This document shows, piece after piece, positions 1 through 64,000 of a stretch of 64,000 bases of DNA. The DNA is from Porphyrobacter sp. Lineage in GTDB: Bacteria; Pseudomonadota; Alphaproteobacteria; Sphingomonadales; Sphingomonadaceae. Within the stretch, counting starts at the first letter, position 1. Each line of letters starts with the position of its first letter. The DNA is taken from assembly GCA_032116115.1 (NCBI GenBank), contig JAUMAX010000020.1:6220-70219 (forward strand). Direction: 5' to 3'. The notes beneath the pieces are model-generated. The model had not been told where the DNA came from and did not search any database. It saw only the letters and a list, made by a program, of their open reading frames with translations. The position numbers were made by a program, and so were the translations under genes.

Positions 1-941
1 ATACGCGGCTTAAAACCATCGGTTTTGGTATGCTTGCTGTCCTGCTGGCATTTTATCTTCTATTCTTTGCCTTCCTCACGCAGAGGGCGCGCCGAATGAG
101 CCGGTTGATCGACGAACCGCTGTCAGAGATCTCGGAGCTTATCGATCATATATCCGATCGCAGCATAGAGCCGAGCTTCAGCGGGTCGAGTGTGCACGAA
201 ATGGACGAACTCGGACATCACCTGATCGCAACGCGCAAGAAGCTGCTCAATGCCGAGGATGAGGCGGGCATCCAGAGCCGTATTGCCCGCACCGCGTTGA
301 TTCAGTTGCGTGAAGCCAACAGCGAGATGTTCAGCTTCACCCAGTTGATGTCACACGAGATCCGCACCCCTCTTTCGATCATCGACGGAAGCGCCCAAAT
401 TATTCAACGAAAGGCAGACACTCTCAGCCCCGAAGACTTGCGCGATCGCGCCGCCCGACTGCGCAAAACGGTTGCAACCGTCGCCGATATGCTGACGAAA
501 TTGCTCACCCGCTTCCACGCAATCGTCATGGAGTCGCCGATCGAAAATGGTGAGATACAGCGAAACCTGTGCACAGAGATTCGCGCTCTTGCCGAAGCGA
601 TGTTCGTAAGCGAACGGCTGCACCTTACGATCCCGAATGAATGCCCTTCGACAATTGGCCAAATAGGCGCTCTCATCATGACTATTCAGGAGGTTTTTGA
701 ATATGTCGCCGAAAATTCACCGCCGGACAGTCCGATAGAGGTCGTCCTTCACTGCGATGCAGACACCATTGTGACAACAATTGCCAGTGAGGCCGCAGCA
801 GATGACGGGTACCGGCTGAAACGCGCACGCAGCTTCGCAGAGCGGCTCGGTGGCACCATCCAGATTGCGCCGCCTTCTTGTGCAAAGGCGATCAAGATTG
901 TGGTTCCAACCTGGGTTAGTTTTGTTAATGGACGCAAATGA
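1..941 (+). CDS. Membrane sensor histidine kinase, 5'-truncated by the window edge; HisKA intact, ATPase domain degenerate
   Basis: Frame is open upstream of the ATG at 30; hydrophobic TM segment, HAMP-like linker, H-box LMSHEIRTPLSIIDG; G1/G2 boxes not recognisable. Confidence 0.8.
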   Translation, partial: TRLKTIGFGMLAVLLAFYLLFFAFLTQRARRMSRLIDEPLSEISELIDHISDRSIEPSFSGSSVHEMDELGHHLIATRKKLLNAEDEAGIQSRIARTALIQLREANSEMFSFTQLMSHEIRTPLSIIDGSAQIIQRKADTLSPEDLRDRAARLRKTVATVADMLTKLLTRFHAIVMESPIENGEIQRNLCTEIRALAEAMFVSERLHLTIPNECPSTIGQIGALIMTIQEVFEYVAENSPPDSPIEVVLHCDADTIVTTIASEAAADDGYRLKRARSFAERLGGTIQIAPPSCAKAIKIVVPTWVSFVNGRK

Positions 942-1336
942 TCGCCGCCTCCCGCATCTTGCTCGTCGAAGATACCCTTGAGCTTAGGGAGGACCTCAAG
1001 TTTGTTCTGGAGGATAGCGGCTATACAGTTGTGGAGGCCGAAAGCGGCCAAGCTGCTTTGTCGGCGTTCAGGGAAGCGCGGCCGGATCTCGTTATCTGCG
1101 ATATCCAGTTGCCGGATACCGATGGTCTCTTTGTCCTAAAATCAATTCGTACATGCCAGAGTGGTTGCGATCAGATGCCGGTGATCGTCGTTTCCGCATT
1201 TTCAGACCCAAAATTGCGCCGCGAAGCAGAGGCTCTCGGTATCGACGGGTTCATACTCAAACCTGTAGATTATTCAGACCTTCTCAAGCTCATCAGCCAA
1301 AGTCTGCCTGACTCCGCTGCGATCTCGGAAACTTAG
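938..1336 (+). CDS. Single-domain response regulator (CheY-like receiver)
   Basis: LLVED, DLVICDIQLPDTDG phospho-Asp, VSA, LKP motifs; ATGA overlap with the kinase. Confidence 0.92.
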   Translation: MIAASRILLVEDTLELREDLKFVLEDSGYTVVEAESGQAALSAFREARPDLVICDIQLPDTDGLFVLKSIRTCQSGCDQMPVIVVSAFSDPKLRREAEALGIDGFILKPVDYSDLLKLISQSLPDSAAISET

Positions 1337-1346
1337 CCAGTCTGGA

Positions 1347-2138
1347 TTATTGCCCGCAAGCGCCGGCAAGCCGCATGTCGAGCAATTCTTCACGCCGATC
1401 CTTGGACAGCTCCGCGCCAAAGGCAACATCGATCTCGCTATAAACGCTGCAGACCTGAGCGGGATCCACATTACCAAGTGCGCGCAACGCCCGGGCCAAA
1501 GCGAACAAATTCTCTGCGCCCATGCCATCAGGTGGGCCGGCCTCGAATAGCTCGATGAAAATGTTGGCCGCCTGCCCTGCCTGGCCCTGCTCCAAGTAAA
1601 CAAGGCCAAGCCGATAGCGGGCTTCCTTGATCCGCTCATCGCCAGGACTGTTGGCGATGAAAGTCGTCAGCGCAAGTTCGGCGTTCGCCCATTCTTTCCG
1701 CTCCAGAAAGGCTCCCGCCTGTTCGAGGCGGTCGACTGGCAAGGGCACAGCTTGCTGCGTCGACGCAGGCGACTCGGCTGTCCCCGTCATGGTAACAGGG
1801 GCAAGCGGAGGCGCGGCGACGATTTCACCCGCCTTCGCATCGCTGCGAAGCCGGGCCAGTTCGTCCGCCAGCAAAGCGAGGCTGCGCTGATCCTCGTCCT
1901 GCCGCGATACCAGTTGCACGATGATGCGTTCCAACGAAGCAAGTCGGTCGTTCAGGCGCAGCATTTCGTCCCCAAGCGCAGTGTACCTAAGGTCTGCAGA
2001 TGCAACTGCCTGTGCCGAGACCCGATCAGTCACAGGATCAGCCGCTGCACCGGTCTGGGCAACCGCAACAATTGGCCAGAAGGTCACTCCCGAAACGGCG
2101 AGGCCAAGCGCCGCGAGGGCGTATCGGAAACCTCCCAT
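1347..2138 (-). CDS. YbgF/CpoB-like protein (signal peptide, coiled coil, TPR)
   Basis: Signal peptide ending AVA-Q, coiled-coil segment, TPR-like ARYRLGLVYLEQG and ENLFALARAL; last gene of a tol-pal-like cluster. Confidence 0.75.
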   Translation of the reverse strand: MGGFRYALAALGLAVSGVTFWPIVAVAQTGAAADPVTDRVSAQAVASADLRYTALGDEMLRLNDRLASLERIIVQLVSRQDEDQRSLALLADELARLRSDAKAGEIVAAPPLAPVTMTGTAESPASTQQAVPLPVDRLEQAGAFLERKEWANAELALTTFIANSPGDERIKEARYRLGLVYLEQGQAGQAANIFIELFEAGPPDGMGAENLFALARALRALGNVDPAQVCSVYSEIDVAFGAELSKDRREELLDMRLAGACGQ

Positions 2139-2140
2139 GA

Positions 2141-2797
2141 TCAGAATCTGAAGCCTACGCCGGCAGCTACGATCAGCGTACCCAGCCGCCGCGAATCGTT
2201 GGTGCGCGCTTCGCGCTCGATCAACACTTCCGTTTTGCGCGAGGTGTATTTAGCGTCGAGGTTCAGATAAATTCTATCATTGATCGCTATATCCGCGCCG
2301 ATCTGGGCCACGGGCGCAAAGCCGCTTGTCAACCGGACGCTGTAAGAAGCAAACGGGTCGGGTGCAGAATTGAGCAGCGCTACATCCGCCCCCTCCCCGT
2401 AGATATTGAGATGCGTGACGCCTGCACCGACGTACGGCCGAAGGACTTTGTCATCGCGGGCAAAGTGGTACTGCACGGTCGCGGTGGACATGAGCATATT
2501 TGCAGAGACAAGCTTTTCACCCGAAGGGGCGCGCAATTGGTAACCGGCGCTTCCGAGCGCAGCCTCAAACGCGAGGCGATTGGTGAGGAACATGGTCAGA
2601 CTGACTTCTGCTCCGACAGTGTCCTCGACGCCGGATTCGACCGCTTCACCCTCGTTGGGAAGTGTTAGCGTCAACCCGTCCAGCCGGTGATGATAGGTTC
2701 CCCTTGCCTTGATGAGAATATCACCAACTTCGGCATTGGCAGGTGCGCTCCCGAGCAGGGCCGCGATGGCGGCTGCAAGCATAGTCATTTCACGCAT
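2141..2797 (-). CDS. ompW: OmpW-family outer membrane beta-barrel
   Basis: SD AAGGAA before ATG 2797, signal ANA-E, RPYVGAG, GFAPVAQIGADI, LNLDAKY, C-terminal GFRF. Confidence 0.85.
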   Translation of the reverse strand: MREMTMLAAAIAALLGSAPANAEVGDILIKARGTYHHRLDGLTLTLPNEGEAVESGVEDTVGAEVSLTMFLTNRLAFEAALGSAGYQLRAPSGEKLVSANMLMSTATVQYHFARDDKVLRPYVGAGVTHLNIYGEGADVALLNSAPDPFASYSVRLTSGFAPVAQIGADIAINDRIYLNLDAKYTSRKTEVLIEREARTNDSRRLGTLIVAAGVGFRF

Positions 2798-2816
2798 TGG
2801 TAATTCCTTTTCTGTC

Positions 2817-3362
2817 TCACTGTCCGGCCACGCCCTTGAAGATCGTCTCTCCACGCCGGTTGCGGCGCTGGCTCTCCTGATCGAGAGCGGTGGCCACCGG
2901 CTTTTCCTTGCCAAACGAGGTTATCTGAATGCGCGCCGAGGCAACGCCGCGCGCTGCCAGATGGCGCCGCATTGCCGCAGCCCGCATTTCGCCTATCGCA
3001 AATTGCCGACCACGGTTGCCCAGCAGGTCTGCATGGCCCCGCAATGTGGCGGTGACGCGTGGATTCTGGAGCAGCCATTCAGCTTGCATGTCGAGCACGC
3101 CGCGCGCCGCGGCATCGAGCGTTACGCTGTCGCGATCAAAATAAATGATGGTCGATCCCGCAAAGGGCTCAGCTACCGGTTCCACGACCACAGGCGCAGG
3201 CTCGACCTGCTGGGCGCGCAGCGGCTCGGCAGGCAACCAGAACATTGGTGCAGGAGGCAGGTCCTGGGCCGGGCGTTGGCAGGAGCTCAGTCCCACACAA
3301 AACGCCATCAGAATGGAAGCCGACCGCCGTCCGAATGGGCGCCACAACCATATACTGTTCAT
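2817..3362 (-). CDS. Pal-like OmpA-domain lipoprotein (island paralog)
   Basis: Lipobox LSSC; IYFDRDS...GHAD...GEMRA...GV...SFGKEKP; ATGA overlap with the tolB-like stop. Confidence 0.85.
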   Translation of the reverse strand: MNSIWLWRPFGRRSASILMAFCVGLSSCQRPAQDLPPAPMFWLPAEPLRAQQVEPAPVVVEPVAEPFAGSTIIYFDRDSVTLDAAARGVLDMQAEWLLQNPRVTATLRGHADLLGNRGRQFAIGEMRAAAMRRHLAARGVASARIQITSFGKEKPVATALDQESQRRNRRGETIFKGVAGQ

Positions 3363-4672
3363 GGCAGAGTCTCCGACCAATGCGGCTCAGATCCGGCCAA
3401 GGGCAGAGCGATGCGGTATTGCACCCGCCCTGCGACATCTGTGACCCAGATCTCTGGCGGACTGCCGTTTTGGCTCACCCTCTGAAAGGAAACTGCCCTC
3501 CCGCTGGGAGCCCAGGACGGGTCTTCGTCATGCCCTCCTTCGGTGAGTATCCGTCTCTTGCTGCCGTCAGGCGCCATTACGCCGATCTGCTGCCCCTCGG
3601 AGGTCTGGGTGACGAAGGCGATCAGCGATCCGTCGGGGCTCCACACCGGAGAACCGTGCACTCCACCAAAACTGATCCGGCGCTGGTCACCGCCATCTAG
3701 CCGCATCACGTACAGCTGCGGTTGTCCGGAACGGTCGGATTCAAACACAATCGATTTTCCGTCAGGAGAATAGGACGGACTTGTGTCAATTCCCGTCATG
3801 TCGGTCAGGCGCTGCGATCGGCCGACAGCGAATTCATATTCGTAAATATCGGTGTTGCCGTCTTGCGACAAAGCCAACACTGCCCGACTTCCATCAGGAG
3901 AAAAGCGGGCCGCCGACGGCAGACCGGCGGGGAGCTGCAGCGATGTCCTGCGTCCGCTTTCCAGATCGAACAGGACAATGCGTGGCATGTCGCTCTGATA
4001 GGCGACGAACAGGGCCGAGCGGTTGTCGGGACTAAACTGCGGCATCGCGACGAGTTCGCCGTTGTTCAGAAGTTCGGTTGGGTTTGCCCCGTCGACATCG
4101 ACAGCGATGAGCCGGGTGGCCGGTTCTTCAGCGGCCGCGCCGGAAGAAACAAGCACGAACCGCGTATCGAAATGGCCTGAATATCCCGTCGCATGAGCAA
4201 AGACGAGATCGGCACACTTGTGAGCCGCCCTGCGCCATTGCCGCTGGGAGACACGAAATTCACGAGCGGTTTCGATGGTGCCGCTGAAAACATCGTAGAG
4301 CGCGCAAGAATAGACCAGCATACCGTCCGCAGCGCGCGCTGGCCGTCCGATGACAAGCGCTTGCGCGCCTTTGGCCGAAAATGCGCTAAGCAAGCTCTTG
4401 TCGTCGGCAACCGCCGCCGAAGGCGCATCGACGACACGGAAGAACGAACTGGTCGTCAGATCCGCGCGAATAACCGATGCAAGGGCGAGGCCAATATCCC
4501 CGCCCGTTCCAGCTTCGACCTGAATGTCGCTGGCAATAGTCGGGATTCCGATGGCAAGCGGAGCCATCACGCCTTCTTTTATGTCGACAAACAGACGATC
4601 CTGCGCAGCTGCCGGCGAGATGCAATTCGCCACAGTCAGCAGGGCAATAGACACGGCAAGATTCAGTCTCAT
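3359..4672 (-). CDS. tolB: TolB paralog (N-terminal domain plus PD40 beta-propeller)
   Basis: WRRAAHKCADLVF, repeated PxFSPDG/PSYSPDG/PSWAPSG, FESDRSG; colinear with the core TolB in this window. Confidence 0.9.
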   Translation of the reverse strand: MRLNLAVSIALLTVANCISPAAAQDRLFVDIKEGVMAPLAIGIPTIASDIQVEAGTGGDIGLALASVIRADLTTSSFFRVVDAPSAAVADDKSLLSAFSAKGAQALVIGRPARAADGMLVYSCALYDVFSGTIETAREFRVSQRQWRRAAHKCADLVFAHATGYSGHFDTRFVLVSSGAAAEEPATRLIAVDVDGANPTELLNNGELVAMPQFSPDNRSALFVAYQSDMPRIVLFDLESGRRTSLQLPAGLPSAARFSPDGSRAVLALSQDGNTDIYEYEFAVGRSQRLTDMTGIDTSPSYSPDGKSIVFESDRSGQPQLYVMRLDGGDQRRISFGGVHGSPVWSPDGSLIAFVTQTSEGQQIGVMAPDGSKRRILTEGGHDEDPSWAPSGRAVSFQRVSQNGSPPEIWVTDVAGRVQYRIALPLAGSEPHWSETLP

Positions 4673-5559
4673 CTCAGATCTCTCGAGTCGAATTCGACTT
4701 CGACGTCGGCCCAGGCCTCATAGAGTTCGGGCGGAAGCCGGAGCGGGGAGCACATCAAAACGGCACGACGTCCGCTGTTCGTGAGCAGATTGATGTATGC
4801 GGTGCTGACTTGGTTCTGGCCGGTTACGCCGCTCCGCACCGGTTGTCCGACGACACGGCCATCCCGATCCAAGCGAAACCTCAACCGCACACTGGTAGAA
4901 GCGAGACCATCAGCCGGTGGCGGGTTCCAGCACGGCATCACCTGTGCGCGAACCTTTTCGGCCAGATCGATCTTTTGCCGGAAAGTAAGCCCTTGAATGC
5001 CCTTGGGCGCCGCTTTGCCGACTGACGAACTGATGGTTGCTGAGTTGAGCCTTGACGGCTTAGCCTCGCTGCTCGCGAGATTGCGCAAGCCTGACAGGGC
5101 GGCCGCATCAAAGCGCGCTACGCGTCCGGCGCCCGGCTGCGGCTGCACGACGGGCGACGCGTTAGCAACTTGGGTAGGTTCTTCGGCCACAGGCGTAGGG
5201 GTCGGCGCAGGCGCAGCCGTAGGCTTCGGTACAGCCAAACGACTTTCGGACTCGGTATCAGATGGAACCGTCTTTGGCGTGACCTCCGGCTCCGGGCGAA
5301 CGGAAGCGGAGCGCATTGAGACAGTTTCGGGCTCCTCGGAGACAACATCGCGAGCCTGCGGCTGCGAGCGTGTAGCTGGCGGAGCATCGGCGATAACCGG
5401 GCGCGAGACGGGCATGGCGTGCGCAAGATCGATGATCTCGATCTCCATGCCTTTCTTCCGCGGTTCAGCCTCCTGGATTGCAAAGGTGACCCTGCCCAGC
5501 AAGAGGACGACGGCAATGTGCAGGATTACCGCTAACGCGTTAGAAACACGGTCGATCAC
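4669..5559 (-). CDS. TolA/TonB-like energy transducer (island paralog)
   Basis: N-terminal TM with His (AVILH), Pro/Thr/Glu-rich linker, C-terminal domain CWNPP...RFRLDRDG...W..VEVEFD. Confidence 0.8.
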   Translation of the reverse strand: MIDRVSNALAVILHIAVVLLLGRVTFAIQEAEPRKKGMEIEIIDLAHAMPVSRPVIADAPPATRSQPQARDVVSEEPETVSMRSASVRPEPEVTPKTVPSDTESESRLAVPKPTAAPAPTPTPVAEEPTQVANASPVVQPQPGAGRVARFDAAALSGLRNLASSEAKPSRLNSATISSSVGKAAPKGIQGLTFRQKIDLAEKVRAQVMPCWNPPPADGLASTSVRLRFRLDRDGRVVGQPVRSGVTGQNQVSTAYINLLTNSGRRAVLMCSPLRLPPELYEAWADVEVEFDSRDLR

Positions 5560-6020
5560 GGCAGGTCCGCGGAAGCCGGTTCGGCCGCCGGAACGGAAAC
5601 GAACGCAACCTTGGTAAAGCCAGCTTGCGCGATTCCTGAGACAACCTCCATCACGCTGCCATAGGCAAGCGACCGATCGGCGCGGACGAAAACCATCTGT
5701 TTGTCCGGGGCCTCGGATGCAAGCGCAAGCTGGGCGATGGCCTCCCCGAAAGCCTCTGGCGCCAAAAGCGTTCCGCCCAAGTATGTTTTCTGCTCGGCAT
5801 CGAGGATGACCTCAATCGGTTCTCCCCCGGCTGCGAGCGGGTTCGCGCGAACGTCGGGAAGGTCCACCTCTGTGCCGGAAACCAGCATTTGCCCGGTGAC
5901 CATGAAGATGATCAGCAACACCAGCATCACATCCACCATCGGGGTGACGTTGATTTCGGACAACAGATGGTCCTGCCGACGATGTCGGCGAGACCCGAGA
6001 AAATGCGATTTACCTGCCAT
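5556..6020 (-). CDS. tolR: TolR/ExbD paralog
   Basis: EINVTPMVDVMLVLLIIFMV with the essential Asp; VRADRSLAYGSVMEVV. Confidence 0.92.
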   Translation of the reverse strand: MAGKSHFLGSRRHRRQDHLLSEINVTPMVDVMLVLLIIFMVTGQMLVSGTEVDLPDVRANPLAAGGEPIEVILDAEQKTYLGGTLLAPEAFGEAIAQLALASEAPDKQMVFVRADRSLAYGSVMEVVSGIAQAGFTKVAFVSVPAAEPASADLP

Positions 6021-6049
6021 TGCCGCGCCCTAAGCCCTTCCCGCCAAGA

Positions 6050-6736
6050 TCAACGGATGATGCCGTACTGACGAGAAATGGCGACTTCGACGCGACCTGC
6101 GGTCGCACGCCACTCCTGATCGGTAGCTGCGAGCGCTTGCACGATCCGGTTGTAACCCATCGATGCCGGGATCGCGCAGAACAAGCCGACTGCGGTGGCA
6201 AACAGTGCTTCCGCCATCCCAGGCGCAACAACTGCAAGCGACGTATCCTGCGCCTGGCTGATGCCAATGAAGCTGTTCATGATACCCCAGACTGTGCCCA
6301 GCAGGCCAAAGAATGGAGCAGTATTGCCAATGGTAGCCAACCAGGTCGAATTGCCGGCAAGTTGCGCATATTCGCGCTCGATTGTTAGTTCCGATGCTGA
6401 CGCAAGACGATCCCGGATGTTCTCGTAGTCGCGGCTGGCGTGTTCAATGGACCACTTCCATTCCTGGGCCAGTGAGTGCAGGATCTCATGGACCCTGCCA
6501 TCGCCTGACACAGCAAGCTCTCGTAATTCTTCAATTGTCTCGACGGAACGAAGAAGCTTGCCGACGGTGCGGATCATTCGCCGCTCAATCGCGATCGCCA
6601 ATGTGCGGGCTATGATAACCGACCATGAATAGGCAGATGCCAGGACGAGGAGAATTATGACCGATTGAACGACCAGATCGGCTTCGAAGAAAATCTGTAA
6701 GGGCGTCATGCCGGATGAAATCCTTCCGATGGTCAT
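6050..6736 (-). CDS. tolQ: TolQ/ExbB paralog
   Basis: LATIGNTAPFFGLLGTVWGIMNSF and VAPGMAEALFATAVGL MotA/TolQ motifs. Confidence 0.93.
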   Translation of the reverse strand: MTIGRISSGMTPLQIFFEADLVVQSVIILLVLASAYSWSVIIARTLAIAIERRMIRTVGKLLRSVETIEELRELAVSGDGRVHEILHSLAQEWKWSIEHASRDYENIRDRLASASELTIEREYAQLAGNSTWLATIGNTAPFFGLLGTVWGIMNSFIGISQAQDTSLAVVAPGMAEALFATAVGLFCAIPASMGYNRIVQALAATDQEWRATAGRVEVAISRQYGIIR

Positions 6737-6782
6737 AGGCGATTACCTTCTGCCTGATGCCGAAGCGCAGAGACCCGAGATT

Positions 6783-7382
6783 TTAAAGAACGAGAGCGCG
6801 GAACAGGGTGGCGAGGTCAGGCACGCCGGTGACGGTGATCTTTTCGCGCTTCTGGAATGTCTCGACCGCCGTAGCGATGGACGTGCCCCATTGACCGTCG
6901 ATCGGTCCGGAATACATTCCGCGTTCCAACAGGCGCGATTGCAAGGCTTTGAGCGCCCCCTCGCGTATCGCCATCGTCCGGCCTTTGTGTTCAATAATGA
7001 CGATGGCCGTCGCGTTGCGCTGATGCATCGGAGAGGTTGCGCGAATGACCTCGTGGGCCGCAGCTTCAACGGTAATGGTCGGCTGATCGGCACAAATTGC
7101 CGACACTGCCTGCAAGAAAACTGCTCCATCAGGGAGCGGAAGGACATCAAAGGTTCCGTTTTCCACACGATTTCGTGCAGTCGCATATCCCATCAGCCAC
7201 GAACCATAATTGGCTGCATGTGTGCTGTCCGGGAATTCCGTGTTGAATGTCTCGCACGTGCGTGAACCGTAGCCTCGCAACGCAAAGCTTCCTTCCACAT
7301 CCGATGCAGCGGCGCCGTTATGAAAAAATGCGCTGGCTGCAAAGACTGCGGAGCCCGCCAGAAACTTTGAAAAGCTGTACAT
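6783..7382 (-). CDS. Secreted protein: HdeA/HdeB-like two-Cys N-terminal domain plus PG_binding_1 domain
   Basis: Signal ending AAA-S; GYGSRTC...YGSWLMGY...N...IC..QP; C-terminal LQSRL..RGMY.GPIDG.WG....AV..FQ.......TG..D. Confidence 0.75.
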   Translation of the reverse strand: MYSFSKFLAGSAVFAASAFFHNGAAASDVEGSFALRGYGSRTCETFNTEFPDSTHAANYGSWLMGYATARNRVENGTFDVLPLPDGAVFLQAVSAICADQPTITVEAAAHEVIRATSPMHQRNATAIVIIEHKGRTMAIREGALKALQSRLLERGMYSGPIDGQWGTSIATAVETFQKREKITVTGVPDLATLFRALVL

Positions 7383-7461
7383 GCTGTGATGCCTTTGCAG
7401 AAAAAGGTGCGAAACCCCGGGTCTGGTGAATGCGCTCACCGCGCCCGAGGTTTCCACTTGA

Positions 7462-7527
7462 GTGGTCCTGACCGGAGTCGCTAGATCAGGACCACATGCA
7501 GCCCACAGGCTCGGGGGGAACCTGTGG
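7462..7527 (-). terminator. Two tandem stem-loops just after the giant gene stop (attenuator or mRNA-stabilising hairpins)
   Basis: CCACAGG(7503-7509)/CCTGTGG(7521-7527) and GTGGTCCTGA(7462-7471)/TCAGGACCAC(7486-7495) are perfect inverted repeats; no strong U-tract. Confidence 0.55.
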
Positions 7528-7537
7528 AAGCAGCAAT

Positions 7538-10500
7538 TTACTTGGCCCCGATGACGGAAACCGAGCTGTTGCCGATAGCCGTCGCCGAGCCAGCGTTGCC
7601 GCTGTTCACGAAGCTGCTGGCACCGAACGTCCCGAACGAACCGACGCTGTAGGTCACATTAGATGCAACCGCAGTCACTGCGCCGGTGTTGGTCTGCTGG
7701 TTACCCAGCGCGACATTGGCCATGCCGGTGTTCAGCGAGCTCAGCATGACAGTGTTGGCTGTCGTGTTTCCGACCGCAAAGGCCGTCGTGCTGTTGTTGC
7801 TGTTGCTGACACTTGCATTCAGCACACCCGCAGTCGTTGCCGCGCTCGTCGCGTTGAGGGCGATCGACGTCCTCCCCGTGGCGATGGCGGACACCGAACC
7901 GGTGTTCGACTGATCGTTGAGCAGCGCCGCATTTGCCTGGGCAAGGTTGGTTCCGCCATTGATCGTCGCGTTGCCATCAGCACCCGTATAGCTGGCGCCT
8001 GCGGTGTAGTTCAGCGTGTTGGAAGCGCTGTTACCGCGAGCAAGTGCCAGGGTGGTGTTACCTTCGACAGATACCGAGCTGGTATCGAGCGAAGGCAACG
8101 GGTTCGGCAGAATTCCTGCGTCGCCGCTGACAGTGAACTGAACGTTGCTGGTCGCATTAGCCACGGTGGTGGTGCTGCTGGACTGCTGGTTCACCAACAT
8201 TGCCGATGAACCAAGGTTCGCATCGGCACCCACGGACATCGTGTTGGCCGAACGGTTGGCAGTCGATTCCGACCGGGTCGCGTTGTTCGACATCGAGACG
8301 CTGCCATCGACGAGACCAGTGGTGGTCGTGTCGTTGGAGCCGATGTTGTAGACGCTCGTGGTGGCCGAAGTATCCAGCGTTCCCGTTGCATTCTGGGCGT
8401 TGACCAGAACGAACGAAGCGTCGCTGTTGGCAGTAGTGCCATTTGCAACATTCGAATTACCGGCTGCCTGAGCCACCGAAGTCGAATTGGTTGACGATGC
8501 AGTCAGCGTGTTGGTCGCGTTATTGACCACACCCAGCGCACTGTTGGCGTTGCGATCCAGTGCCACGTTCGACCCGCTGGAAACGACGTTGGCCGCCACT
8601 TCCATGTCGCTGCTGGCGTTGATGTCAGCCGTTGCACCATCTTGCACACTGGTCAGCACGCCCGACGTTGCCGTTCCGGCCAGATCCGTACCAGCAACCG
8701 TGAGGCTGTTGGTCACGGTGTTACCGATCGCTTCACCGTACGCGCTGTTGCCCGATACGCTGAGGGTCGAGTCGGTGATCGCCGTGTCAAGTGCACCATC
8801 AATTGCGAAGGTGGTGAACACTTCGGTCGTGCTGCTGCTACCTGCCAGCAGCGTCTGGGTGGAAGCCAGGGATGAGTCGGCTGTGCCTTCCGCTTCTGGC
8901 TGACCAGTCCCATTCACCCAAGCTTGGGAGTTACCGATGGCATTGTTACCATCAGCCGAAGTCGATGCGACAGTCACGCTGTTGGCCGCCGAGTTGCCAA
9001 TCGCCGACCCCTGCACCGCGTTGCCTTCAACGGCAATTGTGCTGGAGTCGATGACACCTTCAACGTCCACCAGAACACCGCCGGCGTTGAACGATCCAGT
9101 GGTGCCGGACACTGGCAGAGTTACACCGCCCGTACCGGGGGTGGCGTAGGAGAATACGCGCGTGATGGGGTTATAAGTGACGGCGTATTGGGCGAGGAAT
9201 GCATTCACCTCGTCAGTGCTCAGACCAGCAAGGCTGCCGGTCGCAACACCAGCGGTGATCGTTGCCGAAACGGTGAACGGTGCAACATCGGCGCTGCCAG
9301 CAAAACCGATCAGAGCAGAAACATCCTGCGAGCTGACCTGAGCGTTGCCAAGACCTGCAGTGACCCCGTCCAGCGTGGTTCCGTCGACACTGACCGCGTT
9401 GGTCGCACGGTTGCTGGAGGCAAGTGCCTGCAGCAGGTTACCGTTCGATTCAATCGAGGACGAAGTGACAGTGGAGTTCACGTCGGTGACAACCGCCGAG
9501 CTGTTTCCAAAGGCGCCGCCGGTTGCTTCACGCAGGCTGGCGACCACATTGCCGGCACCCGCCACCTGGGTGTTGGACACCCCGAACTGCGCGTCGACAG
9601 TATTTTGGTCGCTACCCGGATACGCATCCGACTGGGCGGTAAGCGCGCTGCCCGAAAGCGACGTGCCCGAAACCGTCAGGACATTGCTGGCCCGAGCGGA
9701 TTCTGCCGAAGTCATGACCCGGTTGTTCGAGGTTTCCACCGAGCTGCGCAGAATTGCGAGATCGATTTCAGTCTCGGCGACAGCCTGTCCATCGCCATTG
9801 ACGGTGGCAAGAATATTTGCCCCGGCAACGTTCTGGAGGTTGGCAATCGCTGCATCGCCCTGGCTGTTGACCGAAGTCAGCGTGCCGACGTCCAGAGTCA
9901 CAGCATTGGCTGCCACCGTGCCCTGTGCCTGTGCCATCAGCGTGTTGGCATTCACGACGGTGTTCGCGTCGGTCAGCCCACCTTGCACATCCATGCGGAA
10001 CGAGTTCGTGTCATCCGGAATGCTCGTGGCAGTCACACCCGCACGCACCTGCTGCACGTTGACAACGCCAAAAGCGGCGGTGGCAGTTGCATCAAGCGAC
10101 GTCGGGCGGCTGTTGGTTACACCGCCGTTCGCGCCCAGCTCAAGGATCTGCGCGTCAACGGTAAGGGTGTTGGCAGCAACGGTACCGCGTGCAATTGCCG
10201 AAGCATTGTTGCCCGCAATTTCCGCCGAACTTTCAACGACGTTACCGCGGTAGCTTACATCGACCGAAGCATTCTGCGTAGCCGTAACGGTCGAAGTTGC
10301 ATCATTGGTCTGCAAGTTCGCAATGCCAGCTGCCGAACCGACAGTGACACCCGTCAGCGACAGGCTGTTGCCAGCATCGCTGCCGACCGCAAAGGCCTGC
10401 TGGGCATTGTTGGTGACAGCAACCGAAGTGTTGGTGGCATTGCCGCTCTGAGTCTGTCCGATGGTGACATCAATGTCCGATGCACTGTTCTCGGCAGACA

Positions 10501-12196
10501 CGGTCGATGCGGTGTTGATCATTGCACTGGCAATGACGACCGCACCAGAGGCAGAGACAGCCTCGTCACCCAATGCCACCGGTGCCAGATCAACCGTCAG
10601 AGCCGCCGAAGTGGCCGTGCCGGAATTCAGCGAGGTCGCTTCCAGACCGATCGTCTGACGGGCACGGTTGCCCGCTGCGCTGGAAGCCAGAACGTTGGCA
10701 TCCACCGTGATCGTGCTGTCAATGAAGCTGGCAGTGGCACTGCCTGCAACATCAACATTGATATCAGCATTGTCCGAATCTGCCTGAAGATCAACGGTGT
10801 CCAGTTCCTGACGCGAGGCCAGCACGGCCGATGCATCAAACACTGCCGAAGAATCACCGCTGGCAATAACTGCGTTCAGGTTGTTACCCGTTGCCCCGGA
10901 CGTGATGCGGTTGGACGATGCATCAATCGAGCTGCTGTTGGGAGTCTCGACATCAACATCAACCTGGTTGCCGTCGCTCAAGCTGCGCAAAATGCCAGTC
11001 GTCACGACCTGCGTGTTCACGCCGACCAGACCGCCGCTGGCGATGACATCAGCCAGGTTGGCCGGGCCCGCACCAAGTTCGTCGATCGTTGCGCTGGCCG
11101 TATTGGCCGCCCCGGTGTTGTAGGCAAGACCATCAGCCAGTGCGATCTGCGTCGTGGCAGTGTTGCCGTTGGCCGCAGCTGCAATCGTGTTCGAAGCAAC
11201 CGACAGGCTGCTGTCGACGAACGACGTGGTGACGGCACCAGGACCGGAAATGTTGGCCCTTACGGCATTGCTCCGAGCGATAGCAGCATTGTCGGTGGTG
11301 TTCGCATCGAACGACTGCGCATTGCTGATCGCTGCCGTCACCGAGGTGTTGGCATCGTCAGCAGCAAGGCCGATCGAAGCGGTACGTGCGTTTGCAGTGA
11401 AGGTTGCAGTCACGTCATTGCCGTCGAGCGTGGCCGTTCCAGTGACGTCTGCAGTTGCAGTCGTCGAGATCGACACGAAGGTCGTCGAATCAGCCGTTTC
11501 TGCGGTCGAATCGGCGCTTGCATTTGCGATCTGCACCGACGACACCAGCAGCGTGCCCTCAAGGTCGGCAACGTCGGTGGCCGAACCCGAAAGGTCGGCC
11601 GTGACAGTAGCGTTGTTGGTGGCAAGATTGGTGTAACCAACCGGCTCCGAACCAGTGATCGACAGCGCGAAGGTGTTGCTGCCTTCGTTGATCACAACAC
11701 CGGAAGATACCGTGTTGTTCGAAACATCGACCGAACCGGTCGCGAAATCGACCAGAGTGGTGCCGATGTCTGCCGAAGAATTGGTGGCATCCACACTGGC
11801 AGTTACGCCCGTGTTGACCGACACACCCGACAGCGCAATGCCATCGTCAAGCAGGGTTGAGCTGCCGATATTGGCGAGCGAAGCCGAAACGCCGTTGCGG
11901 TTGGCAATGGCGGTCGCATCGGCAGTGTTCGCGTTGTTTTCGAACACGCCGTTGGTGACCGCACCAGTGTTGGCGGTGGTCGCATCGAAATCGACGTTGG
12001 TGGCGAGTACGGCACCAGTGTTGCGCTGGGCAGTGGTGTCACCGCCGGTGACGTGCGCCTGCAGCACCGAATCAAAGTTCGGAGCAGTCACAATGGACTG
12101 CGCTTGTGCCGGACCGGCAATGATCGCGGATGCCAAAATGGCAGTGCTGGCGCCAGCAAATAGCTGTGAGCGTTTTGTGGATATTCTACTATTCAT
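7538..12196 (-). CDS. 1552-aa secreted beta-repeat surface protein (HfaD/curli-like repeats; adhesin, fibre or S-layer candidate)
   Basis: Sec signal ending AQA-Q; about 18 copies of S-x-x-V-x-x-N-x3-A-x-A-x-G-N-x-A-x-N, mostly followed by an N-x-Q segment; rich in Ala/Ser/Thr/Asn/Val/Gly/Asp, no Cys. Confidence 0.85.
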   Translation of the reverse strand: MNSRISTKRSQLFAGASTAILASAIIAGPAQAQSIVTAPNFDSVLQAHVTGGDTTAQRNTGAVLATNVDFDATTANTGAVTNGVFENNANTADATAIANRNGVSASLANIGSSTLLDDGIALSGVSVNTGVTASVDATNSSADIGTTLVDFATGSVDVSNNTVSSGVVINEGSNTFALSITGSEPVGYTNLATNNATVTADLSGSATDVADLEGTLLVSSVQIANASADSTAETADSTTFVSISTTATADVTGTATLDGNDVTATFTANARTASIGLAADDANTSVTAAISNAQSFDANTTDNAAIARSNAVRANISGPGAVTTSFVDSSLSVASNTIAAAANGNTATTQIALADGLAYNTGAANTASATIDELGAGPANLADVIASGGLVGVNTQVVTTGILRSLSDGNQVDVDVETPNSSSIDASSNRITSGATGNNLNAVIASGDSSAVFDASAVLASRQELDTVDLQADSDNADINVDVAGSATASFIDSTITVDANVLASSAAGNRARQTIGLEATSLNSGTATSAALTVDLAPVALGDEAVSASGAVVIASAMINTASTVSAENSASDIDVTIGQTQSGNATNTSVAVTNNAQQAFAVGSDAGNSLSLTGVTVGSAAGIANLQTNDATSTVTATQNASVDVSYRGNVVESSAEIAGNNASAIARGTVAANTLTVDAQILELGANGGVTNSRPTSLDATATAAFGVVNVQQVRAGVTATSIPDDTNSFRMDVQGGLTDANTVVNANTLMAQAQGTVAANAVTLDVGTLTSVNSQGDAAIANLQNVAGANILATVNGDGQAVAETEIDLAILRSSVETSNNRVMTSAESARASNVLTVSGTSLSGSALTAQSDAYPGSDQNTVDAQFGVSNTQVAGAGNVVASLREATGGAFGNSSAVVTDVNSTVTSSSIESNGNLLQALASSNRATNAVSVDGTTLDGVTAGLGNAQVSSQDVSALIGFAGSADVAPFTVSATITAGVATGSLAGLSTDEVNAFLAQYAVTYNPITRVFSYATPGTGGVTLPVSGTTGSFNAGGVLVDVEGVIDSSTIAVEGNAVQGSAIGNSAANSVTVASTSADGNNAIGNSQAWVNGTGQPEAEGTADSSLASTQTLLAGSSSTTEVFTTFAIDGALDTAITDSTLSVSGNSAYGEAIGNTVTNSLTVAGTDLAGTATSGVLTSVQDGATADINASSDMEVAANVVSSGSNVALDRNANSALGVVNNATNTLTASSTNSTSVAQAAGNSNVANGTTANSDASFVLVNAQNATGTLDTSATTSVYNIGSNDTTTTGLVDGSVSMSNNATRSESTANRSANTMSVGADANLGSSAMLVNQQSSSTTTVANATSNVQFTVSGDAGILPNPLPSLDTSSVSVEGNTTLALARGNSASNTLNYTAGASYTGADGNATINGGTNLAQANAALLNDQSNTGSVSAIATGRTSIALNATSAATTAGVLNASVSNSNNSTTAFAVGNTTANTVMLSSLNTGMANVALGNQQTNTGAVTAVASNVTYSVGSFGTFGASSFVNSGNAGSATAIGNSSVSVIGAK

Positions 12197-12251
12197 TAGA
12201 TACAGTTCCCTTTTGGATTTGCGTGCGTTTGATTTTATTTTGCAACCCGAG

Positions 12252-13616
12252 TTACTTTATTTTTATTTGTATTTTTGCGATTTCCTGGAACCCCGGGCCA
12301 TCACGATATATTGCGGAATCGCCCGAAGATGGCCTCCAGTTCACTTGCACCGCTGAAGCAGGTACCCCCCTGTTTGAAAGCGCGGCGACTACCGCCGCAA
12401 TGCGCTGGTCCAGCAGGGCGTCGCGCCGTGCCGGATCCCAGTTCTCAGTGTCCCGCGCGACCAAAGTCACCGAGACAGTGCCCTCGCCCGAAAGCTGGGC
12501 AATCATGTCCAGCACGGATTGTGCGCTCGACATGAGATTGGAATCGCCGAACTCGAAGCCGAGCTGCATCTGGCCGGCAGCGGAAGATGCACCCTTCGCG
12601 TCCAGTTCGTTGAGCGAGCGAGCGGCTGTGGGAGTCGGCATTGCCGGAGCCTGCACAGGCGCGGGGACGTATCCTTCCTGGCTCGAAACCAACAAAGACC
12701 GTCCGCGCAGTTCGTCTGCCGACTTCTCGGGAATGGTATCGAGGCGCTGCGCCATGCAAGTCGCCGGGTCGACGTTCTTGACCGAGGCAACCAGCTTAAG
12801 AACGCCCTCCTCGAGCGCCGTGCGGATCCCAAGCTGCAAGGGCTCCTGGCCCTTCGCACCGATATTGATGTCGAACAGTTCGGTGCCGAAAAAGCGAAAG
12901 ACGCCGGCACCAATCTCGTACCCGCTGAATTGCTTTGTCAGGCTCACCGTTTTCAGCACCAGCAGTGAACGTGTATCGACAATCCGCAGGTCGATAGCGA
13001 CGCTTTGCGTGTACACACGCGCTTCCGGGCCGACATTGTTGACTGTGATTTGCGCACCGCCGGAGCGGATGTTGTAGTTTACTTCCGTGATGCCGCCGAC
13101 AATGTAGTAATCAGACTGCGCAATCGTCCCGCCAAAGTAAGGAAGCCACGGCACGCGATCACCATTTACCTGATGCACTTGGCCGTTGCCAAGCTGACGA
13201 CGATCCGTGTAGCCCAATTCGCGCTCGGCAATTGTCGGGTCAAAGCGCTCAGCTATCCGGAGCGGCCCGCCGATCTTTCCAAGTGCAGAATACACCATCA
13301 GCGATCCGCCCTGCGTGATCGCGTTGCCTTCATTGATGGAATATTTGCCGGTGTAATCGCGAACTTCTCCGACCGCGACGACAACAGGTTGGGAGGTCGT
13401 TGCAGTCAGCTGATCACCGAAGCAAGCGAGCGCCCCCTCCATCGGCGAGCGATTGTCACGAACTGGCGCACCGATTGCGATCGGCACTTCGCCCGGCGCG
13501 ACCCGCTGGCTGTCGAGGCCTACTCCCGTCGCGGCACAGCCTGAAAGGCCGCTGCCGAGCAAGGTAACCATCGCCGCAATTGCAGCGCGCGGAGTTTTGC
13601 GATTTGCGGAATGCAT
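12252..13616 (-). CDS. hfaB: HfaB/CsgG-family outer membrane lipoprotein with C-terminal OmpA-like domain
   Basis: Lipobox LSGC; VGEVRDYTGK, ITQGGSLM, SDYYIVGGITEVNYNIRSG, AIDLRIVDTRSL, EPLQLGIR match HfaB/CsgG as recalled; tail GFEFGDSNL...QRIAAVVAAL..RGVPAS resembles OmpA_C. Confidence 0.85.
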   Translation of the reverse strand: MHSANRKTPRAAIAAMVTLLGSGLSGCAATGVGLDSQRVAPGEVPIAIGAPVRDNRSPMEGALACFGDQLTATTSQPVVVAVGEVRDYTGKYSINEGNAITQGGSLMVYSALGKIGGPLRIAERFDPTIAERELGYTDRRQLGNGQVHQVNGDRVPWLPYFGGTIAQSDYYIVGGITEVNYNIRSGGAQITVNNVGPEARVYTQSVAIDLRIVDTRSLLVLKTVSLTKQFSGYEIGAGVFRFFGTELFDINIGAKGQEPLQLGIRTALEEGVLKLVASVKNVDPATCMAQRLDTIPEKSADELRGRSLLVSSQEGYVPAPVQAPAMPTPTAARSLNELDAKGASSAAGQMQLGFEFGDSNLMSSAQSVLDMIAQLSGEGTVSVTLVARDTENWDPARRDALLDQRIAAVVAALSNRGVPASAVQVNWRPSSGDSAIYRDGPGFQEIAKIQIKIK

Positions 13617-13622
13617 GGGGCT

Positions 13623-14156
13623 CTATCCAGCTGCCGCATACTGGCAAGCCGACGATCCATTGATGGTCGACGTCTGGTTGCCCGAGTTCGTCTGGCGGGT
13701 ATTGAGCGCCTGGAAATTGTCACCTCGGACAGAGGTTGACATCGAACCCGATGATCCAGCGGCGACTGCACCCGAATTGCCCTGCGTCGTTGTATCGGTG
13801 CTGCCGTCACCCGGTCCGCCAGCTGCGTATGTCGTGTCATTCTGGTTACCGGTCGCATCAGTATTGTGCCCTGCCGTGCTGGGCGAGTTGGCGACCGCAT
13901 TTGACGACGACTCATTTCCAGTCGCAGTCGAATTGACCGAGCAATTATACTGATCATCGATGTAGGTATTATATATTGGGGCCGAATAATAACCGTTTAT
14001 TCCGCGCTGACGCACTTCTTCAAGATACATAAGCGCCGCTCTATCGGCTGGTGTGTTGAATTGCCAAGCCGCATTTTCGCCAACGTTATTGGCAAATGAT
14101 GGCTGCGCGACAAGAGATCCAACCATGGATATTGCGAGAAACAACTTCTTGGGCAT
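13623..14156 (-). CDS. Small secreted Asn/Ser/Thr/Gly-rich protein, HfaA/CsgA-like subunit candidate
   Basis: ATG 14156, signal ending SFA-N; STATGN, TDATGN, QTNSGNQ motifs shared with the giant protein; sits directly upstream of hfaB as hfaA does. Confidence 0.7.
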   Translation of the reverse strand: MPKKLFLAISMVGSLVAQPSFANNVGENAAWQFNTPADRAALMYLEEVRQRGINGYYSAPIYNTYIDDQYNCSVNSTATGNESSSNAVANSPSTAGHNTDATGNQNDTTYAAGGPGDGSTDTTTQGNSGAVAAGSSGSMSTSVRGDNFQALNTRQTNSGNQTSTINGSSACQYAAAG

Positions 14157-14212
14157 TTCGTTTAACCTAATGAACTGGGAAATTCGGACGTCGCTTGAAG
14201 ATGCGGGGGCCG

Positions 14213-15541
14213 TCACAATGCAGGCATCGAACAAGCCGACGCCTCGTGCTGCGCATGAGGCGCCGCCACCTTCGCCCAGGATCTGGAAATTCGTTGACCA
14301 CCGCACCACGCGCCCTTTTGCAGCGCAGCGCGACTTTCACGCGCGACAGTAGCCAGGTTGATACAGTCCACACCGTCGACAATGACCTCGGCACCCAAGG
14401 CGTGCGCCAATCCGACAAGGTAAGAAAGTGGATCACCGCCAAATTGGGTGCGCAATGTTTGCGAGAGAAAATGCCTGTCAATCGTCACAAAATCGGGAGT
14501 GAAAGCGACCAGATCGCGCAACGACGTCGAGCCTAGGCCGAAGTTGCCGAAGGATATGCGACAACCTTGCCGCCTGAGCATGGCGAGCGTTTCGCTCATA
14601 CCTGGGGCCGCGCAGGCCACTGCAGATCCTCTGACCTCAACGATCAGGTCACGCGCTACACCGCCGCCGCGCTCGAGCTTTTCGAGAATTCCGCGCCAGA
14701 AATGTTGATCGGAGAGGCTTTCGTGAGAGACTGAGACCAATAATGAGACCGCGCCACGCGCTTCAATCAACTCGTCGGCCGCACGCGAGACGATATAGCT
14801 GTCAAGCAAATGGACGAGGCCAACTCGCTCTGATGCTGCTATTACCTGCTCGCAGGCCGCAGGCTGACCATCCGCTCTGATCAACGCAAGCGTCGCTTCG
14901 TAGAAGGCCGATCCGCCTGGCGCGGCCGCTCTGCCGACGGGCCGCCAGCCAATATCGACATCGACGACATCTCTTGCCAGTCCGACTCGCTCGGCTTCGC
15001 GAAATCCACCAATTGCGGCAAGTACGGGCGACAAGACCGCCATATCAGTACGATACGAGCGCCGAGCAGCCTCGACAGCCGACAGGATGATGACATCTGG
15101 ACCGGCCGCAGCGACGCCATTATTCAGACAGCGCTCTGAACCATCAAGATTGATTACGGAGGCGTGGAGATGAACCGGCCCCGCGGCGGTGAACACTGGT
15201 TCGAGAACAATGTCTCTGATGAGCGCTTCGAGCCAATCGCTTTCGGCATGGTCGAACCGATCAGAGCCGCGCTTGGGCGCGCCCCAGAAGATCACCCCTA
15301 CGCGTGCTGCACCTTCGGGGCTTGCTACGCCGGCCGAACCGAGCCCGGCCTGCACACGCGCCAACAAGGTGGCAAACGCAGCTTGCGCAACTTCGAGGCC
15401 GAACGCCTCGACGATCATTTGATAGTTTTGTATTTCTATTACGAACACTTGCTCCGACCTGACGTCGGATAAACGCTGCCGTAGAGAGGGGTGAATCAGT
15501 ATCTTGTTCGACAATTGCAAATCGCTGAGATCCACGTCCAC
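14213..15541 (-). CDS. Degenerate GGDEF-EAL protein (probably catalytically inactive)
   Basis: EAL-fold landmarks FYEATL, LIVEV, FGNFGLGSTSL, VTIDRHF, VIVDGVD; eroded N-terminal GGDEF-like segment; GTG start. Confidence 0.8.
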   Translation of the reverse strand: MDVDLSDLQLSNKILIHPSLRQRLSDVRSEQVFVIEIQNYQMIVEAFGLEVAQAAFATLLARVQAGLGSAGVASPEGAARVGVIFWGAPKRGSDRFDHAESDWLEALIRDIVLEPVFTAAGPVHLHASVINLDGSERCLNNGVAAAGPDVIILSAVEAARRSYRTDMAVLSPVLAAIGGFREAERVGLARDVVDVDIGWRPVGRAAAPGGSAFYEATLALIRADGQPAACEQVIAASERVGLVHLLDSYIVSRAADELIEARGAVSLLVSVSHESLSDQHFWRGILEKLERGGGVARDLIVEVRGSAVACAAPGMSETLAMLRRQGCRISFGNFGLGSTSLRDLVAFTPDFVTIDRHFLSQTLRTQFGGDPLSYLVGLAHALGAEVIVDGVDCINLATVARESRAALQKGAWCGGQRISRSWAKVAAPHAQHEASACSMPAL

Positions 15542-16376
15542 CCCTCCCCTACTTTTGATCTTTGTTTAAAAGATCTATTTTTGCGACCGAAAGGCCCAGG
15601 TGCCGATCAAACTATTGATCGAGCTCCTCAAAGGTCAGCGGCTTCTGCCGTTTTCTACCTAAGATGAAGCGAGCACTGGTTGCTTTCGTTTATGCAGATA
15701 GTGGACGGCAGGCGGCGGGGCACGTGACATTGCTGCCAATCGGCGCTCGGAATAGGACCGATATGGCGGGAAGGCTGCCGGGGCGTTGTTGAGATGCCTT
15801 TTCAAAAGCGGTTGAGCGGAGAGTAGGGGGCTTTGAAAGACTTTATAAAACAATACTGTGGTGCATCTCATGTCGCAATTTGGCTCGCCTTTGGTCTGGT
15901 TGAAAATGGTGGCAAGATGACTGCAATATCTCGCGCCCCCGCGTTGCTCCGTCAGCGGCACAGCTCAAATGCCCCCGATGCCACTTTGCAGCCTTCTCAC
16001 TTCGGGTTTGCTTTGGGCTGGCTGGCGGCGCACGCATGCACACAGATCGGTTGGTTCAAGCAAGCCCGTTGATCGAGGAAGCAATAAATCGAAGATTTGA
16101 TCCGAAGGCTTCGAGATCAATTTTCCTGCGCGCATTGGCGGATCGTCCAATGCGGCGAAACAACGATCATATTGGTTGTTTTGAGGCGGCGTCCCCCGGC
16201 TCTGGGCACGATACCGGTCTACCGCATATACATGCGGGTGATGAGTGGAGACATTCCCGTGAATGCGCGCCCACTAGCGATCCCGCCGCCCCCTTTGCGA
16301 CAATTTCACCGGGGCTCCCACCGCTGAATTGGGGGTCATGCCATAGCAATCACAACTGCCCAGAGGAAAGGCGCAG

Positions 16377-16709
16377 CTACTCTGGCGCTGGCTGATCAAG
16401 CGCACCCAGCTTTCCCGCCGCGATAATCGCAGTCCGGAGAGCATGCGCGAGCTTGCCGTTCACCACCTCGGCGAACACCTCACGCTTGATTGCAATTAAC
16501 TCGGGTGACTGCGGACCAAGTTCATCCAAAGCGGATTGGACGATGCCCAGGACATCCTTGTGCGTTAGCGCAAGGCATGTCTCCGACTGCGCCAGCCGCG
16601 CCGCTTCGAAGTCAAACCCGATCGCACCAAGTGACGGCTTGCGATATTGTTCAGGCATAGAAACCTCATAGACTTTTGGGCGAACTGTCATTGTTGATAG
16701 CATGTCCAC
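16377..16709 (-). CDS. Small hypothetical protein
   Basis: 110-codon ORF with natural-looking helical sequence downstream of a long AT-rich intergenic region; start uncertain. Confidence 0.5.
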   Translation of the reverse strand: MDMLSTMTVRPKVYEVSMPEQYRKPSLGAIGFDFEAARLAQSETCLALTHKDVLGIVQSALDELGPQSPELIAIKREVFAEVVNGKLAHALRTAIIAAGKLGALDQPAPE

Positions 16710-17928
16710 CTAGGGTGTCCCATTAAAGTGCGCAAACGAAAGATGAGCACCTAGTATCTTGGGAAGCCAAATAAATGACACGTTAGCTGAATATTTTATA
16801 ATTTTCATTCGATTATTAATCGAACTAAGCAATTATTATTAATCAATACGCGTGATTACGCATATTGTGGCAAAATATGCACGACTCATCGCAATCATAT
16901 CGTTATAAAATTTAGCTTAAATGCTAGAAACAAAAATACAGTAAACCCTCAGTATTACACTTTGATTATACTAAAGCGGTCAGTAAAATCCAACAACTTG
17001 ACTACATTTTTTTACATTTACTAAAAAACCTCTAAATACTATCCTGAAATTGATATTTCTAACTTAATCCCGTTGACTTCGTTGGAGGCATTTATCAATT
17101 AGCCGATCCTGATTGCGTAAAGGCCTCCCAATGCGAGTTGGCAGTACGACCTGAATCCCCTGCATTTGCGGTCCCCCAACGCACTGTTTTTGATCCCTAG
17201 GCGAGGATCTGCGCAACAGCATTTCCCCAGCTGACTGTCAAAATTGCAAAAAATACAATAAGTTCAGGGATGATTGTTGCCGCAGGCAGATCGACGAGAA
17301 CAATATCGACGTTTGCGGGGATGGGTGATCTGGCGATGCAATCAGCTCTTGCGCCCATCAAGTGGCGACAGACAAGGTGTTCAGCGTTGGCGTCGAGTTC
17401 CTCGCTGGCGGCGAAATCGGTGCGGCTGTCCGAGGCGACGGGGCAATCATCATCGGCAACCTGAAATGTGCTGCTGATCTCGTGCACTAGGAACTGGGCA
17501 CTCAAACTTTTGCAGTTTTGCATGACTTCCAATTTAACTTTTGCCCACATATTCTTGTCTGTCGCCCCATTTATGCGAGCGGGCGATGGGCTTTTTTTGC
17601 GGCCTCGTCGCGAAGAAGAGTTGCCGTTTTGGTGTCATTTGGCGCGATATTGGCAACAAGTTTGGCGCTATCGACCAAGTGTGGCCCGCTTTTGCGCATA
17701 AAAGCCAGATAGCCGGACAGGCTGCGTTCGGCACAGCTGCATTCCGCGCTCTGAGCCAGTCTGCAATTTCTGGTTGTCAGGTGTTAGCTAAGAGATTGCG
17801 GCACACCTGCCGGCGGGTAACGACGGCATCGCCCCAATGTTGGTTGTTCAGGACAATTCAAACTTCTTCCTCTTTCATGCGTGCAATAGACCGGCCCTGA
17901 TAGTTTAGATCGAGGCCTAAAGCGGATA

Positions 17929-18489
17929 TTACCCCTTGATCACCCACCACTCCGGCCAGTTCACCTTGTGCGGCGTGCGGGTCGAATTCCAAACTTCGCG
18001 CTGCTCTTCCTGGCTAAGCTGCTTGCTGCCGAGCCGCACCAGTGCGGCCTCAACGATCCAGGGATCGAGATCCCAGCGCACGCGGGCTTCATCAGTCGGG
18101 TGCTTGAGCTTGGCCATTCCTAGCAGTTCGAGAATCGCATCAGCTCCAATGCCGACCGAGCGGATCACAATCTTGGAGATACCAGTGGCCTTGTCGTCAC
18201 CTCTTGCCGCCCTCGCGGCTTCGATCGCCTCAAGCGAAGCGCGTGCAGCTGTGCTGTCACCAGCGAGGCCTTTCTGGGTGAGCTGCAGCAGGAACGCCTC
18301 GGCGGCGGTGACTCTGCGCTCGTGCCCATCCTCACGGACGGTCACCATCTGACCCAGCACCGCATCGTAAGGGATCTCGCGGTGACGGTTCTTGGGACGT
18401 CCGCGCGGATTGCCGGACTGCCCCTTGGTGAACTTCGAGGCCTTGGGCGGCTGCCTGTAGCCAACCTGCTCTTGCGCGCCCTCGCTCAT
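17929..18489 (-). CDS. DUF5681-like protein
   Basis: VGYRQPPKASKFTKGQSGNPRGRPK motif; ATGA overlap with the upstream gene. Confidence 0.8.
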   Translation of the reverse strand: MSEGAQEQVGYRQPPKASKFTKGQSGNPRGRPKNRHREIPYDAVLGQMVTVREDGHERRVTAAEAFLLQLTQKGLAGDSTAARASLEAIEAARAARGDDKATGISKIVIRSVGIGADAILELLGMAKLKHPTDEARVRWDLDPWIVEAALVRLGSKQLSQEEQREVWNSTRTPHKVNWPEWWVIKG

Positions 18490-19004
18490 CCGGTGCAACC
18501 TCGAGGCCAGCGCAGCTTGTCGGAATCGAAGGTGAAGAACTCGATGTTCTTTGCATCCTTCTCGGCCAACCTTCGCGTGCCCGGCCTGCTAAGCGCAGCC
18601 TGCGTCGCCCAGGCATGGATTTTCCAGCGATTGGGGAACCCGGGATCGGGTTCTGAAATGCCGAGAACACGCATCGCCTCATTGGCATTGTCGGCATAAT
18701 GATGCCGCTCGACTTTGACCTTCGAGCGTGAGGTCGCACAATTCTTCTTCGCAAGCGTCATTTCGCGCTTCTCGATCATCTTGAGCACTTTGCGGATCGC
18801 CATGCGCTTTCCGGCAAGCGCGTCGCGCAAGGTCTGCTGTTGCAGCACCTCCTCGACCGTCAGCTCGCGCTCCTTCCCGCCGATGGTTGCGGTCATGCGC
18901 TTGTCGAGCACGATCTCGAACGCGGAGACGTTGGGTCGGCGCGGCTTGCGGGGACGCCCGTTGGGATTGCCGGACTGGCCGGGCTTGAAGCGGGTCGTGC
19001 TCAT
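18486..19004 (-). CDS. DUF5681-like protein
   Basis: TRFKPGQSGNPNGRP motif; ATGA overlap with the methyltransferase stop. Confidence 0.8.
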   Translation of the reverse strand: MSTTRFKPGQSGNPNGRPRKPRRPNVSAFEIVLDKRMTATIGGKERELTVEEVLQQQTLRDALAGKRMAIRKVLKMIEKREMTLAKKNCATSRSKVKVERHHYADNANEAMRVLGISEPDPGFPNRWKIHAWATQAALSRPGTRRLAEKDAKNIEFFTFDSDKLRWPRGCTG

Positions 19005-20308
19005 GCGGCAGTCTCGGCGCCAAGCTCGCGGTGAACGAGCTCCGGCTCCTTGCCGGTGAGGTCGGTCCAGCGCTGCATGGCAAGGTTTACATAGGCTGGG
19101 TCGATATCGAGCCCGCGGAACCGGCGGCCGACTCGCTCGGCTGCGATCAGGCTTGTTCCCGAGCCGAGGAAGATATCGAGCACCAGCTCCCCCTGCCGGG
19201 TCACGTCGCAATAGGCGTCCGCCACCATGGCAACCGGCTTGACCGTCGGATGCAGGTCCAGGTCTTCCCGGCGAGACCCGCGCATCGAGTTGACGCTCGC
19301 ATAGTCCCAGACATTGGTGCGGTTGCGTCCGTGCTTGCCGAGTTCGACATTGTTGATGTGAGGGCCGCTGCCGACCCGGTAGACGAACACCATCTCGTGC
19401 TTCGAGCGGTAGAGCGAGCCCATGCCGGCATTGCTCTTGTTCCAGACGCAGATGTTGAGAAGGTCGTCATAGATGCCGGATACCGAGGCAGTAACGTCGT
19501 CCATGTGGCGCCAGTCCATGCAGACAAAATGCACCGCGCCATCGCGTGATACCTTGGCGCAGGCGCCGAGCGTGTCAGTAAGGAAGGTCCGGAACTCGGT
19601 ATCGGTCATCTCGCCCGATGCCATCGCGAACTCGCGGTGACGGCCCTTGGCATTGGCATGGCCATTGATCTTCACGTTGTAAGGCGGGTCGAGGAACGCG
19701 CAGTCGATCACACTGCCCTCCCCGACGATCGCATGGAGGAACGCGGCATCGCGGCCATCCCCGCAGCCGATGCGGTGCTCGCCCAGCTGCCAGATGTCGC
19801 CGGGCATGACGCGCGGGTTCTCGGGCACAGCGGGGATGACCTCGTCGTCCGGATCCTCGGTCTCGGACAGAACCACGTCGATCTCGCCGGGGCTGAACCC
19901 GGTGAGCCCCAGGTCGATATCGATGTCGGGCATCGACAGGTCAGCAAGTTCCAGCTTGAGGATCTCGGTATCCCAGCCTGCGTTGAGCGCGATCTTGTTG
20001 TCTGCAAGGCGCAGCGCCCGCTTCTGAGGCTCGGTCAGACCATCCAAAGTGATCACCGGAACCTTTTCGAGCCCAATTTCCTTGGCAGCCCGCAATCGGC
20101 CGTGCCCGGCGATAAGGTTGCCCTCGGGATCGGCGAGGATCGGGTTGGTGAACCCGAACGCCGTGATCGATTGCACGATCTGCGTAACCTGCTTCCTGGA
20201 ATGGGTACGCGCATTGCGCGGGTCAGGCGTCAGATCGCCGGGGGCCTTGTAGACCACCTGAAGCGTCCGGTCGGCGGGTAGTCCCGCCTTTGAGGGAGGG
20301 TTGGACAT
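19001..20308 (-). CDS. ParB-like domain plus N4/N6 DNA methyltransferase (beta class)
   Basis: N-terminal RNARTH...FGFTNPIL...IAGHGRL; motif IV DPPY precedes motif I LDIFLGSGT. Confidence 0.9.
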   Translation of the reverse strand: MSNPPSKAGLPADRTLQVVYKAPGDLTPDPRNARTHSRKQVTQIVQSITAFGFTNPILADPEGNLIAGHGRLRAAKEIGLEKVPVITLDGLTEPQKRALRLADNKIALNAGWDTEILKLELADLSMPDIDIDLGLTGFSPGEIDVVLSETEDPDDEVIPAVPENPRVMPGDIWQLGEHRIGCGDGRDAAFLHAIVGEGSVIDCAFLDPPYNVKINGHANAKGRHREFAMASGEMTDTEFRTFLTDTLGACAKVSRDGAVHFVCMDWRHMDDVTASVSGIYDDLLNICVWNKSNAGMGSLYRSKHEMVFVYRVGSGPHINNVELGKHGRNRTNVWDYASVNSMRGSRREDLDLHPTVKPVAMVADAYCDVTRQGELVLDIFLGSGTSLIAAERVGRRFRGLDIDPAYVNLAMQRWTDLTGKEPELVHRELGAETAA

Positions 20309-20488
20309 AAGTGGAACATACCACGCAAGCCCCTCTTTCAAAAGCAACAAGACTCAACTTTATTCACAGCTGTGGAAACGACTGGACTACGGCGGCACGG
20401 CAAGCATTACTGTTCCTGCGCCCGGCGAACCGGGCTCGTCCCGGTAGCGGCGGCCATTCCGGCCCCGCCGCGCAAACCGGAGACGAAC

Positions 20489-20731
20489 ATGGCTGCTACC
20501 AACGCCGCAACCAGCCCCAGCGCCGCAAAGCCCGCGAGCAAGCTCGATACACTCGAGAAGCTGCTCACGCGCAAGAACGGCGCCGCCATTGCCGAGATGA
20601 CCAAAGCCACCGGATGGCAACAGCACTCGGTGCGCGGCGCGCTTGCAGGCGCCATGAGGAAGCGCGGGCACACGATCACCTCGGACAAGGTGGATGGCAC
20701 GCGCCGCTACAAGATCGAGGTCGCCCAATGA
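20489..20731 (+). CDS. DUF3489-like small winged-helix protein
   Basis: SD GGAG; GAAIAEMTKATGWQQHSVRGALAG motif. Confidence 0.8.
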   Translation: MAATNAATSPSAAKPASKLDTLEKLLTRKNGAAIAEMTKATGWQQHSVRGALAGAMRKRGHTITSDKVDGTRRYKIEVAQ

Positions 20732-21135
20732 TCGCCGAGGTTGAGCGGCTCGTTGCCGAGATCGAGACCCTCGATCTCGAAGGCCTGCGCGATGTTTGGA
20801 GGGAGCGCTACGGCGCCCCTCCCCCGCTGCGCTCGGCGCCGATCATGCGCCAGCTGCTGGCATGGCGCGTGCAGGCACAGGCGCTGGGCGGGCTGGATGC
20901 CGAGACCCGCAAGGTATTGGCACGCTCCGGTCCCGTGCAGGCCGACGGCAAGCACCTCGGGGTTGGCGCGCAGCTGACGCGCATCTGGAAAGGCCGCGAG
21001 ATCACGGTGATCGTCGAGGAACAGGGGTTCCGCTGGGAGGACGAGCTGTTCCCCAGCCTCTCGGCCGCGGCCACCGCAATCGCAGGCACGCGCTGGAACG
21101 GGCCGCGCTTCTTCGGCTTGCGAGATGCTGCATGA
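20728..21135 (+). CDS. DUF2924-like protein
   Basis: LRDVWRERYG.PPP...LLAWRVQ...GGLD; LTRIWKG...SLSAAATAIAGTRWNGPRFFGL; ATGA overlaps at both ends. Confidence 0.82.
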   Translation: MIAEVERLVAEIETLDLEGLRDVWRERYGAPPPLRSAPIMRQLLAWRVQAQALGGLDAETRKVLARSGPVQADGKHLGVGAQLTRIWKGREITVIVEEQGFRWEDELFPSLSAAATAIAGTRWNGPRFFGLRDAA

Positions 21136-22712
21136 GCAAGATCGCCAAGATTATCCGCTGCGCGATCTATACCCGCAAGTCGTCGGACGAAGGACTTGAT
21201 CAGGCGTTTAACAGCCTCGATGCACAGCGCGCTGCGGGCGAGGCGTACATCACCAGTCAGGCCAGCGAGGGCTGGACCATCATCCCGACCCTGTATGATG
21301 ATGGTGGGTACTCGGGCGGTACGATGGAGCGGCCCGGCCTGAAGGCTCTGCTCGCCGATATCGAGGGCGGGCACATTGACTTGGTTGTAGTCTACAAGAT
21401 CGACCGCCTGACCCGCTCGCTGACCGACTTCTCGCGCATCATCGAGACCTTCGACAAGGCAGGTACCAGCTTCGTCTCGGTGACCCAGTCGTTCAACACC
21501 ACCGATTCCATGGGACGATTGATGCTCAATGTGCTGCTCTCCTTTGCGCAGTTCGAGCGCGAGGTGACCGGCGAGCGCATCCGCGACAAGATTGCCGCCT
21601 CCAAAGCCAAGGGGATGTGGATGGGCGGCAACCTGCCGCTGGGCTATGATCTGCCTGCAGTGGGAACCCGAACCTTGCTGGTCAACGAGGGCGAAGCCGG
21701 AACTGTGCGGCACATCTTCAATCGCTACCTCGAGATCGGCTCGGTTCATGCGCTCCAGCGCGAACTCACCAGCCAAGGGATCAACTCCAAGCTTCGCACC
21801 TTCTCGACCGGTCGGACCTCGAGCGGGCAAGCATTCAGCCGCGGGGCGCTATTTCACCTGCTTCGCAACCAGATCTATCTGGGCAAGATTGTGCATAGGG
21901 GCCGGGTGTTCGAAGGTGCGCACGACGGGATTGTGGAGCCTGATCTGTTCGAGCGTGTGCAGAAGCGTCTTGATGCGCAAGCTCGGAGGCACAGCGCGAA
22001 CGCCGAGCATCGCAGTCAAAAGGCTCCGCTAACCGGCAAGCTGTTCGATGCCGTCGGAGAGCCGATGAGCCCTGCCGCCTCGCGCGGCAGATCGGGCCGC
22101 GCCTATCGCTACTACGTCTCTGCCTCGCTGCAGCAGGGCTTGCGGCCTTCAGATGCGAATCTGGTTCAGCGGCTGTCGGCGCCCGAGATCGAGCGGATCA
22201 TCGCCGAAGCAATCCGGCGCTGGTATTTGCGCGCCGAAGATCCTTTTGCGGTCGTAAAGTCTGTCCACCTGAGCGAGCGCGGGCTGCAGCTCACCCTCGA
22301 AGCTACCCACTGCACCAACCTGATGACGCGGCTTGCTGACAATGAGGTCATCCTTGATCGCACCCCCGACCGCGTGACCATCCTCTTGCCCATTATTTTC
22401 CCGACCCGTGGAGGGCGTCATCTTGTGGTCCCGGCACAGGCACGCCCGCCGCAGCCGGATCGGGTTCTGATTGGGGCGCTGCGCAAGGCGCATGCGATGC
22501 TCAGCACTGAGCGCGGACTACCGACAATTGAGGCAGCGCCAACCTCGCCTTACGATCGCAGCATCCTGCGGCTCGCATTTCTCGCGCCCGACATCCAGCA
22601 AGCTATCCTAGAAGGTCGCCAGCCGCACCGCCTCAACCTGGAGACGTTCAAGAGCATCGAGCTGCCCCTGAACTGGTCGCGACAGCGCGATTTGCTGGGA
22701 ATCAGGCAATAG
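21132..22712 (+). CDS. Large serine recombinase (resolvase plus recombinase domains)
   Basis: RCAIYTRKS catalytic Ser, SLDAQR, DDGGYSGG..ERPGL, KIDRLTRS, FAQFEREVTGERIRDKIAASKAKGMWMGG..PLGYD. Confidence 0.93.
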   Translation: MSKIAKIIRCAIYTRKSSDEGLDQAFNSLDAQRAAGEAYITSQASEGWTIIPTLYDDGGYSGGTMERPGLKALLADIEGGHIDLVVVYKIDRLTRSLTDFSRIIETFDKAGTSFVSVTQSFNTTDSMGRLMLNVLLSFAQFEREVTGERIRDKIAASKAKGMWMGGNLPLGYDLPAVGTRTLLVNEGEAGTVRHIFNRYLEIGSVHALQRELTSQGINSKLRTFSTGRTSSGQAFSRGALFHLLRNQIYLGKIVHRGRVFEGAHDGIVEPDLFERVQKRLDAQARRHSANAEHRSQKAPLTGKLFDAVGEPMSPAASRGRSGRAYRYYVSASLQQGLRPSDANLVQRLSAPEIERIIAEAIRRWYLRAEDPFAVVKSVHLSERGLQLTLEATHCTNLMTRLADNEVILDRTPDRVTILLPIIFPTRGGRHLVVPAQARPPQPDRVLIGALRKAHAMLSTERGLPTIEAAPTSPYDRSILRLAFLAPDIQQAILEGRQPHRLNLETFKSIELPLNWSRQRDLLGIRQ

Positions 22713-22719
22713 CGCGATC

Positions 22720-22939
22720 ATCTGATATTCCGATCAATCACCCTGATACGGTCGATTGAAGTCCCTGTTACGGGGCCTTAAATCCCCTGTTCGTGCGAAT
22801 AACAGGAATCCGCCTTTTCCGTCGCACAGCCTATTGAAACGGCGTGATTTTTTCAGGCCGCATCGCGCGCGAGCGGCTCGGAATGGCCTGTTTTGGCGTT
22901 CAAATGAACGTTTTTCCCTGTTCTTCCCTGTTTAACAGG
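22720..22939. repeat. Cluster of CCTG(T/A)T boxes, three at an exact 22-bp period, plus inverted AACAGG copies
   Basis: ccctgat 22741, ccctgtt 22763 and 22785, aacagg 22801, cctgtt 22887, ccctgtt 22916 and 22926, palindrome cctgtttaacagg 22927-22939. Confidence 0.7.
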
Positions 22940-23109
22940 CAAACCGAACCGATGCAGGATCGGCAAGAGACGGGCCGCGCAAATGCCGCCTGATATCGCC
23001 GATGAGACAGCCACAATGATGCGGCCGTTACGGTTTGGCGCGCGCAAACCGGCCTGTTCCGCGGACTTGCGGTAGGTACCCGAATCCAGAGACGAGTGCT
23101 GGGGGTCGG

Positions 23110-23200
23110 TGGCGGAGCAGGTGGGATTCGAACCCACGATACGCTTTTGACGTATACACACTTTCCAGGCGTGCGCCTTCGACCACTCGGCCACTGCTCC
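23110..23200 (-). tRNA. tRNA-Ser (anticodon GGA), 91 nt with encoded CCA
   Basis: Acceptor stem GGAGCAG/CTGCTCC, D loop GAGTGGTC, anticodon loop CTGGAAA, long variable arm, GGTTCGAATCC, G-CCA end. Confidence 0.97.
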
Positions 23201-23324
23201 GTGCACCTTTGTGCGCTACCGCTTTGCTGCCTGAGCGCAAGGAGGTGGCGCCCGTGAGGGCAAGAACGCGCCACTAGCCGCGAATGGATTGCTTCGCAAG
23301 GCGCGTGGTGGCACCAATTGGCGC

Positions 23325-24419
23325 ATGAGAACGATGCTTCTGTCGGCTTCGGCCGCGCTCGCCCTTGCCCTGCCGCTGGCTGCTCAGGAAGCTGCCAAGC
23401 CGGTGGCCTTGGCACCCTCGGAAATTGTCGCCGCTGCGCCCAGGGCGGACTGGGTGGCGATCCCGGCGGAGGATCTGCTGGTGATGACCCTTGCGCCGGA
23501 TGCGGATGGCAAGCCGCGGCAGGTGGTGATCCAGCTGATGCCTGCCCCCTTCTCGCAAGGCTGGGTGCACAACATCCGCCTGTTCGCGCGCGCCGGGTGG
23601 TATGACGGGATTTCGGTGAACCGGGTGCAGGACAATTACGTCACCCAGTGGGGCGATCCCAATTACGACAACCCCGAAGCGACGGGGAAGCCGAAGCCCT
23701 TGCCCGAGGGGCTGAAGGTGATGGGAGAGAGCGAGTATGTTACTTCGGGTCTCGAAAAGCGGCTTGAATACATCGAACCCCTCGTCATGAGTCTTTTTTC
23801 GAGCATGGTGGCAGGTGGCTACCAAGCTGGCACAGTCGAGCCTCCCGCCCCATCAGACGAAACTGACAACGCTGATGCGACTTACGCGAAGTTCGCCCGC
23901 GACCGCTATGCACCCTACAATCTGTTCCTTGCCGGATGGCCGATTGCAGGTAGCACGACCGTCGAACGTGGAACCCCCAGTGGGCAGTATTGGCCCACCC
24001 ACTGCTACGGCATGGTCGGCGTGGGACGGAACTATTCGCCGGACACCGGTTCGGGCGCGGAGCTCTATACCGTGATCGGCCATGCGCCGCGCCACCTTGA
24101 TCGCAATATCGCGCTGGTGGGGCGGGTGATCGAGGGGATGCAGCACCTTTCCAGCCTGCCACGTGGGTCGGGCGATCTGGGGTTCTACACCGCCGAGGAA
24201 GCCGCCAAGCGCACGCCGATCCTGTCGGTGCGGGTGGCGAGCGATCTGCCCGCTGGGGAGCAACAGCAGTTCGAATACCTCTCGACCGAAAGCACCACCT
24301 TCGCGACCTACGCCGAAGCCATCGCCAACCGCCGCGATCCGTTCTTTATCGTCCCCGCTGGCGGCGCAGACATCTGCAACATCCGCGTGCCGGTGCGGCG
24401 CGTGGCTGAGGGGGGCTAG
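23325..24419 (+). CDS. Periplasmic cyclophilin-type peptidyl-prolyl isomerase
   Basis: Signal peptide; YDGISVNRVQDNYVTQWGDP, GMVGVGR, GAELYTVIGHAPRHLDRNIALVGRVIEGM. Confidence 0.8.
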   Translation: MRTMLLSASAALALALPLAAQEAAKPVALAPSEIVAAAPRADWVAIPAEDLLVMTLAPDADGKPRQVVIQLMPAPFSQGWVHNIRLFARAGWYDGISVNRVQDNYVTQWGDPNYDNPEATGKPKPLPEGLKVMGESEYVTSGLEKRLEYIEPLVMSLFSSMVAGGYQAGTVEPPAPSDETDNADATYAKFARDRYAPYNLFLAGWPIAGSTTVERGTPSGQYWPTHCYGMVGVGRNYSPDTGSGAELYTVIGHAPRHLDRNIALVGRVIEGMQHLSSLPRGSGDLGFYTAEEAAKRTPILSVRVASDLPAGEQQQFEYLSTESTTFATYAEAIANRRDPFFIVPAGGADICNIRVPVRRVAEGG

Positions 24420-24422
24420 GGC

Positions 24423-26519
24423 CTACTGCCGCTCCGCCTGCGCGACCGCATCGCTTGCGCGCAGGGCCGATACGATGCGGTTGAGATGCGCCACATCCTC
24501 GACCTCGACCTCGACGTCGTAGGTCACGAAAGGATGGTCGATCTGCGCCTGCATCAGCGTGATGATGTTGGCCTTGTTCTGCGCGAATATGCCCGCCATT
24601 TCCGCCAGCGTCCCCAACCGGTCGTAGATGGTCACCGACAATTGCCCGGTCGCGCCTGACGACTGGTTGCCCCAGGCCAGATCGATCCAGTCGCTGTCCA
24701 CCCCGCTTGCCAGTTCCATGCAGTCGATCGCGTGGACCAGCACCGTTTCCCCCTTGCGGCGAATGCCGACGATGCGGTCGCCGGGGACAGGGTGGCAGCA
24801 GGGGGCAAGTTCAAACGCCACGCCGGGGGTCAGGCCCCGGATCGAGATGGCGCGTTCGCGCCGCTCCCAGTGTTCATCCTCGGCGATCCCGGCAGTGCAT
24901 CCGGGGACGAGCGCCTCCATCACCTCGCGGTCGGCGATCTTGGCCGCGCCGATGGCGTACATCAGGTCGTCCGGCTCATCGAGGCCGAGCCGTTCGACGG
25001 CGGCACGGATCGCCTTCTTGCCGATGCGGGCCGGCACGCGGGCGGCGATTTCATCGAACAGTTTGGAGCCGATAGTGGCGACCTCGGCGCGCTCCTTCAT
25101 CCGCACCGCGCGGCGCACGGCAGCGCGCGCCTTGCCGGTGACGACAAAGCTCAGCCAGGACAATTGCGGCGAGGCGTGGGGGTTCTTGATGATCTCGCAC
25201 ACATCGCCATTCGCCAGCGGGGTGCGCAGCGGCATGTGCCGCCCGTTGATCTTCACCCCCGCCGTCTGCAGCCCGAGATTGGTGTGGACGGCAAAGGCAA
25301 AATCCACCGCCGTCGCGCCCTTGGGCAGCTGGAACAGCGCGCCTTTGGGGGTGAAGGCGAAGATGCGATCCTGATAGATCGCCATCCGCGTGTGTTCGAG
25401 CAGTTCCTCGGCATCGTGGCTTGCATCGACAATCTCGATCAGGTCACGCAGCCAGCCCACTGCTCCGTCGGGCTTGTCGCCCTGCTTGTAGGCCCAGTGC
25501 GCCGCGAGGCCGAATTCATTGGTGCGGTGCATATCCCGCGTGCGGATCTGCACTTCGACCCGCATCGAGTTTTCGTACATCAACGATGTGTGAAGGCTGC
25601 GGTAGCCGTTCGATTTGGGCGTGGAGATGTAGTCCTTGAACTTGCCGGGCAGGAATTGCCACGTGGTGTGCAGGATACCCAGCGCGCGGTAGCAGTCCTC
25701 CTCGCTATCGGTCAGCACGCGGAAGGCCATGATGTCGGTGACCTGTTCAAAGCTGACATGGCGTTCGGCCATCTTGTGCCAGATCGAAAAGGGGTGCTTT
25801 TCGCGGCCGTAAACCTCGACCTTCAGGCCGGCTTCGGCGAGGCGCTGCTTGATCGTGAGCGCGATGGCATCGACCTGGCCGCCGTCCTGACTGCGCAGGG
25901 CATCAAGGCGGGTCGTGATGGTGGCGTGGGCTTCGGGCTCCAGCTCGCGGAAGGCCAGCGCCTGCATTTCGTGCATATATTCATACATGCCGACCCGTTC
26001 GGCCAGCGGGGCGTAGATATCCATCGTTTCGCGCGCGATCCGCTGGCGCTTTTCGGGCGACTTGATGAAATGCAGCGTGCGCATGTTGTGGAGGCGGTCG
26101 GCCAGCTTCACCAGCAGCACGCGGATGTCTTCGGACATGGCGAGCAGGAACTTGCGCAGGTTTTCTGCCGCGCGTTCATTCTCGGGCATCGCCTCGATCT
26201 TGGAAAGCTTGGTCACGCCGTCCACCAGCCGCGCGACCTCGGGGCCGAAATGCAGCTCGACGTCCTCGATCGTGGCGAGGGTGTCTTCGACCGTATCATG
26301 CAGCAGCGCGGTAATGATCGTCGCCACATCGAGCTTCAGGTCGGTCATCAACCCGGCAACCTCGACCGGGTGGCTGAAATAGGGATCGCCCGACGCGCGC
26401 TTCTGGGTGCCGTGCTTCTGCACCGTGTAGACATAGGCGCGGTTGAGCATCGCCTCGTCAGCGGAGGGATCGTAATCGAGCACTTTCTCGACGAGTTCGT
26501 ATTGGCGCAGCATCATCAA
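24423..26519 (-). CDS. spoT: Bifunctional (p)ppGpp synthetase/hydrolase RelA/SpoT
   Basis: HD domain HPVEVA...LLHDTVED, KLADRLHNMRTL, KDYISTPKSNGYRSLHT, TGS domain FTPKG, ACT domain. Confidence 0.96.
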   Translation of the reverse strand: MMMLRQYELVEKVLDYDPSADEAMLNRAYVYTVQKHGTQKRASGDPYFSHPVEVAGLMTDLKLDVATIITALLHDTVEDTLATIEDVELHFGPEVARLVDGVTKLSKIEAMPENERAAENLRKFLLAMSEDIRVLLVKLADRLHNMRTLHFIKSPEKRQRIARETMDIYAPLAERVGMYEYMHEMQALAFRELEPEAHATITTRLDALRSQDGGQVDAIALTIKQRLAEAGLKVEVYGREKHPFSIWHKMAERHVSFEQVTDIMAFRVLTDSEEDCYRALGILHTTWQFLPGKFKDYISTPKSNGYRSLHTSLMYENSMRVEVQIRTRDMHRTNEFGLAAHWAYKQGDKPDGAVGWLRDLIEIVDASHDAEELLEHTRMAIYQDRIFAFTPKGALFQLPKGATAVDFAFAVHTNLGLQTAGVKINGRHMPLRTPLANGDVCEIIKNPHASPQLSWLSFVVTGKARAAVRRAVRMKERAEVATIGSKLFDEIAARVPARIGKKAIRAAVERLGLDEPDDLMYAIGAAKIADREVMEALVPGCTAGIAEDEHWERRERAISIRGLTPGVAFELAPCCHPVPGDRIVGIRRKGETVLVHAIDCMELASGVDSDWIDLAWGNQSSGATGQLSVTIYDRLGTLAEMAGIFAQNKANIITLMQAQIDHPFVTYDVEVEVEDVAHLNRIVSALRASDAVAQAERQ

Positions 26520-26672
26520 CTATGTGCTGCTCCTCAGACGGTATTGCAATGCACAACTGCACCGAAGCGCCGGGCAATTCTGTGATGGTGACGCAAGCGG
26601 GGCATGGACAAGACCGGCGCTGTCTTGTTAACGTTCTCAAGAGTGGGAGAGAGGAAAGAGAGGGCAATCGCC

Positions 26673-27608
26673 ATGCGCATCCGACGTTGGCTGCTGGCTG
26701 GCGCAGCCATTGTGCTGCTTGCAGGATGCGGGGGCGAGGATGCCTCTCCCGCGCCGCCCGGCCCGATCGGCGGGGGGCCATCCCCCACGCCGTCCCCTTC
26801 GCCCTCCCCATCGCCGTCGCCGTCGCCCACCACGGTTGCCTTTGCGGACGAATTCAACGGCGCCGCGCTCAACACCGCGATCTGGAAGGCGGAGGGGCCG
26901 AATTTCTGGGTCAACAACGAACTTCAGGCCTATGTAAACAGCCCCGATACGATTGCGCTGCGCAGCAATGTCGCAGGCGCCGATGGCGGGGTGCTGGTGC
27001 TCAAGCCCAAATGGGCGCCGGGTCAGGACCCGCGCAGCGACCGGCGGGCCGATTTCCAATCGGGGCGCATCGACACGCGCGGCACCTATGATTTCACCTA
27101 TGGCCGGGCCGAAGCGCGGATCAGGATGTCCGAATTCACCGGCGTCTGGCCGGCGTTCTGGCTGCTCGGCAACGGCACCTGGCCGGCAACGGGCGAGATC
27201 GACATGATGGAATTCGTCGGCGAGCCCGGCTGGATCTCCGCAGCCCTGCACGGCACGGGCTATTCCGGCGCGAATGCCCTGTCCCGGCGCTACAACTTCC
27301 CCGCCGGGGTGCGGGTCAGCGACTGGAACATCTACGCTGTGGAGTGGAGCCGCACGGCAATCGCCTTTTCGGTCAACGGCAATGAATATTACCGCGTCAC
27401 GCGCAGCGACGTCGAGCGCGCCGGACCATGGGCCTTCGACACGCCCAAGCACATCATCCTGAACTTCGCACTGGGCGGGGATTATCCCTTTGGCGTGAAC
27501 AGCGTGGCCGTGCCCTACCGCGGCCTGCCGCAGTCCACCGTGGATGCGATCAAGGCCGGGCAGGCGGAAATGCTGGTCGACTGGGTCAGGGTCACGCCGC
27601 CGCAATAG
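26673..27608 (+). CDS. GH16 beta-glucanase/laminarinase lipoprotein with Pro-Ser linker
   Basis: Lipobox LLAGC, PSPTPSPSPSPSPSPT linker, WPAFWLL, catalytic EIDMME. Confidence 0.9.
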   Translation: MRIRRWLLAGAAIVLLAGCGGEDASPAPPGPIGGGPSPTPSPSPSPSPSPSPTTVAFADEFNGAALNTAIWKAEGPNFWVNNELQAYVNSPDTIALRSNVAGADGGVLVLKPKWAPGQDPRSDRRADFQSGRIDTRGTYDFTYGRAEARIRMSEFTGVWPAFWLLGNGTWPATGEIDMMEFVGEPGWISAALHGTGYSGANALSRRYNFPAGVRVSDWNIYAVEWSRTAIAFSVNGNEYYRVTRSDVERAGPWAFDTPKHIILNFALGGDYPFGVNSVAVPYRGLPQSTVDAIKAGQAEMLVDWVRVTPPQ

Positions 27609-27632
27609 GGCGCGTCAGAGCCACGTCGCGCC

Positions 27633-28490
27633 TCAGCTCCAAGTCGCCCTTGGCGGCAGGCTCATCAGGATCGCGTCGATATTGCCGCCGGTCTTCAGCC
27701 CGAAGATCGTGCCGCGGTCATAGACGAGGTTGAACTCGGCATAGCGCCCCCGGTATTCGAACATCTGCGCTTCGTCCTCGGGGGTGAAGGGCATGTTCAT
27801 CCGCCGCCGCACGATCGCGGGGAAGGCGATCAGGAACTGCTTGCCGATATCCTTGATGAATTCGAAATTGCGCGCCCATGCGGCATCATCCGCGCATTCG
27901 AGATGGTCGGCGAAGATCCCGCCAACGCCCCGGCCCACTTGCCGGTGGGGGATGTAGAAATATTCCTCAGCCCACTTGCTGTAACGTTCATAATAGGTTT
28001 CGTTGTGCGGATCGCAGGCGGCCTGCATCGCGGCGTGAAACTCCGCTGTGTCTTCCGCGTAGGGGATCGGCGGGTTCAAATCCGCTCCGCCGCCGAACCA
28101 CGCCTTGGTGGTGGTGAGGAAGCGGGTGTTCATGTGGACCGCGGGTACATGCGGGTTGGTCATGTGCGCGACAAGGCTGATGCCGGTGGCGACAAAGCCG
28201 GGCGCATCCGCGCTCGCGCCATTGATGCTGCCTGCAAATTCCTTGGCAAAACTGCCGCGAACGGTCGAGACATTGACGCCGACCTTCTCGAACACCTTGC
28301 CCTTCATCAACCCTTGGACCCCGCCGCCGGGATCGGAATTGCCCTCCTCCTCGCGCTGCCAGGGGGTGTATTGGAAGCTGGCGTCCGATCCCGCCTCACG
28401 CTCGATCGCCTCGAACTCCGCGCAAATCTGGTTGCGCAAATCTTCAAACCACGTGCGCGCGCGCTCCGTGTATGGTGTCCAGTCCGTCAT
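27633..28490 (-). CDS. hemF: Oxygen-dependent coproporphyrinogen III oxidase
   Basis: VFEKVGVNVS, NPHVPAVHMNTR, WFGGGADL, RGRYAEFNLVYDRGTIFGL. Confidence 0.96.
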   Translation of the reverse strand: MTDWTPYTERARTWFEDLRNQICAEFEAIEREAGSDASFQYTPWQREEEGNSDPGGGVQGLMKGKVFEKVGVNVSTVRGSFAKEFAGSINGASADAPGFVATGISLVAHMTNPHVPAVHMNTRFLTTTKAWFGGGADLNPPIPYAEDTAEFHAAMQAACDPHNETYYERYSKWAEEYFYIPHRQVGRGVGGIFADHLECADDAAWARNFEFIKDIGKQFLIAFPAIVRRRMNMPFTPEDEAQMFEYRGRYAEFNLVYDRGTIFGLKTGGNIDAILMSLPPRATWS

Positions 28491-28626
28491 ACATCCCCGT
28501 CCGTCATTCAAACCGCACCATAGGCGATGAAGCGCACTGCACAAGCCCTGCTTTGGCGCTGCTTTGGCCCTGCCTTTACCCCGCGGGACAGTTGCAAAGC
28601 CGAATGATTGCAGGCAGAGCCGGGGG

Positions 28627-29331
28627 ATGGTTCCCGCTATGTTCGCCCCGTTTGAATTCGCCGCGCAGGAGATGCTGCTGGGGCCGGGGCGTGCGTTGTT
28701 CTGGCCTGCCGAACGCGCGCTGCTGGTGGCGGATCTCCATCTGGAAAAGGCGAGCTGGTTTGCGAAAGCCGGCCAGATGCTCCCTCCCTATGACAGCCGC
28801 GACACGCTGGAACGGCTGGCCGATGCGGTAAAGGCCACCGGCGCACGCCGGGTGATCACGCTGGGCGACAATTTCCACGATGATGCAGGCGCGCTGCGGC
28901 TCGATGCGCATTGCACCGGGATGCTGGAGGCGCTGACCCGGTCGCTCGACTGGGTGTGGATCACCGGCAACCATGACGAGGCGCTACCCAAAGGTTTTGG
29001 CGGGGCAATTGTGCCGGAGCTCGAACTGGGCGGCATCATCCTGCGCCATGAAGCCCGCGCAGGCGAGACAAAGCCGGAAATGTCGGGCCATTATCACCCG
29101 AAGCTGCGGGTCAACATCCGCAACCGCCACATCGCCCGGCCCTGCGCTGTGCTGGGGCGCGCAGGCGACGGAGCCGAGCGCATGATCCTCCCCGCCTTCG
29201 GCACGCTGACCGGAGGGATGGATGCAGGCGCACCCGAGATTTTGGCCGCGCTCAGTCCAGCACAATCCATCGAAGCGCTGATACAGGCCAAAAACCGCAT
29301 CGCCCGCTTCCCGCTGTGGCGGGCAGCCTAG
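28627..29331 (+). CDS. pdeM: Ligase-associated DNA damage response endonuclease (metallophosphoesterase)
   Basis: VADLHLEK, LPPYDSRDTL, TLGDNFHD, ITGNHD, SGHYHPK, ILPAFG.LTGG. Confidence 0.88.
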   Translation: MVPAMFAPFEFAAQEMLLGPGRALFWPAERALLVADLHLEKASWFAKAGQMLPPYDSRDTLERLADAVKATGARRVITLGDNFHDDAGALRLDAHCTGMLEALTRSLDWVWITGNHDEALPKGFGGAIVPELELGGIILRHEARAGETKPEMSGHYHPKLRVNIRNRHIARPCAVLGRAGDGAERMILPAFGTLTGGMDAGAPEILAALSPAQSIEALIQAKNRIARFPLWRAA

Positions 29332-30134
29332 CGTTCGGCTTCGAGCAAGATCGAGCCCACCGCAACCACGCCCTGCCGAGTCAGGCTCACCAGCGTGACC
29401 CGCCGATCAAGCGGTGAGGGCGACCGTTCGACCAGACAGGCGTCTTCAAGGCGGTCAATCATGCGCAGTGCGGTCGTATCCGGCACGCCCGATGCAATGC
29501 AAAGGCTCTTGGTCGACACTTTCGCGCCGCCTGCAAACTGGATGAACAGCTCCACAAGCATTTCCCAATGGGGCTCCCCAAGGAATTCGGGCGAAATGTG
29601 CCGTGTGCGTTGCTGGGCAACCCTGCGCATCCGCATGGCGGTCTGGGCGAGACCAAGGGCCTGACGCTCGATCCGCCCGGCCGAGGTGATCCAGTGATAG
29701 GATGAACGCACCTCATCGGGGCGCCACATCTGATCAAGCGAGTCAGCCAGCTTGATCAGGCTCTCGCCAAGTTGACGCATTTGCGAAGGCGAAAAATCCT
29801 CGGCGATGTCCCCTACCAGCCGGAGGACCACATCATTCGTAGTTGCGAGCGGCCTTTTTGGAGACGGATTATCGACGGAGGAAAACAGGTTATGCCCGGT
29901 AGCGGCCTCCCATCCTTCCACCAGATCGAGAAAATCGTCGACCGGCCCATCATTGGCCCCAAGCCCCAACGCAGGCTGCCCTGCCTGCGGCGATCGCGGC
30001 GGGATGACGGGTTGGCCCCCATCCTGCAAGGACGGCGACGAAATCGGCGCATCAGGTGTCGATGGCTGATGATCTCTATTCGCTTCCGGTTCAGTCGCCC
30101 TGTGTATCGGACTAGGCATGCGCGTCCCCCTCAA
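29328..30134 (-). CDS. Protein with C-terminal MarR-like winged helix
   Basis: GEPHWEMLVELF...SLCIASGVPDTTALRMIDRLE...DRRVTLVSLT; start uncertain. Confidence 0.75.
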   Translation of the reverse strand: MRGTRMPSPIHRATEPEANRDHQPSTPDAPISSPSLQDGGQPVIPPRSPQAGQPALGLGANDGPVDDFLDLVEGWEAATGHNLFSSVDNPSPKRPLATTNDVVLRLVGDIAEDFSPSQMRQLGESLIKLADSLDQMWRPDEVRSSYHWITSAGRIERQALGLAQTAMRMRRVAQQRTRHISPEFLGEPHWEMLVELFIQFAGGAKVSTKSLCIASGVPDTTALRMIDRLEDACLVERSPSPLDRRVTLVSLTRQGVVAVGSILLEAER

Positions 30135-30390
30135 AAAAAGGCCAGCAATCGGGCCGGGGGTTCAAGCGATCCCTGACTTAAACCGTAGGATATCAATGAC
30201 GTTAGCCAGGATTAGTTCCAAAGCCCAGTCAATTGTTACAGTGATGGCAGAAGCCTGCTTTGCGGCCCTTGCATATGGCGGATAACGCGCTTGTCCCCGC
30301 GAATGGCAGCGAAACAAGACTCACCTAGCGTTGCGGCGCGTTTCGCACTAAGGAGCGCGCAGCACGTAAGTCACCACAGGAGAACACCCC

Positions 30391-30933
30391 ATATCACGTC
30401 CACCCCGGCGCTCGATGGCCCCGCCCGTAAAAAGCGGCCCTCGTTTTGATAACATGATCAATGTCCCCAAGGTCCGCGTCATCGATGACGAAGGCGAAAA
30501 CCTTGGCGTGATGTTCACCCGCGAAGCGATTGAGCAGGCCAACGAGAAAGGCCTGAACCTCGTCGAAGTGTCCCCCAATGCGGACCCGCCGGTGTGCAAG
30601 TACCTTGATGTCGGCAAATTCCGCTACGAAGCGCAGAAGAAGGCCAACCTGGCGCGCAAGACGCAGAAGACCCAGGACATCAAGGAAGTGAAGATGCGCC
30701 CGAACATCGACACGCATGATTATGACGTGAAGATGCGCAACGTGACCAAGTTCATCGAACACGGCGACAAGGTGAAGATCACCCTGCGTTTCCGTGGCCG
30801 CGAAATGGCGCACCAGCATCTCGGCATGGACCTGCTGAAGAAGGTGCAGGACGATGTGGCCGAAGTCGCCAAGGTCGAAGCCTTCCCGCGGCTGGAAGGC
30901 CGCCAGATGCTGATGGTGCTCGCGCCCAAGTAA
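30391..30933 (+). CDS. infC: Translation initiation factor IF-3, probable AUA start (first AUG at 30415)
   Basis: [52 protein letters not shown]; SD AGGAG 8 nt before an in-frame ATA. Confidence 0.95.
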
Positions 30934-30955
30934 TCAGCCTGCCTGACCGGCATGA

Positions 30956-30990
30956 AAAGGGAGCGGACCGCCATGGTTCGCTCCCTTTAT
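30956..30990 (+). terminator. Intrinsic terminator after infC
   Basis: AAAGGGAGCGGACC / GGTTCGCTCCCTTT stem-loop. Confidence 0.75.
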
Positions 30991-31224
30991 CGTTGTGCCA
31001 TGCGCAGGGTGGACGACAAACGCCTTGGCGGGTCGACAAAGGGCTGACGGAAACCGATTGCGGGCAACATCGTTTGGTCAGTTCATGCTATTGATTTCAG
31101 ACAGGGGACAGGCAGGCACAAGCCAGGCCTTGATCCCCGTCCAGACCCTGACTTGCTGCCTTTAGACCCCCTCCAGACGTCACCACGCCCGCTTGCCGGG
31201 ATTGTTTCACAGGAAACATCAGCC

Positions 31225-32346
31225 ATGCCGTTCTTGCCCCTTCTTCGCCCCGCATTGCTGGCGGCCGCTATGGTTGCCGCCGCGCCAGCGCTCGCCAACC
31301 AGCCGCTGGCTGACGTTGATCTGGCGACCTTCGTCCCTTCGCAAACGCCGAACAACGACAAGATCGACTATTCGATCTGGGACGAGGCGATGAAGAATAT
31401 CGTCATCTCGATGGGCCCGTCCTTGCGCGAAGGTGCAGGCCGGCCTGACCCGAGCTTCGGCACCCGCCGCCAATATGGCCACGTTTCGCGCTACCGGCTT
31501 GAAGGCACGCGCGTGATGTTCAGCTTCCTTGATGCCGACATCATCGCCAGCTTCACCGAGTATCGCAAGGATCTGGAAAACACGGCGAACCTCGTCGACA
31601 TCCAGTCGCTGTCCCGCAACGAACAGCTGGCCTACTGGATCAACCTCCACAATGTCGCGATGGTCGAACAGATCGCCAATGCTTGGCCGGTCCGCCAGCC
31701 GCGCGAGATTAAGCTGGATGGCGTCCCGCTCGATGATGCGCGCTTCATCACGGTTGAAGGCATCAAGCTGAGCCCGCGCGATATCCGCGAGAAGATCGTC
31801 TATCGCAACTGGAAGGACCCGGTGGTGATGTACGGCTTCTGGCGCGGTGAGATCGGCGGACCCTCGCTCCAGCGCGAAGCGTTCAATGCCGACAATGTCG
31901 CGCGCCTGCTGGTTCGCAGCGCGGCCGATTTCGTCAATTCGCTGCGCGGCACGCAGGAAGACGGTGGCAGGTTGCAGGTTTCCGAACATTACCGCGAGGC
32001 CGCGCCGTTCTTCTTCCCCGATTTCGAGAACGATCTGCGCGCCCACCTCACCCGCTTTGCCGACGAGAAGACCACCGCGCTGCTTGCCAGTGCCAGCGGT
32101 GCCGATCCGGTCGTCAACGAACGGGACATCGCCGATCTGGAAGGCGGCGTGCGCGAGCCGACCTATTCGAACATCACCTCCAACGGCCAGTCCGTCAGCT
32201 TCCGCATCCCGCAGAGCATGACCGCCCTGCTCAAGGAGCGCGAGACCAAGTTCCAGGAGATCATCCGTCAGGGCCGCACCGGAACTGTCACCTTCAGCAA
32301 TGTCGAGCTGCCCGGTGAGGCAGGCGAGGCAGCCGAGGTAAAGTAG
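31225..32346 (+). CDS. Secreted DUF547-like protein, paralog 1
   Basis: Signal ALA-N; LSRNEQLAYWINLHN..M, LSPRDIRE, YGFWRGEIGGPSL. Confidence 0.85.
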   Translation: MPFLPLLRPALLAAAMVAAAPALANQPLADVDLATFVPSQTPNNDKIDYSIWDEAMKNIVISMGPSLREGAGRPDPSFGTRRQYGHVSRYRLEGTRVMFSFLDADIIASFTEYRKDLENTANLVDIQSLSRNEQLAYWINLHNVAMVEQIANAWPVRQPREIKLDGVPLDDARFITVEGIKLSPRDIREKIVYRNWKDPVVMYGFWRGEIGGPSLQREAFNADNVARLLVRSAADFVNSLRGTQEDGGRLQVSEHYREAAPFFFPDFENDLRAHLTRFADEKTTALLASASGADPVVNERDIADLEGGVREPTYSNITSNGQSVSFRIPQSMTALLKERETKFQEIIRQGRTGTVTFSNVELPGEAGEAAEVK

Positions 32347-32365
32347 GCGCGCGTAGCGCCGGGCC

Positions 32366-32440
32366 TTCGTTCATCCCACGTTTATACGATTGAGATAGCT
32401 TGTGTTTCGGACGGGCTAAATCGATCTTGTGGGAGCGTAT
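32366..32440 (+). promoter_or_regulatory. Conserved upstream element copy (before paralog 2)
   Basis: Aligns essentially without gaps to 33571-33645 and 34855-34930. Confidence 0.6.
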
Positions 32441-32442
32441 CG

Positions 32443-33555
32443 CTGGTTCGCAACGTCACCCTTGCTGCTTTGGCGAGCTTGGCCGCCATGCTGCCGCTGG
32501 CAGCGGCGGCGCAGGACGGGTCGGGGCAGGCCATCCCCGCCGCGCCACCCCGTGAGCCGTTGGCTGTTTTCGCCCCGCGACCGGACGGACGCGACCATCG
32601 CCTCGATTACAGCGTCTGGACCGAAGCGCTGCGGGCCTATGTCGTTTCCATGGGCCCGCCGCTGCGCAAGATGCCGCCCGGCGGGCCAGCAGGGAGAAGA
32701 AAAGACGGGCACAATTCGCTCTATCGCCTCGACGGGGCGATGGTCGGGTTTGACGTCATGAACGCCGAGATCATCGCCAACATCGCGCGCTACCGGCGAG
32801 AACTGGAAGCGGTGGCGGATACGCTCGACATTCAGGCCCTGCCTCGCAACGAACAGCTCGCGTTCTGGTTCAACCTCCACAATGTCGCCTTGGTCGAGAA
32901 GATCGCGGCGGAATGGCCGGTCTATATCCCGCGCGACATTCTGGTGGACGGCGTGCCGCTCGATGAAGCACGCTTCATCACGGTCAGGGGCATTGCCCTG
33001 TCCCCGCGCGACATCCGCGAACAGATCGTCTTTCGCCACTGGAAAAACCCCAAGGCGATTTACGGCTTCTGGCGCGGCGAGATCGGCGGCCCGGCCATGC
33101 AGCGAGAGGCCTTCGACGGGCGCGATATCGGGGAGCAGCTTGACCGGACCGCCCGAGAATTCACCAATTCGCGGCGCGGGGTGGAGCGGCGCGGTGACAC
33201 ACTCCACGTCTCGCAGTTCTATGCCGAGGTCGCCCCCTTCTACTTCCCCCAGTTCGAACAGGACCTGCGCGCCCATCTCGCCAACTATGTCGAGGGCAAG
33301 GTTGCCAATATGCTGGTGGAAACCGAGATGGTGAAGGCCAGCATCTACGAGCACGATATCGCCGATCTGTCCGGCGGGCGGCCGCCCTCGCTGTTCTATC
33401 GTGGCGGCCAATTGAGCCCGCAGGTGTTGAAACTGCTGGGCGAACGTGCCCAAAAGTTCGAGTATATGCGGCGCAAGGATATCCCCATCTATACCGTCAC
33501 CTTCAGCAACATCATCCTGCCCGGCGATCCCCCTGGCAATAGCGAGGTGGAGTGA
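32443..33555 (+). CDS. Secreted DUF547-like protein, paralog 2; probable CTG start
   Basis: LPRNEQLAFWFNLHN, YGFWRGEIGGP; GGGAG + 7 nt + CTG aligns with the ATG of paralogs 3 and 4. Confidence 0.8.
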   Translation: MVRNVTLAALASLAAMLPLAAAAQDGSGQAIPAAPPREPLAVFAPRPDGRDHRLDYSVWTEALRAYVVSMGPPLRKMPPGGPAGRRKDGHNSLYRLDGAMVGFDVMNAEIIANIARYRRELEAVADTLDIQALPRNEQLAFWFNLHNVALVEKIAAEWPVYIPRDILVDGVPLDEARFITVRGIALSPRDIREQIVFRHWKNPKAIYGFWRGEIGGPAMQREAFDGRDIGEQLDRTAREFTNSRRGVERRGDTLHVSQFYAEVAPFYFPQFEQDLRAHLANYVEGKVANMLVETEMVKASIYEHDIADLSGGRPPSLFYRGGQLSPQVLKLLGERAQKFEYMRRKDIPIYTVTFSNIILPGDPPGNSEVE

Positions 33556-33570
33556 CGGACCTGCGAAAAT

Positions 33571-33645
33571 TTGCATTCATCCCTGATTTATCAGTATGAT
33601 ATATCTTGGATTTTAGACGGACCCGATTCATCTGGCGGAAGGGAT
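33571..33645 (+). promoter_or_regulatory. Sigma70-like promoter/leader copy (before paralog 3)
   Basis: TTGCAT-N18-TATGAT followed by a conserved gacgg..gattcatctgg leader. Confidence 0.6.
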
Positions 33646-33648
33646 GAC

Positions 33649-34839
33649 ATGCTGCCGAGACACATGATCGCGCTGCTGGCGGGCGCTGCTCTGGCACTGC
33701 CGGCAATGGCCGCCGCCGAAACCGGTGCTGCCCAGGGGCAGTCTGACCGGGCCGCCCCGCACCTTGTCCCCGCCACTGCCGCGCCCGAGGTTCGCGCATC
33801 GCCGTTTGACAATCGGCTGGCGATCTTCACGCCCTCCACCGACCCCGTCCGCCACACGATCGATTACGAAATCTGGGATTTCGCGCTCAAGAATATCCTG
33901 ATCTCGATGGGGCCGTCAGACCGGCAGGGCGCCCCTCGGCCTGAAAAACTGACCACCACCCGGATCGCGCACGGGCCGCAATCGCGTTACCGGCTCGAAG
34001 GGTCGATGGTGCTGTTCCGGTTCTTCGACGCCGATGTGATTGCGAGCTTCGCCGAATACCGGCAGGATCTCGAACGCGTTGCCGAAACGCTCGATATTGC
34101 CGCGCTCCCGCGCAACGAACAGCTCGCCTACTGGATCAATCTCCACAACGTGGCGCTGATGGAGCAGATCGCCAAGGAATGGCCCGTGCGCCAGCCGCGC
34201 GATATCGAGCTGGACGGGGTGCCGCTGGACGAGGCGAAGTTCATCACCTTGCGCGGAATGCCTGTGTCGCTGCGCGATATCCGCGAGAATATCGTCTTTC
34301 GTCACTGGAAGGATCCCAAGGTCATTTACGGCTTCTGGCGCGGTGAGATCGGCGGACCGCAGCTGCAAGCCTATGCCTTCACCGGTGCCAATGTCGGATC
34401 ATTGCTGGAAGTGGCGGCGGCGGATTTCGTCAACTCCCTGCGCGGCACGCAGAAGCGGGGCAGCAGGCTGGACGTCTCGCGGCTCTATGCCGAGGTCGCG
34501 CCGTTCTACTTCCGCGATTTCCAGACCGATCTGCGCGCGCATCTGGCGCAATATGCCGACGAGCCCGTGGCCGAGCTGCTGGCCGAAACAAGCGAGGTCC
34601 GCGCTGCGATCAGCGAAGCCGACATCGCCGATCTGCACGGCGGCGCGCGTCCGCCGAGCTACCTTGGGGTCCAGACCCCCGAATGCCCCACTTCGTGGCA
34701 TGACGCGGCTTGCGGACTGATGATTGCGCGCAGGGAGAAGTTCAGGGCCATGGAACGCAACGGCCAGGCGACCGGGCGGGTGTTCTTTTCCAACATCGAT
34801 CTGCCCGATGATCCGCCGAACAAGAACGCGGTGGAATGA
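33649..34839 (+). CDS. Secreted DUF547-like protein, paralog 3
   Basis: Signal peptide; LPRNEQLAYWINLHN, YGFWRGEIGGPQL. Confidence 0.85.
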   Translation: MLPRHMIALLAGAALALPAMAAAETGAAQGQSDRAAPHLVPATAAPEVRASPFDNRLAIFTPSTDPVRHTIDYEIWDFALKNILISMGPSDRQGAPRPEKLTTTRIAHGPQSRYRLEGSMVLFRFFDADVIASFAEYRQDLERVAETLDIAALPRNEQLAYWINLHNVALMEQIAKEWPVRQPRDIELDGVPLDEAKFITLRGMPVSLRDIRENIVFRHWKDPKVIYGFWRGEIGGPQLQAYAFTGANVGSLLEVAAADFVNSLRGTQKRGSRLDVSRLYAEVAPFYFRDFQTDLRAHLAQYADEPVAELLAETSEVRAAISEADIADLHGGARPPSYLGVQTPECPTSWHDAACGLMIARREKFRAMERNGQATGRVFFSNIDLPDDPPNKNAVE

Positions 34840-34854
34840 GATATCTGCATGAAC

Positions 34855-34930
34855 TTGCGTTCATTCTGCGTTTATCTATCTGATATAGATTAATTTTCGG
34901 ACGGGCTCGATTCATCTGGTGGGAGAGATG
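34855..34930 (+). promoter_or_regulatory. Conserved upstream element copy (before paralog 4)
   Basis: TTGCGT-N18-TCTGAT and the same leader as the copy at 33571. Confidence 0.6.
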
Positions 34931-34932
34931 AG

Positions 34933-36150
34933 ATGTTGCCGAAATTCGTGATCGCGCTGTTGGCCGGGTCATTCCTGACTGTGCCTGCCATCGCTGCTGC
35001 CGAAACGCCCGAGGCGCACCAGCAGGCCGAGAAAAAGGATCTTCACTTCATCCCCGGCCTCGCCCCGGCCGATGCCAGACCCTCGTTCTCGGACGAGCGG
35101 CTGGGGATCTTCACTCCGACCACCGATCCCATCCGCCACAAGATCGATTACGAAATCTGGGACTATGCGCTCAAGAACATCGTGATTTCGATGGGTCCGT
35201 CGAACCGCAAGATCGCGCGCCGCCCCGATCCGGCGAGTGGCTCCCGCATCAACTCGCGGCCAAGTTCGCGTTACCGGCTGGAAGGGTCGCTGGCGCTGTT
35301 CCGCTTCTTCGACAAGGAAATCGTCGCCAGCTTTACCGAATACCGGCAGGATCTGGAGCGGGTGGCCGAGACCCTCGACATTGCCGCCCTGCCGCGCAAC
35401 GAACAGCTCGCCTTCTGGCTCAACCTCCACAATGTCGCGATGATGGAGCAGATCGGGAAGGAATGGCCGGTGCGCGAGCCGCGCAAGATCAAGCTGGACG
35501 GGGTGCCGCTGGATGATGCGAAGTTCATCACCTTGCGCGGCATCCCGGTATCCCTGCGCGATATCCGCGAGGGGATCGTGTTCCGCCACTGGAAGAACCC
35601 CAAGGTGATCTACGGCTTCTGGCGCGGCGAGATTGGCGGGCCGGAATTGCAGCGCCACGCGTTCACCGGGGAAAATGTCAGCTCGCTGCTCGATGTCGCA
35701 GCGGCGGACTTCGTCAACTCGCTGCGCGGCACGCAGATGGACGGCGAGCGGCTTGAGGTCGCCACCCTCTATGCCGAGGTGGCCCCGTTCTATTTCCGCG
35801 ATTTCGAGGGCGATCTGCGCCGCCATCTCGCCGCCTTTGCCGAAGAGCCGACCGCTCAGATTCTGGCCAACACCCGGGCGGTGAGCGCAACCATCAGCGA
35901 ACATGGCATCGCCGATCTGCACGGCGGGGCGCGGCCTCCCAACTATCAGTTCGTGGCCTCTGCTCCAGGTGCGATGGACGATCCGCTGATCGGCTGTTCG
36001 GAAGATGTCGGGTTTGCGGCCTGCGACTTGATCCAGGCGCGGGAAATGAAGCTGCGCAACATGGATCGCCGCGGCCAGGCGACTGCCCGCGTGTTCTTCT
36101 CGAACATCGACCTTCCCGGCGATCCGCCAAACAAGAACGCGGTGGAATAA
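34933..36150 (+). CDS. Secreted DUF547-like protein, paralog 4
   Basis: Signal peptide; very similar to paralog 3, including the C-terminal FFSNIDLP.DPPNKNAVE. Confidence 0.85.
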   Translation: MLPKFVIALLAGSFLTVPAIAAAETPEAHQQAEKKDLHFIPGLAPADARPSFSDERLGIFTPTTDPIRHKIDYEIWDYALKNIVISMGPSNRKIARRPDPASGSRINSRPSSRYRLEGSLALFRFFDKEIVASFTEYRQDLERVAETLDIAALPRNEQLAFWLNLHNVAMMEQIGKEWPVREPRKIKLDGVPLDDAKFITLRGIPVSLRDIREGIVFRHWKNPKVIYGFWRGEIGGPELQRHAFTGENVSSLLDVAAADFVNSLRGTQMDGERLEVATLYAEVAPFYFRDFEGDLRRHLAAFAEEPTAQILANTRAVSATISEHGIADLHGGARPPNYQFVASAPGAMDDPLIGCSEDVGFAACDLIQAREMKLRNMDRRGQATARVFFSNIDLPGDPPNKNAVE

Positions 36151-36239
36151 ACAGGGCCGCTGAAGCGCAAGCTTGCTTGCCGTGCGGGCGCGCGTGCTGA
36201 TAGGCCTGTTCCGGCAATGACCGGGGGAGGCTACAGCGC

Positions 36240-37703
36240 ATGACAGCACGCCGGATCGGCCTCATCCTCGGTCCGCTGGCGCTCGTTCTGACCGCTGTGC
36301 TGGAGCCGCCGGGCGGTATGCCATCCGGTGCATGGCTGGTGGCAGGCCTTGTCGGATGGATGGCCGCCTGGTGGATGACCGAGGCGGTGCCGCTCAGCGT
36401 GACGGCGCTGCTGCCCTTTGTTGTCCTGCCGCTTGCAGGCGTCGCGAATGCCGAGAAAGTGGCGGGCACCTATTACTCACCGATCCTGTTTCTGCTGCTG
36501 GGCGGAGCCTTCATCGCCCTCGCCATCGAGCGCACGGGGCTGCACCGCCGCCTGAGCCTCGCGATCCTGCGGGTGGTGGGCGCAGGGGGCGGGCCGGAGC
36601 GGTTGCTGTTCGCGTTCATGATCGCGGCCGCGCTATTGTCGATGTTCATCTCCAACACCTCGACCGCGCTGATCATGATGCCGATGGCGCTGGCGGTGCT
36701 GGAGGGGGGATCTCCCGCTTGCCATGACACTGCGCCCCCCCTGCCCTCAAGTAGCACAGCGGAAGGGCAACAAGGACTTCCCCAAGACGGCATTTTCGGC
36801 GCGCTGCCGATGGGGATAGCTTTTGCCGCGAGCATCGGCGGGCTTGGCACCATCGTCGGCTCACCCACCAACGCCATAGCGGTCGGGCTGCTGGACGAGA
36901 TCGCCGGCGTGCGGATCACCTTTGCCGAATGGGCGCTGTATGGTGTGCCGCTGGTGCTGCTCAGCATCCCGCTGGCCGCATGGATCGTGGGCCGGGTCTT
37001 GCGAGTGGCCGACCACCCCTTCGATCTGGATGCCGCACGCGCCGCGATTGACAGCCACGCCCCTTGGACCACGCCCGAGAAACGGCTGGTGCCGCTGTTT
37101 GCGCTCACCTTCCTCGCCTGGGTCAGCCAGCCGCTGATCGCGCCGCTGCTGCCGCCCGGATCGTGGACCGATGGCACCATCGCGGTGATCGCGGCGCTCG
37201 CACTGTTCCTGCTCCCCGATGGCACGGGCCGGACGCTGCTGGTGTGGAAGGAGGCCGAGCGTGCGCCGTGGAGCGTGATCTTCATGTTCGGCGGCGGGCT
37301 GGCGCTGGCGGGCGGGATGCAGGCTTCGGGCCTTGCCGGCTGGATCGGACAGTCGCTGCTCCCGCTGGCGGACTGGCCGCTGGTGCTGGTCGCGCTGGCG
37401 GTGGTGGCGCTGGTGATCGTGGTGACCGAGTTTGCGAGCAATGTCGCGACCGCCACCGGCATCATCCCGGTGGTTGCCGCGCTGGTGGTGGCCCTGGGCG
37501 CAGACCCGGTGCTGCTCGCCCTGCCCGCCGCGCTGGCGGCCAGCTGGGGCTTCATGCTGCCCGCAGGCACCGGGCCGAACGCGATCGCCTGGGCGACGGG
37601 CCGCATCAGGATCGGGGCGATGGTCAAGGCCGGTGCCCTGCTGGATGTGGCAGGCGTGGTCCTGATCGTGGGCGTGGTATGGGGCATCGCAGGCCTGACC
37701 TGA
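36240..37703 (+). CDS. SLC13/DASS family anion transporter
   Basis: WWMTEAVP, LSMFISNTSTALIMMP, SIGGLGTIVGSPTNA, TEFASNVATA, FMLPAGTGPNAI. Confidence 0.92.
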   Translation: MTARRIGLILGPLALVLTAVLEPPGGMPSGAWLVAGLVGWMAAWWMTEAVPLSVTALLPFVVLPLAGVANAEKVAGTYYSPILFLLLGGAFIALAIERTGLHRRLSLAILRVVGAGGGPERLLFAFMIAAALLSMFISNTSTALIMMPMALAVLEGGSPACHDTAPPLPSSSTAEGQQGLPQDGIFGALPMGIAFAASIGGLGTIVGSPTNAIAVGLLDEIAGVRITFAEWALYGVPLVLLSIPLAAWIVGRVLRVADHPFDLDAARAAIDSHAPWTTPEKRLVPLFALTFLAWVSQPLIAPLLPPGSWTDGTIAVIAALALFLLPDGTGRTLLVWKEAERAPWSVIFMFGGGLALAGGMQASGLAGWIGQSLLPLADWPLVLVALAVVALVIVVTEFASNVATATGIIPVVAALVVALGADPVLLALPAALAASWGFMLPAGTGPNAIAWATGRIRIGAMVKAGALLDVAGVVLIVGVVWGIAGLT

Positions 37704-37713
37704 TGGGAGAGAG

Positions 37714-38571
37714 TTGATGACTGACAGCCGCAAGCCGGTGTTCCTCGTGATCGGGGCGGGTGCCGGTATCGGCGGGAACGCCGCGGCGCGCTTTGCCGCT
37801 GGCGGCTATCACGCGGTGATGGCGCGCCGCAGCGACGCGGATGGCCTTGCCCGTATGGTCAGCCAGATCGAGGCTGCGGGCGGCTCTGCCAGCGGCACCC
37901 TGCTCAACGCCGCAGAGGATGGCGCGATCGAGGAGCTGGTCGAACGCACGGAAGCCGACATCGGCCCGATCCACGCTGCGCTCTACAACCTCGGCGCGCA
38001 GATCGGGAACCGCGCGCTTGACCAGACCCCGCACCGCATCTTCGAGCTGGGCTGGCGGCTCGGCACCTATGGCGTGTTCCGGCTGGCCCATGCGCTGTTC
38101 CCGGCGATGGTGGAGCGCGCCAAGACCGGTGCGCATGGCACCCTGCTGGTCACGTCCGCCACGGCAGCGGTGCGCGGCAATGCCGGGCAGCACAGCCATG
38201 CCGCGGCGATGGGCGGGCGGCGGATGCTGTGCCAGACCCTCAACGCCGAATTCGCGCCCAAGGGCATCCACGTCGCGCACGTCGTGGTCGACGGCGCAGT
38301 GGACGCGCCCGACACGCTCGGCAAGCTGCTGGGCGACCGGTACGAAGCGTTCAAGACCCAGAAGGGCCGCGAAGGCATCATCGACCCGGCCGCGCTGGCC
38401 GAGACCTACTGGCACCTCGCCCACCAGCCGCGCAATTGCTGGACCCACGAAGTCGATGTGCGCCCGTGGACCGATGTGCCGTGGTGGAACGACAACCCCG
38501 ATCCGCAGATCGACTCGAAGGGCAAGGGCTTTGCCGGGCCGCCCGCAGCCGCGCCTGTTGGAGACACATGA
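37714..38571 (+). CDS. Short-chain dehydrogenase/reductase
   Basis: VIGAGAGIG Rossmann motif, YNLGA, GIHVAHVVVDG. Confidence 0.88.
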   Translation: MMTDSRKPVFLVIGAGAGIGGNAAARFAAGGYHAVMARRSDADGLARMVSQIEAAGGSASGTLLNAAEDGAIEELVERTEADIGPIHAALYNLGAQIGNRALDQTPHRIFELGWRLGTYGVFRLAHALFPAMVERAKTGAHGTLLVTSATAAVRGNAGQHSHAAAMGGRRMLCQTLNAEFAPKGIHVAHVVVDGAVDAPDTLGKLLGDRYEAFKTQKGREGIIDPAALAETYWHLAHQPRNCWTHEVDVRPWTDVPWWNDNPDPQIDSKGKGFAGPPAAAPVGDT

Positions 38572-38702
38572 GACACTGCCCAGGAACAGAAAAATCCGCT
38601 CCGTTCAGGCCCGCACAGGTCAGGGATGAAAGGGAAGCGCCGCGAGCCATCCGCGCAAGCTGTCACGCGGGCGGCAAGTAGGAAAGCGGCCTACCCCTCC
38701 CC

Positions 38703-39236
38703 CTACCCCCGCCACTCGCGCCGTTCTTCGGCAGCGCGCAGGACTTCGTAGCTGGTCTGGATCAGCTGGAATTGCTTGGCCGCGTCGGCATCGCCGGGCT
38801 TTACGTCCGGGTGCACTTCCTTGGCGCGGTTGCGATAGGCCTTCTTCACCGCGTTGAAATCGGCGTCGGCTTCCAGCCCCAGCACTTCCAATGCGCGCAT
38901 TTCATCCGCCGAGCGCGATCCGTCACCCGATCCCGCCCAGCCGTAATGCGCGCTTTCGGCATAGCCCGAGGTTTCCTGCCGTTCGGCATTGGCGCGCTCT
39001 TCCTTCTCGGCCTTGTCTAGGCCTTCGAAGTAATCCCACTTGGAATTGTATTCCGCCGCGTGCTTCTGGCAGAAATACCACCGGTCGCGGCTGTTGGGGG
39101 CCTTGGGCGCGGGGCAATTGCCCGGTTCGTCACATCCGTGGCGGTCACAGATGCGCACATTGGTCGCCTCCTGCGAGGAACCATAGGGCCGCCAGCGCGG
39201 GAAGCCCCAATCCATGGAACGCCGCGCGCGGGTCAT
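38703..39236 (-). CDS. J-domain protein (Cys/His-rich N-terminus, C-terminal DnaJ domain)
   Basis: CDRHGC..PGNCPAP...FCQKHA; AKEVHPD HPD motif. Confidence 0.88.
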   Translation of the reverse strand: MTRARRSMDWGFPRWRPYGSSQEATNVRICDRHGCDEPGNCPAPKAPNSRDRWYFCQKHAAEYNSKWDYFEGLDKAEKEERANAERQETSGYAESAHYGWAGSGDGSRSADEMRALEVLGLEADADFNAVKKAYRNRAKEVHPDVKPGDADAAKQFQLIQTSYEVLRAAEERREWRG

Positions 39237-39389
39237 GCGCGAATCCGGCGGGGCCGGAGCAGAATGTCGTTGGTCGATTGTCTCACGCGGTCAATCTAGG
39301 CGCAGTGGCCGGTAATGGGAAGGCGTGAGAATACGGGAACCAGTTGCAATGTGAAATGTTGCATTGCAATAGTACCCCAAGCGGCGGGC

Positions 39390-39566
39390 ATGTCGTCGCA
39401 CCTGAAAGACCGCATGATGAGCCAGCAATTGACCCTTTCCAGCCTGTTCTGCGTGCTTGCGCTGGCGGGGCTGTGCGTGGTCACGTCGGCGCGCGATCTC
39501 AGTGGTATGGACGCGCCTGCATACGAACAGCAGGCCGAACTTGCGCCCGGCCTGCTGCAAGGCTGA
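39390..39566 (+). CDS. Small hypothetical membrane/secreted protein
   Basis: Short ORF with one hydrophobic segment; start uncertain. Confidence 0.45.
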   Translation: MSSHLKDRMMSQQLTLSSLFCVLALAGLCVVTSARDLSGMDAPAYEQQAELAPGLLQG

Positions 39567-39569
39567 TGA

Positions 39570-40091
39570 TCAGTTGATGATGACGGAGGCGGCGCGGCGG
39601 TTCTGAGCCCACGCGCCTTCGTTCGATGCCAGCGCCACCGGACGCTCCTTGCCGAAGCTCACCACCGAAATGCGGTTCGCATCGACGCCAAGGCTGACGA
39701 GATAGGCCTTGGCCGCGTTGGCGCGGCGCTCACCCAGCGCAAGGTTGTATTCGCGCGTGCCGCGTTCGTCGGCATGGCCTTCGATGGTGAAGGTGATCTG
39801 CGGATAGCGCGCGAAATACTGCGCCTGCGCCTGAAGCGCGGCGGCATCCTGCGTGTCGACGTTGTAGCGATCGGTCTCGAAATAGATCGTGGTCGAGGAA
39901 CCGACGGCAGCGGCGAAATGCCCCTGCGTGCCGACAGCGGGGCCGGTGGGCTGCACCTGCGGGGTCGGCTGGGTGTTCGGACGCGGGGTGCTGACCGGCT
40001 CGGGCGGCAGGGTATCGGGCGCCTTCTTGGCGCAGGCGGCAAGGCCGGTGGCCGAAGCCAGCAGCAGGATCGTCGCAAGCTTGGTGTTCAT
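39570..40091 (-). CDS. pal: Peptidoglycan-associated lipoprotein Pal
   Basis: Lipobox LAAC; IEGHADERGTREYNLALGERRANA; QNRRA. Confidence 0.96.
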   Translation of the reverse strand: MNTKLATILLLASATGLAACAKKAPDTLPPEPVSTPRPNTQPTPQVQPTGPAVGTQGHFAAAVGSSTTIYFETDRYNVDTQDAAALQAQAQYFARYPQITFTIEGHADERGTREYNLALGERRANAAKAYLVSLGVDANRISVVSFGKERPVALASNEGAWAQNRRAASVIIN

Positions 40092-40124
40092 CGCTCGTGT
40101 TCCTTTCACTCGTAACGGGGAAAA

Positions 40125-41522
40125 TCAGGGGCGGATCGGCCCCCACGCAGGGTCGGAGGCGTCAACAGGCGTGGGCAGGCGGCGTTCGTTCTGGCCGGTC
40201 AGATCGACCTGCCAGATGCCCGAACGGCCGGTGTCTTTTTCGGTGCGGAAGAACTGGATGATGCGGCCATTGGGCGCCCATGTGGGGGCCTCGTCCTGCC
40301 AGCCGCGGGTCAGCACGCGCATGTTGCCGCCGCCGGTGTTCATCACCGCCACATTGAAATCGCCCGCGATCCGCGTGAAGGCGATCTGGTCGCCGCGCGG
40401 GCTCCATTCCGGCGTGGCGCAGCGTCCGCCGGAAAAGCTGATGCGCTTCTGGTTCTTGCCGTCCGCATCCATGATGTAGCATTGCTGGCTGCCCGAACGG
40501 TCGCTTTCGAACACGATCTTGCTGCCATCGGGCGAGTAGCTGCCGCCCACGTCGATGCCCGGATTGTCGGTCAGCTTGACGCTCGCCCCGCCCGTGGCCG
40601 GCACGCGGTAGATGTCGGTGTTGCCTGCGACCGCCATCGAATAGAGGATCGACTTGCCATCGGGTGACCAGCGCGGGGCAATGGTGGGGTTGCGGTTTTC
40701 GGTCACCAGCGTCTGCTTGCCCGTGCCGATGTCATAGACATAGATGCGCGGGTTGCCGTCGACGTAGCTGAGATACAGGATCTTGGAATAGTCGGGCGAA
40801 TAACGCGGGGTGAGCGCGGTGGCGCTGCCCAAGGTAAGAAAGCGGTGGTTCGCCCCGTCGCTGTCCATCACCGCCAGCCGCTTCACACGGGCGTTCTTGG
40901 GGCCGGTTTCAGCGATATAGGCGATGCGGCTGTCAAAGAACGGGCTTTCGCCGGTGAGGCGGCTGAAGATGAGGTCGCTGCACTTGTGCGCCGCGCGCCG
41001 CCAGTCGCCCGGAGCGACGACCCAGCCTTCACGCACCAGCTGCTGTTGCAGCGCGACATCATAGAGGTAGCACCCGACCACCAGCCGCCCATCGTCGCGG
41101 GCGGTGACATAGCCCTGCACCAGCATCTCGGCGCTGCGCCCGCTCCACGTGCCGTAGGCGGGAGCGCGGACCTGCGCGAAGGCTGGCTGCGGCAGGCTGT
41201 CGGGGCCGACCGGCTTGAACAGCCCGTTGTTGCGCAGGTTGGCGGTAATGACGCGCGCAACCTCGCGGCCCAAGGCGCCGGTGCCGGCCTCGTTTGCTGG
41301 GGTAGCGCGGTCACGGTCGGTGGCGAAGGCGGGGATGGCGATGCCGATGTCGGACCATGCGGCCTCGTCGGTGACGGTGCCGCGCAGCGGGCCATCATCC
41401 TCACCTTCGACTGCCACGGTTTCCACCGGCTGGTCATCGCCAATCGGCGCGCCCAGATCCTGTGCGGCAGCAGGGGCCGCAATCAGTGCGGCGGTAAGGA
41501 GCAAGTTGAACGTCTTGATCAT
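40125..41522 (-). CDS. tolB: TolB (housekeeping)
   Basis: ATG at 41522, signal AAA-Q; WRRAAHKCSD, FDSRIAYIAETGPK, PD40 repeats. Confidence 0.95.
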   Translation of the reverse strand: MIKTFNLLLTAALIAAPAAAQDLGAPIGDDQPVETVAVEGEDDGPLRGTVTDEAAWSDIGIAIPAFATDRDRATPANEAGTGALGREVARVITANLRNNGLFKPVGPDSLPQPAFAQVRAPAYGTWSGRSAEMLVQGYVTARDDGRLVVGCYLYDVALQQQLVREGWVVAPGDWRRAAHKCSDLIFSRLTGESPFFDSRIAYIAETGPKNARVKRLAVMDSDGANHRFLTLGSATALTPRYSPDYSKILYLSYVDGNPRIYVYDIGTGKQTLVTENRNPTIAPRWSPDGKSILYSMAVAGNTDIYRVPATGGASVKLTDNPGIDVGGSYSPDGSKIVFESDRSGSQQCYIMDADGKNQKRISFSGGRCATPEWSPRGDQIAFTRIAGDFNVAVMNTGGGNMRVLTRGWQDEAPTWAPNGRIIQFFRTEKDTGRSGIWQVDLTGQNERRLPTPVDASDPAWGPIRP

Positions 41523-41523
41523 G

Positions 41524-42345
41524 TCAGAGCCTTCGGTCGAATTGCCATTCGAGATCGTCCCAGCGACTATAGAACTGCTCGGGTAGCTTGAAAGGGGTTG
41601 CAAGCTGGACCGCGCGGATGGCGCGTTCGCAGTGCAAGGCCGCCTGCGGGCGGTTGCTTTCGGTGATGCTGCTGGGCGTGGTGCGGCAGGTCGGGCGGCT
41701 CTTGAGCGTCCCGTCGGAATTGAGCTTCCAGCTGACGACCGACACCAGCAATTCGGCATCGACGCCATTGGGGGCAGACCAGTTTTTCTTGATCTGGCGC
41801 GAAATGGCCGAGCGCAGATCGGCAGCCTCGGTTGCCCCGAACTTGGCGGCAGGCGCACGGGTTTCGTTCGTCGTGTTGGACGATCCCGCCCCGTCGCGGA
41901 ACGCATCGTCAAACGCGCTGCCCCCGCCCTTCTTGGCGGCAGTTTTGGCGGGGGTGGCGGCGGCCTGCTTGGGCGCGGTGCGATCGGGGCGCGATCGGTC
42001 GCGGGTGGGCGCGGGCTGCTGGGTCGGGGGTTTGGCGGCAGGCTTGGGCTTTTGCGGGGTCGGCACCGGGCGCGCCGCAGGCTCGGGCTTGGCAGGCTCG
42101 GGCGCAGGCGCAGGCTCGTCCGACAGCGTCGGCGCGGTCGATGCCCGGCTTTCGGACACGAGTTCGGGCGCGGCAGCCTCAAGCCCAACTTCGGTCGCAA
42201 GGCTCACCGTCATCGCCTCCGGGAAGACCGAAACCTCGCTGCGCACCGTTTGCATCAGCAGCACAGCCACCAGCGCGCCGTGCAGCACGACGGCGGCGGC
42301 AAGGCCGACCTTTTCGTCATTCCGGAGCGCCGTCTCACCCATCAC
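41524..42345 (-). CDS. tolA: TolA (housekeeping)
   Basis: TM with His (AVVLH), Pro/Lys/Ala linker, C-terminal domain; lies between tolR and tolB. Confidence 0.85.
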   Translation of the reverse strand: MMGETALRNDEKVGLAAAVVLHGALVAVLLMQTVRSEVSVFPEAMTVSLATEVGLEAAAPELVSESRASTAPTLSDEPAPAPEPAKPEPAARPVPTPQKPKPAAKPPTQQPAPTRDRSRPDRTAPKQAAATPAKTAAKKGGGSAFDDAFRDGAGSSNTTNETRAPAAKFGATEAADLRSAISRQIKKNWSAPNGVDAELLVSVVSWKLNSDGTLKSRPTCRTTPSSITESNRPQAALHCERAIRAVQLATPFKLPEQFYSRWDDLEWQFDRRL

Positions 42346-42355
42346 CGCATCCCGA

Positions 42356-42793
42356 CTATGGGGCCGAAACTGAACCGTCGGTGACCAGCGAGATCGAAGT
42401 GAAGCCTGCCCGGCCCAGCTCGCCCATCACCTGCATCACCCGGCCATAGTCCAGACCGCGGTCGCCGCGCAGCACGATCAGCGGCTGTTCGCCGCCGCGG
42501 TCCAGCGCCTCCAGCGCAGCGGGAAGCCCGCCAGCGGCCACGGGCTCGTCCTCGATATAGATGACGCCCGCCCGGTCGATCGAGACGGTGATCTGGTCAG
42601 GCTTTTCCTCGACCGGCGCGGCGCGGCTTTCCGGCAGTTCCACCGGGACGCCCACGGCAGGCAGCGTCACTGTCACCATGAAGATGATCAGCAGCACCAG
42701 CATCACATCGACCAGCGGCGTGACGTTGATCTCGGCCATCGCCGCGCGGCGCGTGCGCTTGCTGCGGCGGCGGGAGGATACACCCATCCCCAT
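42356..42793 (-). CDS. tolR: TolR
   Basis: AEINVTPLVDVMLVLLIIFMV; LRGDRGLDYGRVMQVM. Confidence 0.93.
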   Translation of the reverse strand: MGMGVSSRRRSKRTRRAAMAEINVTPLVDVMLVLLIIFMVTVTLPAVGVPVELPESRAAPVEEKPDQITVSIDRAGVIYIEDEPVAAGGLPAALEALDRGGEQPLIVLRGDRGLDYGRVMQVMGELGRAGFTSISLVTDGSVSAP

Positions 42794-43500
42794 TACGCGC
42801 GGTCCAACTCGCGGCTGAGGCCGGTGTGGAGCTTGTCGGCGAAGCGCTGGAGTGTCGCCTCGTAACGGTCCACCGCCCCGCCGAAGCGGTTATAGGCGAT
42901 CACCGCCGGGATGGCGGCGAACAGGCCGATGGCGGTGGCAAACAGCGCCTCGGCGATGCCGGGGGCGACCACGGCGAGGCTGGCGCTCTGCTGCGCGCCG
43001 ATCTGGAAGAAGCTGTTCATGATCCCCCACACCGTTCCGAACAGGCCCACAAACGGCGCGACCGATCCGACCGTGGCGAGGAAATTCAGCCGTCCGGCCA
43101 GTTCATCGGCTTCCTCGGCGATCTGGCTGTCCATCGCGGCGGCGATCCGCTGGCGGGTGGCGTCGCGGTCGACCGGCTGCTTGGCGGTGGACTTGCGCCA
43201 TTCATCGAGCCCGGCGGCAGCGACCCGCGCGGCGGGGACTTCCTTCCTCACCTGCTTGGTCAGCAGCGCCTCACGGTCGCGCTGCTCCCAGAATTCCGCC
43301 TCGTATTCGCGCGATTTCTTGCCGAGGCCGCCGATCCGCAGGGAGAAGGAGACGATGATCGTCCACACCCAGATGCTGGCAAGGATCAGGCCGACCATCA
43401 CAGCCTGCACGATGATATCGGCCATCAGGAACAGTTCGACCGGATCGAGCCGGGTCGGGGCGGGAGCGGCAGCGGCGGCGCTGAGCAGGGCGAGCGTCAC
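42793..43500 (-). CDS. tolQ: TolQ
   Basis: GTG start overlapping the ybgC stop; FLATVGSVAPFVGLFGTVWGIMNSF; VAPGIAEALFATAIGL. Confidence 0.94.
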   Translation of the reverse strand: MTLALLSAAAAAPAPTRLDPVELFLMADIIVQAVMVGLILASIWVWTIIVSFSLRIGGLGKKSREYEAEFWEQRDREALLTKQVRKEVPAARVAAAGLDEWRKSTAKQPVDRDATRQRIAAAMDSQIAEEADELAGRLNFLATVGSVAPFVGLFGTVWGIMNSFFQIGAQQSASLAVVAPGIAEALFATAIGLFAAIPAVIAYNRFGGAVDRYEATLQRFADKLHTGLSRELDRA

Positions 43501-43955
43501 GGGTTCGGGTTTCCTTGGGTCATGAAATTGTGAAAAGCAGCGCGCCATTCGGCAGGCTGGCGGCGCGGGCGGCCGTCAAGGGTGATGAAGCCGACGCGCA
43601 GATGCGCCTCGCACAACAGCTCGTCACCCCGGCGCGCGGTCTGGTGCATCCGGCAGGACGCCGCGCCCAGGTCCGTGCAGCGGGTTTCGATCACCACGTC
43701 GTCATCAAGCTTCGCCGGGCGCAGGTATCTGAGGTTGACCTCGGACAGGGCATAGGCGCCCTCGCCCCCTTCAATCGCTGCGCGCTGGTCAATCCCCAGC
43801 AGCCGCAGCAGATCGGACCGCGCCCGTTCGAACCAGCGCAGGTAATTGGCGTGGTAGGTGATCCCCGACAGATCGGTGTCCTCGTAATACACGCGCACCG
43901 CATAAAGGTGCCGCGCTCCATCAAGGATGCCGCCGGGGGGATTGGGAGAGGTCAT
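43497..43955 (-). CDS. ybgC: Tol-Pal-associated acyl-CoA thioesterase
   Basis: VRVYYEDTDLSGITYHANYLRWFERAR. Confidence 0.93.
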   Translation of the reverse strand: MTSPNPPGGILDGARHLYAVRVYYEDTDLSGITYHANYLRWFERARSDLLRLLGIDQRAAIEGGEGAYALSEVNLRYLRPAKLDDDVVIETRCTDLGAASCRMHQTARRGDELLCEAHLRVGFITLDGRPRRQPAEWRAAFHNFMTQGNPNP

Positions 43956-44045
43956 GGCTGCCACCTAGCCGAGCGGGGAATCACTGCAAAGGCCGCTGTT
44001 TGCCTTTTGTCGATGAACGGCAGTGGAACGCGGGTTAACCCGTAG

Positions 44046-44426
44046 CTATCGCCGCGCGATCATCGGCCCCAATGGCTGTCCGCCGAAGATGTGGACGTGC
44101 AAGTGCGGCACTTCCTGCCCGCCATGCGCGCCGATATTGGCCATCATGCGGTAGCCGGGTTCGACCAGCCCCTTCATTCGCGCCACCTCGCCCACCGCGC
44201 GGACGAAGCCGCCGATTTCGGCGTCGCTGGCCTTGGCGCTGAAATCGTCCCAGCTGACATAGCGGCCCTTGGGGATCACCAGGGTGTGCACTTCGGCCTG
44301 CGGATTGATGTCCTCGAAGGCGAAGGCCCAGTCATCCTCGTAGACTGTCTTCGAGGGGATTTCCCCGCGCAGGATCTTCGCGAAGATGTTGTTGTCGTCA
44401 TACGGCAGGGTCGGGTCGATCGGCAT
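44046..44426 (-). CDS. HIT family nucleotide-binding protein
   Basis: NIFAKILRGEIP; QEVPHLHVH histidine triad. Confidence 0.93.
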   Translation of the reverse strand: MPIDPTLPYDDNNIFAKILRGEIPSKTVYEDDWAFAFEDINPQAEVHTLVIPKGRYVSWDDFSAKASDAEIGGFVRAVGEVARMKGLVEPGYRMMANIGAHGGQEVPHLHVHIFGGQPLGPMIARR

Positions 44427-44740
44427 TATTCGCTCCGGCTGGCTTTTTCAGTGATGCCCGACACGCCCTCGCGCCGGTCGAGTTCGGCGAGCACCTGTTC
44501 AAGCTTCACGCCTTTTTCGGCGAGCAGCACCATCAGGTGGAACAGCACGTCCGCCGCTTCGCCGACCAACTCGGCCTCGTCGCCGGCCAGCGCGGCGATC
44601 ACCGCCTCGGTCGCTTCCTCGCCGAGCTTCTGGGCGATGGTCTTCAGCCCCTTGGCATGGAGCTTCGCCACATAGCTTTGCTCCGGCGGAGCGGTGAGGC
44701 GCTGGGCGATGGTGGCTTCGAGGCGGGTAAGGGTGTCCAT
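44426..44740 (-). CDS. hisE: Phosphoribosyl-ATP pyrophosphohydrolase
   Basis: SYVAKL, KLGEEATE, EAADVLFH, REGVSGITEKA. Confidence 0.95.
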   Translation of the reverse strand: MDTLTRLEATIAQRLTAPPEQSYVAKLHAKGLKTIAQKLGEEATEAVIAALAGDEAELVGEAADVLFHLMVLLAEKGVKLEQVLAELDRREGVSGITEKASRSE

Positions 44741-44754
44741 AGGGCTACTTTCGA

Positions 44755-45519
44755 TCAAACCCCGCGCGCGGGCAAGCCCGCTGCCCGCAGCGCGGCGTGT
44801 GCCTCTGCGATGGTGTGGTGGCCGAAGTGGAAAATCGAGGCGGCGAGCACCGCGCTGGCGTGGCCCTTGGTCACGCCTTCGACGAGGTGTTCAAGGCTGC
44901 CCACCCCGCCGCTGGCGATCACCGGCACGCTGACGGCATCGGCGATTTCACGGGTGAGGGCGAGGTCATAGCCACGCTGCGTCCCGTCGCCGTCCATGCT
45001 GGTGACAAGCAATTCGCCGGCGCCCAGATCGGCAACCTTCAACGCATATTCGACCGCGTCGATCCCGGTCGGCTTGCGCCCGCCGTGGGTGAAGATTTCC
45101 CAGTTCCCCCGCGGCGTGCGGCGCGCATCGACGCTGGCGACGACGCACTGGCTGCCGAAGCGCGCCGCGATCTCGCCCACCAGTTCGGGCCGGGCGACAG
45201 CCGCGCTGTTCACCGCGACCTTGTCCGCCCCTGCCAAAAGCAGCGCCCGCGCATCCTCGGCGCTGCGCACCCCGCCGCCCACGGTCAGCGGCATGAAACA
45301 CACCTCCGCCGTGCGCCGCACCATATCGAGCAGCGTCCCGCGCCCTTCGTGGCTGGCGGAAATGTCGAGGAAGCACAGTTCATCCGCGCCCGCCGCATCA
45401 TAGGCGCGCGCCTGCTCCACCGGATCGCCCGCGTCCTTGAGGTCGACGAAATTGACGCCCTTGACCACGCGGCCATCGGCCACGTCGAGGCAGGGTATCA
45501 CGCGGATGCGGACGGTCAT
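44755..45519 (-). CDS. hisF: Imidazole glycerol phosphate synthase cyclase subunit
   Basis: [35 protein letters not shown]. Confidence 0.97.
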
Positions 45520-45863
45520 GGATGAGCCTCCGGCAGCGGCTCACGTGGCGGCTCCACGATCATCACGCAGCCACTCTCTGGACAAACAAGCTCCTCCGGC
45601 GAGGGCGGCAGGCAATTGTCACCCTGGCACCCTGCATCATCCCGCATCAGCATCACCGGGGCGGGCCACAGGCAGCTGAGGAAGAACGCCCCGGCCATGC
45701 CATAGACCAGCCCGTTCTTGCCAAAGCGCGGGGCCAGGAAACGCTCCGCCGCCAGCGCGAGGCCGAGGAACATGACGATGTTGATCAGCGCGATCTCGAC
45801 CGTGCCCACGGTCACGCCGGCAAGGAAGGTGAGGCACAGGAACAGGAAGCCCATCAGGCGCAT
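45516..45863 (-). CDS. Hypothetical membrane protein with Cys/Pro-rich tail
   Basis: About 3 hydrophobic segments then CQGDNC...CPESGC; ATGA-coupled to hisF. Confidence 0.65.
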
Positions 45864-45867
45864 CGGA

Positions 45868-46596
45868 TCAGACCCGCGCCCCCATCGCAATGGCCGCCGC
45901 AAGGTCAAGCCGCCCCTCATAGAGCGCCCGTCCCGTAATCACGCCTTCGATCCCTTCATGCGCGTGGAGCGAGAGAATGTGGATGTCATCCAGCCCCTTC
46001 ACGCCGCCGCTGGCGATCACCGGGATATCGACCCGGCGGGCGAGATCGACCGTGGCTTCGATGTTCACGCCCTTCAGCAGCCCATCGCGGCCGATATCAG
46101 TGAACAGCAGCGAGGCCACGCCTGCATCCTCGAACCGGCGGGCCAGATCGGTGACGGGAACATCGGAGACTTCGGCCCAGCCCTCAGTCGCGACCATCCC
46201 GTCTTTCGCGTCCACCGCGACAACGATGCCGCCTTCCCATTCGCGCGCCATGTCCTTGACGAACTCGGGGTTCTTGAGAGCCGCCGAGCCCATCACCACC
46301 CGCGCCACGCCGAGGTTGAACCACCCTTCAACCGCTGCCGCATCGCGGATGCCGCCGCCCAGCTGCACATAACCGGGAAAGGCGGCGACGATCGCCTCGA
46401 CCGCGGCACGGTTGCGGCTTTCGCCGGCAAAGCTGCCGTCAAGATCGACGACATGGAGATGCTCCGCGCCCGCATCGGCGAAGATCAGCGCCTGCGCGGC
46501 GGGATCATCGCCGTAGATCGTGGCGCGGTCCATGTCGCCTTCGGACAGGCGGACGACCTGACCGCCCTTCAAATCGATGGCAGGAAATACAATCAA
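45868..46596 (-). CDS. hisA: HisA isomerase
   Basis: [40 protein letters not shown]; TTG start overlapping the hisH stop. Confidence 0.96.
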   Translation of the reverse strand: MIVFPAIDLKGGQVVRLSEGDMDRATIYGDDPAAQALIFADAGAEHLHVVDLDGSFAGESRNRAAVEAIVAAFPGYVQLGGGIRDAAAVEGWFNLGVARVVMGSAALKNPEFVKDMAREWEGGIVVAVDAKDGMVATEGWAEVSDVPVTDLARRFEDAGVASLLFTDIGRDGLLKGVNIEATVDLARRVDIPVIASGGVKGLDDIHILSLHAHEGIEGVITGRALYEGRLDLAAAIAMGARV

Positions 46597-47219
46597 GGAT
46601 ACCACTCCAGAAAGCGCCGGAGCGTGGCGAGGCCGTAAGCCTGGCTCTTTTCCGGGTGAAACTGCACACCGATGATATTGTCGCGCGCGACCGCGGCGAC
46701 CAGACCCTCGCCGTGGTCGGTCATGGCGGCGACATGGTGCGGGTCTTCCGCCGCGAAGTGATAGGAGTGGAGGAAATAGGCCTCCCCTTCATCAATCACC
46801 GCATGATCACGCGCATGGGGGAGCATCGCCACATCGTTCCAGCCCATGTGCGGCACCTTGATCGCGGGGTCGCTAGGCTGGATCAGCCGCACCTCGCCCG
46901 GCACCCAGCCGAGGCCGGGCGTTTCGCCATGTTCAAGCCCGCGATCCGCCAGCAGTTGCATCCCGACGCAAATGCCAAGGAACGGCGCACCGCCGATATG
47001 GACGCGCTCCTTCATTGCCTCGACCATGCCGGAAATGGCGTTCAGTCCCTCGGCGCAGGCCTTGAAGCTGCCGACACCGGGCAGCACAATCCGGTCCGCC
47101 GCGCGCACGACAAAGGGATCGGCGGTGACGGTGACACTCGCCCCTGCCGCCTTCAGGGCATTGTGAACCGAATGGAGGTTGCCCGCGCCGTAATCAATCA
47201 GCGCGATAACCTCAGCCAC
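46593..47219 (-). CDS. hisH: IGP synthase glutamine amidotransferase subunit
   Basis: [31 protein letters not shown]. Confidence 0.96.
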
Positions 47220-47820
47220 CGAGCTGCCCCTTGGTGCTGGGCACGCTCTCACCCTTGCGCGGGTCGCGTTCCACCGCCTGCCGCATGGCGCGGGCGAAGC
47301 CCTTGTAGAGGCTTTCGCAGATGTGGTGGTTGTTGCTGCCGTAGAGCAGTTCCATGTGCAGGGTGATCCCGGCGCTTTGCGAGACGGAATGGAACCAGTG
47401 CTCGATCAGCTCGGTGTCCCATTCGCCCAGACGTTCCTGCGTGAACTTGGCCTTCCAGACGAGATAAGGCCGCCCGGAGATATCCAGAGCAACCCGGCTC
47501 AGCGTCTCGTCCATCGGCGAATAGGCCGCGCCGTACCGCCCGATCCCGGCCTTGTCGCCCAGCGCGTTGCTGATCGCCTGCCCCAGCGCAATCGCCGAAT
47601 CCTCGGTGGTGTGGTGCTGGTCGACATGCAGGTCGCCCTCCACCTTCATCGTCACATCGATCAGCGAATGGCGGCTGAACTGTTCGACCATGTGGTCGAG
47701 AAAGCCGATGCCGGTCGACACGTCATAGGCGCCCGTGCCGTCAAGATTGACGGCGATGGCGATCTTGGTCTCGGTGGTGTTGCGTGTCACCGAGCCGGTG
47801 CGGGCAGGGATGCTGGACAT
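47212..47820 (-). CDS. hisB: Imidazoleglycerol-phosphate dehydratase
   Basis: [29 protein letters not shown]. Confidence 0.97.
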
Positions 47821-47978
47821 GGCCCCGCGCTATAGTCGGCTGGCGGCGCATGACAAGCATCGCGCGCATCTGCTTGCGATCCGGTTACAAAGCTGTGTGG
47901 AGATGCGGGGCCAAACCGGCATCGAAGCGGCATGGGGGCTTGACCAAGCCCGCGCGCAGCGTCACCAATCGCCGAGTC

Positions 47979-48458
47979 ATGACCAGCGACGCACCCGATA
48001 GCCTGATCCCCTACGACGAGATCGTCCAGGAAGCCCTGCGTGCGGTCGTCGGCCGGGTGCTCGGCTCGATTGTCAGCGGCGGCAGCACCCTGCCCGGCGC
48101 GCACCATTTCTACATCACCTTCAAGACCGCCGCCCCCGGCGTGTCGATCCCCCCGCACTTGCGCGAACGCTTCCCGGACGAGATGACCATCGTGCTCCAG
48201 AACAAGTTCTGGGATCTCGAAGTCCTCCCGCACAGCTTTTCGGTCAGCCTCACCTTCAATCAGGTGCCGGCCAAGCTGACGATTCCCTTCGCCGCGATCA
48301 CCGCCTTCGTCGATCCGGCGGTGGATTTCGGCCTCCAGTTCCAGGCTGCGGCCGAAGAGCTTGAGCCTGAACCCCATGAAGACGCCGAAAATGACGGGCC
48401 GGACACCGACCCGGATGGCTCGAACGTGGTGAGCATCGATTTCGGGCGCAAGAAATAG
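47979..48458 (+). CDS. sspB: Alphaproteobacterial SspB ClpXP adaptor
   Basis: HHFYITFKT..PGV.IP..L..RFPDEMTIVLQNKFWDL, AFVDPAVDFGLQF, C-terminal NVVSIDFGRKK. Confidence 0.9.
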   Translation: MTSDAPDSLIPYDEIVQEALRAVVGRVLGSIVSGGSTLPGAHHFYITFKTAAPGVSIPPHLRERFPDEMTIVLQNKFWDLEVLPHSFSVSLTFNQVPAKLTIPFAAITAFVDPAVDFGLQFQAAAEELEPEPHEDAENDGPDTDPDGSNVVSIDFGRKK

Positions 48459-48463
48459 GCCCG

Positions 48464-48877
48464 ATGGCGCGGGGCAAGCGGGCAGGCACAGGCAAAGCTG
48501 GCAAGGCTGACGCCGCGCCTGCTGCCTCTGACCAATCGCCAACCGGCCCCGGCGGCCTTCCCCTGCCCAGTCCGGTCGCTGCGACCAATCTTGTCATTGC
48601 CGACATCGTCCTGCGCGCCGCAGGCGGCCTGCTGCGCGACCGGATGGAAAAAGGCCTGCTGGTCAAAAGCTACGATCAGGCCAAGGCTGACAAGCTGGTC
48701 GACGGGCGCGGGGTGGCAACCACGCTGGCGCTGTGGGGTGCCAGCCGCCTTGCGCGCCGTTCGCCCATCGGTCTTGCGGTCGTTGCGGGCGGGCTTGCGG
48801 CCAAGGTATTCTATGATCGCGGCAAGCGGCTGGAGACCAAACGCCGTGCGCGAAAGGCCGCCAAGCCGGATTCCTGA
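48464..48877 (+). CDS. Hypothetical protein
   Basis: 137-aa ORF in typical codon usage between sspB and gmk. Confidence 0.7.
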   Translation: MARGKRAGTGKAGKADAAPAASDQSPTGPGGLPLPSPVAATNLVIADIVLRAAGGLLRDRMEKGLLVKSYDQAKADKLVDGRGVATTLALWGASRLARRSPIGLAVVAGGLAAKVFYDRGKRLETKRRARKAAKPDS

Positions 48878-48935
48878 GCACCGCTGGATATGCGGGCCTC
48901 TTGATTAAGAGGGGCGTGTTGGTGCAACGGGGCCT

Positions 48936-49586
48936 ATGGGCGACACTCCACACCATTCCGACGACACGCTCCACCGCCGGGGCCTGATGTTCATCCTGTC
49001 TTCGCCATCGGGCGCGGGCAAGACCACCTTGTCGCGGATGCTGCTGGCCAAGGATGCCGAGATCAAGCTTTCCGTCTCGGCCACCACCCGCCCGCCGCGA
49101 CCGGGCGAAATCGACGGGGTGCATTACCACTTCGTCTCGCCCGAGACCTTCGACCGTATGATCGAAGAGGACGATTTCTACGAATGGGCGCATGTCTTCG
49201 GCCACCGTTACGGCACGCCCAAGGGGATCATCCGCGCCGCTCTGAAGCAGGGGCAGGACTTTCTGTTCGATATCGACTGGCAGGGCACCCAGCAGCTTTA
49301 CCAGAAAGACCAGCAGGATGTGGTGCGGGTGTTCATTCTCCCCCCCTCTATCGAGGAATTGCACCGCCGCCTTCAGGGCCGCGCGACCGACAGTGCCGAG
49401 GTGATCGCCGCCCGCATGGAACGCGCCCACGCCGAGATCAGCCACTGGGACGGCTATGATTATGTCATCATCAATGATGATGTGAACGTGTGCTTCGACA
49501 AGGTGCACGCGATTCTGGAAGCCGAACGGATGAAGCGTGCCCGCCAGACCGGCCTCATTCCCTTCGTGCGCGGATTGATGGGCTGA
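48936..49586 (+). CDS. gmk: Guanylate kinase
   Basis: ILSSPSGAGKTT, SVSATTRPPRPGE.DG.HYHF, YGTP, FDIDWQG. Confidence 0.97.
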   Translation: MGDTPHHSDDTLHRRGLMFILSSPSGAGKTTLSRMLLAKDAEIKLSVSATTRPPRPGEIDGVHYHFVSPETFDRMIEEDDFYEWAHVFGHRYGTPKGIIRAALKQGQDFLFDIDWQGTQQLYQKDQQDVVRVFILPPSIEELHRRLQGRATDSAEVIAARMERAHAEISHWDGYDYVIINDDVNVCFDKVHAILEAERMKRARQTGLIPFVRGLMG

Positions 49587-49641
49587 CCGCCTGCCGCGCG
49601 CGCCGACACCGCTTGTCGCATTTGTGATAATCCGGTCGCAA

Positions 49642-49659
49642 ATGTCATATATCTGACAC
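49642..49659 (+). promoter_or_regulatory. Pho box (PhoB site)
   Basis: ATGTCAT-ATAT-CTGACAC resembles CTGTCAT-N4-CTGTCA(C/T), directly upstream of a phosphate-porin-like gene. Confidence 0.7.
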
Positions 49660-49725
49660 GCAAACGCCATATCGGCCCGCCAAGCCGGTTCATCCTGAGC
49701 GGGCATGTTGCGAAAGCGGTTGTCC

Positions 49726-51207
49726 ATGCCCCGCCCATCCGATGCCTTTCTGAACGGCCATGCCGTCCGCCTGATCGCTGCTGCCCTGCTGGCCAGCACG
49801 AGCGTTCCTGCACTCGCACAGGCCTCCGCGCCCGAAGCGCCGGATCAGGCCGCCACCATTGCCGATCTCCAGCGCCAGATCGACGAGCTGAAAGCCATGA
49901 TCGGCGCATTGCAGGCACCGCAGCCCGCGCCTGCGCCCGTAGCCGCGTCTCCGGTTCCGGCCATCGCGCAAGCCGCACCGCCGGCGCTGCCCGCCCCCGC
50001 AGCGGGCAACCCGGCAGCGCAGCCCCCGATCCAGGTCGCCGCCGCACCGGCCCCCAAGCCCAAGGCATGGTATGAAAAGCTGCGCCTGCGCGGTTACACC
50101 CAGATGCGGGTCAACCAGATCATCTCGGGCGATGCCGATGCGCCCGCTGGCGTTTCACGCCTGCGCACGATCCACGACAGCGGGTTGAACGGCGACAGCA
50201 ATTTCACCTTCCGCCGGATGCGGCTGATCCTGCAGGGCGACCTCAACGAGCATGTCTCGCTCTACTTCCAGCCCGATTTCGCCGCCGCGATTGCCAACCA
50301 GTCGGTCGGCGAGCGGCGTGAGAACAGCGTTTCCCTGCGCGACATGTATGCCGATGTCTTCCCCACCGGCGACAAGTCGTTCCGCATCCGGCTCGGCCAG
50401 TCCAAGGTGCCCTATGGCTGGGAAAACATGCAGTCCTCGTCCAACCGTCTTGCGCTGGATCGTACCGACGCGATCAACACCGCCGCTGCCGGCGAGCGCG
50501 ATATGGGGATCGTCGCCTATTACACCCCGCCCCGCGTTCAGGCGATCTGGGACCGCCTGACAGCTGACGGCCAGAAGCTTTTCGGCAATTACGGCGCCTT
50601 CGGTGTCGGCGTGTTCAACGGACAGGGCCTCAACCGCTCGGAAGTCGACAATGACCTGATGACTGTGGCGCTGGCGACATGGCCGTTCGAACTGGACGGT
50701 CTGGGACTGGGCAATCAGGTGTTCGAGATCGGCGGGTCGGTCATGCGCAACACCATCCGCCCGGAAGTGCGCACTGGCGGAGTCAGCGCGGTCGGGTTCA
50801 AGGACAACCGCGTCAACGTCCATGCGATCCTCTATCCGCAGCCCTTCGGCATTCAGGCCGAATGGAACTGGGGAACGGGGCCGGAATTCGTCCCCGCCAC
50901 CGGCCGGATCGAGGAACGCCCGGTCGATGGCGGCTATGTGCAGGCCATGGCCAAGATCGACAATTCGCCGATCGGGCCGTTCTATCCTTTCGCCCGCTGG
51001 CAATATTATCGCGGCGGCTTCAAGGCGGCGATCAACGCGCCCCGGCTTGAGACCGAGGAGCTGGAACTGGGCTTCGAATTCCAGCTCGATCCGGCGCTGG
51101 AACTGACCGCAACCTATGGCTGGGCCTCACGCAAGGAAGCCGACGAGCGCCGCTTCGGTCAGGCCGAAGGGCAGATCCTGCGCATTCAGGCGCAGTGGAA
51201 CTATTGA
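49726..51207 (+). CDS. Phosphate-selective porin (OprO/OprP-like) with N-terminal coiled coil
   Basis: Signal peptide, coiled coil and Pro/Ala linker, RGYTQMR, FRRMRL, RLGQSKVPYGWE..QSS, C-terminal QWNY; start approximate. Confidence 0.8.
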   Translation: MPRPSDAFLNGHAVRLIAAALLASTSVPALAQASAPEAPDQAATIADLQRQIDELKAMIGALQAPQPAPAPVAASPVPAIAQAAPPALPAPAAGNPAAQPPIQVAAAPAPKPKAWYEKLRLRGYTQMRVNQIISGDADAPAGVSRLRTIHDSGLNGDSNFTFRRMRLILQGDLNEHVSLYFQPDFAAAIANQSVGERRENSVSLRDMYADVFPTGDKSFRIRLGQSKVPYGWENMQSSSNRLALDRTDAINTAAAGERDMGIVAYYTPPRVQAIWDRLTADGQKLFGNYGAFGVGVFNGQGLNRSEVDNDLMTVALATWPFELDGLGLGNQVFEIGGSVMRNTIRPEVRTGGVSAVGFKDNRVNVHAILYPQPFGIQAEWNWGTGPEFVPATGRIEERPVDGGYVQAMAKIDNSPIGPFYPFARWQYYRGGFKAAINAPRLETEELELGFEFQLDPALELTATYGWASRKEADERRFGQAEGQILRIQAQWNY

Positions 51208-51220
51208 GGCCGCTGCCGGA

Positions 51221-51382
51221 TCATTCCCGCGGCACTTCATCCGGCCCGGGCGGGTCGAAATCGGGCGGGGTCGGCTCGGTTTCGGGCGGCGATGGTTCGC
51301 CCGGTTCGAAGGTCGGCGGCGGGGTTTCGACCGGCGCGCCCGGCTCGATCGTGTCCGGCGTGGTCGGTGGGATGCTGGCCAT
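51221..51382 (-). CDS. 53-aa Pro/Glu/Thr-rich small protein (below the ORF-track cut-off)
   Basis: SD AAGGAG 7 nt before ATG; MASIPPTTPDTIEPGAPVETPPPTFEPGEPSPPETEPTPPDFDPPGPDEVPRE. Confidence 0.7.
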   Translation of the reverse strand: MASIPPTTPDTIEPGAPVETPPPTFEPGEPSPPETEPTPPDFDPPGPDEVPRE

Positions 51383-51500
51383 TGGCTGTCTCCTTGGGGT
51401 GCGCGACGCTCAGCCAGCATAGCCTATTCGCGGGACTTGTGATGCCGCTTCGTTGTGCTGCTCGTCCCATCCCCATGCCGGTCTGGCCGCTGGCGCACCA

Positions 51501-51531
51501 AAAAGGCCGCCGGATCGCTCCGACGGCCTTT
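51501..51531 (-). terminator. Intrinsic terminator downstream of the SDR gene
   Basis: AAAGGCCG.CGGA / TCCG.CGGCCTTT stem with A/T tracts on both sides. Confidence 0.7.
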
Positions 51532-51554
51532 CTGGAATTGCTTGGCGTGAAGCC

Positions 51555-52364
51555 TCAGTGGCCGCCGCCCGGATCGGCGAAGTGGCTCGGCAGGTGGGCG
51601 TTGACCACGCCGCCATCGACGGTCAGCGTCTCGCCCACCACGTAATCGCCCGCGCGGCTGCACAGGTAGATTGCGGCGGCTGCCATGTCTTCGGCGGTGC
51701 CGATGCGCTTGGCCGGGATGCCCGAAGCCGAAGCGTCGGGCGCGTCCTTGGCGGCCTTGTTCATCTCGGACGGGAAAGCCCCCGGCGCGATCGACGTGAC
51801 GACGATGTTGTCCTGGATCAGCCGCGCGGCCATGCGCCGGGTCAGCTGGATCACCGCCGCCTTCGACGCCTGATAGGCATAGGTTTCCCACGGGTTGATG
51901 CGCTGGCCATCAATCGACGAGACGTGGATCACCTTCGCCGGATGCCCGTTCTGCCCGCCCGCGACCAGCAGATCGTGGAGCTTCTGCGTCAGGAAGAACG
52001 GCGTCTTGACGTTGAGGTCCATCGTCCGGTGCCAGCCGGCTTCCGAGAATTCGAGGTAAGGCTGGCCCCATGCGGCGCCTGCATTGTTGATGAGGATATC
52101 GAGGTGCCTCTCGCGCGCCTTAAGCTCATTGGCGAGGCTGACCATGCCGTCCATCTGGGACAAGTCGGCGGGAATGCCGATGACGCGATCAGCGCCGAAT
52201 TCGTCGATGGTCGCCTGCATCTGGTCGGCCTTGCGGGCCGAGATATAGACCTTGGCACAGCCCGCAGCGAGCAGGCCTTCGACGAACATCTTGCCGATCC
52301 CGCGGCTGCCGCCGGTGACCAGCGCAATGCGGCCTTCGAGGCTGAAAAGTGATTGAATGTCCAT
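51555..52364 (-). CDS. Short-chain dehydrogenase/reductase
   Basis: LVTGGSRGIG, ILINNAG, YQASK catalytic motif. Confidence 0.93.
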   Translation of the reverse strand: MDIQSLFSLEGRIALVTGGSRGIGKMFVEGLLAAGCAKVYISARKADQMQATIDEFGADRVIGIPADLSQMDGMVSLANELKARERHLDILINNAGAAWGQPYLEFSEAGWHRTMDLNVKTPFFLTQKLHDLLVAGGQNGHPAKVIHVSSIDGQRINPWETYAYQASKAAVIQLTRRMAARLIQDNIVVTSIAPGAFPSEMNKAAKDAPDASASGIPAKRIGTAEDMAAAAIYLCSRAGDYVVGETLTVDGGVVNAHLPSHFADPGGGH

Positions 52365-52368
52365 GTGA

Positions 52369-53508
52369 TCAATATCCGCTCAGGGTGGCCACGCGGTTCG
52401 CGTGGAAATAGGCATCGCCCAGAAATTCGGCCAAGGCGCGGTCGCGCTTCATGTAGAGGCCGATGTCGTATTCGTCGGTCATGCCGATGCCGCCGTGCAT
52501 CTGCACGCCTTCCTGCACCGCGAGGCGCGCGGTCTTGGCGACCTTGGCCTTGGCGACGCTGGCCATCAGATCGGCGCTCGGAGCCCCTGCATCGAGCAGC
52601 TGCTGCGCCTTGATCGTCACCGCGCGGGCGATTTCGACTTCGGAATAGAGGTGGCTGGCGCGGTGCTGGAGGGCCTGGAACTCGCCGATCAGCTTGCCGA
52701 ACTGCTTGCGCTGCTTGAGGTAATCGACGGTCATGTCCATCGCGCCGCGGGCAACGCCCACGCCCTCGGCCGCCGCGCCGACGCGGCCCGCCAGCAGCAT
52801 GGCATCGAGCACGGCGCGCCCACCGTCGATCTCGCCGATCACGGCATCGCCGTCCAATTCGACGCTGTCGAATCGGGTGTGGGTGGCCATCGAGGAATCG
52901 ACCAACCGGACGCTGTCATGGCTCATGCCGCTTGCGTCCTTGGGGACAGCGAACAGCGTGATGCCGTCGGCATCCTCGTCCGCGCCGGAGGTGCGGGCAG
53001 CGACCACGATCATGTCGGCGCTGGCACCCTGAATGACGAAGCTCTTGGCGCCGCTCAGCTTGAAGCCGTTGCCCGACTTTTCGGCGCGGGTGGTGATGCG
53101 GCTGGGGCGGTGCTTGGCCGTCTCGTCAATGGCGACGGCAAAGACGCTGTCGCCCGCGATCAGGCCGGGCAGATAGCGGCCCTTGAGGTCTGCCGACCCG
53201 TGCTTGAGCGCAGTCGCGGCCAGCACGGACGATGTCAGGAACGGCGAGGGCGTCAGATTGCGGCCGATCTCTTCCAGCACGATACCCGCCTCGACATGGC
53301 CCATGCCGAGCCCGCCATCGGCTTCCTCCACCAGCATCCCGGTGAAGCCCATTTCGGCCATCTGCTTCCACAGCCCGTGGCCGAAACCGTCCTTGCAATT
53401 GCGGTCGCGCCAGTGGCGCAGCTGCTTGGCGATATTGCCTTCCTCGGCGATGAAACCGCGCGCGGTGTCGGCCAGCATCGCCTGATCGTCGTTATGATAC
53501 AGGGGCAT
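52369..53508 (-). CDS. Acyl-CoA dehydrogenase family protein
   Basis: DYLKQRKQFGKLIGEFQALQH, VQMHGGIGMTDE. Confidence 0.93.
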   Translation of the reverse strand: MPLYHNDDQAMLADTARGFIAEEGNIAKQLRHWRDRNCKDGFGHGLWKQMAEMGFTGMLVEEADGGLGMGHVEAGIVLEEIGRNLTPSPFLTSSVLAATALKHGSADLKGRYLPGLIAGDSVFAVAIDETAKHRPSRITTRAEKSGNGFKLSGAKSFVIQGASADMIVVAARTSGADEDADGITLFAVPKDASGMSHDSVRLVDSSMATHTRFDSVELDGDAVIGEIDGGRAVLDAMLLAGRVGAAAEGVGVARGAMDMTVDYLKQRKQFGKLIGEFQALQHRASHLYSEVEIARAVTIKAQQLLDAGAPSADLMASVAKAKVAKTARLAVQEGVQMHGGIGMTDEYDIGLYMKRDRALAEFLGDAYFHANRVATLSGY

Positions 53509-53537
53509 TGTTTTTCCCTCTCCCGGAAATTTCTGAA

Positions 53538-53618
53538 CGTCATCCCGGGCTTGACCCGGGACCGCTGTGATCTTGGTGCCAAGGGCGATAGCGGCCCCGG
53601 GTCAAGCCCGGGGCGACG
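53538..53618. repeat. REPIN-like element: two inverted copies of a GTCATCCCGGGCTTGACCCGGG palindrome
   Basis: 53538-53566 and 53590-53618 are reverse complements with 3 mismatches; each arm is itself a hairpin. Confidence 0.8.
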
Positions 53619-53624
53619 CTATTT

Positions 53625-54818
53625 TCAAGCGCCCGGCAGATCGAGAATGCGCTTGGAAATCACGTTGAGCATGACTTCGCTGGTGCCGCCCTCGATCGAG
53701 TTCGCCTTCGTCCGCAGCCAGCTGCGTGACGGCTTGCCGCCTTCGGTTTCCTCGCTCTCCCATTCAAGGGAGCGCGAGCCGCCGACCGCCATCATCAACT
53801 CGTGGCGGCGCTTGTTCAGTTCCGTTCCGGCATATTTCATCATGTTCGGCTGCGCGGGGTGCGCCTTGCCGACCTTGATTTCATCGAGGAACTTCTCGCC
53901 CATCGCGGTGTAGGCCAGCGCGTCGACATCGAACATCGCCAGTTCCGCGCGCAGCACCGGGTCGAGCTCGTCGCCCAGCTTGGCCGAATGGCGCTTCATC
54001 GCCGCGCCAATCCCGGCGGTGCGATCCCCGCCATCTGCGCCGGAAATCATCTCGCGTTCGTGGCCGAGCAGATACTTGGCCACGTCCCAGCCGCGATTGA
54101 CGGTGCCGACCTGCGCCGGGCAATCCTCGCCATAGGACTTGGGCACTTCGACATTGTCGAAGAAGGTCTCGCAGAAGGGCGAGTTGCCGCTGATCAGCAG
54201 GATCGGCTTGGTGGTGACGCCTTCGCTGGCCATATCGAACAGCATGAAGGTGATGCCGGAATACTTGTCGGCCTTGTCGGTGCGGACGAGGCAGAATATC
54301 CAGTCGGCGTGATCGGCGTAAGACGTCCAGATTTTCTGGCCGTTCACCACCCAGCTATCGCCCTTGTCCTCGCCAAAGGTCTGCAGGCTGACAAGGTCGG
54401 AGCCCGAGCCCGGCTCCGAGTAGCCCTGGCACCAGCGGATCTCGCCGCGCGCGATTTCGTTGAGGAAACGCTGCTTCTGCCCCTCGGTGCCGAAATGCAG
54501 CAGCGCCGGGCCGAGCATCCAGATGCCGAAGCTGCTCAAGGGCGGGCGGGCGTTGATGCGGCCCATTTCCTCGCGCAGCACCTTGGCTTCGGCAGGCGAA
54601 AGACCCGCGCCGCCATAGGCCTTGGGCCAGCTCGGCACGGTGTAACCCTTGGCCACACAGGCTTCGAGCCATGCTTTTTGTGCGTCATTCTTGAAGGTTG
54701 CGCGGCGGCCACCCCAATAGATGTCGCTTTCGTCACGCGCGGGCTCGCGCATTTCGGCAGGGCAATTGGCCTCCAGCCAGGCACGCGTTTCGCTGCGGAA
54801 TGTGTCCAGATCGGCCAT
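53625..54818 (-). CDS. Acyl-CoA dehydrogenase family protein
   Basis: WCQGYSEPGSGSDL, VNGQKIWTS, SIEGGTSEV; ATG 54818 with SD. Confidence 0.94.
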   Translation of the reverse strand: MADLDTFRSETRAWLEANCPAEMREPARDESDIYWGGRRATFKNDAQKAWLEACVAKGYTVPSWPKAYGGAGLSPAEAKVLREEMGRINARPPLSSFGIWMLGPALLHFGTEGQKQRFLNEIARGEIRWCQGYSEPGSGSDLVSLQTFGEDKGDSWVVNGQKIWTSYADHADWIFCLVRTDKADKYSGITFMLFDMASEGVTTKPILLISGNSPFCETFFDNVEVPKSYGEDCPAQVGTVNRGWDVAKYLLGHEREMISGADGGDRTAGIGAAMKRHSAKLGDELDPVLRAELAMFDVDALAYTAMGEKFLDEIKVGKAHPAQPNMMKYAGTELNKRRHELMMAVGGSRSLEWESEETEGGKPSRSWLRTKANSIEGGTSEVMLNVISKRILDLPGA

Positions 54819-54846
54819 GCCGATTCTCCTCTCTTGAAGCTCCCAC

Positions 54847-54862
54847 TTGACGCTTACGTTAG
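54847..54862. promoter_or_regulatory. LiuR-like operator candidate
   Basis: TTGACGCTTACGTTAG, an imperfect ACGT-N2-ACGT palindrome upstream of an acyl-CoA dehydrogenase. Confidence 0.45.
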
Positions 54863-55042
54863 AGGCATTTGCACAGGCCCTGCAAGGGCTGTTCGCGGGG
54901 GCCTTGTCACGGCCAAGATGCCGTAGCGTCAGCGCTAGCGCGATTGCCAGCGCGATTGACGGCGCGCGCAATCCGCCTAGGTTCGCCGCAAAATTGGGAG
55001 AGAGACATTGGCTTCACACCTCAGGATCGGGGGCAGCCTCGC

Positions 55043-56527
55043 ATGGGCGTGATTGCCGGAAAGCTGCCGATGCGGCTGAAACTGATTCAGGGTTTCGGCG
55101 CTGTCGCGTTCGGCGTGAAGGATAATGGTTTTTCGTTCTTCCTGCTGATCTTCTACAATCAGGTGCTGGGCATGGATGCCCGCCTTGTCAGTCTGGCGCT
55201 GCTGATCGCGCTGCTGGTGGATGCCGTGGTCGATCCGATCCTCGGCAACTTGTCGGACCGCACCTATACGCGTTGGGGCCGCCGCCTGCCGTGGCTCTAT
55301 GCCGCGCCCATCCCGCTGGCCTTTGCCTGGGTGATCATGTGGAGCCCGCCCGCAGGCGAAGCGCCGAGTTTTGCCGGACTGGTGGTGATTGCCATCGCCG
55401 TGCGTGTGCTGCTGTCGGCCTGCGAGGTGCCGTCGATCAGCCTCGTACCGGAAATCACTGATGATTATGACGAGCGCACCACGCTGTTCCGTTACCGCGC
55501 GCTGGGGGGCTGGATCGGGGGCCTCAGCATGATGGTGCTGGCCTACACCGTGTTCATGGCGGGGCCGGAAGGCCTGCTCCAGCGTGAGGGCTATTATGCC
55601 TTTGGCGTTTTCGGCGCTGTGCTGATGGCCGTTTCGGTGATCGGTTCGGCGGCCGGCCAGCACAGTCTGGTGGCCAGGCTGCCGGACACCAGACCGCCCC
55701 CGTTCTCGATCAAGGGCGCCTTTGCCGAAATCCACGAGGCCTTTTCCGAGCGCGCCTTCCTGATCTTCGCTGCGGGCGGCCTTGCCGCCTACATCCATCA
55801 GGGGCTGAATTTCTCGATCACCAATTACATCAACCTGTTTGTGCTACAGCTGACCAGCAGCCAGTTGATGTTCTTCCCGCTGGTGCTGCTGGGCGCGGTG
55901 GTGCTGATGTTTGTGACCATCGGCCCGCTGCACCAGCGGTTCGGCAAGGCGAAGTCGGCAGGGCTCGGCATGATTATCGGCACGGTTCTGGGCATTGTCC
56001 CCTATTCGCTGCTGCTGCTGGGGTTCTGGCCCACACCCGGGACGATGATGTCGGCTGCGCTGTTCTTCGGCTTTGCGTTGATTGCGACAGGTCTGGGCAT
56101 CATCTCGCTGGTATCAGCCACGTCCATGATCGCAGAGATTGTCGAGGCGTTTGAAGAGCGCACCGGCAGGCGTGCGGAAGGATCGTTCTATTCGGGCAAC
56201 TGGCTGGTGCAGAAATGCGCGACCGGCGCGGGGATTTTCCTGTCGGGCCAGATCATCGCCTTTTCGCAGCTTGCCCCCGATGCCGTCCCCGGCAGCGTGC
56301 CACAGGATGTGCTGACCACCTTGCTGCTGTCCTATGGCAGCACGATGCTGCTGCTGGCGATCATCGCCTCATGGTGGCTGGCCCGTTTTCCGATCAGCCG
56401 CGAAGAACACGAGGCGCGGATCAATCGCCTCGCCGAACGCCGGTTGCGGGACAATCGGGATGCCGTAACGACAGACGCCGCCATGTCATTTGCGGCAGCC
56501 GACGGAGCGCCCGCGCCCCACAAATGA
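55043..56527 (+). CDS. MFS transporter, GPH (MFS_2) family
   Basis: [36 protein letters not shown], multiple TM segments; start uncertain. Confidence 0.88.
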
Positions 56528-56606
56528 GAGCTTGGCGGGCGGACAAGGCTCTGCCACGGTCAGACCCAGATTCGGTTTTCAATCAGGACGAGAGAGGAAC
56601 TACCCC

Positions 56607-57941
56607 ATGGATTTCGAACCCACCGAACGCCAGCTTTACTGGCGCAATCGCGTGCGCGATTTCATCGAGGCGCACGTCCGCCCCAACATGGCGGTCTATG
56701 ACAAGCAGGAGCACGAGGGCGAGCGCTGGAAGGTTCTCCCCATCGTCGAGGAAACCAAGGCCAAGGCCAAGGAAGCCGGCATCTGGAACCTGTTCATGCC
56801 GCCGCGCAATGACAGCCACCACCATGTCGATGATACCTTCGAATTCGAAGGTCCGGGCCTCACCAACCTCGAATATGCCATGTGTGCCGAGGAAATGGGC
56901 CGCATCGGCTGGGCGAGCGAAGTGTTCAACTGCTCGGCGCCCGATACCGGCAACATGGAAGTGTTCCACCGCTATGGCACGCGCGAACAGAAGGAAGCCT
57001 GGCTGCGGCCGCTGATGAACGGCGAGGTCCGTTCGGCCTTCCTGATGACCGAGCCCTTCACCGCTTCGTCCGACGCCACCAACATCGAAACCCGCATCGA
57101 GCGCGACGGCGATCACTATGTGATCAACGGGCGCAAGTGGTGGTCTTCGGGCCTTGGCGATCCGCGTTGCAAGATCGCGATCCTTATGGGCAAGACCAAC
57201 CCCGATGCGCAGCGCCATTCGCAGCAGTCGCAGATCCTGATGCCGATCGACACCCCCGGCGTGAACATCCTGCGCCACCTGCCGGTGTTCGGTTACGATG
57301 ATGCACCGCACGGCCACATGGAAGTGGAAATGGTCAACGTCCGCGTCCCCGCAGAGAACATCCTGCTGGGCGAAGGCCGCGGGTTCGAGATCGCGCAGGG
57401 CCGCCTCGGGCCGGGCCGTATCCACCACTGCATGCGCACCATCGGTGCCGCTGAAGAGGCGCTGGAGAAGATGTGCCGCCGCCTGCAGGAACGTGAAGCC
57501 TTCGGCAAGCCGGTCTACAAGCACTCGGTCTGGGAAGAGCGCGTAGCGCGCGCCCGCATTGATATCGACATGACCCGCCTGCTCTGCCTCAAGGCGGCCG
57601 ACATGATGGACAAGGTCGGCAACAAGGCGGCGAAGCAGGAAATCGCGATGATCAAGGTGCAGGCCCCCAACATGGCGCTGCGGATCATCGACGATGCGAT
57701 CCAGGCCCATGGCGGCGGCGGCGTGTCGGACGATTACGGCCTCGCCCGCAGCTACGCCAACCAGCGCACCCTGCGTCTTGCCGACGGTCCGGACGAAGTC
57801 CACGCCCGCTCGATCGCGCACATGGAGTTCGCCAAGCACGCCCCGCGTCCCGGCCCCACGGCCAACGCTCTGCGCGGCGATCACGGGCGCGCTGTCGAAC
57901 CGCAGAGCTTCAGCTCGGGCGACATGGGCGTCGCCAGGTGA
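56607..57941 (+). CDS. Acyl-CoA dehydrogenase (ACAD10/11, LvaC-like subfamily)
   Basis: [55 protein letters not shown]. Confidence 0.93.
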
Positions 57942-57960
57942 TCTGAGCGCGGTAAGTATT

Positions 57961-57988
57961 GTCCCCCTCCTCCCCGGAGGAGGGGGAC
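57961..57988. repeat. REP-like perfect hairpin
   Basis: GTCCCCCTCCTCC-CC-GGAGGAGGGGGAC in an intra-operon gap. Confidence 0.65.
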
Positions 57989-58003
57989 CAAGGGAGATGA
58001 CAA

Positions 58004-59092
58004 TTGGCAAAAGCCGCCATTCTCGAAGCACCCGGCGAAGGCCTTCGGATCGCCGAGGTCACCTTTGCCGATCCCGGCCCGCATGAAGTCCTGATCGACA
58101 CCAAAGCGTGTGGTCTGTGCCATTCGGACCTGCACTTCATAGACGGGCATTACCCCCACGCCCTGCCCTGCATTCCGGGGCATGAGGCGGCAGGCATCGT
58201 CCGCGCGGTCGGCAGCGAGGTGCGCACGGTGAAGCCGGGCGATCACGTCGTCTCCTGCCTTTCGGCCTTCTGCGGCCACTGCGAATTCTGCGTGACCGGC
58301 CGCATGGCGCTGTGCCTTGGCGGGGACACCCGCCGCGCCAAGGGCGATTCCTCGCGCATCGCCTTTGCCGATGGTTCGCCGGTCAACCAGATGCTCAACC
58401 TGTCGGCCCTGTCCGAACAGATGCTGATCCACGAACATGCCTGCGTTTCGATCGACAAGGACATGCCGTTCGACCGCGCCGCCCTGCTCGGCTGCGCGGT
58501 GACGACCGGCGCGGGGACGATCTTCAACGCCTGCAAGGTAACGCCGGGCGAAACCGTGCTGGTGGTCGGCTGCGGCGGGGTGGGCCTTGCGGTCATCAAC
58601 GCCGCCAAAATCGCCGGCGCGGCCAAGATCATCGCTGCCGATCCGCTCCCCGAAAAGCGCGCCCTTGCCGAAGTGCTGGGCGCAACGCACACGGTCGATG
58701 CGCTCGCGCCCGATGCCGCCAAGCAGATCATCGCGATTTCGGGCGGCGGGGTCGATTGGGGGATTGAAGCGGTGGGCCGTCAGGCCTCCGCTGACCTTGC
58801 CGTTGCCAGCCTCAAGCGCGGTGGCACCGCTGTGATCCTCGGCATGATGCCGCTGGACTGCAAGGTCGGGCTGTCGGCCTTTGACCTGCTCGGCGGCAAG
58901 AAGCTGATGGGCGCATTGATGGGGATGAACCACTTCCCCGTCGATCTGCCGCGCCTCGTTGATTTCTACCTGCGCGGGCTGCTCGATCTCGACACGATCA
59001 TCGCCGAGCGCATCCCGCTCGAAGCAGTGAACGAAGGCTTCAATACCATGCGCGCCGGCCACTCCGCGCGCACCGTGGTGGTGTTCGACTGA
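58004..59092 (+). CDS. Zn-dependent alcohol dehydrogenase
   Basis: CGLCHSD, GHEAAG, C..C..C structural Zn site, LLGCAVTTG, GCGGVG; TTG start. Confidence 0.93.
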   Translation: MAKAAILEAPGEGLRIAEVTFADPGPHEVLIDTKACGLCHSDLHFIDGHYPHALPCIPGHEAAGIVRAVGSEVRTVKPGDHVVSCLSAFCGHCEFCVTGRMALCLGGDTRRAKGDSSRIAFADGSPVNQMLNLSALSEQMLIHEHACVSIDKDMPFDRAALLGCAVTTGAGTIFNACKVTPGETVLVVGCGGVGLAVINAAKIAGAAKIIAADPLPEKRALAEVLGATHTVDALAPDAAKQIIAISGGGVDWGIEAVGRQASADLAVASLKRGGTAVILGMMPLDCKVGLSAFDLLGGKKLMGALMGMNHFPVDLPRLVDFYLRGLLDLDTIIAERIPLEAVNEGFNTMRAGHSARTVVVFD

Positions 59093-60162
59093 TGGATATT
59101 GATTACGACAAGGAAATGGTCGGCACGGTCGAAGTGACCGAGAAGGACGCGCTTGATCTTGCTGCCCTGACCCGCTGGTTCGAAGCCAATGTCGATGGCT
59201 ACGAAGGCCCGATCAGCTACACCAAGTTCAAGGGCGGCCAGTCGAACCCCACCTACCGGATCGACACGCCCGGCGCGAGCTATGTGCTGCGCCGCCAGCC
59301 CTTCGGCAAGCTGCTGCCATCCGCTCACGCAGTCGACCGCGAATATGCCGCGATGACCGGCCTGTTCCCGACCGGCTTCCCCGTGCCGCGCACCTATGGC
59401 CTCTGCGAAGACCCCGAGGTGATCGGGTCGAAGTTCTTCGTCATGTCCATGGCTGACGGGCGGAGCCTGTGGAACGGCGCGCTTCCCGGCATGGAGCCGG
59501 AGGAACGCCGCGCGCTTTATCACGCGCTGATCGACACCATGGCCGATCTGCACCTCAACCAGCCCGACCGCATCGGCATGGGCGATTATGGCAAGCCGAC
59601 CGACTACTGCGCGCGCCAGATCGCCCGCTGGTCGAAGCAGTACAAGCTGTCCGAAACCGAACATATGCCGGAAATGGAGCGGCTGATCGAATGGCTGCCG
59701 CAGACCATTCCGCCGCAGCACGGCTCCAGCGTGGTGCATGGCGACTACCGGCTCGACAATGTGATCTTCCACAAGGACGAAGCCCGCATCATCGCGGTGC
59801 TCGACTGGGAGTTGTCGACGCTGGGCGATCCGATTGCCGATTTCAGCTACCTGATGCTCAACTGGTTCCAGCCCGCTGACGGGCGTGCGGGGCTGTCCGG
59901 CCTCGATCTTGAGGCTCTGGGCATCCCGACGGTCGAGGAAGCGGTGGAACGCTATGTCGCGCGCACCGGATACCCCGTGCCGCCGATGGACTGGTATTTC
60001 GCCTATAACCTGTTCCGGCTCGCAGGGATCATGCAGGGCATCAAGAAGCGGGTGATCGACGGCACCGCCTCGTCCGCCCACGCACAAAGCATGAGCGAGC
60101 GGGTGCGGCCATTGGCGGAGCGGGCCTATCAGTTCGCGCTGGCGGCGGGGATGGAGTCCTAG
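59092..60162 (+). CDS. APH-family phosphotransferase (LvaA/ACAD10-kinase-like)
   Basis: GGQSNPTY, AHAVDREY, VVHGDYRLDN, AVLDWELSTLGDP. Confidence 0.92.
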   Translation: MDIDYDKEMVGTVEVTEKDALDLAALTRWFEANVDGYEGPISYTKFKGGQSNPTYRIDTPGASYVLRRQPFGKLLPSAHAVDREYAAMTGLFPTGFPVPRTYGLCEDPEVIGSKFFVMSMADGRSLWNGALPGMEPEERRALYHALIDTMADLHLNQPDRIGMGDYGKPTDYCARQIARWSKQYKLSETEHMPEMERLIEWLPQTIPPQHGSSVVHGDYRLDNVIFHKDEARIIAVLDWELSTLGDPIADFSYLMLNWFQPADGRAGLSGLDLEALGIPTVEEAVERYVARTGYPVPPMDWYFAYNLFRLAGIMQGIKKRVIDGTASSAHAQSMSERVRPLAERAYQFALAAGMES

Positions 60163-60332
60163 TTTTCGCACGCCCCTCCGGGCGTGCGTCCTCGCCGCGC
60201 TTCGCGCTTTGCGCGAGCGGCTGCGGGCGCGCGGTCGCGCTTGCGGCCCTGACGGGCCGATTGGTTACGCTTGCCGCTCGCAGCAAGGGCCGCTAGGCGC
60301 GCTGGCGGATATCTGACCGCTGGAGAACACCC

Positions 60333-61169
60333 ATGCATGACGCCCTGATCACCGCCATCGAAGCCGCTTGGGACGACCGCGCCTCTGTCACTCCCGGCCA
60401 TCCGGTGGGCGAAGCGGTGGAACAGGCGCTCGCCCTGCTCGATAGCGGCGCGGCGCGGGTGGCTGCGCCTGACGGCAATGGCGGCTGGCAGGTCAACCAG
60501 TGGCTCAAGAAGGCGGTGCTTTTGAGCTTCCGCCTCAACGACAACGCGGTCGTCGATGGCGGCGCGGCCAGCGCGCCTGCCTATGACAAGGTGCCGCTGA
60601 AGTTCGCCACCTGGGGCGAAGACGAGTTCCGCGCGGGCGGCTTCCGCGTGGTGCCGGGCGCAGTGGTGCGGCGCGGGGCGCATATCTCCAAGGGCGCGGT
60701 GCTGATGCCGAGCTTCGTCAACATCGGCGCTTACGTGGGCGAGAACACCATGATCGACACATGGGCGACCGTGGGCTCGTGCGCGCAGATCGGCGCGAAC
60801 GTCCATATCTCGGGCGGCGCAGGCATCGGCGGGGTGCTCGAACCGCTTCAGGCCGAACCCGTCATCATCGGCGACGGTGCCTTCATCGGCGCACGCGCGG
60901 AAGTGGCCGAAGGCGTGCGCGTGGGCGAAGGCGCGGTGCTTTCGATGGGCGTCTATCTCGGTGCCTCCACCAAGATCGTCGACCGCGCCACGGGCGAAGT
61001 CCACATGGGCGAAGTGCCGCCCTATGCCGTGGTCGTCCCCGGCTCGATGCCCGGCAAGCCCCTGCCCGATGGCACCATGGGGCCGAGCCTCTATTGCGCG
61101 GTGATCGTCAAGACGGTGGACGCGCAGACCCGTTCGAAGACCGGAATCAACGAGCTGCTGCGCGACTGA
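60333..61169 (+). CDS. dapD: Tetrahydrodipicolinate N-succinyltransferase
   Basis: [57 protein letters not shown]. Confidence 0.97.
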
Positions 61170-61277
61170 GGCGGCGGGGTCACCCTGCCCCGTTTCCGCC
61201 CCGCTCTGACCGTTTGTTACGAAACGCCCGCGCCATTGCGCGCATGGTCTCCCGCCCCATCCCGCAGGAGACCCCCT

Positions 61278-61535
61278 ATGCCGCACACCAACCGCGAAAC
61301 CCGTATCGATGAGACTGACGCAAAGGCCGGCAGCAACGAAGGCGTGGTGCGCTGGGTGCTGCTGTTCAGCCTCGGCCTCGCCATCATCGCCATGACCGTG
61401 ATCTGGGTGACCGGCGCCCTGACGCAGGACAAGGTCGAGAGCCAAGGCACAGCCACGGGCCGGATCGAGGCCGAGGCCGAACAGCGCGATGCCCCTGCCA
61501 CAACCAGCAGCACGGTTGCCCCCGCTGCCGACTGA
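61278..61535 (+). CDS. Small single-TM membrane protein, paralog A
   Basis: SD AGGAG; RIDETDAKAG...VVRWVLLFSLGLAIIAMTVIWV. Confidence 0.7.
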   Translation: MPHTNRETRIDETDAKAGSNEGVVRWVLLFSLGLAIIAMTVIWVTGALTQDKVESQGTATGRIEAEAEQRDAPATTSSTVAPAAD

Positions 61536-61565
61536 GCGGGAACCATTTGCCCCCGCTTGACTTGA

Positions 61566-61598
61566 TTGACGTTACGGAAGATGTTTCCGTAACGTCAA
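61566..61598. promoter_or_regulatory. Perfect 14-bp inverted repeat with 5-nt spacer
   Basis: TTGACGTTACGGAA-GATGT-TTCCGTAACGTCAA. Confidence 0.6.
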
Positions 61599-61618
61599 CA
61601 ACAACGGGGAGAGCCGCA

Positions 61619-61780
61619 ATGGCCGATCAGAACGAAGCCATCCGTATCAGTGACGAAGACGCGCGCGGAGCGGTCAGCAATACCGGATTGCGCTATGTTC
61701 TGGCGTTCAGCCTCGGCTTTGCGGTGGTCGCGATGAGCCTCGTCTGGATTATCCCCGCGCTCTACAACGCGAGCCACTGA
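61619..61780 (+). CDS. Small single-TM membrane protein, paralog B
   Basis: SD GGGAGAG; RISDEDARGA...LRYVLAFSLGFAVVAMSLVWI. Confidence 0.7.
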   Translation: MADQNEAIRISDEDARGAVSNTGLRYVLAFSLGFAVVAMSLVWIIPALYNASH

Positions 61781-63079
61781 TCACTCCGCCTTGGCGGGCG
61801 GGTTGATCAGCGTTTCGATCGGCGGTTCGTCGGCGCGGCTGGCGGCCTGAGCCTCGGCGGCGCGCATCACCCGCAGGATGTTGCGGCTGGCGATCATCTC
61901 CAGTTCCGCCTGCGAATAGCCGCGCCGCGCGAGTTCGGTGAACAGCGCAGGGTAGCCGCTGACATCCTCCATGCCTTCCGGCCCGATCGGCATGCCGTCA
62001 TAATCGCCGCCGATGCCGATATGCTCCACGCCCGCCACTTCGCGGACATGGTCGATATGGTCGGCGACATCGCCGATCACGCTCTTGGGCTCGGGATTGG
62101 CGGCGACCCACGCGGCCACCGCCTTGGCCGCCGCATCGGGATTGCCGAGATGCTCGACCCGCGCCTGAGCGATCACGCCCGCGCGCCGGGCGTCCCACTG
62201 GCGCACCTTTTCATTGATGAAGCGCGGCAGGGCGACCACCATCACCACCCCGCCGTTCTCCGGCAGGCGCTTCAGCACGCTATCGGGCACATTGCGCGGA
62301 TGCGCCGTCACGCCGCGCGCACCGGAATGGCTGAAGATCACAGGCGCGGTGGCGACATCAAGCGCATCCATCATGGTCGCTTCGCTGACGTGGCTGAGAT
62401 CGACCAGCATCCCCAGCCGGTTCATCTCGCGCACCACATCCTTGCCGAAGTCGGTCAGCCCGCCATGCAGCGGTGCATCGGTCGCGGCATCGGCCCAGGG
62501 GATGTTCGAATTGTGGGTCAGCGTCATGTAACGCGCGCCCATCGCGTGGAACTGGCGCAGCACGCCGAGGTTCGATCCGATCGAATAGCCGCCCTCCATC
62601 CCCAGCAGGGAGGCGATCTTGCCATCACGCATCGCGGTTTCGACCTGATCGGCGGTCAGGGCATAGCGCATGGTTTCCGGGTTCCGGGCGATCAGGCGCT
62701 TGGTGACGTCGATCTGCTCGATGGTCTGCTGCACCGCCGCCGCCTCGTTGGCGTTGTGCGGTACATAGACCGACCAGAACTGCGCGCCCACCTTGCCCTT
62801 CTTCAGCCGGACCAGATCGGTGTGCATCGCCCCGTCATCACCGCCGACGTGGTCGTGCTCGTCCATGGTGTCGGTGAAATCGAAGGTGTTGATCTGGTTG
62901 TTCTCGCGCGAGCGCAGCTGGCCGGGGGCATCATTGTGGCCGTCAAACACCGGCGCAGCCTCCAGCGCAGCGGCGGCGGTGGCGGCGGCCTGTTCCTCGC
63001 TGACCTTCTGCGCAGTGGCAGGCGCCGCCAGCAACAGCGCGGCGGCAAGGGCAAGGCGCGAGACGGTGAAACGTTGCAT
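61781..63079 (-). CDS. Membrane dipeptidase (peptidase M19)
   Basis: VFDGHND, GAQFWSVY, LLGMEGG, YMTLTH, LVDLSH, IFSHSG, HIGIGGDYDG. Confidence 0.93.
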   Translation of the reverse strand: MQRFTVSRLALAAALLLAAPATAQKVSEEQAAATAAAALEAAPVFDGHNDAPGQLRSRENNQINTFDFTDTMDEHDHVGGDDGAMHTDLVRLKKGKVGAQFWSVYVPHNANEAAAVQQTIEQIDVTKRLIARNPETMRYALTADQVETAMRDGKIASLLGMEGGYSIGSNLGVLRQFHAMGARYMTLTHNSNIPWADAATDAPLHGGLTDFGKDVVREMNRLGMLVDLSHVSEATMMDALDVATAPVIFSHSGARGVTAHPRNVPDSVLKRLPENGGVVMVVALPRFINEKVRQWDARRAGVIAQARVEHLGNPDAAAKAVAAWVAANPEPKSVIGDVADHIDHVREVAGVEHIGIGGDYDGMPIGPEGMEDVSGYPALFTELARRGYSQAELEMIASRNILRVMRAAEAQAASRADEPPIETLINPPAKAE

Positions 63080-63131
63080 GGGGGTGGCTCCCGAAGCTAG
63101 AGCGCCTGCGACAGCAGACAAGGACGTGAGC

Positions 63132-63587
63132 ATGGGTGATAGCGCGGCAGCACTGATCGAACAATTGGGCCTGACCGCTCATCCCGAAGGCGGGTGGTAT
63201 CGCGAGACATGGAGGGGCGATTCCGGTGCGGACGGACGCGCCAGCGGCACGGCGATCATCTTCCTGCTGCGCGCCGGGGAAGCCTCGCACTGGCACACGG
63301 TCGATGCGGCCGAGATGTGGCTGTGGCAGGCAGGCGATCCGGTCGAACTGCGCCTCGCCGCCGATGATGCGGGGCCGGCGCGCTCGGTCATACTCGGTGC
63401 GGATGTGGGCGCAGGCCAGCACTTGCAGGGCCATGTGGCCCCGGGCGAGTGGCAGGCGGCACGGCCCTATGGCGATGCGGTCCACGGCTACAGCCTTGTC
63501 TCCTGCGTGGTGGTGCCGGGGTTCGATTTTGCCGGCTTCACCCTCGCACCGCCGGGCTGGGAGCCGGGACAGGGCGAGGCGGCATGA
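63132..63587 (+). CDS. Cupin_5 (DUF985) protein
   Basis: LGLTAHPEGGWYRETWR, SHWHTVDAAEMW, SLVSCVVVPGFDF. Confidence 0.92.
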   Translation: MGDSAAALIEQLGLTAHPEGGWYRETWRGDSGADGRASGTAIIFLLRAGEASHWHTVDAAEMWLWQAGDPVELRLAADDAGPARSVILGADVGAGQHLQGHVAPGEWQAARPYGDAVHGYSLVSCVVVPGFDFAGFTLAPPGWEPGQGEAA

Positions 63588-63982
63588 TCAAGGCTGCACT
63601 GCGCTGGCTGCTGGCCGCGTTCTATGCCTTTGCGGGCGTGATTCACCTGATCAATCCCGCACCGTTCCTCACCATCACCCCGGCATGGGTGCCAGCGCCG
63701 GAGGCCGTGGTGCTTTTGACCGGCGTTGCCGAAATTCTCGGCGCGATCGGGCTGGTGCAGCCGTTTTCGCGTCCCTTGCGGCAAGCAGCGGGATGGGGGC
63801 TGGCGCTCTATGCGCTGTGCGTGTGGCCGGCCAACATCAACCATTTTGCCATGGACATGGCGCGCGCCGACGGCGGGTTGGGCCTTGGCTATCACATCCC
63901 GCGCATGGTCGCGCAGCCGGTGATCATTGGGCTGGCCCTGTGGCTGGGTGAATGCTGGCCGCTGCGCCGCCGCGCTGCGTGA
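63584..63982 (+). CDS. DoxX-like membrane protein
   Basis: AGVIHL..PAPFL..TP.WVP, TGVAEILG, VWPANINH, HIPRM..QPVII. Confidence 0.85.
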   Translation: MIKAALRWLLAAFYAFAGVIHLINPAPFLTITPAWVPAPEAVVLLTGVAEILGAIGLVQPFSRPLRQAAGWGLALYALCVWPANINHFAMDMARADGGLGLGYHIPRMVAQPVIIGLALWLGECWPLRRRAA

Positions 63983-64000
63983 CCGCCACTCCAAGCACTC

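Follow-up and report, generated by a model that had tools for sequence, protein, structure and literature searches.

Within the window (the whole 64,000-nucleotide stretch of DNA that was analysed), an ORF check confirmed the array of 12 co-directional minus-strand genes reported in the preliminary description. They span 1347-15541, all were present at or near the positions first assigned to them, and most of the original names proved right. In the order of transcription they encode a FimX-like GGDEF-EAL protein, a small secreted protein, an HfaB/CsgG-like lipoprotein, a giant protein, a PG_binding_1 protein, TolQ, TolR, a TolA-like protein, TolB, Pal, an OmpW-like protein and a CpoB-like protein (Table 1). 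Intergenic gaps are short, and tolR/tolA, tolA/tolB and tolB/pal overlap by 4 nt. For ompW, pal and the PG-binding gene, likely true starts other than those of the ORFs were identified. A housekeeping tol-pal set had also been noted and is present at 39570-43964; the whole genome contains exactly two TolB genes. The only CsgG-family gene in the genome is the HfaB-like gene, and the lack of csgE and csgF first remarked on for the window extends to the whole genome.

Table 1. Features of the array and its flank (window coordinates; starts in brackets are the likely true ones)
Feature	Coordinates	Strand	Evidence
CpoB/YbgF-like TPR protein, 263 aa	1347..2138	-	TIGR02795 4.7e-11, under cut-off; TPR_6
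OmpW-family 8-stranded barrel (start 2797, 218 aa)	2141..2914	-	PF03922 4e-21
Pal-like lipoprotein (start 3362)	2817..3380	-	OmpA domain 2.5e-15
TolB paralog (TolB2), 437 aa	3359..4672	-	TIGR02800 356.8 bits, over cut-off 343
TolA-like protein, 296 aa	4669..5559	-	TIGR02794 4e-5, weak, under cut-off
TolR paralog, 154 aa	5556..6020	-	ExbD 2e-23; TIGR02801 109 bits
TolQ paralog, 228 aa	6050..6736	-	MotA_ExbB 4e-31; TIGR02796 177 bits
Secreted protein, C-terminal PG_binding_1 (start 7382, 199 aa)	6783..7457	-	PF01471 7e-13
Cluster of strong GC-rich hairpins	7383..7537	-	MFE -75.6 kcal/mol, z -5.6
Giant secreted protein, 1552 aa	7538..12196	-	Translation with signal peptide; composition
HfaB/CsgG-like OM lipoprotein, 454 aa, OmpA-like tail	12252..13616	-	PF03783 1.7e-17
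Small secreted protein, 178 aa, HfaA position	13623..14159	-	Signal peptide; gene position
Degenerate GGDEF-EAL protein, 442 aa, FimX-like	14213..15541	-	PF00563 EAL 1.5e-25
Mobile-element flank	17929..23200	.	Pfam + ARAGORN

The small secreted protein consists of a conserved N-terminal domain followed by a C-terminal Q/N/G motif and matched no Pfam or NCBIfam model. Clustered at 50% identity, its family comprises 117 clusters in a set of 1.84 billion representatives, and in about 70 loci its gene precedes hfaB. The name HfaA-like, given to it earlier, is supported by gene position and by the C-terminal motif; however, the hhalign match to true HfaA (E 0.0016) covers only 25 C-terminal columns, that is, the homology is local. 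The adjacent lipoprotein (lipobox LSGC) matches E. coli CsgG chains (4.6e-12) and scored 203.7 bits (2.8e-60) against NF037935, which is under the equivalog cut-off of 300. It possesses an extra OmpA-like C-terminal domain (about residues 340-454). When this tail was used in a PDB profile search, 29 of 29 matches were OmpA-like (best E 0.029), and a Foldseek search with its AF2 model (pLDDT 82.8) detected Pal/OmpA C-domains (probability 0.95-0.99, TM 0.5-0.63), the C-domain of PorE being among the top fold matches.

The giant protein is acidic, rich in A/S/T/V/N/G and free of Cys. A 30-residue motif recurs in about 14-17 copies spaced roughly 75-95 residues apart, and N, Q, G or A account for most of the invariant columns. 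Neither a family match nor a PDB sequence match was found, and the comparison with HfaD by hhalign was not significant (E 0.13). The AF2 model of residues 753-1552 (pLDDT 88.7, pTM 0.86) shows an all-beta fold whose strands run for 17-25 residues, and searches of PDB and BFVD found no structural analogue. The earlier view of this protein as beta-rich agrees with this confident model, whereas none of the results supported the idea of a polymer, fibre or S-layer. The protein also has a Sec signal peptide and occupies the HfaD position; in relatives, too, a protein of 1000-2000 aa follows hfaB. The hairpins behind the giant gene occur at the same place, with different sequences, in four other loci (L092, L093, L094 and L002; z -3.5 to -7.8). 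They likely act as a 3'-end stabiliser or attenuator, and may split the giant gene and the tol genes into different transcription units. Hairpins of this strength suggest something other than plain co-expression of the giant and tol genes at an equal level.

The PG_binding_1 gene is present in every Tol2-linked locus and also in several tol-less relatives. Its product had been described as HdeA-like, a name that found no support, PG_binding_1 being the sole matching domain. Among the Tol proteins, TolQ shares 39% identity with its housekeeping counterpart and TolB2 shares 38% with TolB1. The TolA-like protein has an N-terminal membrane anchor, a Pro-rich linker and a TolA-type C-terminus (30% identity with the corresponding part of the housekeeping TolA1), and PF27683 was found in its homologues. 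The transmembrane Asp of TolR, which is the proton-motor residue, is kept in 9 of the 9 Tol2 loci aligned. The Pal-like protein (lipobox LSSC; ATGA overlap with tolB) scored 86.9 bits with TIGR02802, under the cut-off. The ompW gene was located between pal and cpoB in five metagenome contexts examined and was detected by tblastn in 8 of 9 Tol2 loci compared, and the cpoB-like gene is conserved as the last of the array.

At the other end of the array, residues 32-361 of the EAL protein gave FimX(GGDEF-EAL) as the best PDB match. Aligned with an active EAL, the protein has S, RG, GN, T and D at the sites of the catalytic N, TE, DD, K and E; judging from these residues, it is probably a c-di-GMP receptor and not an enzyme. 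An EAL gene is also found upstream in relatives, and Pfam searches revealed H-NOX/two-component genes as neighbours of the array. Further along, the flank contains two DUF5681 genes, a ParB-N/DNA methylase gene, a large serine recombinase (20796-22712) and tRNA-Ser (23110-23200). G+C content rises from 0.50-0.60 to 0.63-0.68 at this flank, the array itself being low in G+C, and Trb conjugation genes adjoin the array in two relatives (L093 and L094). We read the locus as an accessory system of the cell envelope that moves horizontally.

The core trio of small protein, HfaB-like lipoprotein and giant is found with its gene order preserved in dozens of loci of Sphingomonadales and Comamonadaceae, and there is a gradation from this arrangement to canonical hfaA-hfaB-hfaD loci. 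At least 14 loci have the PG-binding gene and a complete second Tol-Pal set behind the trio, always in one order, so that the linkage of tol-pal with the hfa-like genes extends beyond a single genome. Loci conserving the whole array are L002, L003, L007, L034/L089 and L092-L096; further pairs of TolB2 and giant homologues agree in the length of their longest contig and so probably share contigs. Across the loci the identity of array-linked TolB2 falls from 70% to 43%; order and spacing are kept although the proteins diverge to 43-44% identity and the flanks differ. Phylogenetic analysis placed TolB2 in a clade of 72 members with a long stem (0.58) and 100% support. All 17 members of known context are linked to an Hfa-like module, whereas 12 of 12 named housekeeping TolBs fall outside; no gene of the clade turned up on a PLSDB plasmid or as a solitary gene. 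Likewise, the Tol2-linked HfaBs all lie inside one starred HfaB clade.

Most trio loci, however, are tol-less: 57 were scored without tol genes within 10 kb versus 9 with them, one of the 57 (L004) being a miscall, as its contig carries a TolB2-clade gene. Giants of 1573-2038 aa occur in trio loci without dedicated tol genes. A single TolB was found in 242 of 243 sampled Sphingomonadales, the present genome alone having two, and the four other trio-bearing genomes of the order-level sample have one each. In L044, which is basal in the linked clade, an Omp85/POTRA gene occupies the place where tol would be, suggesting that the partner machinery is exchangeable. Thus, a dedicated Tol-Pal set, as initially proposed, is linked to the module in one clade, but it is not a general requirement for such giants, and the tol-less loci together with the four single-TolB genomes indicate that it is dispensable for the module in general.

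In Caulobacter, HfaB is required for surface placement of HfaA and HfaD, and a likeness of HfaD to surface-layer proteins has been noted (PMC6707917). The present trio resembles Caulobacter crescentus HfaA-HfaB-HfaD in the order of a small secreted protein, a CsgG-family lipoprotein and a secreted beta-rich protein, and also in sequence motifs: the small protein shares the Q/N/G motif of HfaA, and the C-terminus of the giant, like HfaD, has NQxNTGAVxA...ATA(I/V)GNS-type motifs. It differs in that the HfaB-like protein is below the equivalog cut-off and bears the OmpA-like tail, and in that the giant is 3-5 times longer than HfaD (four true HfaD recovered were 232-417 aa after trimming). The hosts are not known to be stalked holdfast formers. 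In the canonical hfa loci fetched, about 5 kb either side, tblastn matched hfaB only and no Tol-Pal. With the E. coli curli (type VIII) system the locus shares the CsgG-domain lipoprotein and Sec-exported, Q/N/G/A-rich substrates with conserved Asn/Gln positions. Curli fibres, however, are assembled by polymerisation of small (about 13 kDa) subunits, whereas the substrate here is a single 1552-residue chain, CsgE and CsgF are missing from the genome, and family searches found no curlin repeat in the array proteins.

In the known Tol-Pal system, the proton-motive force enables TolQRA to pull TolB off Pal, which then binds peptidoglycan. The second set has 6 of 6 components (TolQRA-TolB-Pal-CpoB) in canonical order, with TolB2 over the cut-off and the TolR Asp kept. 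Unlike the host's own Tol-Pal, it is a second copy, 30-41% identical, that belongs to a separate long-branch clade; it also lacks ybgC, has an OmpW-like barrel inserted between pal and cpoB, and in every case found lies behind a PG_binding_1 gene and an Hfa-like module. Two other systems offer functional analogies, with no homology beyond shared domains. PorE of type IX secretion is a secretion-associated outer membrane lipoprotein joined to an OmpA-like peptidoglycan anchor, and in Myxococcus Agl-Glt/Nfs TolQR-type motors are coupled to surface proteins; in contrast to the latter, the whole Tol-Pal is kept here, including TolB, Pal and CpoB, and not the motor alone.

The module is of the Hfa/CsgG type, as suggested in the preliminary description, and a Sec-exported giant occupies the place of HfaD; from these data we infer how the giant is exported, that it lies at the surface, and all functions of the second Tol-Pal. 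We favour, at somewhat better than even chances, Hfa/type VIII-like export and anchoring of the giant, with the Tol-Pal paralog as a lineage-specific partner that tethers or positions it. The first layer would be a self-sufficient Hfa/type VIII-like module, in which the HfaB-like lipoprotein, pinned to peptidoglycan via its own OmpA-like tail, might serve as the outer membrane passage for two Sec-exported proteins. The small protein would remain at the pore, serving there as anchor or nucleator. The Cys-free giant, probably the main product of the locus, would cross unfolded and fold outside into a long all-beta structure, acting as an adhesin, fibre or coat subunit; we know of no precedent for a 150-kDa chain passing a CsgG-type pore. 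Production would probably be under c-di-GMP control via the FimX-like protein and the neighbouring H-NOX/two-component genes. The second layer, an addition apparently confined to one sphingomonad sublineage, would comprise the PG_binding_1 protein and a diverged but complete TolQ-TolR-TolA-TolB-Pal-OmpW-CpoB set with its motor residue kept. This set may run the known Tol-Pal cycle with its own TolB2/Pal2 pair, concentrating tethers from outer membrane to wall at or around export and anchor sites; such tethers could position the load-bearing giant and keep the membrane from being torn off. The role of the paralog is probably tethering or positioning, and not a general requirement.

The preliminary description had also considered that the set might energise the system, which is the least supported of the three roles (energise, position, tether). 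TolQ2R2A2 could power export in a TonB-like manner, opening or driving the HfaB-like pore or pulling the 1552-residue chain, with TolB2/Pal2 as couplers. The tight and conserved array, the retained motor residue and the long TolB2 stem, which suggests a changed function, are in line with this idea, and diffusion alone would seem demanding for an unfolded chain of this mass. However, giants of similar size are found in trio loci without dedicated tol genes, no TonB-box-like element was identified, and the retention of TolB, Pal and CpoB with Tol-Pal-type domains is more in keeping with the canonical Pal-mobilising cycle than with pore gating; we regard powered export as unlikely. It is similarly improbable that the second Tol-Pal is a spare or host-adapting envelope-integrity set travelling on the same island with no functional tie to the Hfa-like module. 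Order and spacing kept at such low protein identity amid differing flanks, the consistent linkage of TolB2-clade members to the module, their absence from PLSDB plasmids and from solitary positions, and a stem that argues for a new role over redundancy all speak against it, even though the island is mobile with conjugation genes adjoining the array in relatives, the trio works without tol elsewhere, and hairpins separate the giant gene from the tol part.

The giant might instead be a cell-wide coat subunit (an S-layer-like lattice or sheath) and not a discrete adhesin, on an outer membrane in which glycosphingolipid replaces LPS, with Pal2, the PG-binding protein and the OmpW-like barrel stabilising the coated membrane globally. 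Its S-layer-typical composition (acidic, A/T/S/N-rich, no Cys), the hairpins, which suggest very high expression, and the surface-layer likeness of HfaD (PMC6707917) would agree with such a coat. On the other hand, the same family is present in Comamonadaceae, which have ordinary LPS; the model predicts long strands and no compact lattice domains, no S-layer structure was matched, and genes for a c-di-GMP receptor and for NO sensing speak for a product made conditionally, in the sessile state. We consider a coat doubtful. As far as we could find, and as initially thought, no system described in the literature combines an Hfa-like giant-protein module with a second Tol-Pal. The host is an Erythrobacter-like bacterium carrying a mobile gene island with a predicted export module and a second Tol-Pal.

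Twelve co-directional ORFs form the array, and family searches bore out most of the gene names given in the preliminary description (see the table below). The label HdeA-like for the peptidoglycan-binding protein was not upheld by any family match, as this protein matches PG_binding_1 alone. Signal peptides and lipoboxes could be read directly from the translations. The EAL protein has FimX, a GGDEF-EAL protein, as its nearest solved structure (residues 32-361), and its catalytic EAL positions are substituted. The PDB match and the alignment thus give a GGDEF-EAL architecture with lost catalytic residues, a FimX-type feature; by sequence, the protein resembles degenerate c-di-GMP receptors of this type.

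Features of the array, its flanks and homologous loci, with positions and supporting matches
Feature	Sequence	Position	Match or content
Array of 12 ORFs	window	1347-15541 (-)
EAL protein	window		PF00563, 1.5e-25
CsgG/HfaB lipoprotein	window		PF03783, 1.7e-17; NF037935 203.7 bits, cut-off 300 not reached
Small protein and giant	window		no family match
PG-binding protein	window	6783-7457 (-)	PG_binding_1
TolQ	window		MotA_ExbB, 4e-31
TolR	window		ExbD, 2e-23
TolA-like	window		weak family match; C-terminus 30% identical to housekeeping TolA; PF27683 in relatives
TolB	window		TIGR02800 356.8 bits, exceeds cut-off 343.15
Pal-like	window		OmpA domain 2.5e-15; lipobox
OmpW-like	window		OmpW-family barrel
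CpoB/YbgF-like	window		TPR protein
Housekeeping ybgC-tolQRAB-pal	window	39570-43964
AT-rich spacer, upstream of cluster	window	16750-17100	several promoter-like sites
Small ORFs near spacer	window	16377-16709; 17197-17550	no family match
Mobile flank, right of locus	window	17929-23200	two DUF5681 genes, ParB-N/DNA methylase, 638-aa large serine recombinase, tRNA-Ser
Regulatory set, left of locus	L120 (same contig, left of window); window	contig bases 1-6400; 3-1336	convergent with cpoB-like gene
Split hfaB-like gene	L034	10001-12167	match to residues 1-275, then 257-aa ORF
1326-aa ORF	L004	17092-21072	no family match
Trb-type conjugation genes	L093	15748-21314	TrbB/C/D/E/K/L-like
Trb-type conjugation genes	L094	17445-21311	TrbB/C/D/E/K/L-like
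2OG-Fe(II) oxygenase gene	L044	16396-17031	PF13759
2OG-Fe(II) oxygenase gene	L094	15106-15873	PF13759
2OG-Fe(II) oxygenase gene	L095	5571-6230	PF13759

A scan of the HfaB-like protein against one genome per species yielded 317 relatives, and 80 of these loci were retained. Where enough flanking sequence was available, nearly every locus had the trio in the same order: a small protein, an HfaB-like lipoprotein and a protein of 1000-2000 residues. The hosts include Sphingomonadales (Novosphingobium, Sphingobium, Sphingosinicella and Erythrobacter), Comamonadaceae (Variovorax, Xenophilus, Limnohabitans, Polaromonas and Ramlibacter) and scattered other organisms. Sphingomonadales carry the module rarely and patchily: it occurs in 5 of 251 genomes and is absent from all 11 that belong to the same genus. 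The small-protein family is compact, with 117 clusters among 1.84 billion representatives. Six Variovorax genomes carry two trio copies each (L023/L038, L017/L025, L027/L040, L022/L039, L029/L053 and L015/L046), and the paired copies sit in two distinct HfaB subclades.

Canonical hfa loci of other alphaproteobacteria share this gene order, but their third protein is far shorter, at 232-417 aa after trimming in the four true HfaDs that were recovered. In Caulobacter, surface placement of HfaA and HfaD requires HfaB, the presumed translocon for both (PMC6707917). Although the gene order agrees with that of this holdfast anchor, the HfaB-like protein falls below the equivalog threshold (NF037935, 300 bits or more) and outside the true HfaB clade in the tree, scoring 203.7 bits versus 368-410 for true HfaBs. 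The small protein has only a C-terminal Q/N/G motif in common with true HfaA (hhalign E 0.0016, 25 columns), and the giant protein shares end motifs with HfaD at non-significant profile similarity (hhalign E 0.13). Therefore, the module is Hfa-like in design and is not a member of HfaABD. The annotated portion of the window holds no holdfast polysaccharide (hfs) gene. Homology of the giant to HfaD was considered and rejected: an uncorrected BLAST value of 1e-13 rose to E 0.02 or higher with composition correction, leaving, together with the hhalign result, a likeness at the level of motifs.

With curli type VIII secretion the module shares a CsgG-family outer-membrane lipoprotein (PF03783; CsgG PDB chains at 4.6e-12; lipobox LSGC), encoded by the only CsgG-family gene in the genome. 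CsgE and CsgF, which the preliminary description had not seen in the window, gave no match in the whole genome either, whereas the E. coli control was recovered. At E ≤0.01, Pfam gave no match for the small protein or for the giant, including curlin repeats of the CsgA/CsgB type. A CsgF-like N-terminus of the small protein was also dropped, as no PDB sequence match was found even at E 10.

The HfaB-like protein continues beyond its CsgG domain with a conserved C-terminal domain of ~115 residues. A profile of this tail had 29 PDB matches, every one to an OmpA-like protein (OmpA C-domains, Pal, MotY, YfiB and PorE; best E 0.029). Its AF2 model (pLDDT 82.8) shows OmpA-like alternating strands and helices, and the best Foldseek partners were Pal and OmpA C-domains (probability 0.95-0.99, TM 0.5-0.63). 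None of these scores is strong when taken alone, but they are in complete agreement on an OmpA-like fold. Very probably, the pore protein is pinned to peptidoglycan via this predicted tail.

The giant protein has a signal peptide and no Cys, and A, S, T, V, N and G make up 72% of its residues. Approximately 14-17 copies of a 30-residue motif (SSVxVxGNxxxAxAxGNxAxNxLxV), spaced roughly 75-95 residues apart, were mapped with an HMM built from copies picked by eye; self-BLAST found no internal repeats. Most columns that are invariant across 25 homologues hold N, Q, G or A. AF2 confidently predicted an all-beta fold for residues 753-1552, in which many strands run for 17-25 residues (pLDDT 88.7, pTM 0.86). 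No Pfam or PDB sequence match and no significant structural analogue in PDB or BFVD were found for the giant, and its homologues are named in databases either 'beta strand repeat-containing protein' or 'hypothetical'. A classical beta-helix, an autotransporter passenger and an RTX protein were each rejected (Foldseek TM ≤0.08 in PDB and ≤0.16 in BFVD). In three homologous loci a 2OG-Fe(II) oxygenase gene lies beside the giant or PG-binding genes; this gene is not present in the window. It may encode a hydroxylase of the Asn/Asp-rich giant.

Tol-Pal is regarded as a housekeeping machine present in a single copy, and the housekeeping set of alphaproteobacteria is essential. As the preliminary description stated, this genome has a separate housekeeping copy. 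It contains exactly two TolB genes; among 243 Sphingomonadales genomes with a TolB match it is alone in this respect, the other 242 having one. Identity between the two sets is only 30-41%. The second set has the TolQ/TolR stator of the Tol-Pal system, with the essential transmembrane Asp of TolR kept in all nine loci carrying such a set (aligned with E. coli TolR), and its beta-propeller protein, TolB2, passes the TIGR02800 equivalog threshold. The TolA-like protein is below the cut-off (TIGR02794, 23 bits versus 59), and its C-terminus aligns with that of the housekeeping TolA at E 1.6e-8. The Pal-like protein has the OmpA domain and lipobox, yet scores 86.9 bits with TIGR02802 (cut-off 125). 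These loci keep every partner, except that ompW was undetected in one and cpoB in three; some of those scored as lacking cpoB end inside this gene.

Linkage confined to this genome was a refuting condition named in the preliminary description. It does not hold, as the second set accompanies the trio elsewhere too. The full array, in the order EAL, small protein, HfaB, giant, PG_binding_1, TolQ, TolR, TolA-like, TolB, Pal, OmpW and TPR, was found again in L002, L003, L007 and L034/L089. It is also present in all five metagenomic contexts (L092-L096; TolB2 identity 64% to 43%), with upstream genes missing where a contig is cut short. The latter were fetched via TolB2 relatives by exact-sequence look-ups; a single-protein scan for TolB2 loci gave one close relative and no more. 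Further TolB2 and giant homologues have longest contigs of equal size, so they are probably located on the same contigs. A phylogeny of 122 TolBs places TolB2 in a fully supported clade of 72 rows, which has a stem of 0.58 substitutions per site and lies nested within the housekeeping TolBs of sphingomonads. Each of the 17 linked members of known context falls inside this clade and all 12 named housekeeping proteins outside it. All HfaBs linked to the second set belong to one clade of 13 in the HfaB tree. No TolB2 was found on known plasmids, where the matches were housekeeping-type TolBs on chromids only. The nearest relative at genome level, L034 from an Erythrobacter MAG, has a split hfaB-like gene, owing either to disruption of the gene or to a frameshift in the assembly.

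Among loci with enough flank, 57 were scored as tol-less versus 9 as tol-linked, and unrelated regulators and enzymes lie downstream of the giant in the former. One of the 57, from a Sphingosinicella MAG (L004), is a miscall; it has a 1326-aa ORF directly after tolQ2. Its contig and the longest contig of a TolB2-clade protein are both 170,640 bases, and TolB2 is probably on the same contig; the ORF represents a second giant or else an insertion within the tol part. In the order-level sample, each of the four further genomes with the trio has a single TolB. In L044, which is basal in the linked clade, a 2OG-Fe(II) oxygenase gene, a PG-binding gene and an Omp85/POTRA gene are found where tol would be. 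From this arrangement and the tol-less loci it follows that the PG-binding partner predates the Tol link and has a wider distribution, and that the envelope partner can be exchanged.

The locus has a G+C content of 0.56-0.60 versus 0.63-0.68 in the remaining window, and its right flank probably marks where an integrated island ends on that side. The AT-rich spacer upstream of the cluster falls in a 2-kb bin with a G+C content of ~0.50. In L093 and L094, Trb-type genes occur a few kb past the cpoB-like end; therefore, the array there rides on a conjugative element. The left-hand set encodes an H-NOX (haem-NO-binding) protein, a hybrid response regulator, two histidine kinases (one with dCache) and a single-domain receiver. 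The same H-NOX/kinase set flanks the array in L092, and the system may be under the control of NO sensing. Terminator prediction found no intrinsic terminator in the gaps between the genes of the locus. The 155 bases 3' of the giant stop codon contain two or three strong hairpins (z -5.6), and strong hairpins of different sequence follow the giant in four relatives. This pattern is consistent with high expression of a structural gene and attenuation of the accessory genes downstream of it.

We consider it likely that the module carries out Hfa- or type VIII-like export and anchoring of a giant surface protein via a wall-pinned CsgG-family pore, with the small protein serving as a putative surface anchor or nucleator. 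An alternative, which we regard as improbable, is that the giant forms a cell-wide coat. That the paralogous Tol-Pal is coupled to the module at all is favoured with somewhat less assurance than export and anchoring. In the known cycle, TolQRA pulls TolB off Pal. TolQ2R2A2 would run this cycle on its own TolB2 and Pal2, and the cycle would build or place membrane-to-wall tethers at export and anchor sites.

Two other explanations concern the role of the second Tol-Pal. It might directly energise export; the conserved TolR Asp speaks for this, trio loci with giants of similar size and no tol genes speak against it, and it seems unlikely. It might merely be co-carried on the island, a reading to which mobile flank and conjugation genes lend some colour, while the recurrent gene order and the separate TolB2 clade point towards coupling; we give it little weight. 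A bolder form of coupling is that Tol-Pal was duplicated whole and re-purposed as a dedicated, proton-driven partner of the export and anchor system, which would either power export of a 150-kDa unfolded chain through the CsgG-family pore or actively place peptidoglycan tethers around it. This is a tentative proposal. If true, no earlier Tol-Pal would have had a role beyond envelope housekeeping and division, and no earlier type VIII-like pathway would have been energised.

The preliminary description knew of no system with this combination, and our literature search (HfaB/CsgG with Tol, Tol-Pal paralogs, host genera) found nothing on this arrangement, on which two Tol-Pal reviews are likewise silent. 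The parts are individually of known kinds; a pore with a tail, a giant substrate and a captive Tol-Pal make up a new variation on them. Beyond small amyloid subunits and the holdfast anchor, the trio brings into the range of the CsgG/HfaB family proteins of 1000-2000 residues whose all-beta architecture is predicted with confidence and has no match, and it does so in common soil and water bacteria such as Novosphingobium, Sphingobium, Variovorax and Limnohabitans. Several carriers are cultured strains, Novosphingobium sp. B1 (L002) among them, so these predictions are directly testable. A diverged, full Tol-Pal that travels only with an export module is a natural experiment on the uses of the Tol-Pal cycle, and, in contrast to the essential housekeeping set, this second Tol-Pal may be dispensable.

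Follow-up and report, generated by a model that had tools for sequence, protein, structure and literature searches.

Background

In the canonical Tol-Pal system of E. coli, Caulobacter and other Proteobacteria, which is encoded in the order ybgC-tolQRA-tolB-pal-cpoB, force exerted on TolA takes TolB off Pal, and Pal then binds to peptidoglycan. Tol-like motors also drive surface adhesin complexes. The Caulobacter holdfast anchor HfaA-HfaB-HfaD combines a small secreted protein, a CsgG-like lipoprotein and a larger adhesin/S-layer-like protein, and its hfa locus carries neither a dedicated Tol-Pal set nor EAL or H-NOX genes (PMC6707917). Further Tol/Exb-like motors, such as the Agl-Glt gliding machinery of Myxococcus, have been recruited to new uses (PMC5349195), and among TonB-ExbBD paralogues, for example HasB, a force transducer has been duplicated for a private outer-membrane partner (PMC12204202).

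In the window (the whole stretch of 64,000 nucleotides of Porphyrobacter DNA analysed here), we found a complete, intact and divergent Tol-Pal paralogue, tolQ2-tolR2-tolA2-tolB2-pal2-ompW-cpoB2, which is part of a larger module whose description we did not find in the literature. A horizontally acquired Tol-Pal copy next to a fibre exporter points to a cell-division machine that was recruited to serve a surface structure.

The second Tol-Pal set

Open reading frames and family matches place the set at 1347-6736 on the minus strand, in the same window as the core operon:

6050-6736, minus strand: tolQ2, 228 aa, inner-membrane proton-channel subunit (Pfam MotA_ExbB, 4.2e-31)
5556-6020, minus strand: tolR2, 154 aa, stator subunit with transmembrane Asp (Pfam ExbD, 2e-23)
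4669-5559, minus strand: tolA2, 296 aa, GTG start; transmembrane helix with His, Pro/Ala-rich linker, TolA-III-like C-terminal domain
3359-4672, minus strand: tolB2, 437 aa, periplasmic beta-propeller protein (TolB_N and PD40 repeats)
2817-3362, minus strand: pal2, 181 aa from an ATG overlapping the tolB2 stop; lipoprotein with OmpA-like domain
2141-2797, minus strand: ompW-family gene, 8-stranded outer-membrane barrel between pal2 and cpoB2 (Pfam OmpW, 2.5e-21)
1347-2138, minus strand: cpoB2/ybgF-like gene, periplasmic coiled-coil and TPR protein (TIGR02795, 4.7e-11; TPR matches)
39570-43964, minus strand: core ybgC-tolQ-tolR-tolA-tolB-pal operon (open reading frames; TolB 403 bits, MotA_ExbB 130 bits)
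43497-43964, minus strand: core ybgC, first gene of the core operon

The preliminary description of this locus had ended the set at pal (2817-6736); the ompW gene and cpoB2 also belong to it. The motifs quoted in that description were all recovered on the minus strand, namely GTVWGIM and AEALFAT in TolQ2 (6050-6736), TPMVDV with the transmembrane Asp in TolR2 (5556-6020) and the transmembrane His of TolA2 in AVILHIAVV (within 4669-5559). Likewise, Pal2 retains the peptidoglycan-binding Asp and, 15 residues further on, the Arg, in surroundings that differ from those of core Pal (GHADLLGNRGRQFAIGEMRA versus GHADERGTREYNLALGERRA in the core protein at 39570-40109), and ybgC is indeed missing from this copy, the gene upstream of tolQ2 encoding a PG_binding_1 protein. 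In the open reading frame list, pal2 begins at 3380 with a TTG start.

The proteins of the set share 30-41% identity with their core counterparts (TolQ2 39% over the full length, TolR2 41%, the TolA2 C-terminus 30%, TolB2 38%, Pal2 34%). Exactly two TolB genes in the genome lie above the TIGR02800 cut-off, and TolB2 is one of them (356.8 bits, cut-off 343.15). TolQ2, TolR2, TolA2, Pal2 and CpoB2 miss their NCBIfam equivalog cut-offs: the top match of TolR2 is tolR with 109 bits, TolA2 matches TIGR02794 weakly, and Pal2, which has the lipobox LSSC and a Pfam OmpA domain (2.5e-15), scores 86.9 bits (8e-25) with TIGR02802, whose cut-off is 125. A stronger CpoB candidate is encoded elsewhere in the genome (C30:22556-22894). 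An AlphaFold2 model of the last 130 aa of TolA2 (pLDDT 77.7) has TolA domain III as its top four Foldseek matches (2x9a_B, E 6.5e-4; 1lr0; 6s3w; 3qdp); PF27683 is found in relatives. Since the TolB2 N-terminus past the signal peptide, DRLFVDIKEG, resembles the LRVDITGG of core TolB, TolB2 may engage in cross-talk with the core system.

Selection and conserved residues

Measured against one 93%-identical relative, the Tol-set genes, seven in number, have dN/dS values of 0.07-0.29 (tolQ2 0.11, tolR2 0.14, tolA2 0.28, tolB2 0.22, pal2 0.29, ompW 0.07, cpoB2 0.17), and the values of all eleven module genes lie between 0.04 and 0.47 (PG_binding_1 protein 0.47, giant protein 0.20, CsgG/HfaB-like protein 0.07, small secreted protein 0.04). 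The coupling residues are invariant throughout the clade of T2 paralogues, in about 10 diverged lineages: GTVWGIM and APGxAEALxAT of TolQ2, EINVTPxVDVMLVLL of TolR2 and the transmembrane His of TolA2 show no variation. The C-terminal domain of TolA2 additionally contains a T2-specific pair of invariant Cys, and Pal2 carries clade-fixed changes (YN>QF, RRANAA>xRAAAM, WAqNRRAVT>SQxqNRRGET). These changes would fit the altered partner specificity proposed in the preliminary description, against which the core-like N-terminus of TolB2 speaks. Judged from these sequence data, the motor is probably functional rather than decaying, as had been suggested.

Origin and distribution

The second TolB is absent from all sampled genomes of the same genus (one TolB each), and of 401 genomes from the order only 3 carry the set; no T2-type TolB was detected among 149 further genomes from the class or among 45 from other classes of the phylum. 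In the TolB tree the T2 clade (support 100/100, stem of 1.28 substitutions per site) groups with core TolBs of its own family, again with 100/100 support, and the core TolB of this genome also falls among the TolBs of that family. T2 proteins have evolved about 3.5 times faster than core copies (mean path length 2.90 versus 0.82). That such a fast-evolving clade groups with own-family core TolBs identifies it as an old within-family paralogue that is now horizontally mobile. A recent in-genome duplicate does not agree with the length of the T2 stem or with the 34-41% identity to the core proteins.

The set resides in an island with 59.2% GC (genome 64.9%), which is bounded on the right as follows:

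20796-23200: island right end, large serine recombinase and tRNA-Ser(GGA)
20796-22712, plus strand: large serine recombinase (Resolvase and Recombinase domains)
23110-23200, minus strand: tRNA-Ser(GGA), tRNA at the island boundary

In comparison with three same-genus genomes, synteny breaks off at the 3' end of the tRNA-Ser, and the sets of relatives adjoin conjugative T4SS genes or IS elements. The proposed horizontal acquisition therefore holds for this genome, in view of the patchy presence, low GC, tRNA-Ser boundary and mobile neighbours, but not with a distant donor, as the paralogue goes back to a duplication of the core system inside its own family (Sphingomonadales). Today it travels horizontally between genomes, carried by genomic islands and integrative conjugative elements.

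Linkage to an export triad

Upstream of the set lie the genes for a PG-binding protein, an export triad and an EAL protein, and signalling genes converge on its other end:

6783-7382, minus strand: PG_binding_1 protein in the place of ybgC, secreted, 199 aa (C-terminal Pfam PG_binding_1, 7e-13)
7538-12196, minus strand: giant beta-repeat protein, secreted, 1552 aa, A/S/T/V/N/G-rich and Cys-free
12252-13616, minus strand: CsgG/HfaB-like lipoprotein channel of the outer membrane, 454 aa (Pfam CsgG, 1.7e-17)
13623-14156, minus strand: small secreted protein, 177 aa, Asn/Gly/Ser/Thr-rich, in the position of hfaA in Caulobacter
14213-15541, minus strand: EAL-domain protein, head of the module (Pfam EAL, 1.5e-25)
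30-1336, plus strand: dCache histidine kinase and single-domain response regulator, convergent (Pfam HisKA, Response_reg)

The giant protein has no sequence match in Pfam, NCBIfam or PDB. Conserved Asn/Gln motifs alternate along its sequence and recur about every 75-90 aa, and its last 520 aa are modelled by AlphaFold2 as an all-beta structure with strands of 14-24 residues (pLDDT 79.8, pTM 0.82), for which Foldseek returned no significant match in the PDB; its relatives are annotated as 'beta strand repeat-containing' or 'S-layer family protein'. The putative channel is encoded by the single CsgG-family gene of the genome. It matches the NCBIfam model holdfast_HfaB with 203.7 bits (2.8e-60), which does not reach the cut-off of 300, as well as PDB CsgG (5e-12), has the lipobox LSGC and a mean column identity of 79% among 4 relatives, and its C-terminal 124 aa form an extra OmpA-like domain (Pfam OmpA, E 0.0036). 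The small secreted protein matches no family; it shows 57-78% identity to counterparts in other modules and its family is rare, with 116 of 1.84 billion representatives matching at E<=1e-3. The PG_binding_1 protein has an N-terminal domain of unknown type. The position of the EAL gene is conserved across module loci, and its catalytic motifs appear degenerate when the translation is inspected by eye. The 5' part of the dCache kinase gene extends upstream of the window, where the contig encodes dCache, a second kinase, a receiver protein and H-NOX; a dCache/two-component/H-NOX set also follows the module at two other loci (L030 and L126).

About 12 genes make up the module. They run from the EAL gene through those for the small secreted protein, the CsgG/HfaB-like channel, the giant protein and the PG_binding_1 protein to the Tol-Pal set, and they keep this order at each T2 locus with enough flank, over a TolB2 identity span of 43-93% that includes basal lineages, and no T2 set without the triad was found among these loci. 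Conversely, 185,579 species genomes contained 8 HfaB-like loci, and all six that reach beyond the giant gene run into Tol-set genes. The ompW gene keeps its place between pal2 and cpoB2 in all T2 loci read, and in Sphingosinicella-type loci two giant genes even lie between tolQ and tolR, 41 bp ahead of tolR. This invariable linkage to a CsgG/HfaB-type export triad lends indirect support to the earlier proposal that the set is neofunctionalised, although it can also stem from joint movement as one cargo block. In one Erythrobacter MAG, an IS element interrupts the HfaB-like gene and the Tol2 genes appear intact.

In Variovorax, Bradyrhizobium and others, the triad occurs without a Tol set, without the PG_binding_1 gene that lies upstream of tolQ2 in T2 loci, and with comparably large substrates (1048-1772 aa). 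The Tol set, PG-binding protein, OmpW and CpoB thus represent an add-on, carried by Sphingomonadales only, which is not mechanistically required for export. The proteins of this add-on are all directed to the wall or the outer membrane, and every host of the set also has a core Tol-Pal system.

Proposed role and alternative explanations

Our favoured reading, to which we assign a probability of roughly 0.55, is that Tol2 assists a surface fibre or layer by reinforcing the envelope and is not a second division machine. Proton flow through TolQ2/TolR2 would exert force on TolA2, whose domain-III-like head would capture the N-terminal strand of TolB2 and strip it from Pal2; Pal2 thus freed would bind peptidoglycan. 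Together with the PG-binding protein, OmpW and CpoB2, this private, host-independent machine would tether and remodel the outer membrane and the wall where the giant protein leaves the cell and is anchored, presumably in a sessile state controlled by c-di-GMP and NO. Against this reading stand the triads that work without a Tol set, the alternative origin of the linkage as a shared cargo block, the core-like N-terminus of TolB2 and the Erythrobacter MAG with its interrupted HfaB-like gene.

It is conceivable, albeit doubtful, that the set is an independent, condition-specific Tol-Pal system, i.e. a spare or specialised system for envelope integrity and division, serving for example a sessile, NO-exposed or stressed state or a mobile element, and merely sharing the cargo block and its regulators. 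The full canonical set including its own CpoB is consistent with this, the triad and the Tol set are evolutionarily separable, and movement of the block on mobile elements would alone be enough to conserve synteny. However, the linkage extends over the whole deep T2 clade, genes are interleaved in one lineage, and each host already has the core system. We consider it unlikely that TolQ2R2A2 energises an outer-membrane partner in the manner of ExbBD-TonB, be it the HfaB-like channel, the OmpA-like tail of that channel or OmpW, so that proton-motive energy opens the channel, pulls the 1552-residue chain, or tensions or moves the fibre. A substrate about ten times the length of a curlin subunit, giant genes within a tol operon, the invariably inserted OmpW, the Cys pair of TolA2 and the analogous motor in Myxococcus gliding would all suit such a role; on the other hand, Tol-less triads handle substrates of similar size with no private motor, a pure energiser needs no TolB2, Pal2 or CpoB2, all of which are under purifying selection, and a TonB-box-like element was not identified.

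Two further explanations are highly improbable. That the set is an ordinary ExbB-ExbD-TonB uptake system misread as Tol might be suspected because the exbB model scores TolQ2 slightly higher than the tolQ model (182 versus 177 bits, each under its own cut-off) and because TonB C-terminal domains form a second tier of Foldseek matches for TolA2. Yet these rank behind TolA domain III, TolQ2 and TolR2 are far closer to the core TolQ and TolR than to the ExbB and ExbD of this genome (TolQ2: 143 bits against TolQ, 66 bits against ExbB), the operon continues with tolB, whose product exceeds its equivalog cut-off, and with pal and cpoB, and the module contains no TonB-dependent receptor; the set is accordingly not of the ExbBD-TonB kind. 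Similarly, a copy that is decaying or was duplicated recently and that lacks its own function, to which the several missed equivalog cut-offs might point, was rejected, as all open reading frames are intact, dN/dS is low, the key residues are invariant, and the clade is old, monophyletic and well separated from the core genes.

Comparison with known systems

With the canonical Tol-Pal system the second set shares all seven kinds of genes except ybgC, in the same order, as well as the key transmembrane residues (Thr/Glu/Thr in TolQ, Asp in TolR, His in TolA), the TolA-III-like head, the N-terminal strand and beta-propeller of TolB, and a Pal lipoprotein with Asp and Arg in the peptidoglycan pocket. 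It differs in being a rare (3/401) and mobile extra copy beside an intact core operon, in having a PG_binding_1 protein instead of YbgC and OmpW ahead of CpoB, in the Pal substitutions and the TolA2 Cys pair, and in being joined to a CsgG/HfaB export triad.

This triad resembles Caulobacter hfaA-hfaB-hfaD in gene order and in the character of its proteins; however, the channel remains under the HfaB equivalog cut-off and has an added OmpA-like tail, and the small protein and the third, giant protein of 1552 aa show no detectable similarity to any family. The channel is also a homologue of the nonameric CsgG channel of curli (type VIII) secretion (Pfam match above cut-off), and the Asn/Gln/Gly-rich strand motifs of the giant substrate recall curlin repeats. 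In contrast to curli, no CsgA/B/C/E/F homologues were detected here, the substrate is one giant polypeptide instead of a polymer of 13-kDa subunits, and the repeats recur about every 80 aa, the modelled strands being 14-24 residues long.

Myxococcus Agl-Glt provides a precedent for a TolQR-type proton motor genetically tied to outer-membrane and surface adhesion components, but is not known to have a TolB/Pal orthologue pair in canonical order and is not a near-complete Tol-Pal copy. TonB-ExbBD paralogues share with the second set the principle of a duplicated transducer with a private partner; there, the transducer or motor alone was duplicated and serves TonB-dependent receptors, whereas here the whole Tol-Pal system was duplicated, including TolB, Pal and CpoB, and no receptor is involved.

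Gene content and divergence of the second Tol-Pal set

The second Tol-Pal set (Tol2) consists of seven co-directional genes on the minus strand (window 1347-6736), mostly separated by gaps of 2-29 bases or joined by 4-base overlaps, the latter at the tolR/tolA, tolA/tolB and tolB/pal junctions:

6050-6736 (-), tolQ2, MotA/ExbB family (Pfam 4.2e-31)
5556-6020 (-), tolR2, ExbD family (Pfam 2e-23), best NCBIfam match tolR
4669-5559 (-), tolA2, TM helix with His, Pro/Ala-rich linker, domain III-like C-terminus
3359-4672 (-), tolB2, TolB_N and PD40, TIGR02800 356.8 bits
2817-3362 (-), pal2, lipobox LSSC, OmpA domain
2141-2797 (-), ompW-family gene between pal2 and cpoB2
1347-2138 (-), cpoB2, cpoB/ybgF-like gene

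Tol-Pal operons are arranged as tolQ-tolR-tolA-tolB-pal(-cpoB) and are usually preceded by ybgC. This order is retained in Tol2 with two departures, namely the ompW gene between pal and cpoB and the missing ybgC; as the preliminary description had it, there is no ybgC in this copy, and upstream of tolQ2 a secreted PG_binding_1 protein is encoded instead. The motifs quoted in that description were all found as well: GTVWGIM and AEALFAT in TolQ2, TPMVDV in TolR2, the transmembrane His in TolA2 and the stretch GHADLLGNRGRQFAIGEMRA in Pal2.

TolB2 scores above the TolB equivalog cut-off (TIGR02800, 356.8 versus 343.15 bits), whereas the other Tol2 genes remain under their NCBIfam equivalog cut-offs, which marks the set as divergent. 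Pal2 reaches 86.9 bits with TIGR02802 (cut-off 125.35), and its lipobox, OmpA domain and the Asp and Arg of the peptidoglycan pocket are present. TolQ2 is under both the tolQ and the exbB cut-offs. TolA2 scores only 23 bits with the sequence model TIGR02794; the four best PDB matches of an AlphaFold2 model of its last 130 residues (pLDDT 77.7) are all TolA domain III (2x9a_B with E 6.5e-4 and probability 1.00, 1lr0, 6s3w and 3qdp). Two Cys in this C-terminal domain (PCWNPP and RCSPL; window 4672-5061, minus strand) are invariant across T2, the clade of Tol2-type paralogues, and missing from core TolA; they may form a disulfide.

The ordinary ybgC-tolQ-tolR-tolA-tolB-pal operon is located in the same window (39570-43964), and in the whole genome two TolB genes, and no more, exceed the cut-off, while the MotA/ExbB family has five members. 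Identity between Tol2 and core paralogues is 39% for TolQ, 41% for TolR, 38% for TolB and 34% for Pal; TolA2 and core TolA share 30% identity, restricted to the C-terminus. Past the signal peptide, TolB2 begins with L(F/H)VDIT(E/Q)G, which resembles the core TolB segment LRVDITGG. In this genus, the conserved start of the core TolB fold is preceded by a long acidic extension at the N-terminus. The core operon is followed by a DnaJ-domain gene and not by cpoB (window 38703-41522), the best core CpoB candidate being unlinked on another contig (C30:22556-22894).

An ExbB-ExbD-TonB uptake system, an affiliation which the preliminary description had named as evidence against its own interpretation, is contradicted by several observations. 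With 143 and 85 bits, respectively, TolQ2 and TolR2 are much nearer to the TolQ and TolR of their own genome than to its ExbB and ExbD (66 and 42 bits), and they fall short of the exbB (182 versus 206 bits) and ExbD (88 versus 153 bits) cut-offs. In addition, TolB, Pal and CpoB come next and no receptor does, and TonB C-terminal domains rank lower than TolA domain III among the structural matches of TolA2.

Selective maintenance of Tol2

Compared with a relative whose TolB2 is 93% identical (locus L126), dN/dS in this one single pair is 0.11 for TolQ2, 0.14 for TolR2, 0.28 for TolA2, 0.22 for TolB2, 0.29 for Pal2, 0.07 for OmpW and 0.17 for CpoB2. Invariant over about ten T2 lineages are the Thr and Glu/Thr motifs of TolQ, the Asp of TolR, the His of TolA and the two T2-specific Cys of TolA2. 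Low dN/dS and invariant key residues contradict pseudogenization or decay, and the motor thus appears to be functional, as had been proposed from its coupling residues. The remark that Pal2 keeps the pocket Asp and Arg while other residues have changed was also confirmed: between 12 T2 and 21 core sequences the substitutions YN>QF, RRANAA>xRAAAM, ISYGKERP>TSFGKexP and WAqNRRAVT>SQxqNRRGET are fixed.

Phylogeny and distribution

A second TolB was found in none of the sampled genomes of the same genus and in only 3 of 401 genomes of the order; TolBs of the T2 type were absent from 149 other genomes of the class and from 45 genomes of other classes of the phylum. In a tree of 107 TolBs (LG+C20+F+G4) that was rooted with those of other classes, T2 forms a monophyletic group (support 100/100, stem length 1.28 substitutions per site), which in turn unites with the core TolBs of its own family in one clade, again with 100/100 support. 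From the node joining both groups the mean path length is 2.90 to T2 versus 0.82 to the core copies. A quicker tree of 175 rows was in agreement. Placement, stem and path lengths show that T2 is an old duplicate born within the family, fast-evolving and patchily distributed. A recent duplication within this genome, the other outcome named beforehand as damaging to the initial interpretation, is incompatible with the long stem and with an identity to the core copies of 34-41%, and an origin in a distant phylum is rejected by the union of T2 with own-family core TolBs. The assumed horizontal acquisition stands for this genome, as judged from the absence in same-genus relatives, the low GC content and a tRNA boundary, but not in the sense of a distant source.

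In other carriers the module, i.e. Tol2 together with the upstream genes described below, directly adjoins a Trb-type conjugative T4SS with a LysR gene or stands between IS copies. In the Erythrobacter sp. MAG CP121323.1 (L026/L122) three IS copies flank the module, and a DDE transposase insertion cuts the HfaB-like gene after residue 275, while the Tol2 genes still appear intact; the module is evidently dispensable in this organism.

The island at tRNA-Ser(GGA)

The module has a GC content of 59.2% compared with 64.9% for the genome, and only 1.9% of the 14-kb windows of the genome are as low. Synteny with three genomes of the same genus ends at the 3' end of tRNA-Ser(GGA) at window position 23110, so that this region combines absence from close relatives, deviant composition and a recombinase beside a tRNA, as is characteristic of genomic islands. 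Its mobile-element part contains the following features:

15600-23200, mobile-element part, with a low-GC stretch (46-50%) at 16-17.5 kb
17929-18498 and 18486-19211, two DUF5681 paralogues
19001-20350, ParB-N6/N4 methylase fusion
20796-22712, large serine recombinase abutting tRNA-Ser(GGA)

Each of the three same-genus genomes contains different, unrelated DNA past the same tRNA, which makes this site an integration hotspot. The left end of the island lies beyond the contig end, and no second att copy of the tRNA-Ser 3' end was found in the window or in the adjoining sequence (C20:1-6300). Conjugation genes were not found beside this copy either, the two VirB4/TrbE genes of the genome being located mid-contig on other contigs. 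Among RNA elements, including riboswitches, only the tRNA was detected in window positions 1-24 kb, and a promoter and terminator scan was uninformative, since it returned fewer sites than shuffled sequences did.

Linkage to an export triad

Wherever a T2 locus extends far enough, the same gene order is found: an EAL protein, a small secreted protein (~177 aa), a CsgG/HfaB-like lipoprotein (~450 aa), a giant protein (1392-1633 aa) and a PG_binding_1 protein, followed by TolQ, TolR, TolA, TolB, Pal, OmpW and CpoB. This order is common to loci with TolB2 identities of 93, 70, 64, 50, 49 and 46% and, with two extra genes, to two basal lineages (43-46%); the census covers about a dozen lineages out of 74 T2 clusters, and the most basal T2 contig is too short to show the order. 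In a scan of 185,579 species genomes, the HfaB-like gene was found at no fewer than eight loci, a lower bound obtained with two exact peptide patterns. All are from Sphingomonadales (Novosphingobium hassiacum DSM 14552, Novosphingobium sp. B1, Sphingobium indicum BiD32, Sphingosinicella, Erythrobacter and other MAGs). Six of the eight reach past the giant gene, and all six run on into Tol-set genes in the same order. Loci of the Sphingosinicella type contain two further giant genes between tolQ and tolR, the second of which stops 41 bases before tolR, which makes co-transcription difficult to avoid. At L027-L029 (356-8561) these inserted paralogues are ~1300 and 1372 aa long and occur besides the giant gene that follows the HfaB-like gene.

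Distant relatives of the small protein (44-51% identity) were detected in Variovorax, in a Bradyrhizobium MAG beside Trb genes, on another contig and on a Variovorax paradoxus plasmid. Their loci comprise the triad of small protein, channel and giant protein only; no Tol genes, PG_binding_1 protein or OmpW were found there. The triad is thus the core, and the Tol set, together with its companions directed at the wall and the outer membrane, is an addition to it that has so far been encountered in Sphingomonadales only.

The channel has the CsgG domain (PF03783, 63.9 bits versus a cut-off of 20.8; PDB CsgG 5e-12) and the lipobox (LSGC) that define the CsgG/HfaB family, is highly conserved (79% mean column identity) and is encoded by the sole CsgG-family gene of the genome. 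Its score with the HfaB equivalog model NF037935 is below the cut-off (203.7 versus 300 bits), and at 454 aa it carries an additional domain at its C-terminus that weakly resembles OmpA (E 0.0036); it is therefore termed HfaB-like rather than HfaB. Neither the small protein, nor the giant protein, nor the N-terminal domain of the PG-binding protein has a Pfam, NCBIfam or PDB-sequence match. The small protein is rare, with 116 representatives at E<=1e-3 among 1.84 billion proteins. The giant protein is acidic, lacks Cys, is rich in Ala, Ser, Thr, Asn and Gly, and shows conserved motifs that alternate (hxhxGNxxxAxAxGNxAxNxhxh and hNxQxNxGxhxAxh) with a periodicity of ~75-90 residues. Its last 520 residues were modelled (pLDDT 79.8, pTM 0.82) as an all-beta structure with strands of 14-24 residues, for which a Foldseek search against PDB returned nothing below E 0.03, with TM below 0.1; the only annotations among its relatives are 'beta strand repeat-containing protein' and 'S-layer family protein'.

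Some T2 modules also encode a 2OG-Fe(II) oxygenase (PF13759) and an unassigned ~360-aa protein, located either between the giant gene and tolQ or just downstream (L132 5571-7911; L133 5509-7876; L034/L035 ~15100-15870); the oxygenase might modify the giant protein, which is rich in Asn/Asp. At the basal locus L133 (13585-20759) the module is directly followed by a two-partner-secretion pair (a 1791-aa TPS-domain protein and a ShlB-type transporter), another adhesion-related neighbour.

Regulatory neighbours

In the EAL protein at the head of the module (window 14213-15541, minus strand), inspection by eye revealed EAT for EAL, SVS for NLS, EVRG for ExTE, GNFG for DDFG, TID for KID and DGVD for EGVE. 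The catalytic motifs thus look degenerate, and the protein may serve as a receptor of c-di-GMP and not as a phosphodiesterase. A dCache histidine kinase and a single-domain response regulator are encoded convergently to the module (window 30-1336), and just upstream of the window (L114, C20:1-6300) are a second histidine kinase, a 513-aa receiver protein and an H-NOX protein; L030 and L126 have the same set of genes beside their modules. From the EAL protein and the H-NOX and two-component neighbours we infer that the module is controlled by NO and c-di-GMP, a kind of control typical of the switch to surface attachment.

Possible role of Tol2

Tol2 is a complete, selectively maintained and mobile Tol-Pal paralogue that is genetically fused to a CsgG/HfaB-type export triad. 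We favour, with a probability of roughly 55%, the explanation that it runs an ordinary Tol-Pal cycle privately: TolQ2R2 would power TolA2, which would pull TolB2 off Pal2, and Pal2 would then bind the wall. In concert with OmpW, CpoB2 and the PG-binding protein, the set would tether and remodel the envelope at the site of export and anchoring of the giant protein. Alternatively, Tol2 could be a condition-specific Tol-Pal system which merely shares a cargo block with the triad. This is doubtful, because the linkage extends over the whole deep T2 clade and because genes of both parts are interleaved in one lineage, with giant genes between tolQ and tolR.

A more direct coupling is conceivable in which Tol2 is the motor of an energised CsgG-type (type VIII-like) secretion system or of giant-fibre handling, making the module self-sufficient and mobile. 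TolA2 would pass on the proton motive force via TolB2/Pal2, via OmpW or via the OmpA-like channel tail to drive export, tensioning, anchoring or movement of the fibre. However, triads without Tol genes export equally large proteins, and TolB2, Pal2 and CpoB2 are conserved; we thus consider an energised export quite unlikely. A private Tol-Pal cycle at the export site remains our preferred explanation.

Comparison with known systems

Tol-Pal is regarded as a housekeeping machine, present in a single copy, that serves the constriction and integrity of the outer membrane. Here, a full second Tol-Pal under selection has left the core genome, moves on mobile elements and is firmly linked to a curli/holdfast-type system that exports a giant surface protein, a natural experiment in which the Tol-Pal cycle would be re-used for something besides division. 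All parts of the module are from known families. We found no description of their combination in the literature on Tol-Pal paralogues, HfaABD and sphingomonad ICE cargo: mobile elements carrying an entire second Tol-Pal (TolB, Pal and CpoB included) into which OmpW and a PG-binding protein are integrated, and which is always linked to genes for an HfaB-like channel and a giant beta-repeat protein. The available part of a recent survey of Tol-Pal evolution treats TonB paralogues and not Tol-Pal duplicates (PMC12204202).

Since two complete Tol-Pal sets share one periplasm, the module offers a testable handle on what sets partner specificity within Tol-Pal, and another on whether CsgG-family export of very large substrates requires dedicated envelope support or energy. 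Genetics should be feasible, as there are cultured carriers (Novosphingobium hassiacum DSM 14552, Sphingobium indicum BiD32, Novosphingobium sp. B1 and probably also Erythrobacter aurantius). The triad of small protein, HfaB-like channel with OmpA-like tail and giant beta-repeat protein is itself an undescribed export module, rare and present in several orders. Its gene order and character parallel hfaA-hfaB-hfaD of Caulobacter, in which hfaA is curlin-like, hfaB encodes a CsgG-like translocon and hfaD is adhesin/S-layer-like (PMC6707917).

Follow-up and report, generated by a model that had tools for sequence, protein, structure and literature searches.

A giant cysteine-free repeat protein encoded beside an HfaB/CsgG-type lipoprotein in Porphyrobacter sp. 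is a probable surface beta-solenoid rod

Introduction

How would a cell export a 1552-residue repeat protein that has no cysteine and almost no lysine, and what would it use it for? This question is raised by a 64,000-nucleotide stretch of Porphyrobacter sp. DNA (contig JAUMAX010000020.1; hereafter the window), for which an earlier note had proposed a long beta-solenoid several times larger than the holdfast protein HfaD. In Caulobacterales, surface localisation of HfaA and HfaD needs the CsgG-like lipoprotein HfaB (PMC6707917; bioRxiv 10.1101/2022.07.20.500906).

Results

The repeat gene and its product

The open reading frame is a real gene whose product is very acidic, Sec-exported and of about 148 kDa (Table 1). 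The length given in the earlier note holds; the strand, which was not stated there, is the minus strand. The mature protein has a calculated pI of about 4 and a net charge of about -88, with 118 acidic against 30 basic residues in the repeat protein, which is rich in Ala (17%), Ser (13%), Thr (13%), Val (10%), Asn (9.8%) and Gly (9.3%) and contains one His and one Trp. Cysteine is absent and lysine is confined to positions 8 and 1552, exactly as had been read by eye; against the window's other long open reading frames (Lys 2.4%, Cys 1.15%) the probability of two or fewer Lys is about 2e-14 and that of no Cys about 2e-8. Tryptic peptides of 7-35 aa cover 9.5% of the mature protein, so that trypsin-based proteomics would under-detect it, as anticipated. 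A signal peptide of the same type, with an AxA ending, is present in all full-length relatives. The protein had no match in Pfam, NCBIfam or PDB sequences. Additionally, the stem-loops 3' of the gene (-43.1 kcal/mol, z = -6.2; none of 200 shuffles equally stable) are likely an operon terminator or an mRNA stabiliser, and a consensus scan directly 5' of the gene found no promoter-like site.

Table 1. Features of the repeat gene and its neighbourhood (window positions).
Feature	Position	Strand	Remarks
PG_binding_1 protein	6783..7457	-	between repeat gene and tolQ
Two strong stem-loops	7463..7527	-	immediately 3' of repeat gene stop codon; without U tract
CDS of 1552-aa repeat protein	7538..12196	-	mature form 1520 aa, 147.7 kDa
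C-terminal motif ...SGNAGSATAIGNSSVSVIGAK	7541..7597	-	among most conserved segments; always inside last 16 residues
Repeat array, residues 81-1552	7541..11956	-	~18 motif copies, 8.5 supermodules of ~165 aa
~90-residue insert (956-1048), sixth supermodule	9053..9331	-	model's only long helix, residues 994-1003 (DSSP)
Sec signal peptide, residues 1-32, MNSRISTKRSQLFAGASTAILASAIIAGPAQA then QS	12101..12196	-	read from sequence; holds one of two Lys
HfaB/CsgG-family outer-membrane lipoprotein, 454 aa	12252..13616	-	lipobox LSG-C27; putative translocation pore
Divergent OmpA-like (peptidoglycan-binding type) domain, residues 323-454 of HfaB-like protein	12252..12650	-	C-terminal
Small secreted protein, HfaA position	13623..14156	-	177 aa from ATG 14156, ~150 aa mature
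Degenerate GGDEF-EAL protein (FimX-like)	14213..15541	-	same strand, directly upstream of small-protein gene; Pfam EAL 1.5e-25

Repeat architecture

The repeat consists of a motif, S-x-V-x-x-N-x8-(G)N-x-A-x-N-x-L-x-V, followed by an N-x-Q strand. An HMM seeded from five copies only recovered further copies at 655, 748, 818 and 911 (E 4e-4 to 7e-7, at Z=1), and after iteration 16 copies passed E<0.05; with two more placed by register (254 and 1210) this bears out the roughly 18 copies counted earlier. The motif starts lie at 81, 152, 254, 327, 420, 492, 588, 654, 742, 816, 911, 1050, 1141, 1210, 1296, 1371, 1459 and 1525. The alternation of spacing that had been noticed is strict, short intervals (66-75 residues) following long ones (86-102), with the single exception of a 139-residue interval that contains the insert of about 90 residues. 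The distance between the two halves of the repeat alternates as well: as measured in the modules of residues 1059-1552, the N-x-Q strand comes 31-33 residues past its motif where the module is short and 47-55 where it is long. One short module (about 70 aa) and one long module (about 92 aa) make a supermodule, of which we counted 8.5, close to the eight expected. The nine aligned supermodules share 16-33% pairwise identity, and the repeat has N/G/Q columns that are invariant among 24 homologues. Among the matches listed, the best profile stretch is the C-terminus in nearly all of 150 relatives.

Predicted structure

The earlier note had suggested structure prediction of fragments and had named a chain of discrete Ig-like or RTX domains as the contrary outcome. 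AlphaFold2, run on two halves of about 780 residues each, gave confident all-beta models (pLDDT 86.7 and 87.1, pTM 0.85 and 0.88) that form one continuous body rather than beads on a string, and neither Ig-like nor RTX signatures were found. The modelled C-terminal strand extends uncapped to the last-but-one residue. Foldseek returned no significant PDB match (TM <= 0.11); nearly all the weak neighbours in its top-50 lists are right-handed parallel beta-helices. No clean coil length emerged from a simple analysis of periodicity. The proposed beta-solenoid is partly upheld, as a continuous all-beta body with weak beta-helical neighbours and a putative solenoid topology. On these models, the protein most likely folds as one long rigid beta-solenoid-like rod of degenerate beta-strand repeats.

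The commonest weak neighbours were the passengers of autotransporters and TpsA proteins (pertactin, Ag43, EtpA, IgA1 protease), which, like the giant protein as read here, are long, Cys-poor, Sec-dependent beta-helical surface proteins in which extracellular folding could power export. The low TM-scores indicate, however, that the cross-section or coil length of the giant protein is not that of a pectate-lyase-type helix, and the pore linked to it is CsgG-like. Export by a T1SS or T5SS, the other contrary outcome named, is not what the locus suggests: the repeat protein showed no RTX, C-terminal autotransporter barrel or TPS domain, and neither a T1SS or TpsB gene nor any other secretion component was found in the cassette.

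A conserved cassette with an HfaB-like pore

The repeat gene closes a conserved cassette that encodes, in order, a degenerate EAL sensor, a small protein with a Cys pair, an HfaB/CsgG-type lipoprotein and the giant repeat protein. The lipoprotein, a single-copy gene in this genome, matched Pfam CsgG (1.7e-17) and aligned with E. coli CsgG structures (E = 5e-12), although the sequence of its constriction loop is unlike that of CsgG; the NCBIfam HfaB model was matched at 2.8e-60 but with 204 bits, under the 300-bit equivalog cut-off. Its OmpA-like domain is kept across cassette loci; in a PDB profile search 22 of 23 matches were OmpA/Pal domains (best E = 0.005), and Pfam OmpA was matched by 8 of 13 family members (best 1.9e-5). 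The motifs ENxAWQF and, C-terminally, LN-x-x-Q-T-N-S-G mark the small protein, which also has two conserved Cys; it had no match in Pfam or NCBIfam and resembles HfaA in a 15-column motif only (hhalign E = 9e-4). The GGDEF-EAL protein, whose best PDB relative is FimX, carries the substitutions DDFG to GNFG, KxD to TID and ExTE to EVRG and is a candidate c-di-GMP sensor; an EAL gene stands upstream in about ten related loci. On the other side of the repeat gene, the PG_binding_1 gene has the same arrangement in some other Sphingomonadales (L004, L029, L032, L034).

A word search found 65 homologues of the repeat protein, and its relatives are 1000-3500 aa long. Cysteine is absent from 61 of the 65, and Lys residues number 0-25 per 1000-2300 aa. 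The C-terminal profile matches at least 712 clusters at 50% identity, all unnamed (430 at E <= 1e-30). Of the related loci, 29 include sufficient upstream sequence to judge, and in 28 of them the repeat gene is immediately preceded, on the same strand, by the small-protein and HfaB-like genes; at the exception, L010, another giant paralogue is upstream. These loci span two proteobacterial classes, comprising Sphingomonadales and the betaproteobacterial Comamonadaceae Variovorax, Polaromonas and Ramlibacter. The cassette is patchy: among 151 genomes from the same GTDB family 6 have it, and one genome of the same genus lacks it. Some genomes hold several tandem paralogues of the giant protein. 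Furthermore, at other alphaproteobacterial HfaB-like loci the downstream genes encode proteins that are rich in Ser/Thr/Asn, poor in Lys or free of it, and end in ...ATA[IV]GN..., the giants of such loci also having 0% Lys, and the repeat-family profile matches 1731- and 1732-aa proteins of L075 and L076 (5e-45 and 1e-52). The conserved synteny is a functional link, the direction of which it does not give.

Discussion

Taken together, the data make it probable that the giant protein is a cell-surface beta-solenoid rod exported via the HfaB-like pore. After cleavage of the signal peptide, the unfolded chain would cross the outer membrane by the oligomeric HfaB-like channel, much as CsgA does via CsgG and HfaA/HfaD via HfaB. 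Absence of Cys is usually read as a sign that a substrate is threaded unfolded through a narrow pore, and its complete absence here would prevent periplasmic disulfides. The Asn/Gln/Gly-laddered repeats could then fold outside the cell, thereby driving and rectifying export, while at the pore the rod might be tethered or nucleated by its uncapped, highly conserved C-terminal strand motif and by the small protein encoded alongside, and the OmpA-like domain of the lipoprotein may act as a peptidoglycan anchor. Once outside, the rod may act in adhesion, anchor a matrix or polysaccharide, or be a fibre.

A curli-like functional amyloid, in which the small protein nucleates fibres, resistant to SDS and heat, that form by end-to-end stacking of many copies through their uncapped solenoid ends, is an unlikely reading, although several features recall type VIII secretion. 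The pore shares its Pfam family with CsgG, the substrate is Sec-dependent, Cys-free and Asn/Gln/Gly-rich, its Asn/Gln/Gly-Asn strand-turn motifs recall curlin repeats and are expected to fold extracellularly, the modelled C-terminal strand is uncapped, and the multimers formed by HfaA and HfaD resist SDS (bioRxiv 10.1101/2022.07.20.500906). However, Curlin_rpt was unmatched even at E = 10, equivalents of CsgB, CsgE and CsgF were not recognised in the cassette, and the repeat is longer than that of curlin and bipartite. Moreover, the substrate, at roughly tenfold the size of CsgA, is probably a pre-formed rod rather than a polymerising monomer, and a 1500-residue solenoid would already be long enough to make polymerisation unneeded, a property that sequence alone cannot judge.

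It is slightly harder still to see the giant protein as a true, expanded HfaD orthologue and the cassette as an hfaABD anchor for a polysaccharide adhesin as in Caulobacterales. The gene order is identical to hfaA-hfaB-hfaD, a small secreted protein and a CsgG-like lipoprotein preceding a Lys-poor, Ser/Thr/Asn/Ala-rich secreted beta protein, and the pores are clearly homologous. Canonical HfaD is likewise nearly Lys-free (0-4 Lys), and the A-x-A-x-G-N motif named in the earlier note does occur, as does Q-x-N-x-G, in the HfaD and HfaA proteins of eight bona fide hfa loci, Q-x-N-x-G and the C-terminal form A-x-A-[IV]-G-N being common to both systems. Yet the likeness to HfaD is limited to that C-terminal motif (hhalign E = 0.044 over 39 columns), the repeat-family profile had no HfaD match at E <= 10, and the small protein differs from HfaA in its N-terminal domain and Cys pair. 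The pore scores below the equivalog cut-off and has an added OmpA-like domain, which the canonical HfaB sequences compared did not show at their C-terminus. In addition, the cargo has 8.5 regular supermodules and about four times the length of HfaD, as the claim of a several-fold larger protein implied, and the patchy cassette extends to Betaproteobacteria. Its hosts are Sphingomonadales and Comamonadaceae; holdfasts of Caulobacterales are the subject of the HfaB papers cited here (PMC6707917; 10.1101/2022.07.20.500906), and in the literature collection searched none of the papers listed for cassette-bearing taxa mentions HfaB. Such short motif-level likeness points to a sister system of hfa and not a holdfast orthologue, as judged from the sequences compared.

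An S-layer or lattice subunit, self-assembling into a two-dimensional coat on the outer membrane, is improbable. A large, acidic, Cys-free and Ala/Ser/Thr/Asn-rich protein has the typical composition of S-layer proteins. HfaD has also been described as having limited similarity to them (PMC6707917). Against this, the repeat gene is last in a multi-gene cassette with no promoter-like site directly upstream in the consensus scan, its distribution within the family is patchy, some genomes carry several tandem paralogues, the model is one elongated repeat body with no separate lattice-forming or anchoring domain evident, and no solved S-layer protein was matched in sequence. Lastly, that the protein is surface-bound or periplasmic independently of the HfaB-like protein, with synteny reflecting regulation or a shared envelope process, is very improbable: to our knowledge there is no precedent for export of 1500 residues through a CsgG/HfaB-type pore, and the constriction loop differs from that of CsgG, but gene order is kept in nearly all loci across two classes, the cassette has no other secretion component and family-wide Cys exclusion fits unfolded export.

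If the giant protein is a surface rod exported by the HfaB-like pore, its size sets it apart from the small cargos CsgA, HfaA and HfaD (PMC6707917; bioRxiv 10.1101/2022.07.20.500906), HfaD being about 230-415 aa at the reference loci. The presence of the giant protein and the pore in a conserved three-gene cassette makes it probable that, in bacteria without a known holdfast, members of the HfaB-like pore family export surface rods of very large size.

Composition and repeat architecture of the giant protein

The giant repeat protein is encoded by a single open reading frame of 1552 codons on the minus strand (Table), which the earlier note had described correctly as a sequence observation without giving the strand. 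The plus-strand reading of the same interval was ruled out, its frame being full of stops, and a 978-aa plus-strand frame was rejected as a mirror artefact antisense to the repeat gene. This frame and several antisense frames of 140-300 aa are mirror ORFs and not genes, which arise because the composition of the repeat gene is biased and repetitive. The protein contains one His and one Trp. It has no Cys, and only two Lys: residue 8, which lies in the signal peptide, and residue 1552, the last of the chain; for Cys and Lys this agrees with what the note had found by eye. Six residues, Ala, Ser, Thr, Val, Asn and Gly, account for 72% of the chain, and 118 acidic residues, 88 Asp and 30 Glu, stand against 30 basic ones. 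Set against the composition of the remaining long ORFs in the window (Lys 2.4%, Cys 1.15%, Asn 2.65%), such a Lys count has a probability of about 2e-14 and such a Cys count one of about 2e-8. The protein begins with a standard Sec signal, which ends in AQA before QS and is of the same kind in all full-length relatives. Detectable tryptic peptides cover only 9.5% of the mature protein; therefore standard proteomics would largely miss a possible major surface component, as the note had also anticipated.

Repeats were analyzed with a motif HMM seeded from five copies only and then iterated on the giant protein. The five-seed model already gave non-circular matches at residues 655, 748, 818 and 911 (E 4e-4 to 7e-7), and the iterated model found 16 copies at E < 0.05, with two further copies (254 and 1210) placed by register. 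Successive motifs are spaced by short (66-75 residues) and long (86-102 residues) intervals in strict alternation, and the N-x-Q strand that follows the motif lies at +31-33 in short modules and at +47-55 in long ones, as measured in residues 1059-1552. Together these form 8.5 supermodules of about 165 residues each, with pairwise identities of 16-33%, so that both the roughly 18 copies and the roughly eight two-repeat units first proposed were recovered. A single interval of 139 residues includes an insert of about 90 residues that holds the only long helix of the structural model, and the repeats extend to the last residue of the protein. When Asn, Gly, hydrophobic and loop positions were examined by autocorrelation and Fourier analysis, no clean coil period emerged, and loops alone showed a periodicity, of about 38-40 residues. 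Spacings of 70/92 would be compatible with three and four turns of about 23-24 residues, in which case the rod would measure roughly 30 nm.

Predicted fold

AlphaFold2 was run on two overlapping pieces of the giant protein with alignments of 26 sequences, and gave mean pLDDT values of 87.1 (residues 30-800; pTM 0.88) and 86.7 (residues 760-1552; pTM 0.85). Both models consist almost wholly of beta structure, with unbroken hydrogen-bonded runs as long as 25 residues. A pTM of this order (0.85-0.88) for pieces of about 780 residues points to one rigid continuous body and not to a string of independent domains. The chain of Ig-like or RTX domains that the note had named as the alternative was not found: there were no domain matches to Ig-like or cadherin-like modules (discrete beta-sandwiches of about 100 aa), and the protein contains no GGxGxD. 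Neither the giant protein nor the small protein of its cassette matched Pfam or NCBIfam at E = 10, or PDB sequences at E = 1. Foldseek comparison of both half-models with the PDB likewise gave no significant match (best E 3e-3 to 4e-3, TM <= 0.11). Among the best 50 of each half nearly all were right-handed parallel beta-helices, though the matches are weak; these neighbours include tailspikes, PL6 and GH110 enzymes, pertactin, Ag43, EspP, EtpA and IgA1 protease. We read the predicted structure as a parallel beta-solenoid with a cross-section unlike any solved one.

The cassette and its genomic context

The giant gene is the last of a cassette in which a small secreted protein gene and an HfaB/CsgG-like lipoprotein gene precede it (Table). 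The lipoprotein scores 63.9 bits against PF03783, for a gathering cut-off of 20.8, aligns over 195 residues to chains of the E. coli CsgG structure (E = 5e-12) and has a lipobox, LLGSGLSG-C27, read from the sequence, whose Cys-containing form is kept in relatives. Its NCBIfam match (NF037935, 203.7-205.3 bits) lies under the curated 300-bit equivalog cut-off. By these sequence matches the gene is assigned to the CsgG/HfaB pore family. The OmpA-like domain at its C-terminus was not seen at that end of the canonical HfaB sequences examined from bona fide hfa loci. The small protein carries a conserved N-terminal motif, ENxAWQF(Q/E)T, and two invariant Cys (QYNC ... STAC).

Features of the window around the giant repeat gene
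Feature	Position	Strand	Remarks
Two strong hairpins	7463-7527		downstream of giant gene
Giant repeat protein	7538-12196	-	1552 codons
Mirror ORF, 978 aa	8924-11860	+	antisense to repeat gene
HfaB/CsgG-family lipoprotein	12252-13616	-	upstream of giant gene; Pfam CsgG E = 1.7e-17, NCBIfam HfaB E = 2.8e-60
Divergent OmpA-like domain, about 130 residues	12252-12650	-	C-terminus of HfaB-like protein; conserved in cassette pores
Small secreted protein	13623-14156	-	upstream of HfaB-like gene; no family match
Degenerate GGDEF-EAL protein, FimX-like	14213-15541	-	directly upstream of cassette
Probable integrated element	about 16000-23200		borders upstream side of cassette
ParB-N6/N4 DNA methylase	19001-20350		within probable integrated element
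Large serine recombinase	20796-22712		within probable integrated element
tRNA-Ser	23110-23200		adjoins probable integrated element

In the GGDEF-EAL protein the catalytic motifs DDFG, KxD and ExTE are replaced by GNFG, TID and EVRG, so this protein probably serves as a sensor of c-di-GMP rather than as a phosphodiesterase. About ten related loci, Variovorax among them, also have an EAL gene at this position. On the other side of the cassette come the two hairpins (-43 kcal/mol, z = -6.2), then a PG_binding_1 gene and, beyond it, tolQRAB-pal. The probable integrated element also holds two DUF5681 proteins, and GC content dips to 50% at 16-18 kb. Positions 1-16000 of the window, with tol-pal and the cassette, have 56-61% GC, compared with 60-68% (mostly 62-68%) from 18 kb on.

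A large family with conserved gene order

A word-based search recovered 65 relatives of 1000-2300 aa, for which the best name carried was 'beta strand repeat-containing protein'. Cys is absent from 61 of these and Lys is scarce in all 65. Nearly all end in A-x-A-[IV]-G-N-[SN]-x-[VA]-x-x-I within their last 16 residues, and in an alignment of 24 full-length relatives Asn, Gly and Gln account for most of the invariant columns. A family profile built from the last 265 residues, searched against representative clusters at 50% identity, matched at least 712 clusters, 430 of them at E <= 1e-30, from isolates and metagenome-assembled genomes of Sphingomonadales and Comamonadaceae. It usually matches 6-12 stretches per protein, the best being the very C-terminus in nearly all matches listed, and the matched relatives reach 3465 aa. 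The largest member seen (P0086) repeats the motif along its whole chain and has a Sec signal. Some genomes carry two or three paralogues; in one (G404:C34) three matches (45817-47319, 75955-77439 and 81474-82988) lie within about 37 kb of a single contig, in open frames of 1097-1473 aa. Short 'members' of 343-526 aa were rejected as a bridge to HfaD-sized proteins, being metagenomic fragments that start inside the repeat region.

Scanning genome contigs with the single protein returned nothing; the alignment-based scan did recover related loci. We fetched 37 of these, from Sphingomonadales and from Variovorax, Polaromonas and Ramlibacter, 29 of which had enough upstream DNA. In 28 of these 29, the giant gene comes immediately after the small protein gene and the HfaB-like gene, always in that order. 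The sole exception, locus L010, has a second giant paralogue upstream; the two copies (87-638 and 8001-12323) share orientation and lie about 7 kb apart. Distribution of the cassette is patchy: within the GTDB family of the window, 6 of 151 genomes carry it, and a genome from the same genus lacks it. Our literature search turned up no publication on the cassette for Sphingomonadales or Variovorax, and a published Acinetobacter CsgG/HfaB cluster proved to be a different, three-lipoprotein cluster.

Relation to holdfast and curli systems

HfaB is required for the surface localisation of HfaA and HfaD, both of which form SDS-resistant multimers (PMC6707917; bioRxiv 10.1101/2022.07.20.500906). A true holdfast anchor is a rival reading to be weighed here. 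In its favour, the giant gene lies directly downstream of the HfaB-like gene, as in the hfaA-hfaB-hfaD arrangement, HfaD is like the giant protein nearly Lys-free, and HfaD and HfaA share short motifs with the window proteins (...ATA[IV]GN... at the C-terminus and Q-x-N-[ST]-G-x-V-x-A). The former agrees with the A-x-A-x-G-N motifs that the earlier note had named for HfaA/HfaD, and it is present in proteins from bona fide hfa loci. Against it, phmmer with four HfaD sequences found no match at all in the giant protein and 200 shuffles, hhalign of the giant family with HfaD gave only E = 0.044 (probability 1.2%) over 39 C-terminal columns, covering the motif only, and the family C-terminal profile matched none of the four HfaD sequences at E <= 10. 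Similarly, the small protein aligned to HfaA at E = 9e-4 over 15 columns only. Statistical support for homology to HfaD or HfaA is thus lacking beyond short sequence motifs. Of the interpretation first given, the single continuous all-beta body is supported by the models, and the similarity found to HfaD does not extend past the C-terminal motif.

A sample of 301 alphaproteobacterial genomes, searched with the HfaB model, contained eight bona fide hfa loci, scoring 368-410 bits, and about 20 HfaB-like loci with lower scores; 20 of these regions were fetched. In another alphaproteobacterial family, at loci L075 and L076, HfaB-like genes are followed by proteins of 1731 and 1732 aa with 0% Lys and Cys, which the family profile matches at 5e-45 and 1e-52; shorter HfaD-like proteins at other HfaB-like loci have the same C-terminal motif. 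At these two loci a further secreted protein, about 400 aa long, is encoded between pore and cargo genes (L075:9578-10786, L076:6908-8125), and a gene resembling that of the small protein precedes the HfaB-like genes at L075-L078. What emerges is a wide range of cassettes with HfaB/CsgG pores, in which the cargos have composition and short strand motifs in common and the window cassette belongs to a distinct large-cargo branch.

Known substrates of type VIII (curli/holdfast-type) secretion are short amyloid-like subunits, whereas the cargos here have 1000-3500 residues, and we know of no precedent for a cargo of this size with a CsgG/HfaB-type pore. A polymerising amyloid is a further rival reading, to which the pore type lends itself; no Curlin repeat (PF07012) was found in Pfam at E <= 10, and the neighbours are EAL, small protein and PG_binding_1 genes, not csgB/E/F. 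The system in the window is a type VIII/holdfast-like cassette with a giant cargo.

Proposed export and significance

From sequence and synteny we infer, with moderate confidence, an export route, a surface location and a function for the giant protein. It would be exported by Sec across the inner membrane as a first step, and its unfolded, Cys-free chain would then thread the peptidoglycan-anchored HfaB-like pore. Outside the cell it would fold into a beta-solenoid rod, which may be retained by its conserved uncapped C-terminal strand, by the small Cys-pair protein, or by both. Input from c-di-GMP could come through the adjacent degenerate EAL protein. An S-layer is a rival reading of such a surface component. 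Export independent of HfaB is judged the least likely of the rivals. An RTX adhesin would show GGxGxD nonapeptide repeats, no N-terminal Sec signal and adjacent ABC/MFP genes, but the giant protein has a Sec signal and its cassette no T1SS genes; there is no C-terminal beta-barrel translocator of a classical autotransporter (T5aSS) in Pfam or NCBIfam, with repeats reaching the last residue, and for TpsA (T5bSS) there is neither a TPS domain match in Pfam nor a TpsB gene nearby.

More tentatively, at what we judge to be slightly under even chances, CsgG/HfaB pores, joined here to an OmpA-like wall anchor, could be an export route of their own, one for giant monomeric beta-solenoid rods of 100-350 kDa, beside the giant adhesins of T1SS and T5SS. 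Exclusion of Cys and Lys across the family would then stem from threading through the pore, and the conserved, uncapped C-terminal strand would dock the rod on the small protein at the pore mouth.

What stands out here is the size of an unnamed family, the size of cargo for this type of pore and a confidently modelled fold without a solved relative. A CsgG-family pore regularly accompanies cargos that are 1000-3500 residues long, in at least 712 unnamed clusters. If export through the pore is confirmed, the substrate size range of energy-independent outer-membrane pores would be much wider, a confidently modelled all-beta repeat architecture without a solved relative would become available, and a large family labelled only 'beta strand repeat-containing protein' would gain a function.
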